64,000 bases of DNA, taken from assembly GCF_006345805.1 (NCBI RefSeq), contig NC_043008.1, forward strand, positions 49,972,001 through 50,036,000. The letters run 5' to 3'. Each line of letters begins with the position of its first letter. Position 1 is the stretch's first letter. The notes below the pieces were generated by a model that was not told where the DNA came from, did not search any database, and saw nothing but the letters and a program-made list of their open reading frames with translations. The DNA comes from Octopus sinensis. Lineage: Eukaryota. Positions 1-64,000 of this stretch are shown here, in pieces. A program made the translations under genes and the position numbers.

Positions 1-682
1 TAGGTTATAGGCCCACCTATCCATGCTTGGCTAGTTGTATTTTGAACAAGGTACTCTCATGATCAGATGATTAATAGCTCTGACCCCTTGTACCCTGGTG
101 GAATTGGAACTCAGAATGTGAAACACTGGCACCCAACACTAGCCATTCTTCCAATCCACGACAATGGACTGGCACTTTATCTATCAGCCCTGATATTATC
201 TAAGGGAAAGGTAAAAGATGATACAGCTTGGCACCAGTGATGTCGCAACTCATTTCTACAGCTGAGTGAACTGGAGCAACATGAAATAAAGTGTCTTGCT
301 CAAGAACACAACACACGGCCCAGTCCAGGAATTGAACTCACAACGCTCTAACCGCTGAGCCATGCAACTTCATGAGAGTTACAGAACAACAACAATACCC
401 CCCCCCCTATATTTCAATAAGAGACCAGTTTGATAATGACAGAATAACCAGCTTGAGGAATGGACAAATGTTAATATGGTTGGATTTTTGTTGTTTTTCT
501 GTTGTTTTGTGTTATTTTCAACTTGAGTTTTTACATACCACAAAAAAAAAATTTATATACATACCACTTTGAATAATTTACTCAAGGACTCTGGCATACT
601 GGTTTTCTGAAATGCAGTGAATAATAATAATAATAATGATAATAATAATAATAACAACAACAACAACAGCAACAGCAACAGC

Positions 683-713
<31 letters not shown>

Positions 714-1243
714 CCACCACCACCACCAGGACTTACAAATATATACAACATACAAAAAATTGCACTACTGGGCACTGCACACATCCTACGCAAAACACTT
801 TCAATACCATAAGAGATTAACAGCTAACAACAGCACATACCCAAGGCACCCAGAGCTGCGCTCGGTAGTGAAGTGAAAGCAAGATATAAAAATAGAACTA
901 CTGAATAATAATAATAATAACAACAACAACAACAACAACAATAATAACAATAATAATAATAATAACAAAAACAATAACATCAACAACAGTGCATCTGGCA
1001 CAATACCCAAAATGCCATCTGAAAGACAGAAAGAAAATGGAACTGAAACTTTCACTGTCAACCTGCAGAAAAGTACCATCTTATATTCTGTAAGAAACTG
1101 GAGAAAAATTCTTGAGATTTGAAGAGACTTTATTGTCGTCAAACTCAAGATAAACTACCTGCTGATTAAATTTGCATGCATTTGAACAACAACAACAATA
1201 ACAATAATAACAACAACAACAACAATAACAATAATGATAATAA

Positions 1244-1830
1244 TAAATGCCCTGATACAGTACCAGGCAGTGGCTCTCATGGCTGCTGATCTTAACTGAT
1301 TGGAAGTGTTATCATGTACATTGTTTTGTCTTGGTATAAAAGATGGGCTACAGCAAATATTCTGCTCAATACCACAGATTTGCTTGTCAGTTGTTTGACC
1401 GTAACCAGTTGAGCATGTCCCTTAGTGGCTGACTATTTGTGCATCTCTGATCATGAGCAAAAGTAGTGGGGGAGCATCATAGCCATGTGTTGAGAGGGAT
1501 TCTTTGGGGTTTGAATAATTCACCTTTGGAAACAGGGGTATTTCATTCAACATCCTTAAACAATCCTTATTTAGGGACCTTTTGAGCAGGATGGGCTACT
1601 TGACCAGAAGAAAATTTTAACTGGGTCCCACCTGCAAGGTCATGCGCTGTTTATCTTGATATGAGATCACCATGTCGCGCACATATGGTTGTGATGTATG
1701 TGCCTGGTGTACCCTTATCAGACGGGTAGTCATGATGGGTATACTGGGCTTCGTATATTTTACCCCAGTGTCACTTTGATGGCATGCACTGCTCTCTCAC
1801 TCACTCAATAATAATAATAATAATAATTAT
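1244..1830 (+). mobile_element. About 570-bp interspersed repeat with (AAT)n tail (non-autonomous retroelement-like)
   Basis: High-identity inverted copy at 54513-55061. Confidence 0.85.
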
Positions 1831-2198
1831 ACAGAAGACATCACTTCTGGTATAGCAAGGATTTTAAGGAAAGCCATGAGAATGTAAAGCACAAGGACCC
1901 ATTGTCGACTTCTCGCTGACTGCTCCCTAGTGGAAATGTCTGGACCATTTAGCTTCTAAGTATCTGAGATTTACAAAACTGACAATGACAATCCTTTCTA
2001 TTACAGGGACAGGGCCTGAAATTTTAGGGGAAGGGACTATTCAATGACATCAACCTCAGGGTCCAACCAGTCCTTATTTCATTAATCCTGAAATGATGAA
2101 AAGCAAAGTCAACCTCAGTGAGATTTGAACTCAGAACCCTGATGAACTGTTGTTTAGTATTCGGTCCAGTGTGCTAACGATTCTGCCAGCTCAATACC

Positions 2199-2236
<38 letters not shown>

Positions 2237-2797
2237 AATAATAATTAAAATAATAATAATGATGATGATGAAGATTCTAATTTTGGCACAAGGCCAGCAG
2301 TTTTAGGGAGAGAGTGATGGTCAATTACATTGATCCCCCCCCCCCAGTATTTGACTGATACTTATTTCATTGGCCCTGGAGGGCTGAAAGGCAAAAATCA
2401 ACTTCAATAGCATTTGAACTTACAATGTAAATGACTGAAAAATAATATGAAACAAAAAACATGGAGAAGAAAGCTAAATATTATGTAAAAAAAAATTAAT
2501 AAGAATTAATTTGATTTCGATATAATGACATCATAATGACAAGGCAGTTAATGAGAAAACCAGATTCATTCATTTCAATTACTGTTAGAAATGATAGTCA
2601 CACACACACATACATACAAACACACTTTGCAAATTAGTAAATCAAACATAAGCATTACAAGGGTTTTTTTTTTCCTTTCATTTTATAAAATCTAAATGTC
2701 ACATGAAATATAAACATTATATTCGCTACCACTCCTCTTTGGATATAAAAACAGAAATTTCATTTTACTCAATATGCTGGCATAAAATCATGCAGAA

Positions 2798-2850
2798 CGA
2801 TGATGATGGTGATGATGGTGATGGTGGTGATGATGGTGGTGGTGGTGATG

Positions 2851-2908
<58 letters not shown>
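2798..2908. repeat. (GAT/GGT)n microsatellite
   Basis: Directly visible. Confidence 0.95.
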
Positions 2909-2909
<1 letters not shown>

Positions 2910-4928
2910 TATCTTTATATCACTCGGCAAAGTCGAATATCATTGCCCCGGGTCATATATTGTTTCCTGATAAACTGAAGATTAAAGGAAACACCACGAG
3001 TGAATATAAGAGCTAAGGCATTAGATATAGGTCAGTGGGTGTTGATGTGTATTAATGAAATAATATTTTACTCAAAAACTGGAAGAAAAAAAAAAACACG
3101 TGGGTGAGAAAAGAAAAGGAAGAAAAAGGATAACACTTGACTAACAAAGTACTTTAGTTTTCATTTCCTCCGTTAAACAGCAAACATGGGAGACAACTCT
3201 GGCTGTATTATTTGCATTTCCTTAACTTCAGCTCCCACTCACAAATCACGTTCAATGTGATTACTCAACCTGCTAGAAATAGTAACCAAATGTCCCTAAA
3301 ATCACACTCTTATATCTTAGGGAAAAAAAGGCAAGTTAGATAATACTGTCTCACATTAAAAAAAAATCATTTCTCCAGCATGGCCCCAGGCTCTGGCTAA
3401 AACCAGTAAAAGAATAAAAGAATAATTCTGCTTTTTAGTGAAAATAAATATGCATCCTCTTTGTAGCTTACTGTTTTTTTATCTTTTACTTGTTTCAGTC
3501 ATTTGACTTCAGCCATAATGGAGCTCCACCTTGAAGGGTTTTAGTTGAACAAACCAGTCCTAGTACTTCGTTTTTGAAGTACGGTGTAAAGAAACTGCAC
3601 CGAGAACAGTGTTACTTAAAAGCTCTTTTTCTTTTGTAAATACAGTAAGATATGATTTGAGGAGAAATTTGACAGCTATGTCACCCAGTTAACGTCTACC
3701 AACTGCCCCTTGGGTGCATTTAGCTGAGTCCTCTATATTGCAGTCTTTCTCCCTAATAATCTTAGAGGCCCTTCACCAATAAGTCATGGGTGTGATCCTT
3801 TCTCAACCAAATTTTATAAAACAAACTTAAACTAACAACAGTAACACCTAATACACCAGAACACACGTTCCAGTCCCCTGTACTCCTTCCTCAGATACAT
3901 ATCTTCACTTAGTGTCTAATATAGAGAACAGAAAACACTCAAAGTTTCGCTATGTTAGTGCTAAATGGTGGTGGTGGTGGAACATCAAATAAAATGCCTT
4001 GCAGTATTCCTCTGAGCTTCAAGTTCAACCCTTGACCACGTCGACATTTCCTTCTATCATTTTTTAGTCCAATGCCAAGTCAATTCTTCTTTCTAAGAAG
4101 GCAAAGAAGAGATCAGTCATGTTCAAATCTAGGGAGTCTCAAACTACCCTAGACATACATTCTTTCGTGGTAATGTCCCTACAACATCAGGAGTTGAGGG
4201 TCCAAGGAAGGATATTAGTATTAATATATTTAACATATGGAGCATTGTTTTTAAATCATGTCAACATGCACAGTAGACAACACAAGACAGGTTCCAGTCT
4301 TATCATGACCTCATCAGCAAAGCCTTGTTCTCTTATCCTTGCTCAAACAGTATTTATCCCATAAAGACACTACTTGCTACAGAGCCCTTCACTAACCACT
4401 TTTCCCATGATCCTTCTTTTGCATGATGCCAACTTTCTGCAACTTCCCTCCTGCCCATTTTAAAAATATTTTTGTCCCCTCTGCACTTGACTTAGAGATA
4501 TTTAAGTTTTTGGAAAGATAATGAAGAATGTTTGCATTATAAGTTTGCACAATATACTTTGTCAACTTGAATGTCAGAAAATATGGTGAAAATAAAACAA
4601 GACAAAAAAAAGAAGAAGAAAAAAATACATTTCAATTCATTTATCAAATCAGAAGGGAAAAACTCTAAATATTCAATACTGCTCATAGATTGATAAAGAA
4701 AAGTAAAATTATTTGCTTCTTTTTATTATTTCCTTCTCACTCAGCTTCTATTGGTGATGAAGCAGGACCTGTTTGTCAGCCAAGCAGACTGAGGCAAGCC
4801 AAAATACAGTATAGCAACAGCACTGCAATAAAGTATAGAAATCACAACCATTCTCCCCAAAGTCTAGCACTCTAAACTGACACTCACTATATCTATCTAG
4901 ACAAGACTGTAGACTTATCTAGATAGAT

Positions 4929-4974
<46 letters not shown>

Positions 4975-4996
4975 TATATATATATTATATATATAT

Positions 4997-5051
<55 letters not shown>

Positions 5052-5057
5052 TTTGTA

Positions 5058-5352
5058 GAGGCGCAATGGCCCAGTGGTTAGGGCAGCAGAGTTGCGGTTG
5101 TAGGATCGCGGTTTCAATTTCCAGATCGGGCGTTGTGAGTGTTTATTGAGCGAAAACACCTAAAGCTCCACGAGGGTCCGGCAGGGGATGGTGGTGATCC
5201 CTGCTGTACTCTTTCACCACAACTTTCTTTTGTTGGCCTGCTTCACTTAGCCAGTGAGTCGGCGTCACTTGATGGCTAAAACAATGCAAAGCACATTGTG
5301 ACCATGGATGTGTAGCAACATCTGATAGCCTGGTCGGTCACGGTGATATATA
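5058..5352 (+). mobile_element. tRNA-head SINE family R next to (TA)n
   Basis: ggcgcaatggcccagtggttagggcagc head; related head at 42315; 3' half inverted at 32505-32617. Confidence 0.8.
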
Positions 5353-6176
5353 TCATTGACAGTAAGATTTGGCAAGTGGCCAACAGCCACTGAGGAAGCG
5401 CAGTGCACTGAAATCATGTGATCTGTCTGTTCCAATGCCCATGCCAGACGGTTCTCATCTGCTAACACTCTATGTCTATGATCTTAGCAAAGTACATCTG
5501 CAAAAGAGGGTCTCTCAAGGCAAATACCACAGTAGTTAACAGCCTAACACGACATTCACATTGAGTAGGAGATAAAGATTGCCATTTAGTATTACTATTG
5601 GTATTACTTCCATCACTGACATTTATGTGGCTGAGTATTCCATAGATAAAATTTTCAGGTAGAGTATACACAACACAAGGGACAAGGCTGGAATTTCGAA
5701 TTATGTGTATACAACTGTACAACAGGCTTCTACACAATCTCTGTCAATCTGATTTCACACATAAGAGTTGAGTCAATCAAATGTTTGTAAGAAAAGAAAA
5801 AAAAAAAAAGAAACACTTGCCCAAGATATCAACCATGCTTGATCTCCAAACCTGATTCTGAAATGAGTTCCTTAATTACTCAACCGTAACTGCATCCACA
5901 ACACAGACACACATAATATCCACATAATACAGAGAAGATATTCAGAGCATCTCAAAGATTGCATCAAAATCTCCAAGAAACCACATTTTCCCATCCATGG
6001 GGAGGTGGGGAAGAGGGAGGGAGGGAGAGGGAAGTCGGATAGGATAGTATAATATACGTTATTCCTGAAACAAAGAAAAAGTAAAGATGGAGTTACCACG
6101 GTTGGATTGCCTTGTGATTATGGCTCAGCTCAGCCACAGCTGACCGGAGACTGAAACAACAACACAAACACACGAT

Positions 6177-6700
6177 ACACTGACCTGGAGCTACACAACA
6201 ATAAAACCAATGACTTGTGTGTCGTAGGATTGCTGGATCAGGACAAACCTGGGTCTACACGAGAACTACCTGACGTAGAGGATCAATGGATCGTGACTGA
6301 CCGAGGGTTATACAACAACAACTACCTTGCTAGATCAGGAACTTACCTGGGGCTACACTACAACAACAAAACCTGTGTGCCACAGGACAAGTGGATCAGG
6401 ATTGACCTGGGGCTATACAACAAACAACAACAACAATAATTATCTTGCTGGATCAGGACTGACCTAGGGCTACACGAGAACTACCTGACATAGAGGATCA
6501 ATGGATCATGACTGACCGAGGGTTACACAACAACAACTAACTTGCTAGATCAGGAACATACCTGGGGCTACACTACAACAATAAAACCTGTGTGCCACAG
6601 GACAAGTGGATCAGGATTGACCTGGGGCTATACAACAAACAACAACAACAACAACAATGATAATTATCTTGCTGGATCAGGACTGACCTAGGGCTACACA
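6177..6700. repeat. Higher-order tandem repeat: 50-60-bp subunits in a 215/224-bp four-subunit unit
   Basis: tgctggatcagga at 6231, 6446 and 6670; subunit gatcagga.tgacctggggcta.ac(aac)n. Confidence 0.9.
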
Positions 6701-8333
6701 GCAACATCATCTACCTGTGTACTACAGATCAAATTGATGAGGGCTCATTTTGAGGGGTTACACAATAATAACCATCTGCTCTCCCGTCACCCTTTTACAG
6801 AATTTAAAATAAGGATTTCCACCATTAACATGTAAAGGGGACAGTGCCCCCAATCAGTTGGTTGCAGAGCCCCCAAACCAAACAAACTTGTGATCAAAGA
6901 CAGTCTATCCCTGAACACCACATCTGATATATGAAAGATTACACTGTCCAACAGTAAAGCATACAACTTGAGGGATATTTGACTGTTGTTTTCAGTAAGT
7001 TGAGTATCTGCAAAGAGGGACCATTGTTTTGCTCATTAGCAGTCTCTTGTCCACTATCGTTAGAGAACTTACAATAAAATTATTATTGCTAGCACCAACC
7101 ACAGGGTTTGAAAATTTTGGCAGGTGGTGTGGGGTCACTTAGATCATCCCCAGTACTTGACTGCTACTTTATAGTATGGGCTCCTCCGAAAGGATCAAAT
7201 GCTAAGTTGACCTCGGCAAGTTCTGAACTCAGTGTAGAGAAGTTTAACTAAGCACTACAAAAGAGTTTATTTGACACTAACAACCCTGCTAGCTCACTGC
7301 CATAGTAATAATAATAATCTTTTCTACTAGAGGCACAAGGCCTGGAATTTGGCGGGAGGGGACCAGTCAATCACATCGACCCCAGTCCACAACTGGTACT
7401 TAATTTATCGACTCCAAAAGGTTGAAGGGCAAAGTCGACCCCGGCAGCATTTGAACTCAGAACACGAAGACAGACAAAATACTGCTAAGCATTTTGCTCA
7501 GCGTGCTAACGACTCTGCCAACTTGCTGCCATGATAATAATAATAATAATAATAAAATAATAATAATAATCATCATCATCATCATTTAACGTCCACTTTC
7601 CATGCTAGCATGGGTTGGACGGTTCAACTGGGGTCTAAGGAGCCCGAAGGCTGCACCAGGCCAGTCAGATCGGGCAGTGTTTCTACAGCTGGATGCCCTT
7701 CCTAACGCCAACCACTCCGAGAGTGTAGTGGGTGATTTTATGTGCCACCGACACAGTGCCAGACGAGGCTGGCAGACGGCCACGCTCGGATGGTGTTTTT
7801 ATGTGCCACCGACACAGGTGCCAGATGAGGCTGGCGAACGGCCACGATCGGATGGTGTTTGTTACGTGCCCACAGCACGGAGGCCAGTCGATGCGGCACT
7901 GGCTACGGCCACGTTCGGATGGTTTTCTTGTATGCCACCGGCACTGGTACCACAAAGATACAAATTCCATTGATGTTCATCTATTTTGATTTGATTTGAT
8001 TTTGATTTTGATTTTGATTTTGATTTTCACTTCAAAATAATAATAATAATAACTCTTTCTACTAAAGGCACAAGGTCTGAAATTTTAGGGGAGGGGACCA
8101 GTTGATTATGTCAACCCCAGTGTTTCACTGGTACTTAATTTATCAACCCCAAAAGGATGAAAGGCAAAGTCAACCTCGGCAGAATGTGAAAATGGACAAC
8201 ATTGAGGTGACACACAGACACACAACGTGAAATTGAAGACCTACCAAAGCCAATGGAGGACAGAGATACACGACACGACGAGATGAGGCATATCTGGGTT
8301 GAAGCTGCCCGAAGAAGAAGAAGAACATTTAAT

Positions 8334-8505
8334 ATAACTGACCAGTGGAGAAACTATGTTGGGGTGGTCACTGTGGTATTGGTGTATATTTCGTATAAAC
8401 TGGCCAGAGGTAAATTGTCGGGGTGGTGGTGGTGGTGGTCAGTATAGATAACTGACCAGAGGTAAATTATGTGGTGATGGTCACTATGGTATGGGTATAT
8501 ATTCA
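8334..8505. repeat. Degenerate minisatellite of about 57 bp, 3 copies
   Basis: (a)taactg(a/g)ccag(a/t)gg..aaa.t...t.g...g.tggt.. at about 8334, 8394 and 8448. Confidence 0.7.
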
Positions 8506-8784
8506 AATTATTGATTTGCTAACAACAATAAACCAAGTCCAAGAATCAACAACAAAACACAGAACATAACACATATGCTAAGAATACATTAGAGAAAGGT
8601 ATGAATGTCACAACCTCTCATTTTCTCTATATTACCAAAAAATCTGAGGCATAATTCTTAAATTAAAAAACAGTAATTTAATGACCAACACAAATGATTA
8701 ATTTAGACTGATGAAGCTTTAAAAGCGACATCATGCACAATAATTTTAGTGATGCCATTCTTACAATTCACATTAAATCTTTAA

Positions 8785-9006
8785 CCCTTTTGATACCAAC
8801 CTGGCTGAATCCGGCTCTGGCTCTGTAGTACAAATGTCTTGTTTTCATAAGTTTTGAATTAAAATCTTCCACCAAACCTTAGTCACAATTTATGTTCCTA
8901 GCACTAGCTCAATGATAACTAAGTTATCTTACTAAATTCTTTTTTATATTTAAGATGAATTGAAAGAATCACAGAGCCTCTCAAAAGAAATACGGTAATG
9001 AAAGGG
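8785..9006. mobile_element. piggyBac-type MITE
   Basis: TTAA-CCCTTT...AAAGGG-TTAA; second copy at 26227-26453; related elements near 25020-25237, 48200-48430 and 53426-53652. Confidence 0.8.
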
Positions 9007-9280
9007 TTAAAGATACAGATTTATTTCACACTTTTAGTTTTCGTAAGACATCCGGCGGATCAGAGCTTAAAAAGTGGACAATATTCCCCTCTCCCATCCT
9101 CACACATACACACGTTCACACTATAAAACAGCATTGCTCTTAACACTGCCAAACCTTCAAACAACAAAAGAGCTGTGATGAATGAATTTGCATCAGCAGA
9201 AGGCTTTGGAAGCCAAACATTATTATAATGTTCTTGGCAAAGAAGTCATGCCAGCTTTATAAGCATTTTGCTATATTTAC

Positions 9281-9322
9281 CGTTGAATATGTATGGACTT
9301 TGAAATAGAATTGTTTTCGAAA
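9281..9322 (-). CDS. Candidate next linker exon (42 nt): FRKQFYFKVHTYST
   Basis: Acceptor tctttgtatttacag, donor ACG|gtaaat; phase 0 to 0; no homology support. Confidence 0.35.
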
Positions 9323-12024
9323 CTGTAAATACAAAGAATTAGGTGTTTACAGTGAAAATAGGTTTTTGTGAGTGACAATATCATTGCCTTACATTAAACA
9401 GTGTTGTGTTAGCTTAAGAAGGAAGTCAAAACTAGTGACATGGAAACGGAATCACAAAACAGTGTGTTAATGATAAAACCTATTTAAGACCATCCCTGGT
9501 TCTATGACATAAACTTCCTGCTTTAATATGTTCTAAATTAAAACCTTCCATCAAAATTGTATGTTAATTTATGTTCTAAACACCAGCTTAATAATGATAA
9601 AGTAATTTTACCAATTTTTTTTTTGTTATTATGAAAATTAATTGAAAGAAAGGCAGAGTATTTCAACAGAAAAAAATCAACAAACGAGTTAAGTTAATGA
9701 TAACAAAGACATCATATATGCCAATTTGAGACAGAAAAAGAACAACAGACCCACATTTAAAAAATTTTTTTTAGTTGGTCTGTTATAAAAGGTGACTAAG
9801 GCAAAAGTGGTTGAATGATGGATGACACTGAAAAGACTGAAGACTTTTTACTCTTTGGTAAAGTCCTCACTGAAAGCTGGGGGTGGTGGAATGTGAGGTG
9901 CTTTTCTCTAACGAATTTATTAAAATATGGGTAACAATGTGTCAGGACAACATGCCATACAAAGATGCTTAGCAGTATCTCTTCCAGCTCTTTAATTCAA
10001 CTTGGACTTTTATCTTTTCAGGAATGATAAAATGCAGTACCAGTCAAATATTGGGGTCTATGTCATTGACTAAAACCCTCCTCTCAGAGGCCTTGTACCT
10101 AAATCGTTATTATTATTGTTATCTCTTCATTGTAGTAAACATAGAGATACAATGATCATTTTGCAAACATGTCTGCTTTCATCCAAAAAGCATGGAAATA
10201 GAACTTTTAGGAAATTTTTAGTTCAAAACCCACCAAGGGCGACTCTTGCCTTTCATCCTTCCTGGGTTAATAAAATGAAATAACCATTTTTATTGTTGTT
10301 TAGTTCCTCAGTTAAGCTCTGAATCAAGCAGATCCATAATCAAAAATGGTTTCAACCATGACCACCAACACAATTTAGTGTAAGACTGCATTACACAATT
10401 TATGAGTTAATTTTTTCGTTATCAGCAAAGGAAGCAGCATTAGTTCAAATCAGCAACCTGTATAGCATACTTAAAGCATACATACTGTTGAAAGCCTGCA
10501 TAACTCCAATATTTGTCTCAAGAAAGCATCTCTTACAGATGTGTAGAGTTAAAGACACAGAAATATATCAGCTGCAAGAGAAGATCACCCAGCAGCGATA
10601 ATGGCATTGTTAGATCCAGATTTCTGGGGTTTTTGTAGCTTCATCAGTAGCAAATTTCCATTGCCACTATATGCCAAGTGAACATTAGCTGTTAGCTAAT
10701 ATAGTTAAGAATGTGAGTTGTAATCTGAGGGAAATTTGGTTACTATTTCCAGCAGATCAAGCAACCATGTAGAAGAAGCCTTGATAAAGTACCAGTAAAT
10801 TAATCAACTACGACCCATCCTCAAATTAATAATGCTTGTACCTGTGTAAAAAAGCATTATAAGCATCTGGAATGCCATCAGGCCCACATCACCCTCTATC
10901 AGTCGGGTAATGTGGTCAGCAGAAGGTCTATGTTAGCAATATTTAGAGATTTAAAGGTGGATAAGAGCAATGACATTCTTAGGAAAATTTTAGGCATTGA
11001 CAAGAGCAAACTAGCTGATCAATTTCAGAGGACTTTCAGGCTAGAGACTAACATGGTTAACTTCCAGAAATCCCTGATCTGGACTGGCAAGGCTATTGAA
11101 GAGCACTGATGATTCAAGGTAAACCCTACAGGCACAGAAGTATCACCAGGCAAGATACAAAGCAACTTCACTAGTCCACTCTATAAAGTAGTTGTTGAAT
11201 AAACAGAAATAATAACATAATGTAGAGAGGATTCTTTAGCTGTGCAGAAGACATGACAAGCTCTCTGGTAATGGTGCCACAATAAAATACACCTTGTACC
11301 CTCTGTAAAGGGGTTGATGTTAGGATGGACATCTAGCCATAGAAACACTGCCAGAAATGGAACATATGGGCAAGATGTGGTTTCTGACAGATCTAGGTGG
11401 GGTGTAATAACTTTATAAAACTAATTTGGACCATGATAACCTACCCAGACCAAGCCAGTGTGGAAACCAGGAAGATAATAATGACAAGGATGAAGGTAAT
11501 TCTAATGTTTATAGTATTTCATGGAAGTATAGCTATACTTTTTTTTTTATGATAATACAGGAATTAGAAACCCTTTACTTAAATGAAGATCTAACATCAG
11601 AACAGATAATCTCTCACTCTTTGAATATGTAATGTAATAGCTGCATATGAACATAGAACTGTGTGTATTTTGAATGCATTGAAATAGCAGAAAGTGTTAG
11701 AAATTTCCTGTAAAGAATATAGACAGTACAACATGAAGGATGAAAAATATTAACAGAGAAATCTGGGAAAGGTAATAATTATAGGAAGGTTTCCTTCTAA
11801 AAATCACAAAAAAAAAAGTTGGAGATTTCTTTTTATTTGCGATCTAAAAATCAAAAATGACCATAAGGAAATGATCCTTTTCTGGAACAGTGAATCTTGA
11901 AGCAGTTAAAGAATAAATATTAGATTAAAAACCTCTTTGGTTAGAAAAAAACCAAAGACTGATTTGTCTTTGTAAAAAAAAAAAAGGATAAAATTCTAAG
12001 AAAAATTGAAAACTATTTACTAAC

Positions 12025-12107
12025 CTTGAAAACAAATGGTACATCTTCAACAATACTTTCCTTTCTCTGTTTGGCAGCAAGATCTCGGTAAAAGAGATCA
12101 CCATCCA
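12025..12107 (-). CDS. CLCN2: CLC linker exon p (83 nt): (M)[27 protein letters not shown]
   Basis: Acceptor tgtacttttag, donor AAG|gttagt; phase 1 to 0, completing the split codon A|TG from exon o. Confidence 0.85.
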
Positions 12108-13518
12108 CTAAAAGTACATAAAAATAAAATGAAGAATGTTGGAAAAGAGATACAGACAACAAAAAAAAGAAATTTCTGAAGATTAAATACCCAAATGGGC
12201 ACAAAGCTACCATTCCTAATTAAAATAACCCTTGTTAGTCTCTGCATCATTCCTATCTATCTTCTCCAAGAGAATTGGTATCATTCATAATGAACTATAT
12301 AGGGAAAGAGAGATAAAGTAGAAATTAAGTACCAACCTCCTAAGACAGCCCCTAGTTCTTAGATAGAAATTCCTTTTAAGACTATCTAAATTAAAACCTT
12401 CCACCAAAATTTCATGTTTGTTTATGTTCCAAACACTAGCTTCTAAATTATTTTAATTAAATTCTTTAAACAAAGGCAGTGTGTCATATTAGAAATATGA
12501 TAATGAAATGGCTAAAAGCTATAGCAAGTGAGCTCAGTCTAAAGTGCAATTTTGATTCCTGGATGTAACTATTTCACTTCACCTTATAAGTTCCTCTAAT
12601 TTTTACAGCTTCACATCTATCTTTCCATATTTACAATGGAGGGAATGGTTTATTTGTTGAATCATTTGTTTCTATAGTGAATAACTCTTCTGATTGTTAA
12701 TTTCTTAACTACAAAGTGGGACTGAACCTGCAACCATTTGGTTGGGAAGCCAACTTCTTACCACACAGCCACATACACACACACAAAAAAAACAAAAACA
12801 AAAAACAGAATTCTGTATGGTACGATTTGTGGGTACTTACTTCTAAGATCTCCTGTACTGGCTCTTCGACTGAGGAATGGTGATTCAGAATTGGTTTTCT
12901 TTAGAATTGACCTCAATGGCAACTGGAGCGTGTCATAATGGTAGTCTGTGTCATCTTTCAGATTTAGCTAGAACCAAAAGTTTGATTTATTAAAATATCA
13001 CAACAAAACTGCTAATTTAGTGGAAATAATAGTAGTAGTAGTAGGAGGAGGAGGAGTGATAATAATAATAATCCTTTCTATTATAGGCACAAGGCCTGAA
13101 ATTTGGGAAGAAGGGACTAGTTGATTACATCGACCCTAGTGTGTAACTGATACTTATTCCAATGACCCCGAAAGGATGAAAAGCAAAGTTGACCTCAGCA
13201 GAATTTGAACTCAGAATGTAAAGACGGACAAAATGCAGCTCAGCATTTTGTCCAGCGTGCTAACGATTCTGCCAGCTCACTGCCTTGAAGAGGGTGATAA
13301 TAATTTTTTCTACTATAGAGAGAAGGCCTGAAATTTGAGGTAGGAAAGAGTAAGCCAATTACATCAACCCCTGCACTCGACTAGTACTTGTTTTATCAAC
13401 CCCAAGAGGATGAAAGGCAAAATATCGATCTCAAGAGAATTTGAACTCAAAACATAACCAGTCAGAAAAATGTTAAGCATTTTGTTTGATACTCAGGTAA
13501 TTCTACCAGCTTGCCACC

Positions 13519-13563
<45 letters not shown>

Positions 13564-15986
13564 TAATAATAATAATAATAATAATAATTCTTTTCACTAC
13601 AGCCACAAAGCTTGAAATTTGGCAGGAGGGGGCTAAGATGATTACATCAACCCCTAGTGCTCAACTGGTACTTATTTTATCAAACCCTGAAAAAACAAAC
13701 AGTAAAACTGACCATGGTGGAATTTGAACTCAGAACATAAAGATGTCATTAAGTATTCTGTTTGGCAAGCAAGCAATTCTACCAACCTGCCACCTTCACA
13801 ATAATAATAATATTGATTTTCTTCTATTGCCATGAGGAGGAAAATGAATGTAATGACAATAAGCTAATTGAAGAAGTCAAAGATTATAATCAAAGCAACA
13901 ATCCGACTAAACAGTAAACTACCATTAAACTTGAGTGAATTACATAATTAATTAATTCTAACACAGGCCGACGATGGAGCCCTATGATCACTCAACATGC
14001 TAAACATCATAGCTAAATTCTCTAAAATCGCATCCCTATTATCTAAAAAACAAAATAAGATACATTGGACAGCGTAGTCCAAGGTCCTTTCATCATGTCA
14101 TCTACTCTTACGGTTACTGTTCTATTACAGAGAGGAAATGGTGCTGCTTTGGCACTCACAAGATTTTGGTTGGCCCAGGGCTATGGTAGAAAACATTTGC
14201 CCAAGGTTCCACACAGTGGGACTGAACTCAAGACCACAGGGTTGGAAAACAAGCTTCTTAACCACACAACCACACCAGTAACTCTGCTTGTTTATTTATT
14301 CACATTTTTCCCCCTCCTATTCAGGAAGTAATCAAGTCATTATAAAGTACTTAAAACTGAAAAACCTCAGGGAAAAGACAAGAAAAAGGAGCTAAGTTAG
14401 CCACTGCCAATAATATTGACTGCTAAGGAAACACAGGACTGAGGTGAACTGTTTTTAATTATGTAAAATATTGAATTTTAAAGGGAAAATCTGGAGAGAA
14501 AGAGAAAAAAAAATTGGGGTTTCATCAAAGAAGGAAAACCAAATCCAAAAAAGGTTAGAATAAAGATAAAATGAAAAATAATTTCTGTGGCCTCAAACAG
14601 AAAGCAAACTTTAATCAGAAGAGATATAGAAACCACCATCTGCTTGAAATAGCAGTGAAATCTCCCTCAGATCACAACAAACTGTATTAGATAAAAATAC
14701 ACTAAGATGTGGTTCTGGGTCCCTTGCCTGTAGGAAAACAAGGCAACAGTCATTGTTAGAATGCTTTTAATCACAGATCTGACCTGGGGCTAAATGACAA
14801 CAACACGAGTCAACAAGAGGGCTTCTATGTGGTTGTTTTGTACGACATGCTAGAAATAACGACCAAATTTGCTTGAGAATTCTACCATTGACAAATATAA
14901 CAACCTCCTTTTGAAAATTCCTACCAAATAATATTTACAAAGAGAATAAAATGAAGCATATTTCATTCACAGGCTGAAAATATTCCAGAATACACCGTAT
15001 ATGAATAGACAAGGTAAATACCTCTCCCAAAATCAAATATATCAATGAATCACTTTGATGATACTCTGAGGATAACTTGCAGGAACCCAAATTAATAAAA
15101 TCCTCGACAACCCAACCCTTAATGATATTCTTAACCCACAGAAAAATTATTAAAATCACTCTTACCCCATTGGCAAAGAATAATGTAGAAATAAGTAAAA
15201 TTGAAACAAATATAAAAAATAGTAAAAGAAAGAATGGTTTGATAGGAAATTGACCTTTAGTTAAAGCCTGGAAAAAAAAACAAAAGAAAATACATCAAGT
15301 AAATATGTAAAAGAACACAGACAAAAAAACATATTCCATGTGTCAGTTGTTTGTACACAGGGATACAGTTGTAGTTACATTGAGGGAAGTAAATACTTAG
15401 GCCTTTGGTATTCAAACTAGCCACACCCGGTTCAAATATTCTATAAGTTTTATGCTCAGACTGACCAGATCTGGCCTCTTACACTCACCCTACAATGTCA
15501 TTCTAGGAGTAAACAATTGCTTTGTCAAAGTCTTGAAGCTTTGAGATTAATGCTTGATTAATTCAAGACAATGTGAATAAATAGGGATTACATTTGACAG
15601 AGTATTCTGAATATTGAAGGGTTAAATTAAGGAAACATTTCTCATACAAATTATTTTAACAAAATAAAAGTTTAGACTATTTTTATAAATATTAATTTTT
15701 ATGAGTATTAATTTTTTTTATAGATTTAAATTATAACATGGATTTTAGCTTCATACAAAAATGGTAACATTATATATAATATGGAAACAATATTTTAATT
15801 GTAAGTAACTAAAAAAACTGTTATTCACAGAGAAAAACAAAATTGAATGAATACATTTCTAATATATTATAGGAATTCATTTTCAAAAATCTCACAATAT
15901 GGATTTTTGTTTTTGTAGTTTGATAGAGTTGTTACAATAATAATAATAATAATATTAATAATAATAATAATAATATTAATATTAAT

Positions 15987-16023
<37 letters not shown>

Positions 16024-16028
16024 TTAAT

Positions 16029-16065
<37 letters not shown>

Positions 16066-16251
16066 GTATTAATAACAATAATAATAATAGTATTAATAAT
16101 AATAATAGTAACAATAATAGTATTAATGATAATAATAATAGTAGTAGTAACAGTAGTATTAATAATAATAATAATAATAGTATATTAATAATAATAATTA
16201 ATAACGATAATAATAGTACTCATAATAATAATAACAATAGTATTAATGATG

Positions 16252-16285
<34 letters not shown>

Positions 16286-19200
16286 TTAACTTTTAGATAT
16301 AATGATAATAATTTAAATTATTAATTCATTTGCATATTAACGAATAAAGATAAAAAATCAATAAGTAAATGAGTTAAGTAGATGAGTAGTAGATAACAAA
16401 TGGGGTGGTGGGGGGACAACTAGGTATGTAAAATCTAGGGAGTCATTTTTAGAGGGTCTGAGGCTTAGATTGAGTAAAGAGCGGATATGTTAAGAATGCA
16501 TTCAGAGTATAACAAAGGGCAGAGTGTAAGTAGAAGGATAAAATGGGAAAATAACTTGGAAGAGGCAATACCAGGGTGGGGGGAAAAAATTGAAAAATGA
16601 AAAACAGGTAGAAAGAAAAATGTAAGAAGATAAGAATAATAACAGATTTGTAATAAGTATAATAATAATAATAATAATAATAACAATAACAATAATAACA
16701 GTAACAATAACAATAATAATAATAAAAATAATAATCTTTTCTACTAAAGGCACAAGGCCTAAATTTTGGAGGAGGGAGCCAGTCGATTAGATCGACCCCC
16801 AGTTCACAACTGGTTCTTAATTTATCGACCCTGAAAGGATGAAAGGCAAGGTCGACTTTGGTGGAATTTGAACTCAGAGCATACCAATGGGTGAAATACT
16901 TCTAAGCATTTTGTCCAGCGTGCTAACAATTCTGTCAGCTGGCCACCTTAAATAATAATAATAATAATAATAATAATCCATTCTAATATAGGCAATAATA
17001 ATAATAATAACAATAATAAATAGAAATAACCAATTTATGATGGACTAGATTAAAATGGGAGTTATTTTTGTTTTATTTAAGCCAGTGGTTCTCAACCAGG
17101 GTCCAGAAGATTTTTTGGGGTTCAAGTAACAAAATTTGGGAATCCACAATAGTATTTTAAGGGCCCCCGAAACAAATTTTTCTTTAGATGTATGTATTGG
17201 TATGTATTGCAAGAAACAGTTGGATTTCTTTCTCTCGCATTTTACATAATTCAACCTACACAGGTTAATGTGTGAAAAACAGAATGGGAATTTTGAAAGA
17301 AGTTTCTATAAAACTAGTTTTTAAACATTGAATATTTATGGGGGTCCACCAGAATAAAATAGTAATCAAAGGGATCCATAGGTTGAGAACCCCTGATCCT
17401 GTGTATTATATGTGATACAAAGGGCATATTTCGCTGGTGTATATACATCATGTATGATACACATTACCAGTTTTTTTTTCAACCATCAGAATAAGTTGGA
17501 ACTCATGAAAGGAGAGTTTTATATTATTCAGAATGGAGAGAGACAAAGGTTGGCTGGAAGTCTGGAAACAAACAGAAGTTTTGGACTAACTTATGAAAAT
17601 GCTGAGGACAGGAAAAGGATTTACTGTCTTCATTTTGTAGAAACTATCAAGGTATTTTGAGAGCAAATTATCATCATCATCATCATCATTATTTAACGTC
17701 TGCTCTCCATGATGACATGGCTTAGGATGGTTTGAGTGAAGCTGTTGAGCTGGCGAGGTGCACCAGGAACCAGTCTGATTTGGCATGATTTCTACAGCTG
17801 GATGCCCTTCCTCACGCCAACCACTCCAGGAGTATAATGGGTGCTTTTAGGTGCCATTTACACGATACCAGCAACAACCACAACTACAATCGATGGGTGG
17901 GTGCCGTTTACATGGCACTGGCAGCAACCACGAATATGATCCATGTGTGCCATTTGCATACCAATAACCACAACTCAAGGGTGCAAATATTTCAGAATAT
18001 GCATCAAAATTTAAATTCAAGATACTAAATCGGAAACTAATATTTATGTCTCACAATATTTTTGATTCAGAATTGGAAGAGAGGGAAATGAATTTTTTTT
18101 TTTTTTTATTCTCTCTTGTAAATACAAACAATTTGAATTAATAATATTCAAAGGAGAAACAAAATATGTTAAAACAGATACATTATTATACAACTTGGGT
18201 TGATAAACTGATATTTATCAATTAGAGACATATTGAATTTTTTTTTCTTTTATCATTTTCTGTGAGCAATGCAGAATAGGTACATGCTCTTCATTAGCTG
18301 CAAGAATATGGTTCATTGCTTCAAAGAGTAAGGCAGGAGGAGAAAAAAGAAAGGAAAGAGTAATAACACACACCATTCAAAAAATAAGTAATTCCTTTTG
18401 CAGGTGGGCAGTGGGGGGGGTGTTTATATGTGGGAACTGAGGGGAGGGGGAAAACTGAAATAGAAATTATTGAAATATCAGTTTAGGTTGATAGAAAGAG
18501 CATTGCAAGTGATGTTTTTGTCAAGAGAAGTTGACATCTACTGCATGCGAAATATCACAGGTAATCCTTGGGAATCTGGAAATATTTCAGTGAATCATTT
18601 TGTTTTTGATATTAGAACTTTTTAGACAGACAGACTAATTGAAGCTAGGGAAAAATAAAGTTTCTAGTTCTGTTAAATCCCTGTTAGAGAATTTCAATAT
18701 CAGGATCATTTAAACAACTATCAGAGATCAATCGGTAATGAGACCGAAGGAAAGTGACTCAGGGGAGCATTCTGCTTATTATACACACATACACACACAC
18801 ACACACGTGGTAATGTCTCACATTTGTGATGCAGTGCATTCTAAAAGTTTTAATTAATTGAAATTATTCATGCAGTTAGTAGGCAGAAATATGCCCTGGG
18901 TGGGGGTGGAGGCCTAAAGTCTTATAAAAGAGAAAAAAAAGACCTGTTCCAACTAAAAGAGATAACTCCAATAGTATCAGTTATTTGAAGTGCCTGAAAT
19001 CTATATCACTTATAGATTATATATCGCTGATATAGAGATAACTTATAGGTTATACATCAACCATAAGCAGATTATATGTCAACCATATAAAAATTATATA
19101 TAGATTGGTCAGTGAAAATGGATTGGAATAGCTTCAAGATATTTCTGGGAAGAATATTTAAATTCCAGCAATTGAAGCCAAAAGTATTGCTAAATAAAGT

Positions 19201-20546
19201 CAAAGACTACAATCAACAACTGGAGTTCTTTAGAAAGTAAATTTAACAAATAGAGAGAGGGGAGTGCAAGAGAGAGAGAGAGAGAACAACTAATAATTCT
19301 ATTAAAGTATAAATTTAAGGCTGATTTGAATATTCTAACAGGTTTTTTTCTGCAAGAAATATCTACCACATTTGTTTTTCCTTCATTTTTCCATGCTATC
19401 AAGGGATGGATGAATACATATGCAACTCATATAAGCTTAACACATTTGCAGTGAAAAGCAGGTACGTTCACTCAAAGTCTCGTTACCTTCAATAACGAGA
19501 AAGCAATTTTGTATACGAATTTATCTTTTGTTGAGGAATGGGATGTGTCAAGTTTATTGAAGCAAATGTGGCTTGCAGAAAATACCAATTCTATTCTTTG
19601 GTAGATAATTAACATCATTAACTTGAATAACCATGAAATTTAATTTCACAGTTTAAGGATTAAAGTGGGGTGAAGCATAACTTTTGAATGATTAATCAGT
19701 AATGCAAATCTATAAATTGTTTTCTGTTTGGCAAGTAAACCTACCGTAGTGCCAAAAGAGAAAATGGTTGTAATGGTTGTGCTTGGAAATTCATAGAACA
19801 GTTGAATTTTGATTTCAGATTTTGGCACAAGACCAGCAACCGCAGTGCTCAACTGGTACTTATTTTATCAGCTCCAAAAGGCAAACTCGGCCTTGACAGA
19901 ATTTGAACTCAGGACATAAAAACGGAAAATGTCATTAAGCATTTTACTAACAATTCTGCCAGTTAACTGCCTTTGAATAGTTGAATATTGGCATAAAATT
20001 GCTCCAAGTGATAGTCAACTCATAAAGATTTAGTTTCTGTGCTATAACTACAATAGAAATTACTTCCAGAGTTAAAACATCAAAACCATGTCAGGTTAGT
20101 TAAAAGTCTGAGTTTGTAGTCTGATGCATTCACGGATGCTTTCGTGATTCACATTGATGCAATTTCATGTCCTTTACATTCCAGAAAAACAGAATTTGGA
20201 AAAAAAAAATAATTAGCAATTAGTAATCAAAAACGGAGAACAAAGCTTTCTCAAATAAATTCATCCACAGAGGGCATTGATTAAAAAAAAAAAACATTAA
20301 CAGGAAAGTGAAATACAAATATATATATATATATATGCATATAGTCAAGACTGCTTTGAAGACCAAATAACAGCATTTAAGAAACAGTTTCTGAATCATG
20401 CTTTGAAGAGAAGTCGAATTCTTGGAAAACATTATGGAGAAGAAGAAGTGTGTTGTGTGTGTGCGTGTATGTGCGCACACACGAATGTATGTGTGTGCAA
20501 GTGTGTCTATATGTATATATATATATATATATATATACATACATAC

Positions 20547-20583
<37 letters not shown>

Positions 20584-21247
20584 CAAGCACATAATGTCTC
20601 CATGTACTTGTATTTTTTTTTGTTTGTTTGCGTTAATTTTTATATAACTTTTGGATTTGAAGCAAGCACAACAAATAATGGGGTTTTGAAATACCTGTTG
20701 CTTATCTGGAAGAAAAGTTTTTTTTATGAAATTCATTGGAAGTTTAAAAAAAAGAGGAAGATTTGTATCAGTGATGTTTTTTTTTTTTTTTAGTCTTTTC
20801 CAGAAACAGGAAGCTTTGTGTAGCCAAAAACAAAGGAATTTAAGATGGGAAAAAGGGAAGGAAGGAAAAAAATTACTATCAAAGGGTCAAGAAGGACGTG
20901 CATCATATAAAAGCCCACACTTTACCGATTTGAGGAAAGAAACATTGCGCTTTCTTTTAAAGCTGCTAGGCCTTAGTCCAGGAGGCAGTCTTTTAAAATG
21001 GGGAGGTGATACCTAAAGGAACCAAGATATAGATGTGCACTTTCTAAATAACTATGAAGCTGTAAAAAGCAAGCGACAACAACTTAGATTAATATCAAGC
21101 CAAACGTGTGAAACACAAATTTATTTATATATATATATACACACATACATATATATATATATATATACATACACACACATAGATGGATATATACACACAC
21201 ACAGACACGCACATTATATACATATATATATCCACATATATATGTGA

Positions 21248-21285
<38 letters not shown>

Positions 21286-22719
21286 GACATACACTCACAC
21301 ACATACACACACACACACACACACACATACACACACACAAATACATACACACACATATAGCTGTAAAACCACCTTTCCTTTTACAGATGTCCTAGAAATT
21401 TCACACTGCCTTGGTTTTGTTGTTTCATTTTATTTAACACACACACACAAAATACATATAATAAACATAGTATATACTATTTTATGAGCTACTAATAGTT
21501 TCATGTGACGAAAACAACTCAGTCTGGTGCTTTTATGCAATCCTCAGACTCTGACCACCTGGCATAACAAGCTATAACAGATGTTATAGCTTGTTATGTC
21601 ATGTGGAGAGAGTCTGAGAATTGCATGAAGGCACCAGATGTGTTATAAAATACTGAGTTGTTTTCATTGCATGAAACTATTAGTAGCTCATAAAAATATA
21701 TACTGTGTTTATTATGTAATATTTATTTCCCACCAGATGGACTGCATTTTTGTTGATCTTACCATTGCTCTTCCTTCTCCCACCACCCAAACCAACCTCC
21801 CACACTGTCCCTTAAAATAGTAAATAACCTTTAGCTTCATACAAAATGAAAATGATAAAACAGGTCAGTTCATCTCAAATTCTTTGTAAACTCCTAAATA
21901 TATCTCCTTCTGTGTATATATATACTACCAAATATGACCTTTTTTGAACTTATAATTTTCTGTTTATATATATATATAGATACTTCAAACAAACATGATT
22001 TTTAATGAAACCCTAATATTTTTATTGAAATTTTTGTTCAGTATTTTCTCAAGATATTTCCTTGTAAACTGTTTTTAACATTTTCTTATTATTATCAAAG
22101 AATGTATATATGTATTGCAATATTTTGTGACAACCAGTACCTAACACAACAAAGCTTTTACATTTTACTTTTGACAATCTTTTTCTAAAAAAGTGAAACC
22201 GGTCAAGTTAATAAAAATCTTTTAAAATTGCATTTTCAAACCTTCATTCATATATATATATATGAGAAACTTTTGTAAACTTCCAAATGCTCTTTTTAAC
22301 TCAATATTTACATGTTATTTATAACTTTCAGATTGCAGTGTTCCAAAAATAAGAATTAATTCACATTCTCTCAAAACTTTATAGAAAAATTCTTATGAAA
22401 TCAACAAAATACAATTTTCACTGGTAAGAATAAAGTTTCTAAAATGGATAGAAAAATTTGAAGGATTACTTTGGTCCAATGGTAGAACATCTGCCATGTC
22501 TACAGGGGAGGTGGATTTCAATCCCATCGGCAGCCTTTTATATACATATATATATACATGGTGCAGGCATGGCCATGTAGGAAGAAGCTTGCTTCCCAAC
22601 AACATAATTCCAGGTTCAGTCCCACTGTGTGGCACCTTAGGCAAATGTTTTCTACTATAGCCGCGAGCCGACCAGAGCCTTGTGAGTGGATTTGGTAAAC
22701 AGAAATTGAAAGAAGCCTG

Positions 22720-22755
<36 letters not shown>

Positions 22756-23928
22756 GTGTGTGTATGTGTGTATGTATGTTTTTGTGTGTATCTTTGTGTC
22801 TGTGTTTGTCCTCCCACCATCGCTTGACAACCAGTGTTGTTGTGTTTACATCCCCGTAACTTAGCTGTTTGGCAAGGTGCCTAATAGAATAAGTACTAGG
22901 CTTAAAAATAAACCCTGGGGTTGAGTTGTTCAACAATAAACACTTCAAGGCAGTGCTCCAGCATGGCTCCAGTCAAATGACTGTAACAAATAAAAGAATA
23001 TATATACAAGGGGAAGCCAAAAATTGTCCACACTTTCACCATAACATATCTTTATTATTGTCACACTACCTTCTGCGCATGCATGCTTATAGTTGTCACT
23101 ATTGGGGTCAAGTGATCGAAATTTCAGCTTGACCATGCCATTTTTCTGTCTGGCTTTACAGTGTAAGCATGTAAAAGAGAACAAACAGCAGTGATCCGAT
23201 TTTTCTGGAAGACTACCTGGAAAAGGTGTGTACGATCAACAGTGCAAGATACAGTGCTTTGCTGGCCAACAGACTGAAGCCAGCAATTCATACCAAACCC
23301 TGAACCCTGTTGTTGAAGAAAGTTTTATTGCTGCATGACAATGCATGCCCACACACAATCACCCAGACCATTGAAACCAATTGGGTTTTGAAGTGCTAAG
23401 ACATCTTGCCTACAGCCCAGATCTCGCCCTTTCTGACTATCATATCTTTGGACCGCTTGAAGATGGTTTACGAGGCTGTCGATTTCCTACGGATGAAGAT
23501 GTGGAGGAAGTGGTGCATAAATGGTTGCATGACCAACCGGAAACCTTCTTGTTGGAGGAAATGCACAAGCTTGTGGACCACTGCACCAAGTGTATTGCAA
23601 AGGAAGGATGCTATGTAGAAAAATGCCGGACTTGTTTATTATACCCTGCTTTTGTGTAAATACATTGAAAAAACAAGAGTGTGTATAATTTTTGACTCTT
23701 TCTCATATATATAAAGTGGATACATGCACATATATGGCCTCCATGTCTAAATCTCTCTGAAGTTCACTTTGCCTTTTATCTATCTGAGGTTAGTAAAATA
23801 AATAAATAAATACAGATGTCAATATAACTGAGTGTACTCCAAAGGTTGGTACCCCAGCATGGCCACAGTTCAATGATTGAAAGAAATTATTCAGACAGGC
23901 TGTAATCATGTATTTACCACACAACCCA

Positions 23929-23965
<37 letters not shown>

Positions 23966-26900
23966 GTATGTATACTTGACCATCCACAAGTGTTATTAGA
24001 AATTAGTAAGTTACTCTATTGAGTATTCAACCTACTTAAAATAGCAGCCAAATTTCCCTGAAAGTTATACCTTGCCATTTTAAAAACAAAACAGGGCAGA
24101 GTAAATAACTATCCCTTATAAGACAACTCAGCAGGTCAACTTCATTATAGACTAAGACAGGACTATTTAATTACAATAAAGTGTCTTCTTTGATCGCTTT
24201 ATTTAAAGTTCAGGTCAGTATGCTAGGATTTATAAATATAAGAGTATCATTCAATTATATGTACATCATCATCATCATCATCGTTTAACGTCCGCTTTCC
24301 ATGCTAGCATGGGTTGGACATTTTGACTGAGGTCTGGTAAACCAGATGGCTGCACCAGACTCCAATCTGATCTGGCAGAGTTTCTACGGCTGGATGCCCT
24401 TCCTAATGCCAACCACTCCATTACATTAAATTACAAACATTTAGAGACAGACAGACAGACAAATTTAGAGAGTGAGGTGGGTGTACACTAACTATGAGGT
24501 TCAACAACAACAGGTGTGAATGCTCGTTACAAATGGGATTATTATTCAGTCATCAGAGAAGTATATATTTTATCAAAAGCAGTTTTATCTGATTCATATC
24601 AAAGCTAATACTGATTTCAGATTTTGGAACAAGGCCAGCAATGTTGTGGGAGGAGTAAGTTAATTACAGAAAATACAGTATGTATACACACATTGATACA
24701 TATAACTGAGAACAGAGTGGTGCTTCCATGCACTGAGTTAATTCTTGATCTGAAAGGAATCTTCGGCTTTAAGTTCTGAAATGCAGTTCAAGAGTCTCAA
24801 ACTCCACCACAAACCCAGCAAATATATTCTTCCTGGTTTTGCAAAAGTAGACATAATGTAAATTGTTTTTTCTAAATAGTCATGGCAGTAGAAAACAACA
24901 AGGAATTGATAGAAAGCAAAAATGTGTAAATTCTATGAAAGATTTGTCTTAAAAAGGGACGTAATTTGGTGAATTATGGAGAATTACATTCAAGCCTTCA
25001 TATCTACAAAAATAAAACCCCTTTTGATACCAATGCACTAGAGACTACCACTGATACAAACTTCCTGTGTTAGAGCGATACATAATCAAAACCATTCATC
25101 AGGATTTTATGGTAATTAATGTTCCAAATATCCGATTGCTGAAGAGAAAGTATTTTTTCTAAATTCTTCATTATCTTCAAAAGTAACTGAGACAAAGCTA
25201 GAGTAATTTCATTGGAAATATGGTAACAAGAGGGTTAAACCAGCAAAGGACACTTTCTATACAGTCACTGAACCTGCTAGAAATAGCAGACAAATATTCC
25301 TCAAATCACATTCTACCATCTAAAAAATAAAATAAAATAAAATAAAGTAAATGGAGATGTTGGTCAAAGGAAAAAGCTTCAGATATAGAATTATACAGGA
25401 TGGTCACTGCTTGAACATTTTTGATCACAGATCTGACTGCTGTATAAGGTCTGATCTGGGGTTAAACACAAAACAGCAACAATAATAATAATTGTATCAT
25501 TTACTTGGACATTTTCCCTTTTACTTCTTTTTTATATTTTTAACAAATTTCATGTCCTATTTTTCAGGCTAAATTGGTGAGATGCTTTTAAAAAATTTGA
25601 ACAATTATAGGAAAATTTGAAGCAACTGAGTCCAAAGGTTGATTGTCGTAACCATTGACCTTGTCCAGAAAATTCACTGATGGCAACTCACCAACCAACA
25701 ATTTACTCTCAGGTACAGTCAAAATAATTTTTGCCAGCTTAAAAAAGGGAAGACCAGTTTTTTTTTTCCTCCATCATTTTTAAATCAGGAGAGAAGGCAG
25801 TATCCATGGCCCTCTATGGGGCCTCTGAGACTAGTGGCAGGGAGAGAGGAAAGTATCCTTAAAACAGAGAACTGGCCCAAATGCTTGCAACAGAGGGATC
25901 TCTGCTAAAGGCACCCAAGGTGCCAGATTCCTTTAAAGAGACAAAAATAAAGCAACTATACTGAAAGATTAAAAACACTTGTTGTGAACTATGAACCTAA
26001 TAAGTCTGCTGTAGGGAATGCACATGGCTTTGTCTTAAGGGTATTCGGCTCATGATCATAAAGTCATAAGTTCAATTCCTGGTGGCATGTTGTGTCCTTG
26101 ATTGACACACTTTATTTCACATTGATCCTGGCCACTCAGTTGGCAAAAATAAGTAGTAACTGTTTTTCAAAGGACCAGCCTTGTCACATTTCATGTGACA
26201 CTGAATCTCCCTGAGAACTACATTAACCCTTTACATTAACATTACCAACCCGGCTGAAACCAGTTCTGGCTCTGTAGTACAAATGTCTTGTTTTCATAAG
26301 TTTTTAATTAAAATCTTCCACCAAACCTTAGTCACAATTTATGTTCCTAACACTAACTTAATGATAACTAAGTTATTTTACTAAATTCATTGTTATATTT
26401 AAAGTAATTGAAAGAAACACAGAGCATCTCAAAATAAATACAGTAACGAAAGGTTGAGGGGACATGTGCTCAGTCAGTCGCATGTTAATTTTATGAGCAA
26501 GCTATTCTGTTGATCGGATCAACTGGAATGCTTGTTATTATAACCAATGCAGTGCCAGTATTCAAGTCCATTGTTTCAATTTTAAGAGATTTACTTCATA
26601 AGCCCTCATTTTAGAAATCCATTTACTTCTTTTAATGTTTTGATATTTAAAAAATAAATTGTAGTTTAGGACTCAACAGCAACAACAACAACATTATAAG
26701 TCCCATAATCATAGGTACAATCAAACTGAAACAAGGAGAGTGATGTAGTTGTCCTTACAGATGCAGTTCAATAAGATTTGAACCTTCAACCATGTGGATG
26801 AAAATCTAGTATTTGAATGATGGCCTGTTTGTTGGTTAAGAAGTATTTGGTGGTTCTGCAAATGAAACTGACAGAATAAATACCAGGCTTTAAAAAAATA

Positions 26901-29900
26901 TTCGACTAAGGTTCTTTGAGATGGTGCCCCAGCATGGCCACAGTCTAAAGACTGAAACAAGTAAAAGATAAAAGGCAAAAGATGTTCAGCTAATCTGAAA
27001 AATTTGTCCTATTGTGTTGCTGTTGTTTAGCCCCAAGTCAGCCCTGACTGAGTAGACCCATGATCAGAGACATTCCAATCATGACCATTCCAGCTCTTTC
27101 TCAGGTGTAGTGCTTCCAGGACAGCATTCTTCACGTTGTTGTTTCTTTTTATCAATGTTTGAAGAACTGGGATATAGTTGAACATAAAAGAAAATTCCTC
27201 AGTGTATTACTGGTACTTGTTATTCAGACATCAAAGAGCTGAAAGATAAACTTTGGATTGGTACCACAAACTGATTGCCTTTACATGTACAGAACTTTCA
27301 TTCTATTGAGTTGATTCCTTCCAATTCCTTAATTTTCCAGAAACAGATTGAAGAATTAACAGGGAAGAGAGAAATAAAGAAATTATAAATTCCAGGTCAA
27401 AGGTTACAAAGTCAGAGTCAAGATGATTCAGTGAGAAAGAAGAAAAAACATTTTAATAGGAAAATAACAACAACCAAAAAAGGAGCGACTAAAAATTGCA
27501 GAAAAGTGAGAAATGACAACTGGGAGGTGGACAGGGAAAATTACTGGTATTGCTTAAAGGAAGTGTGATATATCTAGACATTTTTGTAGATAGAGGCAGA
27601 ACTAAATAACTGGTGAGCACTGATCTATAAGTGTGTGTGTGTGCAAGTAGTTGTATGTTAGACAGAGTATAACCAGTAATTCAACAGACCAGCTTTTCCA
27701 CATATTGAGTTACACTGATGTGGCCTGTTTAAAGATACATCTCTGTGGAATACTCAGTCACCTTAATGTTAATTTAATAAGTTCAGTTGATTAAACAACT
27801 GGATATGGACTGTCATCATCATCATTATCATCATCATCATTTACCGTCCGCTTTCCATGCTAGCATGGGTTGGACGGGTCAACTGGGGTCTAGGAAGCCA
27901 GAAGGCTTCATCAGGCCCAGTCAGATCTGGCAGTGTTTCTACGGCTGGATGCCCTTCCTAACACCAACCACTCCGCGAGTGTAGTGGGTGTTTTTTACAT
28001 GCCACCTGCACAGGTGCCAGACAGAGCTGGCAAACGGCCACGAACGGACGGTGCTTTTACGTGTCACCGGCACGGGGGCCAGCCGAGGCTGGCAACGAAC
28101 ACGAACGGATGGTGCTTTTACGTGCCACCGACACGGGGCCAGACAGAGCTGGCAAACGGCCACGAACGGACGGTGCTTTTACGTGTCACCGGCACGGGGG
28201 CCAGCCGAGGCTGGCAACGAACACGAACGGATGGTGCTTTTACGTGCCACCGACACGGGGCCAGACAGAGCTGGCAAACGGCCACGAACGGACGGTGCTT
28301 TTACGTGTCACCGGCACGGGGGCCAGCCGAGGCTGGCAACGAACACGAACGGATGGTGCTTTTACGTGCCACCGACACGGGGCCAGACAGAGCTGGCAAA
28401 CGGCCACGAACGGACGGTGCTTTTACGTGTTACCGGCACGGGGGCCAGCCGAGGCTGGCAACAAGGAACCCGTCACCATCATCATCACCATCATCAATAA
28501 TAATCATCATCGTATACATGTACATGTGGTTGTGTATGCAGCTGTATGCATACGGGCATGTGTGTGTATGTGTGTGTATGTGCATACATAGTGGACTGTA
28601 TGTGTATATATGTGCTGACAGTGACCGTGTGCTTGTATAGATACCTCGTCTATCTCTTCACAACACGTGACTGCGGTTTTCCGTTTTTTCTTCTGAACAA
28701 GAAAATAAAATTCACATTCACATGGAGATTCATTGGAAGGAAAAAATATTAAGATTCTAACAAATTCTCATTTGAAACAACAGGAATTACATGTTCTAGA
28801 TTTAAGAGATGAGGAATTATTTACATTATTTACGCTATATGCCCACAGGCATATGGTGTAGTGGTTAAGAGCATGTACTACTAACCTCAAGATTCTGAGT
28901 TCGATTCCAAGCAGTGACCTGAACAATAACAATAATAATAATAATTATAATAACATCGAAAAATAACCTAGGAATGAGAACCCAGGTTCAAAATTTCCCC
29001 AAGACACCTGACATTGGTTATAGATCTGCTACTCGAATACAAGTTAACACTGACAACAACTCATTAGTTACTCCTTTAACGAATAATATATAAAAGCCAC
29101 AACTGTAGACCGACATAGCTGAACAGGTTAATCTTTATAACTGAGACAACCCCTAGCACTATGATACAAACACCTTGTTTTAAAGGGGTCTAAATTTTTT
29201 TTTTAAATGTTATCAATGCTCTCCCTCCTTCTTTAACTAAGCCCTAATAGGAAAGTTACTTCAATCACATGACTTGTCTGTCTCCAACAGAAAACGAAAC
29301 AGAATCTGTTGTGTTGCCATGGTGGGTGGAACTGAGGGAAATTTCACAGCAAAACAGGTCCCCCAGATTTGTCGTTGTTTAATCACACATCTGCTCAGAT
29401 TGGAGAAACCAACAATCAAAGGTGCCCCACTTATGACAGTCCCATTTTGTTCCTATGTACCCAATCCAACGAGTCCTTTCTTTTTATTGTAGCAAGGTTT
29501 GCTTTAAGTGATATTTGGCTGCTATTTCTGGCAGGCTGATTAACTACATGTTAATGGTACATTTAGTACTTCAAGAGCTTTCACAGATAGTCTTTCTCTC
29601 TTTGATGCACACACAAAGTTTCACACACACTCACTCTTCTTCTTCTTCTTCTTCTTCTTCTCCTCTCTCTCTCTCTCACACACACAATTGTGGATGTGTA
29701 TGTAAATGTGAACCGTGTTTGTGTTGAAATAAAGAACTGGATGTATTCCTGTAGTAACCTGGATATATGATATTACCAATTACCATCAGCATAATTATTC
29801 CGAGAATTTTTACATATTTTTGTTGTTGTTGGTGGTGGTGGTGGTGTTGGTGGTGGTGGTGGTTTTCATTCAACTGAAGGAAACTTTGTATGAATGAAGT

Positions 29901-30625
29901 TCTGCACAAATGAAATTCTCAATGAAAAACATTCTTCAAGAAAAAAATTTTCTGAATGAAAGAAAACTGAATGAAAGAAGATTTGAATGAAAGAAAGTAG
30001 GTTTTAGGAAACTGGTTGTTTCCTTCATCCTTGTTTACAAGTAAACAACATTTTCACATGTAACTTCACTCCCTGAAACATGTATGACAATGGTAATGGC
30101 AGCAGCAAACACCACCATCATCATTATTATCATCATCATTGTTACATCTGCATTTTTCATGCAGGGACCGGATGAGATTTTGTCCAGTTTTTTCCTTTTT
30201 TTTTTTTTTACAACCAGATGCCCATCCAGACACTTTGCAGAGAATTACACCGAATTATTCTAAAAGCCAGGAAATGGCCAATTATGTGCTTTTTTGTTTC
30301 CCCCAAAGACGTAAGAGAAGCAACGGAAAAAAAAGGTAACACCATAATGAGAACAGTGAAGAACTTGAAATTATATACAAAAGATTAGCAACAAGAAAGA
30401 AACTTCTTAAAAGAAAAGTGAAACCCCATCTTGAGGAGAAAAGAATGGCAATGAGAAAGCAACACCTGAAAAAAAAACAAAAAAAACAGCAAAGCCCCAT
30501 CTTAAGAAAATTAGCAATAAGAAAGCAAAAACCCAAAGAAGCAATAAAGCCTCAAAGTAAATTTCCAAAGAAAGGTAAAATCTTAAAAGAGAAAAGTAAA
30601 TCGTCAACAGAGAGAAATATCTATC

Positions 30626-30673
<48 letters not shown>

Positions 30674-33600
30674 TAGCTATTGTTAAGCAGAAATTTTTTT
30701 TTTTTTTAAATGATAAAGAATAATAGAACAAGGTTACGTACATAATTTCCAGATGAGGGCTGAAATCGGTGAGACACTAGTATATATAGCGTATATATGT
30801 ATATGTGTGCGTATATATATGTATATATAGCATATATGGTAATATGTTGGTAACAAATGATGGACAATAACAGAAAAAATATTAGAACTCTTTGCAGCAG
30901 AAATTCCAACCAATCAACAGAGCTAATTGAATTCGTTACTGGTATTGATTTCTCAAACATGCATTATATATATATATCTTTTACACACAGAACATATAAC
31001 GAATGCGATCGTCATTCTCATAATTCATTTTCACAGCTACAACTTTCATATATTTGAACCATTTCAGTTTATCTGCCCAGGTGTATATGTGCATGCATGT
31101 GCTTATAAGATCAGAACTTAACTGCAACTCTTGGTGGCCCAAAAAGTGCTTAGCCTTTACACTGTAAAAATGTAAGAAACGTTGCAAAGCTAAGCCCTTA
31201 ATGGATGTAAAACCCAGGGTAATCCCATAGACCGGCTATAATTATCTCTATCTAAAAACAACATGAAGAATGGAGTTGTCACATATTATTTATGATATAA
31301 ATGCAATACCAACTCTTTCAGTCTTCAGTTGTTATTTATACTTCAAGATTGATGTTAACCATCCAGATTTTCTGTTTGTGTGGAACTAATGTTTCTATTG
31401 AAGAAATTCTCCTTCCTAAACAACTGGACAGACAGGAATGCTGCTTGAAGTAACCATCGGGATTCCTGGATCCCTTTTCATTTATCACACACACACACAC
31501 ACGCACACACAGTGCCTGTACAGTACTCCTTCCATCAAATCAACATTTTTTGTATAGGGAACAGTGTACCACATGTCAGATGTTGACATCGCAGTGCAAT
31601 CCTCCTCCTCATCATCATCATCATCGTTTAACATCCGCTTTCCATGCTGGCATGGGTTGGACGATTTGACTGGGGACTGGCGAACAAGATGGCTGCACCA
31701 GGCTCCAATCTAACAAGGCAGAGTTTCTACAGCTGGATGCCCTTCCTAATGCCAACCACTCCAAGAGTGTTGTGGGTGCTTTTACGTGCCACCGGCATGA
31801 GAACCAGTCGGGCAGTTCTGGCAATGCACAAGAACAGAATGCAACACTTGGCCTAGGAATTAAAACCATCATCCCACAATCATGAGGGCAGCACCTAAAC
31901 ACTGGGCCATGCACCCTCACCTATATGTCATCATTATATACACACACACACACACAGAAAGCACTTTGTTGAACTCAGTTTTAACATTGCATGCACATAT
32001 ACATGTGTGTGTGTGTGTGTGTGTGTGCATACATTCATATATGGTGATATGTGCATATACATACACACATATATATATGCTTATATGTATGTATTTATAT
32101 ATCTTACATATAAGAGAACAAAGGGTATGTACGCCACTATATATATATATATATATATATATGTATAAAATACAAAATGGAACAACAACGCAAAACATCC
32201 GGACAACTAGTCGAGGAGAGAAAGCTTTGAATGACCCATCCTTGTTTTCTTTGTATTGTCTATCTGGATGTTTCGTTGTCCTTTTTTGTATCACCTAGTT
32301 GTCTGGATATTTTGCGTCCTTGTCCCATTTTGTATTTTATACACACATATATATATATCTTGATATGTGTATGTGTGTGTATGTATGTATGTATGTATAT
32401 CATCATCATCATGGTTTAACATCTGCTGTCCATGGGTTGGACATTTTGATCAGAGTTTGAAGGCTGGGAAGCTTATATGTATGTATATATATATATATAT
32501 ATATATCACGTGACCGACCAGACCATCAGATGTTGTTACACATCGCTGGTCACAATGCGTTCGCATTGTTTTAGCCTTCGAATGACGCCACCCTGCTGGC
32601 TAAGCGAGCAGGCCAATATATATATATATATATGAATATATACATACATGTATACACACACACATGTAAATATGTATATGTTAGTGCATGTATTATATAT
32701 GTATATATATATTATATATGTATATATGTATTATATATGTATATGTGTGCATAACATACACACACACACACACGCACACACACGTACACACACACACACA
32801 CACACACCTATCACAGGTACATAAACATGGATAGGTATGATGAAATTCTTGCACAACTTACTAAACTATGGTGCAGCTTCTGTTTCATTTCCTTCCGTTC
32901 CGGTTCCGCTGGAATCGTGTCCTGTTCATCAAGATTCCCATCGAACTCAGTTCCGGTCTCATCTACTTTGGTCACCACGAACCGTGGTATTGGCTGTGGC
33001 AACTTTGGTGAGGAATTCTTGCGAACGATTGACGGTGAGGATGTTTTTCTGAACCTCCCTGGAGACGGTGGAGGAGAGAGCGTGTGCGACGAGGGTTTCC
33101 GATCATTCAGCAAAGTCTGGTTGCTGCTTAGATGTAACCATAGCAACCGTTCCAACTCAAATCGTTGAATGGAACCAAGAAGAATCATTGATTCTGCAAA
33201 AAAAAAAAATTTAATGAAATTAAATGAGATTTTCTTTTTAAAGGCATAACAGGTATTTTGATTCTCATCGTCATCATCGTTTTAAGGTCCACTTTTCCAT
33301 GCTTGCAGGGGTCAGGCTGAGTTTATTGAGGCAGATTTTCTATAGCTGGATGCCTTTGCTGTTACAAACCCTCACCCATTTCCAAGCAAGGTAATATTTC
33401 ACCCATGGCCAGACATATTATCCATGGAAGACAGAAAACAAACAACACCACTTGTATGAGGGTGATGCTCTTTTACAACTATCACATGATGTCAAGACAA
33501 ACAAGGAAGCACACACACATACATATGTACACAAAACAGGATTCCACACAGTTTCCGCCTACCAAATCCACTCACAATGCTTTGGTTGGCCTGGAGGTAT

Positions 33601-34073
33601 AATAGAAGACATTTGTCCAAGGTGCCAAGCAGTGGAACTGAACCCAAGACCACATGGTTGGGACGCAAGCTTTACAACCACACAACCATGCCTGCATCTA
33701 TCTGTGTGAAAAGAGTAATGGGTAAAGACACCCTTTGGCCACAAATACCCATGGGATTGCACCTAGAAAGTTCCCTTCCAAAGCACAAATCTGGGCAAGG
33801 TTATTTATGGAAGTCCAGCAGTCACCGATGCATACTAGCCTTCCTCTCTCCATGCCACCGATGTTGTCCAAGGGAAAAGCAAAGGGGCCAATACAGCTTG
33901 GCATTAGTGATGTCGCAACTCATTTCTACAGGTGAGTGAACTGGAGCAATGTGAAAGAAAATGTCTTGCTCAAGGACACAACACACAGCCCCTGTCCAAT
34001 GCATTCGTATACGAGTGCTTGTATTGATATTATTGTATGAGTGGACAGTGGTCACAAATTTCAGTGTACTCTG

Positions 34074-34142
<69 letters not shown>

Positions 34143-37100
34143 ATGATTGCTGTTACTACAATAAGAGCAATGCTGATGTTGCTATGGTCATCACAAACCA
34201 ACCAAGGACCGACACAAAGGAGTCTGGTTACTTACCAGGAGTATCCACAAGTGGGTAGGATTTGAAGGATGAGTTGGTGAGTAACTCCTGCAGATCGTAA
34301 TACGTCGATACAAATGTGATATAACTGATATCTTTTATCATGATGTCTTCAACAAATACAGTCCAGGCACTAGATTAAGAAGAAAGAAAAAACAGAAATA
34401 AAAGAAAAACACAACAGACATTTTTAGGGTAAACACTTGTGCGCTGAGGGTTTTGCTTTACTCCATTTCTAAATACAAGAGTTGATGTCTCATTAAGAGA
34501 TGAAACAGCTCTATAGGTATTTTGGCCCCTTCTTATTTCTTTATTGCCCACAAGGGGCGAACAAGGGCAGACAAAGGGATTAAGTCAATTACATCGACCC
34601 CAGTGTGTAACTGGTACTTAATTTATCGATCCCGATAGGATGAAAGGCAAAGTCGACCTCGGCACAATTTGAACTCAGAACGTAGCAGCAGGCGAAATAC
34701 TGCTAAGCATTTCGCCCGGCATGCTAACGATTCGGCAAGTTTTGGCCCCTTCTGCTGTGACACAAGAGTTTCCTAGGGTCACCCACCAATGTGGCCAACA
34801 AGACTCCCGCACAACAGCATGGGCTGTGTTGAGTCAGAGGTTGTGACTCTTGGCCAGTTGTTTCTACCAACCTCAATGCTCATTCATGCTGTACCACTTC
34901 TCTCTTGAGTCGACAAATGAAAGTTCCTCAAAATAGGGAACAGTAAGGAAATTTTCATTTGCCACAAGAGCAAGCTTGCTACATTTAATAATAATAATAG
35001 TAGTAGTAGAAGTGGTGGTGGTGGTGGTGGTGGTGGTAGTAGTAGTAGTAGTAGTAATAGTAATAGTAATAGTAATAATAATAATACTAATAATAATAAT
35101 GCAGGCATTATTATTTAAAACAGTTATGTTTTCAAATTATGTCCTATCACTTTACGAATTCACTTCTAACGACTAAAAGCCAATGCTACTATTGACGAAT
35201 TTCAAAACAGGGTTAACCAGAATTCTAACCAATTTGTTTCAAATTCGATTTTTGAGACTTGGCATGGAAATATCTATAATTGAAAACTAAGAAATAATTT
35301 TTTGAAGAAGAAGAAGGAAAAAGTGGAGAGGAAGTAAAATAGCGAAACTCAAGAAACTACTTACTCTTGTTTAGTGTTGATGAGGTCAGGAAGATAGGGC
35401 AGCCTTTTTAACCGAATGATGCTGTCATAGAAGGAAGGCTGCAAAAAATGTGCAACTGCATTGGCAATCAACACAGCAACCTGCAAGATAAAAAAAATGG
35501 TAACATGTCAGCCATGATAAGTGCACTTTATTCTACCATCATCATCATCATCATCATTTTAATACTCTTTACTCTTTTACTTGTTTCAGTCATTTGACTG
35601 CGGCCATGCTGGAGCACCGCCTTTAATTGAGCAACTCGACCCCGGGACTTATTCTTTTTGTAAGCCCAGTACTTATTCTATCGGTCTCTTTTGCCGAACC
35701 GCTAAGTAACGGAGACATAAACACACCAGCATCGGTTGTCAAGCAATGCTAGGGCGACAAACACACACACATGCCTATATATATATACATATATACGACA
35801 GGCTTCTTTTCAGTTTCCGTCTACCAAATCCACTCACAAGGCTTTGGTCGGCCCAAGGCTATAGTAGAAGACACTTGCCCAAGGTGCCACGCAGTGGGAC
35901 TGAACCCGGAACCATGTGGTTGGTAAGCAAGCTACTTACCACACAGCCATTCCTGCGCCTATGGCCACTTTTCCATACTTGCATGGGTCAAACAAAGTTT
36001 ACAGACACAGATTTTTCACAGCTGGATGTCCTTCCTGTTGCCAACATTCACCTGTTTCTAAGCAAGGTAATATTTCCCCATGGCGGCAAGTTGGTAGAAA
36101 CGTTAGCATGCTAGGCAAAATGCGTAGCCGTATTTTATCTGCCGTTATGTCCTGAGTTCAAATTCCGCCAAGGTCGACTTTGCCTTTCATCCTTTTGGGG
36201 TCGATAAATTAAGTACCTATTTCTTTACTACCCACAAGGGGCTAAACACAGAGGGGACAAACGGATTAAGTTGATTACATCGACTCCAGTGCGTAACTGG
36301 TACTTAATTTATCGACCACGAAAGGATGAAAGGCAAAGTCGACCTCGGCGGAATTTGAACTCAGAACGTAACAGCAGACGAAATACTGCTAAGCATTTCG
36401 CCCAGCATGCTAACATTTCTGCCAGCTCGCTGCTTTATAAATAAGTACCAGTTACGCACTAGGGTCGATGTAATCAACTTAATCCATTTGTCTGTCCTTG
36501 TTTGTCCCCTCTGTGTTTAGCCCCTTGTGGGTAGTAAAGAAATAGATAATATTTCCCCAAGGCCAAAGATGTTTTCACAGAAGACTGGAAATGAACGACA
36601 CTGCTTGTACGACAGTGACACTCACTTACAACTATCAGGCAGTGTCAAGACAAGGAAAAAGTAACAAATGAACGAATGTCCTTATGTCCATGTGGCAGCA
36701 TGTCACTCTACCATTTCTGCTACTCTTTCACAAACATCATCACCATTTTAACATACACTTTTCCATGCCTCGTGCCTGCAAGGATCGGACAGAGGTCATT
36801 GGGGTAGATTTTTCACAACTGGATGCCCTTCCTGTCACCAACCCTATAGACAAAGTAATACTTTTCCAGTACTGGACATCGCTTTTTAGGAAAGATTGGA
36901 AGCAAGCAACACCACTTGCAGGATGGTGACTCTCATTTACAATTATCACATAATGTCAAGACAAGGACACACACATTGGACAGGTTCCTTCCAGCTTCTA
37001 CTCACAAGGCTCTGGTCAACCTGGGGATTTAGTAAAAGAGATTTGCTGAAGCTGCTGTGCAGTGGGATTGAACTTGAAATCAAGCTGTACCTTGAAATCA

Positions 37101-39633
37101 AGAGGACAGATCCTGTTGTCTACAGCTCTTTCCTGCAATCAAACCTGGACACAATGCAGCAATGGATCACAGACTGGCAACTGAAACTGGCTGTGGACAA
37201 GTGTACCACCATGCATTTTGGGAGAAAAAACCCTGCGTCCACATACTCCCTCCACAACACTGATATCAAGAAATCCTCTTGCGAGCGTGACCTAGGCATC
37301 ACTGTCAGCAGTGATTTGCGTTGGACAAAGCATATCTCTAAAATTGTCAAGAAGGCCGAGGGTGTCTTGGCATCACTCAGCAAGACTTTTGTTAGCCGCT
37401 CTCCAGCCATCTATTTAAAACTGTATACAGCTATGGTACGACCACACTTGGAATTCGCATCATCAGTTTGGAACCCCTATCTTGCTCAGAACATTGACCT
37501 CCTGGAATCTGTTCAGAGACATGCAACCAAACGCATACCCTCCATCAGACACCTACTATATTCTGAGCGCCTTGTTTCCCTGGGCATGGATTCACTGAAG
37601 CTCCGGCGTCTGGCGACGGACTTGGTAAACGCCCACAAAGTTATCAACCACCTCACCAATAACAACACTGAACACCTTTTTGATCTCCATGTGTCTAACA
37701 CACGTGGACATGCCTACAAAGTCAGAAAACAACACAGCTCCCATGACTTTCGGAAACATTTCTTCACGCTCAGAGTTGCTGAAACATGGAATAAACTGCC
37801 TGCGTCAGTTGTTGACTGCCATGACACTGCATCCTTTAAGGCCCTCATGCTTTCCGAAATCCGTTGAAACTACACCTGATTATATATGCACTTTAGATGA
37901 GTTGTAGTGCACCTGAGCACTGTACACAATGTATATTATTATTATCATGTGGCTAGGAAGCAAACCTCTTAACTGCACAGACATGCCTAATAAGGTCTCT
38001 AGCACAGGCACAAGACCTTAAATTTTGCACACCACAGACCTACGTATGTAACTGGTAGTTTATTTATATCAACCCTGAAAGGACAAAAATCAAAGTTACC
38101 CAAATAAAAAATGCAATGCAATGGCCATGGGTGGAATGCCTTGGGTCATAGATCTCACCCAGGATAAACAACAACAATAAATATAAGTGAATTTTTTATA
38201 ATAGTTTCACACATACACATATCATCATCATCATCTTCATCATTGCTGTTTAATGTCTGCTTTCCACACTGTTATAGATTGGGTGGTTCAAAAGAAACTG
38301 ACAAGCCAGAGGACTTTGCCGAATTTCAAGATCTACTTTGGGATGGTTTCTATGGGCAGATGCCATTCCTAAAACCAACCACTTTACAGAGTGACATATG
38401 CATACACACAAACATGTGTAAACATGGGAAGAGGACGTTAAAATGCTGATAAAACACACACCAATACACAAGCACACACAGTAATTTATTGTAGCCAACT
38501 AATGCAACCACAATCATTGATGTGAACCCAGGGGAGATAAATGGTAATGGAGAATCTGGAGGGATTTGAAACAGTAACAAAATTATTTCTAAGACACTAA
38601 ATTCACATACATCAACACCAGCACCTGACTGGTACTTATTTCATAAATCCAGAAGAGATTAAAGGCTAAGTCAACCTTGGTAGCGTTTCAACACAAGTTA
38701 TAACTAAATGTGTTCAAATCAATTTTCTCCAGCATTTTACCGATTCTGTGAAGTAACTATAATAACAAGAGCACTCAGAGAGCTCAAATCTCCGCCAAGG
38801 CAACACCAATGTCTTCTCAACAATTAGCCGGAGATGACTTTTAAAATGAGGATATCTGAAATAAATTCAACTGCTCTCACAAACGAGAGTACTAAAAATG
38901 AACCCGACCTATCTCAAAAATTAAGTAAAAAATAAAAACGGAAAAATGATCCAGAATCCTTGTCCGGTACTGAATCAGTCCCAAAATCTAATCAGTTTGA
39001 GGCCAAACATCCCTGAAAGTTTCATCCAAATCCATCCAGCGGTTCTTGAGATATCTTGTCCAAAGCAATCAACCAAACAAACAAATACAACTGAAAACAA
39101 TACCTTTGCCTTCGCTAAGGCAGAGGTAATAATAAGAATAACAACTTACCACAGCAGGCAACACATGGCTAATCTGACCAGTAAGTTCAAATACTATCAC
39201 AGACGTGGATATTGTACGCGTTACGCTTCCAGAGAGGGCTGCCGCACCTGAAGTGGTCATCAGAAGATTTTAAAACACATGTTGTTATATAAGACATTAT
39301 CAAAATAATACAACATTATCTGAATAGTAGAGCATTATCTAAGGAAAGGCATCCAGCCACAAAAACTATGACAAAACAGACACTGGAACTTGACACAGTT
39401 CTCTGGCTCCTTGGGTCCTGTTGAATTGTCCAACCAATGGCAGCATACAAAACAGATGATGATGATAAGAACATTATCAAAGTATTGTAGACATTAACTA
39501 AATACTAACAGTATCAAAATAAACATTATCAAAATATTGATTTCGAATTTTGGCACAAGGCCAGCAATTTTGGCAGAGGTGATAAGTCAATTACATTGAC
39601 CCCAATGATGATAGTGATGGTACTAATTTTGAG

Positions 39634-39667
<34 letters not shown>

Positions 39668-40338
39668 TCTGTCTGTCAGTGTCTGTGTGTGTGTGTCTGT
39701 GCGTGTGTGTGTCTGTGTGTCTGTGTGTATGTCTGTGTGTGTCTGTGTGTGGTGTGTGTGTGTGTGTGTACACGTGCGTGTGTGCATATGCACTTGCGTA
39801 TATACTTACCAACCACAGCATATCCTCCAGGAACTATTTTCCGAACAACATCTCCGCTACGAATTCCTTCCGGAAACCATGTAGACATACTCTCGCCGAC
39901 CAGCCTTCCAAATGCGGCCCCTTCACAGAAGACAAATCATAAATACATTTCAGAACAATCCAGAAGGACAATCATTCATTTCAGGTTAAATGTCAGGACA
40001 TGAATTTATACAGCTTTGCAGGAGATCAATACAATTCTTAAATACCTGATTGCACTAAAACTACACTGAATTGTGCCCAGTGAATTATTTAGGGTGCATA
40101 AAATTACAAATTATACAACAATTTTCGATATATATATATATATATCAAAATTATTCTTTTATTCTTTTACTTGTTTCAGTCACTTGACTGTGGCCATACT
40201 GCAGCAAAAGTGACCGATAGAATAAGTACTAGGCCTACAATGAAAAGCGGTGCTCCAGCATGGACACAGTCAAATGACTGAAGCAAGTAAAAGAATAGAA
40301 GAAACCATTTTACCCAGCTTGCTGCCATGACAATGATG

Positions 40339-40413
<75 letters not shown>

Positions 40414-41467
40414 TAATAATAATGATGATGATGATGATGATGATGATGATGGCTTCTTCCATCAAAGACAACATACGAATGTTCAGCTTTTGCCAAACAA
40501 CCTGCACAGATGATTGGTTTATGGTGATCGAATGTGCTGGGCCCGTAAATGAGCTCCCTCCCTTCATCAAATCAATGGTGCCTGATCAGGTGCACAGTGT
40601 GTCAAGTGTCAAAGTGATCATCAAACAACATGAGATGAAGGACTTTACTCAAGAACACAATACACCACCTGATCTAGGAATTGAAACCAAGATCTTGTGA
40701 TAGTGAACGCAACGCCCTAACCACTAGGCCATGTGTCCTCAATCATCGTCATCATCTTCATCATCGTTGTTTAACGTCCGCTTTCCATGCTGGCATGGGC
40801 TGGACAGTTTGACAGAGGACAGGCAAACCAGATGGCTGCACCAGACTCCAATCTGATCAGGCAAGGTTCCTACAGCTGGATGCCTTCCTAATGCCAACCA
40901 CTCAGAGTGTAGTGGGTGCTTTTTTGTGCTACCGGCACAAGGGCCAGTCAGGTAGTACTGGCATCGACCACGCTTGAATGGTGCTTTTTACATGCCACCG
41001 GCACAGGACCCAGTCACTACAAGCAATGATAATGATAATTCTTCCTATTATAGGCACAAGGCCTGAAATTTGGTGGGGAAGGAGTTAGTCAATTACATCA
41101 ACCCCCAGTACTCAACTGGTACTTATTTTATCAGCCCCGAAATAACAAAAGGAAAAGCTGACCTTGGTGGGATTTGAACTCAGAAAAATAAAGAGCCAGA
41201 AGAAATACCACTTAGTATTTTGTCTGACGCACCGGCAATTCTGCCATCTTACCATCCTAGTGATAATCATGATAACAAAGGTTTCCACTACTTAATAATG
41301 GTATAGTGTCGATGGGGGTGGAAAGGGCACGGAGATTGCAAAGAGAAGAAAGAGTATATGCAAATGAGGCGTGTCATTGTTTTTGGGAAAAAATTAAAGG
41401 GAAAAATGTCCATGAGATGAAAGAATAAAGTTATCAGAAGCACCAGATATGTCTGCCTTACTTAGCA

Positions 41468-41510
<43 letters not shown>

Positions 41511-43717
41511 TGTCATATCATATCTATAATGAATGCCATATGTCATATATGACAAAGTGGTGGTGGTGGTGGTGGTTTCCTTGCTAGAAATGTGTGTGCT
41601 AAGTTTTGAAATGTTGATGCTATTAAAATATTTCCAGTGCTTTGTTATGTATTTAGTTATTCTTGCACTGCATTTACTGGTGTCAGTCACTGGACAGCTG
41701 CCAAACTCAGGCACTGCACCCCAAAGGGGTTTCCAAAAAAGAAAAGAAAAGGATCAAAGGTTCTTCCTGAACCTAAGGCTCATTAGGACAGTTCTCTGGC
41801 TTCTGAGAAGTATATTTTTTTCCCTTGCTGAACAGAACGTCAGTCCATCCATCGCACAGTTACTCCATTTTGCCAGCTGAGTGGACTGGAGCCACGTGGA
41901 AAGAAGTGTTTTGCTCAAGAACACAAATGTGTTGCCTGGTTCAGGAATTGAAACCACAATCTTACAATCGTAAGTACAACACTTTAACCACTAAATCATG
42001 CACATCCACTCAAGATGCTTTAGTCACCAATTATACCAACCACTTTGTCAGGAACTCATGTTGGTATTTATGCTATGAAATGTTTAAGTGTATCATCATA
42101 GAAAGAGTTGTAACACTACAATGTACTTTTGTTCCACGCACCAAACATTTTTTTTCTTTTTTTCATTTCACTATTCATTAGTATCATACAAACACACGAG
42201 TGTCATTATCGTTTAACATCTACCTTCCACACTGACAGTTTAACAACCGAAAGAATCAGATAACTGGACCATGCTCCAATGTCTACTTTGGCCTGGTTTA
42301 TACAGTTGGATGTGGAGGCACATGGCCTAGTGGTTAGAGCAGCGGACTCGCGGTTGAGGGATTGCGGGTTCGAATCTCAGACCAGGCGATGTGTGTGTTT
42401 ATGAACAAAAACACCTAAACTCCACATGGCTCTGGCAGAAGGTAATGGCAAAACTTCTGCTGACCCTTTCACCACAACTTTCTCTCACTCTTTCCTCCTG
42501 CATCTTGCAGCTCACATGCAACGGACCGGCATCCCATCCAGGTGGGGAACCTATATACCAAGGAAACCGGAAAACCTATATGCCAAGGAAACCGGAAAAC
42601 CGGCCCTTATGAGCCAGGCATGGCTCAAGAAGGAACAAACATACAGCTGGATGACCTTCTTAATGCCAACCACTTCACAGTGTGTACCGAGTGCCTTTTC
42701 CATATGGCCAACACTTGTGAGGTCACCATGTAACTCACCTAGCTAAGGATCTCCCTTGACTGAATGAGAGTATAGTAGAAAAGGAGATGGTTTTATGCTG
42801 TAGAGGAGAGACACAGCTACCTTATATATAAAAGTGGGTAGGAGCAATCAGGGGGGAGCTGGAAAGAGAGATGAAGATGGCGGTAATGAGGAGTCAGAAT
42901 GTGCTGTTAAAGTACAAGAAGGTGATTAGAGGACAGAGCGAGTACAAAAGACTGGGAAGAACAGATGTGTAGAGGTTGCATGAGTGTATATAAAAAAAGG
43001 ACCCCCTTTAGTTATGAATGACCATGAGATTATGGGATTGCACCTAGGAAGTTCCCCTCCGAGGCACAAGTCCAGGTAAGGTTGTTTATGGAAGACCAGC
43101 AGGTCACCCATACATAACAGTCTCCCCTCTCCATGCCACTGATGTTATCCAAGAGAAAGACAAAGGACGATATAACTTGACGCCAGTGACGTTGCAACTC
43201 ATTTCTACAGCTGAGCTGAACTGGAGCAACGTGAAATAAAGGGTCTTGCTCAAGAACACAACACACAGCTCGATCCAGGAATCGAACTCACTACCTCATG
43301 ATTGCAAGCCCGATGCTCTAACCACTGAGCCATGCACCTTCACAAAAAATATGCTGTACATCCCTGGGTGGACTTCAACCACCAACCTTTTAGCCAACAG
43401 TCAAACTCACTAAACGATTGCACCACACACACAAATACATACATACACACATATATATATATATATATAATATTATTAGTGAATTGAAGAAATGGAGTTG
43501 AACGAAGATTGAACAGAAATCCTGTTCAATCTTCGTTCAACTCCATTTCTTCAATTCACTAATAATATTAAAATTCAATTATCCGCACCAATGCACGGTT
43601 GCAACACCATATGGTTGTACCTCCAACCGTGCTTTCTTCTGCTGTGATTTTTGCTACCAAGGTATCGGTTAAACTTTTGATTAATCTGCAACAAGATTAT
43701 TCATCTTTCTATTTCAC

Positions 43718-43756
<39 letters not shown>

Positions 43757-46276
43757 AAATACCCACACACACATAAATGTGTGTATTTATTAAGCCAAGT
43801 TAGAAGCATGTCTCTGGTTACAAATTCTCCATATGGTGTCAATTCCATCAAACTCTATGACACTTTGAACATCAATTATAACCTTGAACTAATTAAAGCT
43901 TTCTGAGTGAAATTGGTAGACAAAAACTGTATGGAAGCCTGTCATGCTGGCATATATACATGTGTGTGCACATGAGAGCTTATTTCCCCGTCTTCCCAAT
44001 GAAACCACTTGTGCAAAAATGGTACTCTGTTAATGTCGTATATAAACATTGCTTCCTGTAGGTCAACAGCTGTTTTGTTGAAGACCAATGGAATATAATA
44101 TTTTACTTGTTTTAACAGACAAAAATTGGTGGCAGAAAGGACATTAATCCAAAGGACACTACCTCAGTAAGTTTGGTCCACCCGGAGCCAGCACGGAAGG
44201 GATGAATGTGAAGAATAATGAGATTACGAGGATATGTGGAAGTGACAACAAGTTGTTTAGCAAGAGTCGTTTTTGAGTCCAATGTGAGTCCACTCTGCTG
44301 AATGTGTGTTAGATAGGGCAAAGACAAAACTTTTACAAGAGGAGAGAAAGCATGGGTCTTGTGGGGGGAAAAAAGGCAAAATATATAATCTACAAACCAC
44401 AGCAGAAAACTGGAACAAAGACACCCGCAGGAATTGGTAAAGTGTTTGACAAGGCACCCATCCAAAACTACAAAAAAAGTTTAAAAAAAAAAAAAAAAAA
44501 AGATATATCAGGCAATGTTCTTCAATATGATAGCAGCAGCAGCTGTTCAAGAATTTGAACCTGGAGATCTCCATTTCCAGCGACTTCGAGGGCCACCTCC
44601 CAGTGGTGTCAGGTGTCAACGAAGAGCCCTCGACTACAACAAGACAACCAAATTTTTTTGTTTTTTTCCAAGGTCTGGGGGTCTCCCGCTCCTCACCCCT
44701 AGACCATCACCTAATCACCCTTACCCATCTTGTTGCTTAACAGCAATAACAACAACAACAGCAGCAGCAGCAGCAGTAGTAGCAACAACAATAATAATTT
44801 CTATTATAGGCACAAGGCCTGAAATTTTAGGGGAGGGGGATAGTCGATTGCCTCGACCCCTGTGTTTCACTGGTACTCAATCTATCGACCCCCTAAAGGG
44901 ATGAAAGGCGAAGTCAACCTCATCAGAATTTGAACTAAGAATGTGAAGATGGATGAAATATTGCTAAGCATTTCATCCAGCATGCTAACGATTCTGCCAG
45001 CTTGCCACCTTAGCAACAATAATAACAAGAATAATTTCTAACATCAGTAAAAACGGTAACAGGTAAAGACCCCTTCGGTCATGAATGACCATGGGATTGC
45101 ACCTAGAAAGCTTCCCTCCAAGGCACACATTCAGGTAATGATGTTTATGGAAGAGCAGCAGTTGCCCATGCATATCAACCTCCTGTCTCCATGCCACTGA
45201 TGTTATCCAAGGGAAAGGAAAAGGGGCCAATACAACTTGTCACCAATAATGTTGGTCTGGCGCTTGTTCATGTCCCATTACGCAACTTTTCGGGACATGA
45301 ACAAGCGCCAGACCACGGGACTCAGTAAGCTAATATGGCGACTGAAGGATACGAACTTAAGCTACAGGCTGGAATGGTCAATTTTGTCGGTGGCCCTCCC
45401 ATTTGATAGGGGCAGAAGGCAGTGCAACCTTTGTGTCTCCGAACTCTTCCATATTTTGTTTGCCAGAGGCCGGATGGTAAACGGGCTTTTACAGTCGGCT
45501 TTTCGATGCCCCCATTGGCGGCGTTACACTTATCTGGCTTTTAAATAGCGTTTATAAATAATACCGGCACCCATAGCCTTGGTAACAAATTCTGAAATAG
45601 CCTTTAAGATATCTACGATTAACCACTGCAAGGGGAATTACTCCTGTAAGATAAACGGGGCTTGGTTTTTTCACAACGGGGGTTTCCTTGACAAGGCAGG
45701 CTTAGATGAACACACACACACATAAAACATAATATATATATATTTTTTTCTGCCACCCAACAGTTCTCACTGCAGTAGCCACTGACAGCCGAACGTTCAA
45801 ACGCACACACGTACACAAAAAATGTTTTCTACCCCTACGCCACCACACACATATATAGAACATATACACACACACGTCTCTAAGTAGATTTTTTCTCGCC
45901 CCTTATAAACATCCAATATTCCTTAAATAGTCAGAACTTTATTCTCGGTCACAAAGAACATCTATACACCCTCACCCACATGATTGACCGATGCCTGACC
46001 CGTTAAATTCTTCAGCCACCGGTTCTCAACATACACTGATAACATTTTCGCCATGGGCTCTTAGGAGCCTAGTTCGATTTGTTTTTGCTCCGCCTCTGTT
46101 CTGTTTTTTTTTTGTTTTTTCCAACGGATTTCCTATTTTCTTCCTGAAGAGAAAGACACAATATGGTCCCATTATTCAATCGGATTTTGGTAATTGTGCC
46201 TTCGAAACACGTGTAAATGAAATAAAACGATTTCTGTTCAATCTGCGTTCAGCTCCATTTCTTCAATTCACCAATA

Positions 46277-46307
<31 letters not shown>

Positions 46308-46315
46308 TATGTATG

Positions 46316-46378
<63 letters not shown>

Positions 46379-47622
46379 CTTCATACATTGTTACGAAAAT
46401 TTAACCTTTTAGGCTACTTTCAAGCCTTCGCCATAACTTGATTTATCTTTCTATCTCTCTCTCTACAAAATTTAACCTTAGGCCAGGCTACCTCAAGCCG
46501 TAATCCTATCTCTTCCCATCTCTTCCCATCTCTTCCCATCTTTCAGCCATTGGCGGTGCGCCCCCCCCCCCCCCACCACCAATACCGATGAACACTGTTC
46601 TCACCCCCACCACCAATACCGGTGAACACTGTTCCTCACCCCCCACCACCAATACCAGTATACCCTGTCCTCACCATCTACACCGGATACGCCTTACTCA
46701 TCTACACCGGGTACGCCCTACTCCCTCTCCTCCCCCCACTACCCCTTCTCCTCATATGCTTTCACTGTGAAAAGACAAGCTGCTAGCGCCATAGCTCATC
46801 AACTGCCCACCGATCTTATGCTTCCTCCTGACACTGCCTCATTCCGACTATCCTTTAGCACCCTCCCGCCTCTAATATCCTACGTTTTATTTCTTAGGAA
46901 CCTACACCAACCCTTCCTGCCATCGTTCCTCCTTACCCCAACCTTCCCCACTGTTGCTCCCCTATATACCCGCCTCAACTGGACCCCCCCCCTCCCCAAC
47001 TCAACTCTCGAATATCTGTATTTTTCCTCTACCTAATAACGTTACTCAGTGACGATAACGAATGTCTTTATTTCTTAGGACCTACACCAACCCTTCCTGC
47101 CATCGTTCCTCCTTACCCCAACCTTCCCCACTGGTTGCCCTCCTATATTACCCGCCTCAACTGGACCTCCCCCTCCCCAACTCAACTCTAGAATATTTGT
47201 ATTTCTTTCCTCTACCTAATTACGTTACTCAGTGATGATAAATGCTGTGACTACAAAGACCCGGGCTGCTTTCTGCAGCAATTCCACATACCCCCTACTC
47301 ATTCTAAGTACCCCGGATCCCCAAAGTACCCTGGATCCCAAGTACCCCGGACCTCGTTGCCCATGTGCCGCTGACACGTTAAAATGCTCGAACCGATCGT
47401 GACGATGCCGGACCCTCCGCCCCTGTGCAGGTGGCACGTAAAAAGCACCCAATCCACTCACGGAGTGGTTGGCGTTAGGAAGGGCATCCAGCCGTAGAAA
47501 CTCTGCCAGATTCAGACTGGAGCCTGGTGCGGCCCCTGGCTTCCCAGACCCGGTCAAACCGTCCAACCCGTGCTAGCGCGGAAAGCGGACGTGTAAACGA
47601 TGATGATGATGTGATGATGATG

Positions 47623-47689
<67 letters not shown>

Positions 47690-47697
47690 TGTATATG

Positions 47698-47735
<38 letters not shown>

Positions 47736-47793
47736 AGTGCATGTATATATGTGTATATATATATAAATATACATATATATGTGTGTGTGTGTG

Positions 47794-47837
<44 letters not shown>

Positions 47838-50800
47838 CATACATGTGTGTGGTGGGTGGGTGTATTATATGAAATTATACAAGATATATTTTCAAATATC
47901 AAATTTCAGATAACATACATAGAATAAATAAATATAAATGCATGTAATTATAAATAAATGAACACAAAAACAAAATAAGAGTGACCCACCCAGCACTGTT
48001 ACTCATGTAATAGCCCCCACGATATGAGACTAAGCCAGAAACATTCCAAGCTGTGTATAGGCTCTTGCTTCTATCACAACCAACACATTGTTCATCGGTT
48101 TCCTCCAGTTCTTCAGTAGATCCACTAAGTTCCTCAACGGCTGTTCTTAGAACCAGGAGTTCCTAAGAGGAGAAGAGTGATAGCCCCTTGCCAATGTTTC
48201 TTCAAACCTTTTGGCATCCAGGATGCTCTGTCAAATGTAATGCTTATTGAGTCTTAGCATTTTGAATTAATCATGCATTATCTTGTAGCTTTGAGACCTC
48301 AATAATGTGTTTGCTTAGTTTTAGAGTGACATTGTAGGGTAGGCGTAAGAGGCTGAAACTAGTCAGTTTGAACATAAAACAGCTGGAATATCTGAGCTGG
48401 ATATGGCTGGTTTAAGCACCAAAGGGTTAAGCTATGTTCTTGAATGCACATGCACAAGTTTAACAAGTAAAACACAAAGTAAAAACACATGTGCACACAC
48501 CAGGTCTTCAAGATGAAATCCATTTTTTTCTAACTGAAGATGGTAACTTAAATGGATGCATATATACTTTACAAAGGAAGACAGAATTTTCTTACAAGCA
48601 AATTCCTGCACACATCCACAGAAATAAGATTAGAAGGAGAATTGATTCTTGCAGGGTTTATTGGTATTAAATTCATGATCTCTAACACCATTCTGTGAGG
48701 AAATTTCATTTGCTATCTTCTTAGTTATGACTGTGGTGTTTCAGGCGGCAAGCTGGCAGAACCGTTAGCATGCCAGGCGAAATGCTTAGCAGTATTTCGT
48801 ATGCTGTTACGTTCTGAGTTCAAATTCCGCCAAGGTCGACTTTGCCTTTCATCCTTTCGGAGTCAATAAATTAAGTACCAGTTACGCACTGGGGTCAATC
48901 TAATCGACTTAATCCCTTTGTCTGTCCTTGTTTGTCCCCTCTATGTTTAGCCCCTTGTGGGCAATAAAGAAATAAGGAAACAATAGTTTCCGAGGTCTAC
49001 TGTTGTTGCTGTTCTTATTGCATTGCTGTTATCTGTTGCCTTCTTCCTCCTCTGCCTGTCCTTACTTCCTAATCTGGAGTAAAAGCCCTCAAGTGGCTTT
49101 TACTTCCACATATGTAGCAACTGGGTTTTTTTTACTCTGCACAATCAGCTTCCCTTCCTCTTTGCACCCACAAGGTACAACTCCAGGATAATCTTGTGAT
49201 TTGGGGAGCTCTGACAAAAACTGCAGTATCTCGCCTGTCCACAGTGTATACATGTTAAGTATGATATATAGATGGCTAGCTGACAGAATCGTTAGCACGC
49301 CAGGCGAAATGCATAGTGGTATTTCGTCTGCGTTACGTTGTGAGTTCAAATTCTGCTGAGGTCGACTTTGCCTTTCATCCTTTCGGGGTCGATAAATTAA
49401 GTACCAGTTACTCACTGGGGTCGGTGTAATCGACTTAATACCTTTGTCTGTCCTTGTTTGTCCCCTCTGTGTTTAGCCCCTTGTGGGTAATAAAGAAATA
49501 GATATATAGATGGCTATAACATATTTTTATGGGTTTGAAAAAATTCCTAAGTAAAATCTACACATTTATAGAAATAATTTTTCAGTTTGTCCCCATTATA
49601 AATGACTGAGATGGAAAATAAAACTGGATATAAAATACTTACGGTCATAATGACATAGAGTAATAATGTGACATAGATATTGGTAGCCGGAGGATTCCAG
49701 TGCCTGAGGATGGCCTCTTCTTCTAAATCATCAGCTTGTCCTGTGGTCCATGTAATGTTACTGAATAGTTCGTTAATGGCTCGACGAGCAGTCAACTGCA
49801 AAACAATCAACTCATTATAAATATATGCTTTTTATTACATTTTCTTTCATTTTTTTAAAATTTTTAGAAGAGTTCTAACCAGATAGAGATGGATTTGACA
49901 AGACTGAATTCCAGACCTGATTGCTCTATTCCCTCTTTTTTCTTGTGTGTCTGTGTTTTTTTAAGAAACCTTTATAGTGGAGATGAAATATTCCTTTCCT
50001 TTATATCTACTCTATATTCTGATCAGTTTGGTATTTAATCAGCTTTAGGCGTCTTTTTCCTGGACATGTCCAGACTCCAGACTGAATTCAAACTGAAACA
50101 AAGCCTTATTTCTGAATTAGGGGGAAAGAGACATACGTATCCAAATACAAGGACCTGGAAACATTGATAACAAAAATAGGGAAGATTGGAAACAAGAACA
50201 ATCCCTTTAGTAATAAGCATCTTGAGAATGGCAAAAAAAGGTTTCACATAAATATATCAGTAAAATATCAGATAACTGTGGAATTACATTTAGTTTAGAA
50301 ATAATAGTTTATTGTTGGAAACTAGCCTGGTACTGTGTGTATAATGCACTTGAGAGCTGTGCCAGTGGAGCATAAGCTCCAGGCAGGAACTACAATGCTG
50401 GACAGGTCAAAGTATTGAGGTCAGACTACTTTGGATCACCTCATCCCAGAGGTAAAAATGGATTTACATAGGGCCAAGACTCTTACCTAGATAAAAGCAA
50501 AGTTTCAGAAGAATAGATGTCAATTCAAAACCAACAAGAGCTGAGAGCAGAAGCCCTTCCCCCAGGGAAATTCTAGATCAGTGGTTCTCAACCAGGGTTC
50601 ACATGACTCTGGGAGGGGGTGTCCAGATAAGATTTAGTTGTTAAAAATTCTGTACAATAAATCAGTTGTACTTCTACATTACACAAAATACTTTAATTTT
50701 TTTTTTATATAAAGTTCCTAATAATATTTAATTATGGGATTCTTTTTTTAACTTTAAATAGGGATCAAGGGTGTCCATAGGTAAAACATGGTTGAGAATC

Positions 50801-51319
50801 AGTGCCCAAGACACATGGATGAGGGTGTCCCCAGGAGTGGCCCCAAGAGCTCAGAGTAGGGAACAGTAAGAAAAAGTCATCAATGGCCTATGATCCATTG
50901 GCAGTGAAGGGCTTAAGTAATTCCATCCAACATTCCAACAAGTCTACCATTTTGCTGCCAAGAATAAACTTATTGGAATTTAGAATTCAAACCAAGAACT
51001 TTGCAAAGTCGTATGACATTTTTATTATAAACCATTATATTGATTTCATATTTTGGCACAAGGCCAGCAATTTCGGGGGGAGGGGTTAAACTGGCTACAT
51101 CAATCCAAGTGCTCAACCATGAAAGGATAAATGGCAAAGCTGACCTTGGTGGGATTTGAACTCAAATCATAAAGGCTGATGGAATGTTGCTTGGCATTTT
51201 GCTTGGAATGCTCATGAGTGCCAGCTCATTTGCCTGATAAACCATCAGATTAATGTCTAAAGTAAAGCATGATGTCTTTTTCCTAAAAGTGAACTGTGTA
51301 GAAAACTGTGGAGAAGCTC

Positions 51320-51359
<40 letters not shown>

Positions 51360-54300
51360 CATACACACACACACATGTACATGTGTCTATCTGTTTGCCC
51401 CACACACCCACCGCCAGTGTTGGTTCGTTTACATCCCCATGGTTTTGGCACTTCAGCAAAAGAGAACGACAGAACGGGTAGCAGACTTAATGAGTACTAG
51501 GGATCAATTTGATGGACGAGGACCCTTCAAGGTGGTATTCCAGCATGGCTGCAGTCCAATGATTGAAACAAGTAAACAATATCACCAGAACATGAATGCT
51601 ACAGCAATTAGAACTCCCGTATTTCTCAGGGGATGGTCTTTGGGATCAGCCAGTACCAAATTCTTGGCATTAACAGCTTTTGATGCCACCCCCATTCCAC
51701 TTTACCAAGAATCCATTATCAAAACTCATCAGGTGAAACCTTTTTTGTTTTTTGTTTTTTTTTTGCTGTTATTCTATACAAAATAAATAGAGTGAAATAT
51801 TGTAATTGATAGGTGATAACTACGTCAACTGACAGGAATAACCAAAGAACCACAATGAATTCTTAAAGCAGAAGACATTTGTGCATGAAAATGAAATACA
51901 ATATTGCTCATTAGGAATATGGAAATATTCTGAAATCTGAATTATTGAAATCTAATGCTAACAACCTATTTAGAACTTGTATTTATATATATTTGCTGAT
52001 ATATAATATATATATACACACACACACACACATACATCTATATCTGGTGAAATACATATAAACAAACCAGCCAACAGTAAACATCCTAAGGCAGTATACA
52101 TACATGCACCCATTATGGGTGTGTGTGTATGTTTATACATAGTTAAAGTGACGTATATATAAGGTTAAATATATAGATATACATACATGTACAGACACAC
52201 TCAAACACAGGATGGTGATGATGATGATATATATAAAAAATGTAAACTAAATGTGTTTGTGTGTTTTGTCCCACACAGCTATATATATAGCAGACACTGG
52301 AGCTCAGTGCATGTCAAAGGATGCTCATGGGACCCAAACCCACAGCTAATAAATAAACTACATGTTTATCAATTATATTGTATATGATATTCATAAACAC
52401 ATTTACATATTATATATATACAGGGTGTCCCAAAAAAATGTATACACACCTTAAATAATTGTAAATTTGTTATTCTTTGTAAGCCTAGTACTTATTCTAT
52501 CGTTCTCTTTTGCCGAACCACTATGTGTATACATTTTTTGGGACACCCTGTATAAGTGAAGTTGAACGCAGATGCTATTCAAATTTTCGACATATGTTTC
52601 GAAGACAACATTGGTATTATTCCAAAGGAATAAACGGTGTAAAATGCTATCTTCTCATCAGGAAAGAAAGGGAACCCATCTCAACAACAAGACATTACAA
52701 CAATTTTCGATGACTGCATAAATGATAAACAGAACGCTATTAAGTATTTAAAAAAAACGTTAGTAGATTCGACGTCAAAGGCAGACACTAGCAAGAGAAG
52801 GGGTAAAGAAATAATAAGTAGAGAACAAATAAAGAGGGATATATTGGTTGAAAAATATATATATGCACACAAACACCCACAGTCACGTGTGTGTGTGTGT
52901 GCAAGTGTAGAGAAAGAAACCAGAAAAAGAGAAAGACCAAGGAAGACACAGGAGACTAATCTTGAGGGGCTGGATCTGATCAAGGAGATGACAAGTGACA
53001 AAGTGTTCTGCTGGAGAAGACTCACCCAACACATGAGGAAATGGAAAAACAGGCATAAAATGATGATGAATATAGATGTACACACACACACAGAGATTCT
53101 TACAAATGAATTAATTAAGCACTAAATAGCTTTTTATTTTTTGGCCTATATTTGGTATGACTTAAACTAAACCGTTTTTTCACAGCAGATCCATCACAAG
53201 ACTGGGACAACTGTAAACAAATGTCATTTTCTTTTTTTCTGTTGACAAAAATAAAAATAAAAAAGGATCTACCTGACTGGTTTCACATCTCATTTGATTT
53301 TCATCAGAGATAAAATATATGATCTGCCCAAGGAGAGAAATACAGGTATCCCTCAACTTACATCAGTAATTAGTTCTGAGATATGCAGCTTCACTTAAAA
53401 AATCATAAAAAAAGGAAGACCATTTGACCCTTTAACATTCAGATTTCTCTATCAAATATAATCCTCATATATTCACATTGTTTTGAATTAGTCTCACATT
53501 ACCTTGTTGCTCTGAGATTTTGATGATGTGATTGTTTACTTTTAGAATAACATTGTAGGGTAGGTATAAGAGGCCAGAATTTAGCTAATTTCTACATAAA
53601 ACAGGTAGAATATTCTGGTTGGATATGGCCAGTTTAAATGCTGGAGGGTTGAGAAATTTATTACCTCTTATCTGTTTGAATAAATGGTTTGTACATATTT
53701 TCACATGTATTATTTTTTTTTTTTTCTACTTCAGGATTGGGTTTTATGCTTTTTTAATCTTTATGCTTTTAAATATGTTCACCGAGATCAATGTAAAGTT
53801 AGATAAATCAACTGAAGGTCAGGGCTATTTTTCTAATTAATTTCTTTAAAAAAAAGATGTCAACTCGAAACAACATACATTGAGGCATACTTGTATAATT
53901 AACAGCTATGTACAATCACTAAATGAAATGGGTGGGTCAAATGATATTTGAAGAGAATCAAATTAGATATGAAACCAGTCGAGAAGACTTTTTTTAAAAT
54001 TCTGATTACAGAAACAAATAAAAAGACATTCATTTTTTTTCTCATTTGCCAGGTGTGGAACAAGGAGCAGTGACCATTGGCCATCATCACTCATCGAAAA
54101 CAGGTGAAAATGATGCTATTAATTTTTTTATTTAAACTACTTCAAGTCAACACATTCATGAATGACATGAGCAGAGAGGGAGGTTTCAGAGGGAAGTCAT
54201 TCTGAAAAGGAAGGACTGGGATGGTGCTTAGTGCAGATACAAAGGGGCTGGACACAACAGGGGTGAAAAGAGGAGAAGAAGGAAAAGTAACTTGGGTGTC

Positions 54301-57300
54301 TTCTGTCAGAAAAGGGTTTATCATATATTATATTAAAGATATACAAAAATATATACATATATATACATACCTGTCCAGCAAAATATTGTCCAAGACCAGG
54401 TGGGAATGTTAATGTAGATATTAAAATAGCTATTATTCCAGGATAAATAAATCGACTGAAATGATAAAACAGATCAAATATTATTATTATTATTATTTAT
54501 TATTATTATTATTGAGTGAGAGAGCAGTGCATGCCATCAAAGTGACATATACGAAGCCCAGTATACCCATCATGACTACCCATCTGATAAGGGTACACTA
54601 GGCACATGCATCACAACCATATGTGCGCGACATGGTGATCTCATATCAAGATAAACAGCACATGACCTTGCAGGTGGGGCCCAGTTAGAATTTTCTTCAG
54701 GTCGAGTAACCCTTCCTGCTCAAAAGGTCCCTGAATAAGAGTTGTTTAAGGATGTTGAAAGAACCACACATGTTTCCAGAGGTGAATTATTCAAACAACA
54801 AAGAATCCCTCTCAACACATGGCTATGATGCTCCCCCACTACTTCTGCTCGTGATCAGAGATGCACATATCGTCAGCCACTAAGGGACATGCTCAACTGG
54901 TTAAGGTCAAACAACTGACAAGCAAATCTGTGGTATTGAGCAGAATATTTACTGTAGCCCATCTTCTATACCAAGACAAAACAATGTACATGATAACACT
55001 TCCAATCAGTTAAGATCAGAAGCCATGAGAGCCACTGCCTGGTACTGCATCAGGGCATTTACTGCCTGGTACTGCATTATTATTATTATTATTACTATTA
55101 CTATTATTATTATTATTATTATTAAGGTAGCAAGCTGGCAGGATTGCCAGCATGCTGGGGGGAAATGCTCAGCGGCATTTCATCCATCCTTATGCTCTGA
55201 GTTCAAATTCTGCCAGGGCCAACTTTGCCTTTCATCCTTTCAGGGTCAATAAATGAAGTACCAGTGAATCACTGGGGATCAATGTAATCGACTAGTCCCT
55301 TCCCCACAAATTTCAGGCTTTGTGCCTTTAGTAGTAAGGATTATTATTATTACTATTATTGTTGTTGTTGTCTCTTTACAGTCTGAGTTCAAAACCCTTT
55401 GAGGTCAAATTTGACTTCCACCCCTCTGGGTCTTCCATCAAGCTATACCAAAATATTACCCTACTTGGAGACAGGTAGGGGTTGGTAACAGGAGGAACAT
55501 CCCATCACAGAAAATCTGCCTCAACAAATTCTTTCCAATCCATGTAACCATGGGAAAGTGGACATTTAAATGATGACGATATCACGTATTCATATATACT
55601 AATCAATCTTGTCTAATCAATGTTTAATTCTAAAACATTGAAATGCATTTTATTGTTTCAGAAGCAAGAATTACTTCCCTTGATCTAAGATAAAACATAT
55701 TTTAAAAACAAACAATAAATTTCATGTCGGACTGTTGAACACACAAGGAAAAGTTTCTTAGAAAAAAAGAGATTATGCTTACTTTTTCTGTAGAAAAGCA
55801 GACATCCTTTTGTGTCTTCTGGTGAAGAGAATTATTTTTCTATGAAGTAAAATGAAGAGAGACCCACCTAAGCCACATGCTACACTGAAATAGAAAAAAA
55901 AAAGGGATTATACATCAGGCCAAAACAGAGATTATCAAAGCAAGATTATTCAACCTGCTAGAAATAATAAGCAAAATCTACCTCAAATCAAGTCCTACAG
56001 TGTTTAAGAAGTCAAACCACATTGATTAATGTAATCGTTAAGCTTTTGTTTCTAACTTACCTGAATTCTCATCTAAACACATGGCTGGCTGCAAGTACTT
56101 GGCTGCAAGTACTTGCCATTGAAAAGACCTCAAAAGGCTAAAATGCATCTGGTGTTCTTGCTGGATACTGCTGTGATGAGTTTTCATCTTTTTCCCTGAT
56201 ACTTATTACGTTTTCTACATTGTAAGTCCATGAGATTTGTTATCTAAGGACAAATGCCATACTAACTGGCCAGTCAACTGTGTACATGCATTATGTATGA
56301 TACATAGATTGCTATTTTAATCTAATGTTACCTTAATTGCTTATCCTGGGTCATAAGATTACATTTAATTTTCATTTTTTAAAAATTAATATTTAAATTA
56401 GGAGACAAAAAATAAAAAGTCCCTCACCTCCCACTGCTTCCCTTGGTCCTCAAAACCCACATAAAATTTTCCACTCCCCACTTTGAGGAGCACTGATGTA
56501 AAAGGTCCCTTGTTGGATCAAACTTTGCGATGTAGAAGCTGCTACTGTTTAGCCCAGGGTCACAACCCTAACCAAGAAAACTTATGACCAAAGACTTTCC
56601 AATTGTGATCATCCCATCTTTCATTCAAACATAATGTATCTAGGACTATCCTACCCAATATATCTTTTTTTTTTTTTTTGGTCCACAGCCCCAGGTCAAT
56701 CTGGCCTATGACCTAAGACTTGCCAACCATGGCCATAACAATCTAATAGATTATATCTGAGATTATTTGCAGTCCTTTCATTTAAAAAAAAAAAAACAGT
56801 AACAATTAAGGAAAATTTGTCTGCTATTTCTAGTGAATTAAGGATCTATGGACAGGCTCCTTCATTAGCTTGACTGCACAATAATTTACAAGAACATGTG
56901 ATGGTCACTAGATCCATGTCATTGTATTCAAACAATTCATAAACATAAACAACATGCAATAATATATATATATACATATACACACACATATATATACATA
57001 TACACATATATATATGTGTGTATATATGATTTATTTTGACAAGTTGTTTCCAAACTGTATTGTAAACAGAGAGCAGTGAATTAACGGAATCATCACAAGC
57101 ATCAGACAGAATGTCTTGTGGTGTTTATTGAAGCTCTACACTCAGAGTTCAAATCTGCCAAGGTCAACTTTGCCTTCCATCATTTTGGAAATAAAACAAT
57201 TAAGTATCATTTAAGAACTGGACTGAATTCTTCCTCCCTTTCTCTCTTTCACTCTCTCTCTCCATCTCACTCTCCCATAATTGGCCATCACCAACAAGAT

Positions 57301-58504
57301 GTGTCTTAGAAAATTACTATTTTTAAGTCTCACAACAAGAGATATTCAGCAACAGTACTCTGTAGTAAAGATTGTTTGCCAACATAACATGGCAGTCCTG
57401 GTTTAGGATGAATGTTGCTGTAATTTAGCCCCAGGAAACATCGTCTCCAGCTGGCTATACAACACAATCTGTGTCCTTATATTTTCAAACAAGGGAATCT
57501 AGCACCCCCACTCAGCTCAAAACAATATCTGTGTACTGCAATTTCCAGGTTATTTCCCTTCATCAGCACAGAATAACTGTTTGAAAATGTAAGGACTCGG
57601 ATCGTGTTGTATAACCAGCTGGAGACGATGTCTCCTGGGGCTAAATTACAGCAACATTCATCCTAAACCAGGACTGCTATGTTATGTTGGCAACCAATCA
57701 TTACTACAAGATGTGTCTTGTAAGAAATATTTCTAATTTCTCCAATGAAAATTGCATGAGGAGCCCACAGTGCCAGTCAACAGAGTCACCAGGGGTCATT
57801 TGTTGTTCAGATGGTGCAACAAAGGAATTGTAAACCAAACTGCAACCACTGTTCAATGATGATGAAGAGTTGAAAATCTTGTTCAAGGTAAGAACTAAAG
57901 ATCAAATGTGGAAAGAAACAGAAGTATGCCTTATCCAAATCTGACCAATCTGATTCCTATATCGTTAATGAGGGTATAGTTTTTTTGACCCCCAAGTCAA
58001 CATGCATTCAATAGATATAAGATCAAAGACACTCCAGCTTTGACCAACCCATCTATTTTTAGGCTCAGTACATCTACAACTTATAATGAAAAATTTGTTA
58101 AATATATAAATATATAAACATATTCAATACTAATGGGTGGATTTCATTTATATCCCTTTAAAATGAGGAATTTGTATCATAAAACTTGGGGCACTTTCTA
58201 GAAGGTTGGTATCAAAAGGATTAAGAAAAATTTAGCTGCTATTTCTAACAGCACAAGCAATGTTTATGATGTTTCTCATTGGCTTCTGTAATTCTTTTCC
58301 CTGCTGTTTCATGTAAATTATCAAGTTTTAATTGCTTTGAAATAAGAAGATAATGAATAATGATGAATAATGACACCAGTGCAAAGCAATACCACTGAAA
58401 TTAATCTGTATGTGTGTGTGTGTGTGTGGGTACAGATATATATATACAAACATATACATACACACACACATATATATATATACACAAATACTCATACACA
58501 TATG

Positions 58505-58593
<89 letters not shown>

Positions 58594-58970
58594 CACATCC
58601 ATATATATACATACATACATATATATATATATACATACACATCCAAATATATACATACATACATATATATATATACATACACATCCAAATATATACATAC
58701 ACATCCAAATATATACATACACATATACACACACACACACACACATATATATATACACATACTCATACACACATATATACATACATATATATATACACAC
58801 ATACACATCCGTATATATACATACACATATACATACATATACATACACACACACATATATATATAAATACACACATATATCTATATGTACATACACGTAT
58901 ACACATACACATATATACATACACACACATATACATATGCACATACACACATACATACATACATGTATAT

Positions 58971-59002
<32 letters not shown>

Positions 59003-62000
59003 TTCTGTATGTGCACATCTATGTACAGCTGATTGCGCATATTTCTGTGCGTATATATATCTGTAGCTGTATATTTGTGCATAATAAGATAACACAAGTA
59101 TGTGTGTACGTATAACCAGTTGCATGAAACGCAAGCATCCTATATTTAGTAGTAAACCTATACTCTGAGCTGGATTTATAGATTACTGCTCCTACTTAAA
59201 AACGCTGTAATGTACCTACTTAACAAAGCCAGTAATTACAGCACAAAGTGGATTATAATTAAATGGATAAGTATAAAACGAAGTTACTAAGTTTTTATGA
59301 AAGAATAACCAGTGCCACTGTCGTCATCGTCATCATCTGGTTGGGCAACTTTTTGGGGGTAAAAGCAAATACAGGAGGATCAGTTAATTAGGATTTTATT
59401 CAACATGTTCCTCTCTCAGATCCTCACACTTGTTGCAGTGGTCCTTCAGTTTTTCTAAGGCCTGTAAAAGAACTCAGAAGGTTGAGCCTCCAACCAGGCC
59501 TTTCGTGATACCCTTAAAGCCAGGAACTTTTCAGCAACCCCTTGTATATATGTATGTGTGTATCTAGTGTGTGTGTGTGTTTGTCGTCTAGTTCACTGCT
59601 TGACAACTGGTGTTGGTTTGTTTACATCCACATAACTTAGTGCTTCAGCAAAAGCACTAATGGAGTAAGTACTAAGCTTATAAAAAGTAAAAAGTACTGG
59701 GATCGATTTGTTAGGCTAAACCTGTAAAGATGGAGCCCTAGCATGGCCACAGTCCAAATAAAGGACAAAAGATATTAGCAGGTTTTTTTTTGGGGGGGGG
59801 GGGGGTCTTGAATGAACCGAACACATAAAGAGGGACCACCTAGTCTAGTTTCAAGGAGTTGTATGACACAGAGTTACAGACAACATACAAAATTCATAGA
59901 AGAGAGTGTTTGTGTGACAGTTTTACTAGAAATACCAGCCAAATCTCTTTCAGCTCACACCATACCACTTTAAAAAGAGAAGGTAACGTTGGACAGTGTA
60001 GTCTTTGGTATACAAAAATTCATAGCAGTCTGGTTCCTGAAAAATGGTCACAGGTGAAATTCCTGTGAGCATATATATCTGCTCAGACAGAGTGAATGTG
60101 GAGCTATAGATCACAACCCACCATAATAACAACCTGCTAGAAATAGCAGCCAAATCTCTCTCAAATCACACAACATTCTTCGAAATAGGAAGATTACGTT
60201 AATTAGTGTAGTGCTAGAGAGAGAAGGGAGGGAGAAATACACACACACACACACACACACCATCATGGATGGCTGGCTGGCTGGATGGATGGATGGATAT
60301 AAGAATACAGTCGTATTTACCCAATTCCTGCAAAAATGATCAATTCAAGAGCATCAAATGGCACTTCTGTTCTTAAAGTTGTCTTAAATAAAGCTGTTAT
60401 GGTTTCTGCAACAAGAAAATATTTCAAACGAATGACAGAATATTGAAAATAACAGAAAAAAAATATTGGGATTCATCCAGTTTCCACCTACTGAATTCAC
60501 ATACCAGTTCAGAGCTATAACAGAAGGACACTTGCCCAATCAAGTTATAACAGACAAAGAAGTCATAGACCAGCTGCCTACCACTTCCCATGGAGAATTA
60601 GATAGGAAGAGATCTCCACCTCAGCATGATCACAAGACCTGTCATGAACCAGTTCTTGGACCATGGCCATATATATATATTAGGTCTGCCGCTACTGTCC
60701 ACAACCAAGTCTTGACAAGTCTGTTTCTTCGCCTGCACCCATTCCTCCACACCCACCCCATTTCAAAGAAGAGTATGTGAACGTTCTTGAAGAGGTTGGC
60801 TTTTTTGACGTTCATGCTCAGCATCATTTTAATATCCACTTTTCCATGCTGGCATGAGTCGGACAGAACCTGCTGAAGCATATTTTTCTACAGCTGGATG
60901 CTCTTCCTGTCACCAACCCTCATTTGTTTCCAAGTAAGGTAATATTTCCCCATGACCAGAATTGTCTTTCACAGAAGGCGAGAAATGAAACCACATCACT
61001 TCTAGGATGGTGATGCTCATTTACAATCATCAGGTGATATCAAAACAAGGGCACACACAAACGCATACATATATATATACATATGAGAAGCTTCTTTCAG
61101 TTTCCCTCAGCCAAATCCATTCACAAGACTTTGGTTGGCCCAGGGCTATAGTAGAATATATTTACCCCAAGATACCACACACTGAGACTGAACTCAAAAC
61201 CACATGGTTGGAGAAACAAGCTTCTTGACCTCGCGGCCATGCCTGTGCACAAAAATGGCAACCTGCCCAAGAGACCACTCTCATGAAAATAATTATTAAT
61301 CCCTTTAATTCTCTGTGGTCCTTTATAGTGTTCCCCCTACCTTCCCCAAGGAAAGTTATGGGAAGAAATAGCTGATGAAAAAATAAAGAAGTGTTTAGTT
61401 GAGAAACTTACCTTCGTCTTTAAACCAAAATGCCAATAACCTAAAAATAAGTGCCCCACACACAGCAGAGAAAAACCCTCTCCAGTAGTTTCTGACAGCA
61501 AAAAATGTGGCTGTTACTTCAATACTGAACAATACCCCTGGTCAGAAGAATTAAGAAAGAAAGAAAAAACAATCAATGTTGTTAAATGAGGTCTCAGATG
61601 AAAACAATAGGGAGTTTTTACTGATCAAAATAAGCTTTTGAAAAGTTCTTCACAGTTCACAACACATCTATTGAGAAGTATAACAACAAACAAAGGACCA
61701 TTCTCCACAACAGGGGTTTTCCTCAACAACCATCAACATCATCATCATCATCTGCCTAGTTTTTATGTCTGCTTTTATCCATGCTGGCATGGGTTGAGTG
61801 AGACTTATTGAAGCAGTATTCTACAGTTAGATGCTCCTCTTACTGCTAACCTTTACCTATAATGCAAGTAAGGGGTGTTTTTTTTTCACACATGTTGAAA
61901 CTGCTGAGTTATTTAGACATATTGGTATTGTTTTTACAAGGGACCAACAGAATTCCATTAACCACATGGTATCAATGCATAGTCAGGTGAAAATAAACAG

Positions 62001-63103
62001 GGGCAGGCAAAGATACCTAATGTTCATTATTTACATTTTACAGATATTTGTCCTCATCTTCTTTGTTATTAACAAATATCTGTTTAATGTAAATAATGTA
62101 CATAATTCCTCATCTCTTAAATATAGAACGATACTTAATGTTATTTGTTACAGCCCTTTATGGTCTGACAATAACACCAGTGACTACACAAGTGTCAAGG
62201 CATATAAACCCTAAGGCAGCAGTCCCCAACCATTTTGGCGCCATGGACCAATTCCATGCAAGGCAATTTTTCCACAGACTGGGGTATTACGCACATAACA
62301 AAACACAATAAAGTGCATAATATATTAATTTAATTATGGCGTTAGGAAGGGCATCCAGCCGTAGAAACACTGCCAGATCTGACTGGGCCTGATGAAGCCT
62401 TCCGGCTTCACAGACCCCAGTTGAACCGTCCAACCCATGCTAGCATGGAAAACGGATGCTAAACGATGATGATGATGATGATGATGATGATTACATATAT
62501 AATACATATGTATTACTTCTATAACAGAGATATGGTGCTAAAACACTCTGCAGACTGTGATATTGAATGAAAAAAAATATAATTAAGAGATTTATTCTTT
62601 CTGTGCAGTTAAGTACCAGATGATCCACAGCCTGGTACTGGTTTCTGGCCCAGGAGTTGTGGGCCCTTGCCATAAGACATGGGTGGCATGGAAAGGGGAG
62701 ACTAGCATGCAGGGGCGTGGTCAATCTTCCTCGTGAAATCTTAACCAAGGCTTGTGAATACATGTACAGATGTGTGGCTAGACTTGACCAATAGAGATCT
62801 TAACATACACAAGTAACTGCCTAAACAAACAAAAACAACACCACTATGCAGCCACTGGACATGCTAAAAATAACAGTTAAACTCTTTAAACTCATACTTT
62901 ACTACTTTGAAAGAAGGAGTAGATTTAGATAACCAAAAGAAGGGTCAGTCGTGGTTGGAATACTGTTGACCATAGGTCCACTAGGTCAAGGATGACCAAG
63001 GTTTAATTATAACAAAGTACTCACCTCCAATTGGTGCAGCAAATGTGCAAGCAACACCAACAGCGCATGCTGCAGCTAACATCTCAGAGCGGCGGGATTC
63101 ATT
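12025..63103 (-). CDS. CLCN2: ClC-2-like voltage-gated chloride channel, partial multi-exon gene (16 exons in window; both ends outside)
   Basis: Manual splicing gives 1836 nt in one frame with hallmark CLC-1/2 motifs: [103 protein letters not shown] (CBS1), [19 protein letters not shown]. All introns are GT-AG and phases match at every junction. Confidence 0.96.
12841..12967 (-). CDS. CLCN2: CLC linker exon o (127 nt): [42 protein letters not shown]
   Basis: Acceptor cttttggttctag, donor A|gtaagt; phase 0 to 1; SILKKTNS resembles the invertebrate ClC-2 linker motif. Confidence 0.9.
13070..13800 (-). mobile_element. Three consecutive family M SINEs separated by (AAT)n
   Basis: Repeated ggcacaaggcctgaaatt..ggatgaaaggcaaagt..gaatttgaactcagaa. 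Other copies near 1995-2195, 2275-2430, 7318-7532, 8052-8185, 16733-16950, 19815-19975, 34528-34735, 41035-41250, 44795-45012, 51045-51235. Confidence 0.85.
15935..16281. repeat. Compound (AAT)n microsatellite
   Basis: Directly visible. Confidence 0.95.
17083..17395. mobile_element. hAT (Charlie-like) MITE
   Basis: CAGTGGTTCTCAACC ... GGTTGAGAACCCCTG termini; second copy 50579-50804; TSD not clean. Confidence 0.7.
20926..21012 (-). CDS. CLCN2: CLC linker exon n (87 nt): [29 protein letters not shown]
   Basis: Acceptor cttggttcctttag, donor TCG|gtaaag; phase 0 to 0; coding-like composition in an AT-rich intron. Confidence 0.72.
21523..21638. repeat. 116-bp palindrome (57-bp arms, 2-nt loop)
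   Basis: tctggtgc..aagctataaca-ga-tgttatagctt..gcaccaga; about 7 mismatches. Confidence 0.9.
23007..23705 (+). mobile_element. Internally deleted mariner (DD34D) transposon
   Basis: LLHDNA and YSPDLA(L)SDY..FGPL motifs in different frames; imperfect TIRs (caaggggaagccaaaaattgtccacact versus reverse complement of the right end); TA on both flanks. Confidence 0.88.
26227..26453. mobile_element. piggyBac-type MITE, same family as 8785-9006
   Basis: Shares tctggctctgtagtacaaatgtcttgttttcataag..accaaaccttagtcacaatttatgttcct. Confidence 0.75.
27815..28490 (-). mobile_element. SINE family B ((GAT)n tail, GGCGTTAGGAAGGGCATCCAGC segment) with expanded internal tandem repeat
   Basis: Same family at 7570-8010, 17670-17990, 24265-24420, 31610-31850, 40740-41020; opposite orientation at 47240-47625 and 62338-62490. 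Confidence 0.85.
28016..28462. repeat. 122-bp tandem repeat (two 61-bp subunits), about 3.7 near-identical copies
   Basis: acagagctgg at 28021, 28143, 28265, 28387. Confidence 0.95.
28645..28692 (-). CDS. CLCN2: CLC linker exon m (48 nt): [16 protein letters not shown]
   Basis: Strong acceptor ttttattttcttgttcag, donor GAG|gtatct; only the phase-0 frame is open; no homology support. Confidence 0.7.
32862..33193 (-). CDS. CLCN2: CLC exon l (332 nt), end of CBS1 plus linker: (E)[23 protein letters not shown]...KQKLHHSL
   Basis: Acceptor tttttttgcag, donor TTA|gtaagt; phase 1 to 0; overlaps track ORF 32811..33188. Confidence 0.93.
34236..34369 (-). CDS. CLCN2: CLC exon k (134 nt), CBS1: (D)[44 protein letters not shown]
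   Basis: Acceptor tcttaatctag, donor G|gtaagt; phase 2 to 1. Confidence 0.95.
35365..35480 (-). CDS. CLCN2: CLC exon j (116 nt): [38 protein letters not shown]
   Basis: Acceptor tatcttgcag, donor GA|gtaagt; phase 0 to 2; contains the central Cl-binding Tyr (PSFYD). Confidence 0.96.
35563..35960 (-). mobile_element. tRNA-head SINE family T with internal microsatellite
   Basis: Head ggcgcaggaatggctgtgtggtaag..ggttcagtcccactgcgtggcaccttgggcaagtgtc; also 22562-23000 (+), 33520-33700 (-), 61070-61250 (-). Confidence 0.85.
36100..36545. mobile_element. tRNA-derived SINE family M: one copy (-) nested inside another (+)
   Basis: Core GTCGACTTTGCCTTTCATCCTTT.GGGGTCGATAAATTAAGTACC; inner copy 36218-36436 with TSD ataaa(t)taagtacc. 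Confidence 0.9.
37083..37945 (+). mobile_element. CR1-clade LINE 3' fragment (reverse transcriptase C-terminus, 3'UTR, (ATT)n tail)
   Basis: W..W.L.L.V.KC..MHFG, ERDLGI, RPHLEF...WNPY, LE.VQR.ATK, RGH..K, RV...WN.LP..VV in ORF 36896..37867, uninterrupted to the stop; inserted into a SINE. Confidence 0.92.
39150..39247 (-). CDS. CLCN2: CLC exon i (98 nt): (G)[32 protein letters not shown]
   Basis: Acceptor accacttcag, donor GTG|gtaagt; phase 1 to 0. Confidence 0.96.
39810..39920 (-). CDS. CLCN2: CLC exon h (111 nt): (G)[36 protein letters not shown]
   Basis: Acceptor cttctgtgaag, donor G|gtaagt; phase 1 to 1. Confidence 0.96.
43000..43343 (-). mobile_element. tRNA-head SINE family N
   Basis: gcaactcatttctacagctgag.tgaactggagcaac..tcttgctcaagaacacaacaca; also 190-372, 33720-33990, 45055-45245. 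Confidence 0.8.
43468..43722 (+). mobile_element. Short PLE-family terminal fragment with perfect 49-bp fold-back, inside (TA)n
   Basis: 43522-43569 is nearly identical to 46235-46282 (ctgttcaatc..ctccatttcttcaattcac..aataatatt); flanked by (TA)n on both sides. Confidence 0.7.
44398..44467 (-). CDS. CLCN2: CLC exon g (70 nt): [23 protein letters not shown]
   Basis: Acceptor ttttttgtag, donor G|gtttgt (weak); phase 0 to 1; GxFxP filter motif. Confidence 0.93.
45253..46282 (+). mobile_element. 5'-truncated Penelope-like retroelement: GIY-YIG endonuclease C-terminus, 3' region and hammerhead
   Basis: ORF to 45548: [36 protein letters not shown] matches the PLE endonuclease tail pattern (LSKYIW.LK..W.I..CNLC.EK..CRH); 5' fold-back; ends at (TA)n. 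Confidence 0.85.
46134..46224 (+). ncRNA. Minimal type I hammerhead ribozyme motif in PLE terminal repeat
   Basis: CTGAAGA (46144)-GAAAGACACAAT-(30 nt)-ATTGTGCCTTC-GAAAC-ACGT-GTA^ (46215); stem I mismatched at its base; lies downstream of the PLE endonuclease ORF. Confidence 0.6.
46886..47241. repeat. Direct duplication, period 181 bp, C-rich
   Basis: tttatttcttagga..cctacaccaacccttcctgccatcg at 46886 and 47067. Confidence 0.9.
48742..49500 (+). mobile_element. Two family M SINEs (48742-48975, 49265-49500)
   Basis: Head ggcggcaagctggcagaa..gttagca..gagttcaaattc (A and B boxes); also at 55123-55345 and 63433-63650. Confidence 0.85.
49643..49795 (-). CDS. CLCN2: CLC exon f (153 nt): [51 protein letters not shown]
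   Basis: Acceptor ttgttttgcag, donor ACC|gtaagt; phase 0 to 0; LFSNITW carries an N-glycosylation sequon as in the ClC-2 extracellular loop. Confidence 0.94.
50579..50804. mobile_element. hAT (Charlie-like) MITE
   Basis: cagtggttctcaaccaggg ... ggttgagaatcagtg; left flank ttctagat. Confidence 0.65.
52421..52550. mobile_element. Tc1/mariner-type MITE (130 bp)
   Basis: TIR CAGGGTGTCCCAAAAAA(A)TGTATACACA at both ends; TA flanks. Confidence 0.88.
52585..52665 (-). ncRNA. Minimal type I hammerhead ribozyme motif (PLE/retrozyme type)
   Basis: Minus strand: TTTC-CTGATGA-GAAGATAGCATT-(30 nt)-AATGTTGTCTTC-GAAAC-ATAT-GTC^GAAA. Intact core, 12-bp stem II (2 G.U), palindromic stem III loop, 4-bp stem I. 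Confidence 0.72.
54371..54455 (-). CDS. CLCN2: CLC exon e (85 nt): (N)[28 protein letters not shown]
   Basis: Acceptor tcatttcag, donor CAG|gtatgt; phase 2 to 0. Confidence 0.96.
54484..55061 (-). mobile_element. Second copy of the 570-bp repeat
   Basis: Reverse complement of 1244-1806; 17-bp local duplication at its 5' end (55034-55050 / 55061-55077). Confidence 0.85.
55783..55884 (-). CDS. CLCN2: CLC exon d (102 nt): (G)[33 protein letters not shown]
   Basis: Acceptor ttctatttcag, donor AA|gtaagc; phase 2 to 2. Confidence 0.95.
57361..57708. mobile_element. Fold-back element: 130-bp inverted arms around an 87-bp spacer containing a hammerhead
   Basis: Arms 57361-57490 and 57578-57708; I count 9 mismatches (about 93% identity), several at CpG. 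Confidence 0.85.
57528..57572 (-). ncRNA. Minimal type I hammerhead ribozyme motif, slightly decayed
   Basis: Minus strand: TCTGTG-CTGATGA-AGGGAAATAACCTG-GAAAT-TGCA-GTA^CACAGA. Perfect 6-bp stem I and palindromic TGCA loop; stem II has one extra base and stem III has a U.G pair. Confidence 0.6.
58405..59000. repeat. Compound (TA)n/(CA)n/(TACA)n microsatellite
   Basis: Directly visible; similar tracts at 4926-5049, 20450-20585, 21120-21360, 46283-46376, 47628-47845. Confidence 0.95.
60321..60405 (-). CDS. CLCN2: CLC exon c (85 nt): (E)[27 protein letters not shown]
   Basis: Acceptor ttcttgttgcag, donor GG|gtaaat; phase 1 to 2. Confidence 0.95.
61412..61537 (-). CDS. CLCN2: CLC exon b (126 nt): (G)[41 protein letters not shown]
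   Basis: Acceptor tctgaccag, donor G|gtaagt; phase 1 to 1; SIEV motif. Confidence 0.96.
63025..63103 (-). CDS. CLCN2: CLC exon a (79 nt): [26 protein letters not shown]
   Basis: Acceptor ctcatttcag, donor G|gtgagt; phase 0 to 1. Confidence 0.95.
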
Positions 63104-64000
63104 CTGAAATGAGAAAACATTACTATTGTCATCATCATCATCATCATTATTACATTTCTTTTAATCTCAGGTTTTGTTGGAACTCCTGGAGTCTTGAATG
63201 TATAGCAGGCTTACTGCCTGCACCCTGTGGTACCATGCTATCCATTCTTTTCACCTATCTAATACTCTCTTGATTATTCTGTCCGTGCCAAGGAGGCAAA
63301 CCTTTTGTAACAGTTCTACTGGAAACTCTATTCCAATTTCCTTTATATCCCCCTTGATGCTTTCTAATGCTATCCCCAAGGACCCAACAATAATTGGCAG
63401 TATCATCATAATCATCATCATCATTATTATTATTAAGGTGGCAAGCTGGCAGAATTTTTAGTGTGCTGGACAAAATCCTAAGCAGTATTTCGCCCGTTGC
63501 TATGTTCTGAGATCAAATTCCACCAAGGTCAACTTTGCCTCTCATCCTTTTGGGGTCAATAAAATAAGTACCAGTTGAACACTGGGGTCAATGTAATCAA
63601 CTCACCCCGTCCCCCAAAATTGCTGCCCTTGTGGAAAAATTTGAAACCATTATCATTATCATTATTATTATTATTTGATTAAATCTCTCAGCTTATTTTG
63701 CTGGGTATGATGGAAAATGTCAGCTTTCCAAAGCCAGCAGACTAAGGTGACATAGTTTATTGGTCATGCTTCAAGAACCCTATGAAGAATTCTTGCAGTT
63801 GCAAGCAATGTTGATTTTTGTAGGTCTCCTATATCATTATTATTATTATTATTATTATTATCATTATTTTGTCGTTCAGATTTTGTTTAGCCCCAGGCCA
63901 ATCCCATTTCAGTAAACCTATGAGCAAAGGCATTCTAGTCAATGACAATCCTGTCTTTTTTAGAAAGTAAGATATGATTCAAGGAGGATTTAGCCACTGT

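What the first reader, a model, noticed from the sequence alone, without database searches (positions are those of the whole stretch)
52585..52665. Canonical-core hammerhead ribozyme in the sense strand of the chloride-channel pre-mRNA
Seen: the minus strand has every catalytic core nucleotide (CUGAUGA, GAAAC, GUC), a 12-bp stem II with two G.U pairs, a self-complementary AUAU in stem III and a 4-bp stem I. It lies in the intron between exons 54371-54455 and 49643-49795; predicted cleavage is between 52589 and 52588. Known: minimal type I hammerheads with palindromic stem III are typical of Penelope-like elements and metazoan retrozymes, and often need dimerisation to cleave. Inference: if active, it would cut the channel pre-mRNA co-transcriptionally. 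A lone copy with a short stem I may be silent.
Basis: partly seen in the sequence, partly recalled or inferred. Interest (0 to 1): 0.75.

Follow-up and report, generated by a model that had tools for sequence, protein, structure and literature searches.

The report
Lone hammerhead ribozyme motif in intron
A complete but structurally weak hammerhead self-cleaving RNA motif sits, as a single copy, in the sense strand of an intron of a CLC-2-like chloride channel gene; it is most likely a stray retroelement relic of a kind already known by the thousands in invertebrate genomes, and probably does little to the host transcript.

Summary
It has CUGAUGA, a 12-bp helix II with two G.U pairs and a G10.1-C11.1 base, GAAA, a palindromic ACAUAUGU helix III, GUC, and a 4-bp helix I. 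The predicted cut is between 52589 and 52588.

It is the only hit in the window with two descriptors of my own. In 1500 dinucleotide shuffles no hit came close to it. Rfam Hammerhead_1 aligns it full length, but at 20.7 bits against a gathering score of 34, because helix II carries a 50-nt insert.

The host is a minus-strand CLC-2-like gene, and the motif lies in the sense strand of its 4575-nt intron.

The window shows no second copy, no tandem unit, no reverse transcriptase or endonuclease remnant nearby, and no unusual self-pairing of the surrounding 300 nt. Helices I and III are predicted to be almost unformed in the monomer.

My best reading is a solitary minimal type I hammerhead of the Penelope-like-element or retrozyme lineage, probably silent or feeble. 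Paralogs, orthologs and cleavage could not be tested. That the source is an octopus is unverified. This is a new member of a known kind, of modest interest.

The parts
52662..52665 (-). Helix I, 5' strand (UUUC). It pairs with GAAA at 52588-52585: one C-G and three U-A pairs.
   Evidence: Pairing probability is at most 0.16 in isolation and below 0.01 with flanks of 60 nt or more. An upstream second UUUC offers a competing register.
52655..52661 (-). Catalytic box C3-A9, CUGAUGA.
   Evidence: It aligns to the Rfam RF00163 consensus CUGAcGA.
52601..52654 (-). Helix II. Twelve-bp stem (arms 52654-52643 and 52612-52601, two G.U pairs, G10.1-C11.1 at its base) closing a 30-nt loop with an inner 7-bp hairpin at 52633-52617.
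   Evidence: Mean pair probability is 0.8-0.97 in every context tested. This is the only robust structure in the centroid folds.
52597..52600 (-). Catalytic box G12 A13 A14 A15.1 (GAAA).
52590..52597 (-). Helix III. A15.1-U16.1 and C15.2-G16.2 around AUAU. The whole ACAUAUGU is a palindrome that can form an 8-bp intermolecular duplex.
   Evidence: Monomer pair probability is 0.02-0.04. The dimer minimum-energy fold forms the 8-bp duplex, 6.8 kcal/mol better than two monomers.
52588..52589 (-). Predicted scissile bond, 3' of C17 (52589) and 5' of G1.1 (52588). The triplet is GUC.
   Evidence: Inferred from hammerhead numbering. No cleavage data exist.
52585..52588 (-). Helix I, 3' strand (GAAA).
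52555..52854 (-). Hypothesised insertion block of about 300 nt that carries the motif. It is bounded by (AT)5 at 52864-52855 upstream and, once the MITE is removed, by a (TA)n run downstream.
   Evidence: Sequence reading. It is unique within the window. It is not unusually self-paired, z = -0.09. The boundaries are inference only.
49796..54370 (-). Host intron (4575 nt) of the CLC-2-like gene. The motif lies about 1.7 kb from the 5' splice site and about 2.8 kb from the 3' splice site.
54371..54455 (-). Upstream exon ([28 protein letters not shown]).
49643..49795 (-). Downstream exon ([16 protein letters not shown]...LLLYVIMT).

Best explanation
This is a solitary, retroelement-derived minimal type I hammerhead motif of the kind carried in the terminal repeats of Penelope-like elements and their non-autonomous retrozyme derivatives. 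It was left in the sense strand of an intron of a CLC-2-like chloride channel gene.

Shown: the full catalytic core, the three-helix type I topology, a very stable helix II, the intronic sense location, and the absence of a partner copy in the window.

Inferred, step 1: the motif arrived by retrotransposition, within a fragment of about 300 nt lying between (TA)n tracts.

Inferred, step 2: as a monomer in the pre-mRNA it rarely adopts the active fold. Helix I is only 4 weak pairs, helix III only 2 pairs plus a tetraloop, and no loop-loop tertiary contact is recognisable.

Inferred, step 3: cleavage would need two transcripts to pair through the palindromic ACAUAUGU, or help from host factors. 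Any cutting is therefore slow and rare, with no material effect on channel mRNA output.
For: The core and helices are verified.

Rfam Hammerhead_1 aligns the site end to end, model positions 1-45 of 45. Its consensus helix III, ACGcgCGU, is mirrored here by ACAUAUGU.

Chance is unlikely. This is the only hit in the window, and shuffles give nothing comparable. A scan of the JGI metagenome collection for the primary-sequence pattern alone returned 3 loci, none of which can form helix II.

Several features I did not impose match the published hallmarks of PLE minimal hammerheads (PMC4209133): G10.1-C11.1, palindromic 15.2-16.2 with loop 3, a long helix II, and a helix I of 4 bp. The same paper reports that most such motifs occur as dispersed single copies from truncated elements. 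It also reports that single motifs show no detectable self-cleavage and that dimers cleave only weakly.

If the window is cephalopod, Penelope-like elements are an abundant repeat class there (PMC13282606, PMC8967140). Molluscs carry thousands of type I hammerheads (PMC7229834). In Xenopus about 43% of retrozyme copies overlap introns, and monomers are evenly dispersed (bioRxiv 10.64898/2026.07.22.740005).

Thermodynamics: helix II probability is about 0.9, helix I below 0.01 in context, and helix III 0.02-0.04. The dimer forms the 8-bp helix III.
Against: No paralog was found in the 64-kb window. None could be searched for in the source genome.

No reverse transcriptase or GIY-YIG remnant appears on either strand of 51900-53700.

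There is no tandem or decayed second unit.

The 300-nt block is not self-paired like retrozyme RNAs.

The Rfam score is below gathering.

A 12-bp helix II with a 30-nt structured loop is longer than the 7-8 bp described for PLE minimal hammerheads. The usual unpaired nucleotide between A9 and G10.1 is absent (against PMC4209133).

A perfectly intact core and stems in an otherwise anonymous fragment would be unexpected for an old neutral relic. That leaves room for a young insertion or for selection.

Nearest-neighbour folding ignores the tertiary stabilisation of the hammerhead junction, so 'inactive' is a prediction, not a result.
Confidence: 0.65

Rival explanations
1. The motif is retroelement-derived as above, but it is measurably active in vivo. 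Nascent transcripts pair through the palindromic helix III, or chaperones stabilise the fold, and a fraction of CLC-2-like pre-mRNAs is cut inside the intron. Splicing still completes because the exons stay tethered to the polymerase.
For: The core is complete, with the favoured GUC triplet and the G10.1-C11.1 pair.

The dimer fold forms an 8-bp helix III with a gain of 6.8 kcal/mol.

A distal 5-bp closure of helix I (AGAUG 52681-52677 with CAUCU 52574-52570) lowers the hammerhead-compatible fold from -14.2 to -18.5 kcal/mol.

A single axolotl motif with a helix III stem of two base pairs and a tetraloop still cleaved 22% in one hour (PMC7229834).

Introns cut by a slow hammerhead are spliced normally (Dye et al. 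2006, as summarised in PMC2995048).
Against: There is no partner copy in cis. Dimerisation would therefore need two separate pre-mRNAs of a gene that is probably expressed at low level.

Helix I probability is below 0.01 in context.

No loop 1-loop 2 tertiary contacts are recognisable.

PLE minimal hammerheads cleaved poorly even as dimers, and mostly at non-physiological Mg2+ (PMC4209133).
Confidence: 0.15
2. Chance convergence. A pre-existing 54-nt hairpin in AT-rich intronic DNA happens to be flanked by CUGAUGA and GAAAC-AUAU-GUC. There is no descent from any ribozyme family and no activity.
For: It is a single copy with no relatives found.

Rfam is below gathering. Scaled from 106 nt to the full 64-kb window, the E-value would be about 3.

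Real sequence in this window is far richer in hairpins than shuffles are, with thousands of flush 12-bp pairings, mostly microsatellite. Shuffle-based p-values are therefore optimistic.

In a genome of gigabase size, scanned in many windows, rare coincidences do occur.
Against: Among 1500 shuffles no hit had helix II above 5 bp, a palindromic helix III insert of 4 nt or more, or G10.1-C11.1. The real site has all three.

My extrapolation from these rates gives well under one such site per gigabase-scale genome, even after allowing a 100-fold hairpin excess.

The features that match are exactly those reported as non-random hallmarks of natural minimal hammerheads (PMC4209133).
Confidence: 0.12
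3. A domesticated intronic ribozyme. The motif is kept by selection in this intron and regulates processing of the chloride channel pre-mRNA, for example isoform choice or transcript dosage. This would be analogous to the conserved intronic hammerheads of amniote RECK, CTCL and DTNB.
For: It lies in the sense strand within an intron.

The core and all stems are perfectly intact, although the surrounding 300 nt show no other recognisable feature.

A precedent exists (PMC6155905).
Against: Conservation could not be tested.

The amniote examples are canonical type I motifs with conserved tertiary interactions (legend of Figure 4E, PMC6155905). Here helices I and III are marginal and no loop-loop contacts are recognisable.

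A Tc1/mariner-type MITE has inserted 38 nt downstream of the cut site, with no sign that the neighbourhood is constrained.

Introns are a common neutral resting place for such copies (bioRxiv 10.64898/2026.07.22.740005).
Confidence: 0.05

Closest known systems
Minimal type I hammerheads of Penelope-like elements (Cervera and de la Pena 2014, PMC4209133)
   Same: The catalytic core, the type I topology, a longer-than-canonical helix II, a helix I of 4-5 bp with poorly defined loop 1, the G10.1-C11.1 pair, and a very short helix III with palindromic 15.2-16.2 and loop 3 implying action as a dimer. Most are found as dispersed single copies.
   Different: Helix II here is 12 bp and closes a 30-nt loop with its own 7-bp hairpin, against 7-8 bp in the published families. 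The usual unpaired nucleotide between A9 and G10.1 is missing. No PLE terminal repeat, reverse transcriptase or GIY-YIG endonuclease is recognisable nearby. Membership of a multi-copy family is untested.
Metazoan non-LTR retrozymes (PMC7229834; bioRxiv 10.64898/2026.07.22.740005)
   Same: A type I hammerhead with a weak palindromic helix III. The candidate unit of about 300 nt falls within the 170-400 nt range. Molluscs carry thousands of copies. Monomeric copies are dispersed, and many lie in introns.
   Different: There is no tandem array or second unit. The 300-nt block is not highly self-paired. No circular RNA evidence exists.
Rfam RF00163 Hammerhead_1 (type I)
   Same: Full-length alignment to the model, with every conserved core position and a palindromic helix III.
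   Different: It scores 20.7 bits against a gathering score of 34, and has a 50-nt insertion where the model expects about 10 nt in helix II. It is not reported at all when 601 nt or the whole window are searched.
Conserved intronic hammerheads of amniotes (RECK, CTCL, DTNB; reviewed in PMC6155905)
   Same: A type I hammerhead in the sense strand of an intron of a protein-coding gene, thought to descend from retroelement ribozymes.
   Different: Those are conserved across amniotes and have conserved tertiary interactions (legend of Figure 4E, PMC6155905). Here conservation is untested and the fold is marginal.

Membership tests
Hammerhead ribozyme, type I | Conserved core: C3 U4 G5 A6 N7 G8 A9, G12 A13 A14, the A15.1-U16.1 pair, and H17 at the cleavage site. 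| tested here: met
   CUGAUGA at 52661-52655, GAAA at 52600-52597, U16.1 at 52590 and C17 at 52589.
Hammerhead ribozyme, type I | Three helices around the core, with helix I open-ended. | tested here: met
   Helix I is 4 bp, helix II is 12 bp, and helix III is 2 bp plus a tetraloop. Only helix II is thermodynamically robust.
Hammerhead ribozyme, type I | Score at or above the Rfam RF00163 gathering threshold. | tested here: not met
   There is no hit at gathering for the whole window. The score is 20.7 bits against 34 when 106 nt are searched.
Hammerhead ribozyme, type I | Loop 1-loop 2 tertiary contacts that give activity at physiological Mg2+. | tested here: inconclusive
   There is no closed loop 1. 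Loop 2 is 30 nt with an inner hairpin. No tool here models these contacts.
Hammerhead ribozyme, type I | Site-specific self-cleavage that leaves 2',3'-cyclic phosphate and 5'-OH ends. | not testable with these tools
   This needs in vitro transcription or RNA end mapping.
PLE minimal hammerhead (PMC4209133) | A long helix II and a short helix I of 4-5 bp. | tested here: met
   12 bp and 4 bp.
PLE minimal hammerhead (PMC4209133) | The G10.1-C11.1 pair, and palindromic 15.2-16.2 with loop 3. | tested here: met
   G at 52654 pairs with C at 52601. CAUAUG at 52596-52591 is a palindrome.
PLE minimal hammerhead (PMC4209133) | An unpaired nucleotide between A9 and G10.1. | tested here: not met
   Helix II starts directly after A9 (bulge 0).
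PLE minimal hammerhead (PMC4209133) | Location in a terminal repeat flanking an RT plus GIY-YIG open reading frame, or demonstrable descent from one. | tested here: not met
   No Pfam domain was found in any of six frames of 51900-53700 at E up to 1. The only RT fragment in the window is a CR1-like LINE at 36890-37864 on the other strand. Solo truncated copies are the published norm, so this does not exclude descent.
PLE minimal hammerhead (PMC4209133) | Member of a multi-copy genomic family that shows covariation. | not testable with these tools
   The source genome is not in any collection offered. The window holds no paralog. Protein-index look-ups and searches found nothing usable.
Metazoan non-LTR retrozyme | Tandem repeats of about 170-400 nt, each with a hammerhead. 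| tested here: not met
   No second motif. No decayed repeat in the flanks: alignment scores are below the shuffle mean.
Metazoan non-LTR retrozyme | A highly self-paired unit RNA. | tested here: not met
   The 299-nt block folds at -43.1 kcal/mol, z = -0.09 against shuffles.
Domesticated intronic hammerhead (amniote type) | Sense-strand position in an intron. | tested here: met
Domesticated intronic hammerhead (amniote type) | Conservation in the orthologous intron across species. | not testable with these tools
   Only a related transcript was retrievable (L004, Logan SRR21372858). No orthologous genomic intron was available.

The most novel reading that the evidence does not exclude
The motif is an exapted, selectively maintained intronic ribozyme of a mollusc-like CLC-2-type channel gene. 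Its unusually long, structured helix II serves as a regulatory platform, for example for protein binding or for transcript-transcript dimerisation through the palindromic helix III, and this gates cleavage and so tunes channel pre-mRNA processing. That would be an invertebrate counterpart of the amniote intronic hammerheads.
Probability: 0.04. Interest if true: 0.7.

Novelty: new member of a known kind. Interest (0 to 1): 0.3.

Why it matters
If the motif is simply a solo retroelement hammerhead, it adds one more example to a class already counted in the thousands per genome in many invertebrates and lower vertebrates. It matters mainly as an annotation point: an intron of this channel gene carries ribozyme-bearing retroelement debris.

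Two things would raise its value. The first is a family of hammerheads with a 12-bp helix II and a structured 30-nt loop, which would extend the known architecture of PLE and retrozyme ribozymes. The second is conservation in the orthologous intron or real cleavage in vivo, which would give an invertebrate case of a host-gene intronic ribozyme, so far documented mainly in amniotes.

Tried and rejected
1. Rfam at gathering on the whole window, and at E up to 10 on 601 nt, gave no hammerhead. The hit appears only with 106 nt. I take this as a filter effect plus the insert penalty. The other matches there (WsnRNA46, MIR7993, U6 and others) are weak matches well below their gathering scores.

2. 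Paralog search within the window by blastn with word sizes 7 and 6, and by tblastn, found nothing for 52555-52860.

3. I looked for a decayed tandem unit by local alignment of the flanks. Scores were below the shuffle mean. The shared UCGAAAAUU I noticed by eye at about 52700 is therefore not evidence of a repeat.

4. I used accidental ORFs across the motif as handles to reach other copies in the large protein collections. The word-index search gave no candidate. Exact look-ups of the 67-aa and 136-aa ORFs are not on record. The exhaustive HMMER search gave one hit, P0006, a tandem-repeat protein. Its score is the sum of four copies of one roughly 22-residue match, and it does not conserve the codons opposite the ribozyme core. 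I rejected it as chance.

5. Pattern scans for CTGATGAG-N40-64-CGAAACATATGTC gave 3 metagenome loci from one unrelated family with no helix II, and 0 viral contigs.

6. I tried to identify the species and fetch orthologous introns through the channel protein. No cephalopod protein was returned. The best named relative is the bivalve Solemya velum, at 76% identity over half of the query, and every protein listed is shorter than about 670 residues. L004 is a transcript, not genomic DNA.

7. A second core-like string at 53307-53270 (CUGAUGA...GAAAC-CAGUC) has no helix II. Its inverted-repeat partner lacks CUGAUGA. I rejected it.

8. No tRNA-like pol III promoter or SINE head was found around the motif.

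9. The idea that the 300-nt block is a rod-like retrozyme RNA was rejected.
Full report
**Observation.** On the minus strand the sequence reads as follows:

5'-UUUC CUGAUGA GAAGAUAGCAUU [30 nt] AAUGUUGUCUUC GAAA C AUAU G UC / GAAA-3', coordinates 52665-52585.

All invariant hammerhead positions are present:
- C3-A9 at 52661-52655.
- G12-A14 and A15.1 at 52600-52597.
- U16.1 at 52590 and C17 at 52589.

Helix II is 12 uninterrupted pairs with two G.U wobbles. It begins with the conserved G10.1-C11.1 pair. Its 30-nt loop contains a further 7-bp hairpin, UUAUUCC-UUU-GGAAUAA.

Helix III is A15.1-U16.1 plus C15.2-G16.2 around AUAU, so ACAUAUGU is a perfect palindrome. Helix I is C-G plus three U-A pairs.

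**More than chance?** I used two descriptors of my own.
- A lenient descriptor finds only this site on both strands of the window. It finds 0.2 sites per dinucleotide-preserving shuffle, and none of those had helix II of 8 bp or more in 400 shuffles.
- A minimal-hammerhead descriptor that demands a palindromic helix III insert again finds only this site. It gave 21 hits in 1500 shuffles. None had helix II above 5 bp, a palindromic insert of 4 nt or more, or G10.1-C11.1.

Real sequence here is much richer in hairpins than shuffles are, mostly because of microsatellites, so shuffle p-values are optimistic. Even allowing a 100-fold excess, my extrapolation puts a coincidence of this quality at well below one per gigabase-scale genome.

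A scan of the JGI metagenome collection for the primary-sequence boxes alone, with the same spacing, returned three loci of one unrelated family. None can form helix II.

**Rfam.** The whole-window search at gathering thresholds finds nothing. A 601-nt search at E up to 10 also finds nothing. When only 106 nt are given, Hammerhead_1 (RF00163) aligns from model position 1 to 45 over 52667-52583 on the minus strand. The score is 20.7 bits, E 0.0045 for that small search, against a gathering score of 34. Every core position matches, and the model's palindromic helix III, ACGcgCGU, corresponds to ACAUAUGU here. The shortfall comes with a 50-nt insertion where the model expects about 10 nt in helix II. 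The curated test is therefore formally not passed, but the alignment supports the structural reading.

**Genomic context.**
- Exons 54371-54455 and 49643-49795 on the minus strand have AG/GT borders and join in frame.
- The joined peptide matches human CLC-2 residues 363-441 at E 2.6e-19.
- Guided by a related transcript (L004), nine coding segments of the same gene map on the minus strand from 55838 to 32877.
- The motif is therefore in the sense strand of a 4575-nt intron.
- The closest named proteins are molluscan (Solemya velum, 76% over half of the query) and CLC-2 of other animals.

**Neighbourhood.**
- A 130-bp MITE with perfect inverted ends and TA duplications sits at 52421-52550, 38 nt downstream of the cut site.
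- With the MITE removed, the motif-bearing block of about 300 nt (52555-52854) lies between an (AT)5 run and a (TA)n run. This would suit an insertion into a TA microsatellite, but it is weak evidence in such AT-rich DNA.

**What could not be found.**
- No similar sequence elsewhere in the window.
- No second hammerhead, even with a relaxed descriptor.
- No decayed tandem unit in the flanks.
- No protein domain in any frame of 51900-53700.
- No tRNA-like head.
- The only reverse transcriptase fragment in the window is a CR1-like LINE, 15 kb away on the other strand.
- The 299-nt block is not unusually structured, z = -0.09, unlike the rod-like retrozyme RNAs.
- Attempts to reach other copies through accidental ORFs in the large protein collections failed.

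**Would it work?** In nearest-neighbour folding, helix II is formed with probability 0.8-0.97 in every context. Helix I has probability of at most 0.16 in the bare 81-mer and below 0.01 once 60-150 nt of pre-mRNA flank it. Helix III has probability 0.02-0.04. The full hammerhead fold lies 3.5 kcal/mol above the fold with helix II alone.

Two copies of the RNA are predicted to pair through ACAUAUGU into an 8-bp helix III, gaining 6.8 kcal/mol. Without a second copy in cis, however, this needs two separate transcripts. A possible distal closure of helix I (AGAUG 52681-52677 with CAUCU 52574-52570) helps somewhat, but it is not statistically notable. These calculations ignore the tertiary structure of the junction, so they are predictions only.

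Published experiments point the same way:
- Single PLE minimal hammerheads showed no detectable self-cleavage, and dimers only low activity, mostly at non-physiological Mg2+ (PMC4209133).
- Single axolotl motifs cleaved 6-22% in an hour (PMC7229834).
- Even if this intron were cut slowly, splicing may proceed, as shown for introns cleaved by a slow hammerhead (Dye et al. 2006, as summarised in PMC2995048).

**Comparison with known families.** The architecture matches the minimal type I hammerheads of Penelope-like elements (PMC4209133). The matching features are a long helix II, a 4-5 bp helix I with ill-defined loop 1, G10.1-C11.1, palindromic 15.2-16.2 with loop 3, and occurrence mostly as dispersed single motifs from truncated elements.

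It departs from that family in two ways. It lacks the unpaired base between A9 and G10.1, and its helix II is much longer (12 bp plus a structured 30-nt loop, against 7-8 bp).

Background from the literature:
- Retrozymes, now argued to be non-autonomous PLE derivatives, are common in molluscs (PMC7229834).
- In Xenopus they often lie in introns, and as monomers they are evenly dispersed (bioRxiv 10.64898/2026.07.22.740005).
- Penelope-like elements are an abundant repeat class in octopus genomes (PMC13282606, PMC8967140).

The retrozyme-defining tandem arrangement and strong self-pairing are not met here. The conserved intronic hammerheads of amniotes (PMC6155905) are the functional precedent. 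Here conservation is untested, no loop-loop contacts are recognisable, and helices I and III are marginal.

**Verdict.** The most likely explanation (0.65) is a solitary retroelement-derived minimal hammerhead that is silent or nearly so in the channel pre-mRNA.

The alternatives are:
- the same relic with low but real activity (0.15);
- chance convergence on a hairpin (0.12);
- an exapted regulatory ribozyme (0.05).

It is a new member of a known kind. Its only unusual trait is the extended helix II. Interest is modest unless genome-wide paralogs, orthologous conservation or RNA end mapping show otherwise.

Noticed in passing
window 52421-52550 (with TA at 52551-52552 and 52419-52420): A 130-bp MITE with perfect terminal inverted repeats (CAGGGTGTCCCAAAAAA...) and TA target duplications, inserted 38 nt downstream of the predicted cleavage site. 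Its internal part recurs at 35649-35707, 40204-40244, 26850-26900, 22884-22911, 59635-59693 and 51452-51489. The sub-threshold Rfam matches to WsnRNA46 and MIR7993 lie over its inverted-repeat hairpin.
   Followed up: partly
window about 52920-53060, plus strand: The translation ...[37 protein letters not shown]... resembles, from memory, the conserved C-terminal tail of RTE/BovB-type LINE ORF2. It is followed by a (CA)n run at 53075-53095. It is part of a 160-codon open frame (52643-53122) whose start reaches into helix II of the hammerhead. No Pfam match.
   Followed up: no
window 36890-37864, plus strand: A 325-codon open frame with a weak RVT_1 match (E 0.0034). Its C-terminal motif [12 protein letters not shown]...SLKLRR..., from memory, is typical of CR1-like LINEs. 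This is a LINE 3' fragment inside another intron of the channel gene.
   Followed up: partly
window 23375-23656, plus strand: An open frame reading ...[27 protein letters not shown]...VHKWL.... From memory this looks like the C-terminus of a mariner-type transposase. No Pfam hit at E up to 0.1.
   Followed up: no
window 7590-7970, 27894-28637, 36672-36926, 47228-47572: Open frames that share the peptide string ...[13 protein letters not shown]... on both strands. This indicates a repeated element family, probably SINE-like, scattered through the introns.
   Followed up: no
window 53270-53307 (minus strand), with inverted-repeat partner at 53944-53995: A second string with CUGAUGA...GAAAC-CAGUC boxes lies in one arm of a 52-nt inverted-repeat pair that is 77% complementary. 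It has no helix II, and the partner arm lacks CUGAUGA, so it is not a hammerhead.
   Followed up: yes
locus L004 (Logan SRR21372858 contig, 1164 nt): A transcript of the orthologous channel from a related species, 80-97% identical per exon at the protein level. It reads through the exon junctions but carries a one-base frame shift after ...LLLYIIMT relative to the expected protein.
   Followed up: partly
protein P0006 (195 aa): A tandem-repeat protein with a 52-residue unit, from an unknown source. It was the only hit of the antisense ORF across the motif. Its score is the sum of four copies of one weak match, and the core codons are not conserved, so I judged it chance. Its DNA could not be fetched.
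   Followed up: partly
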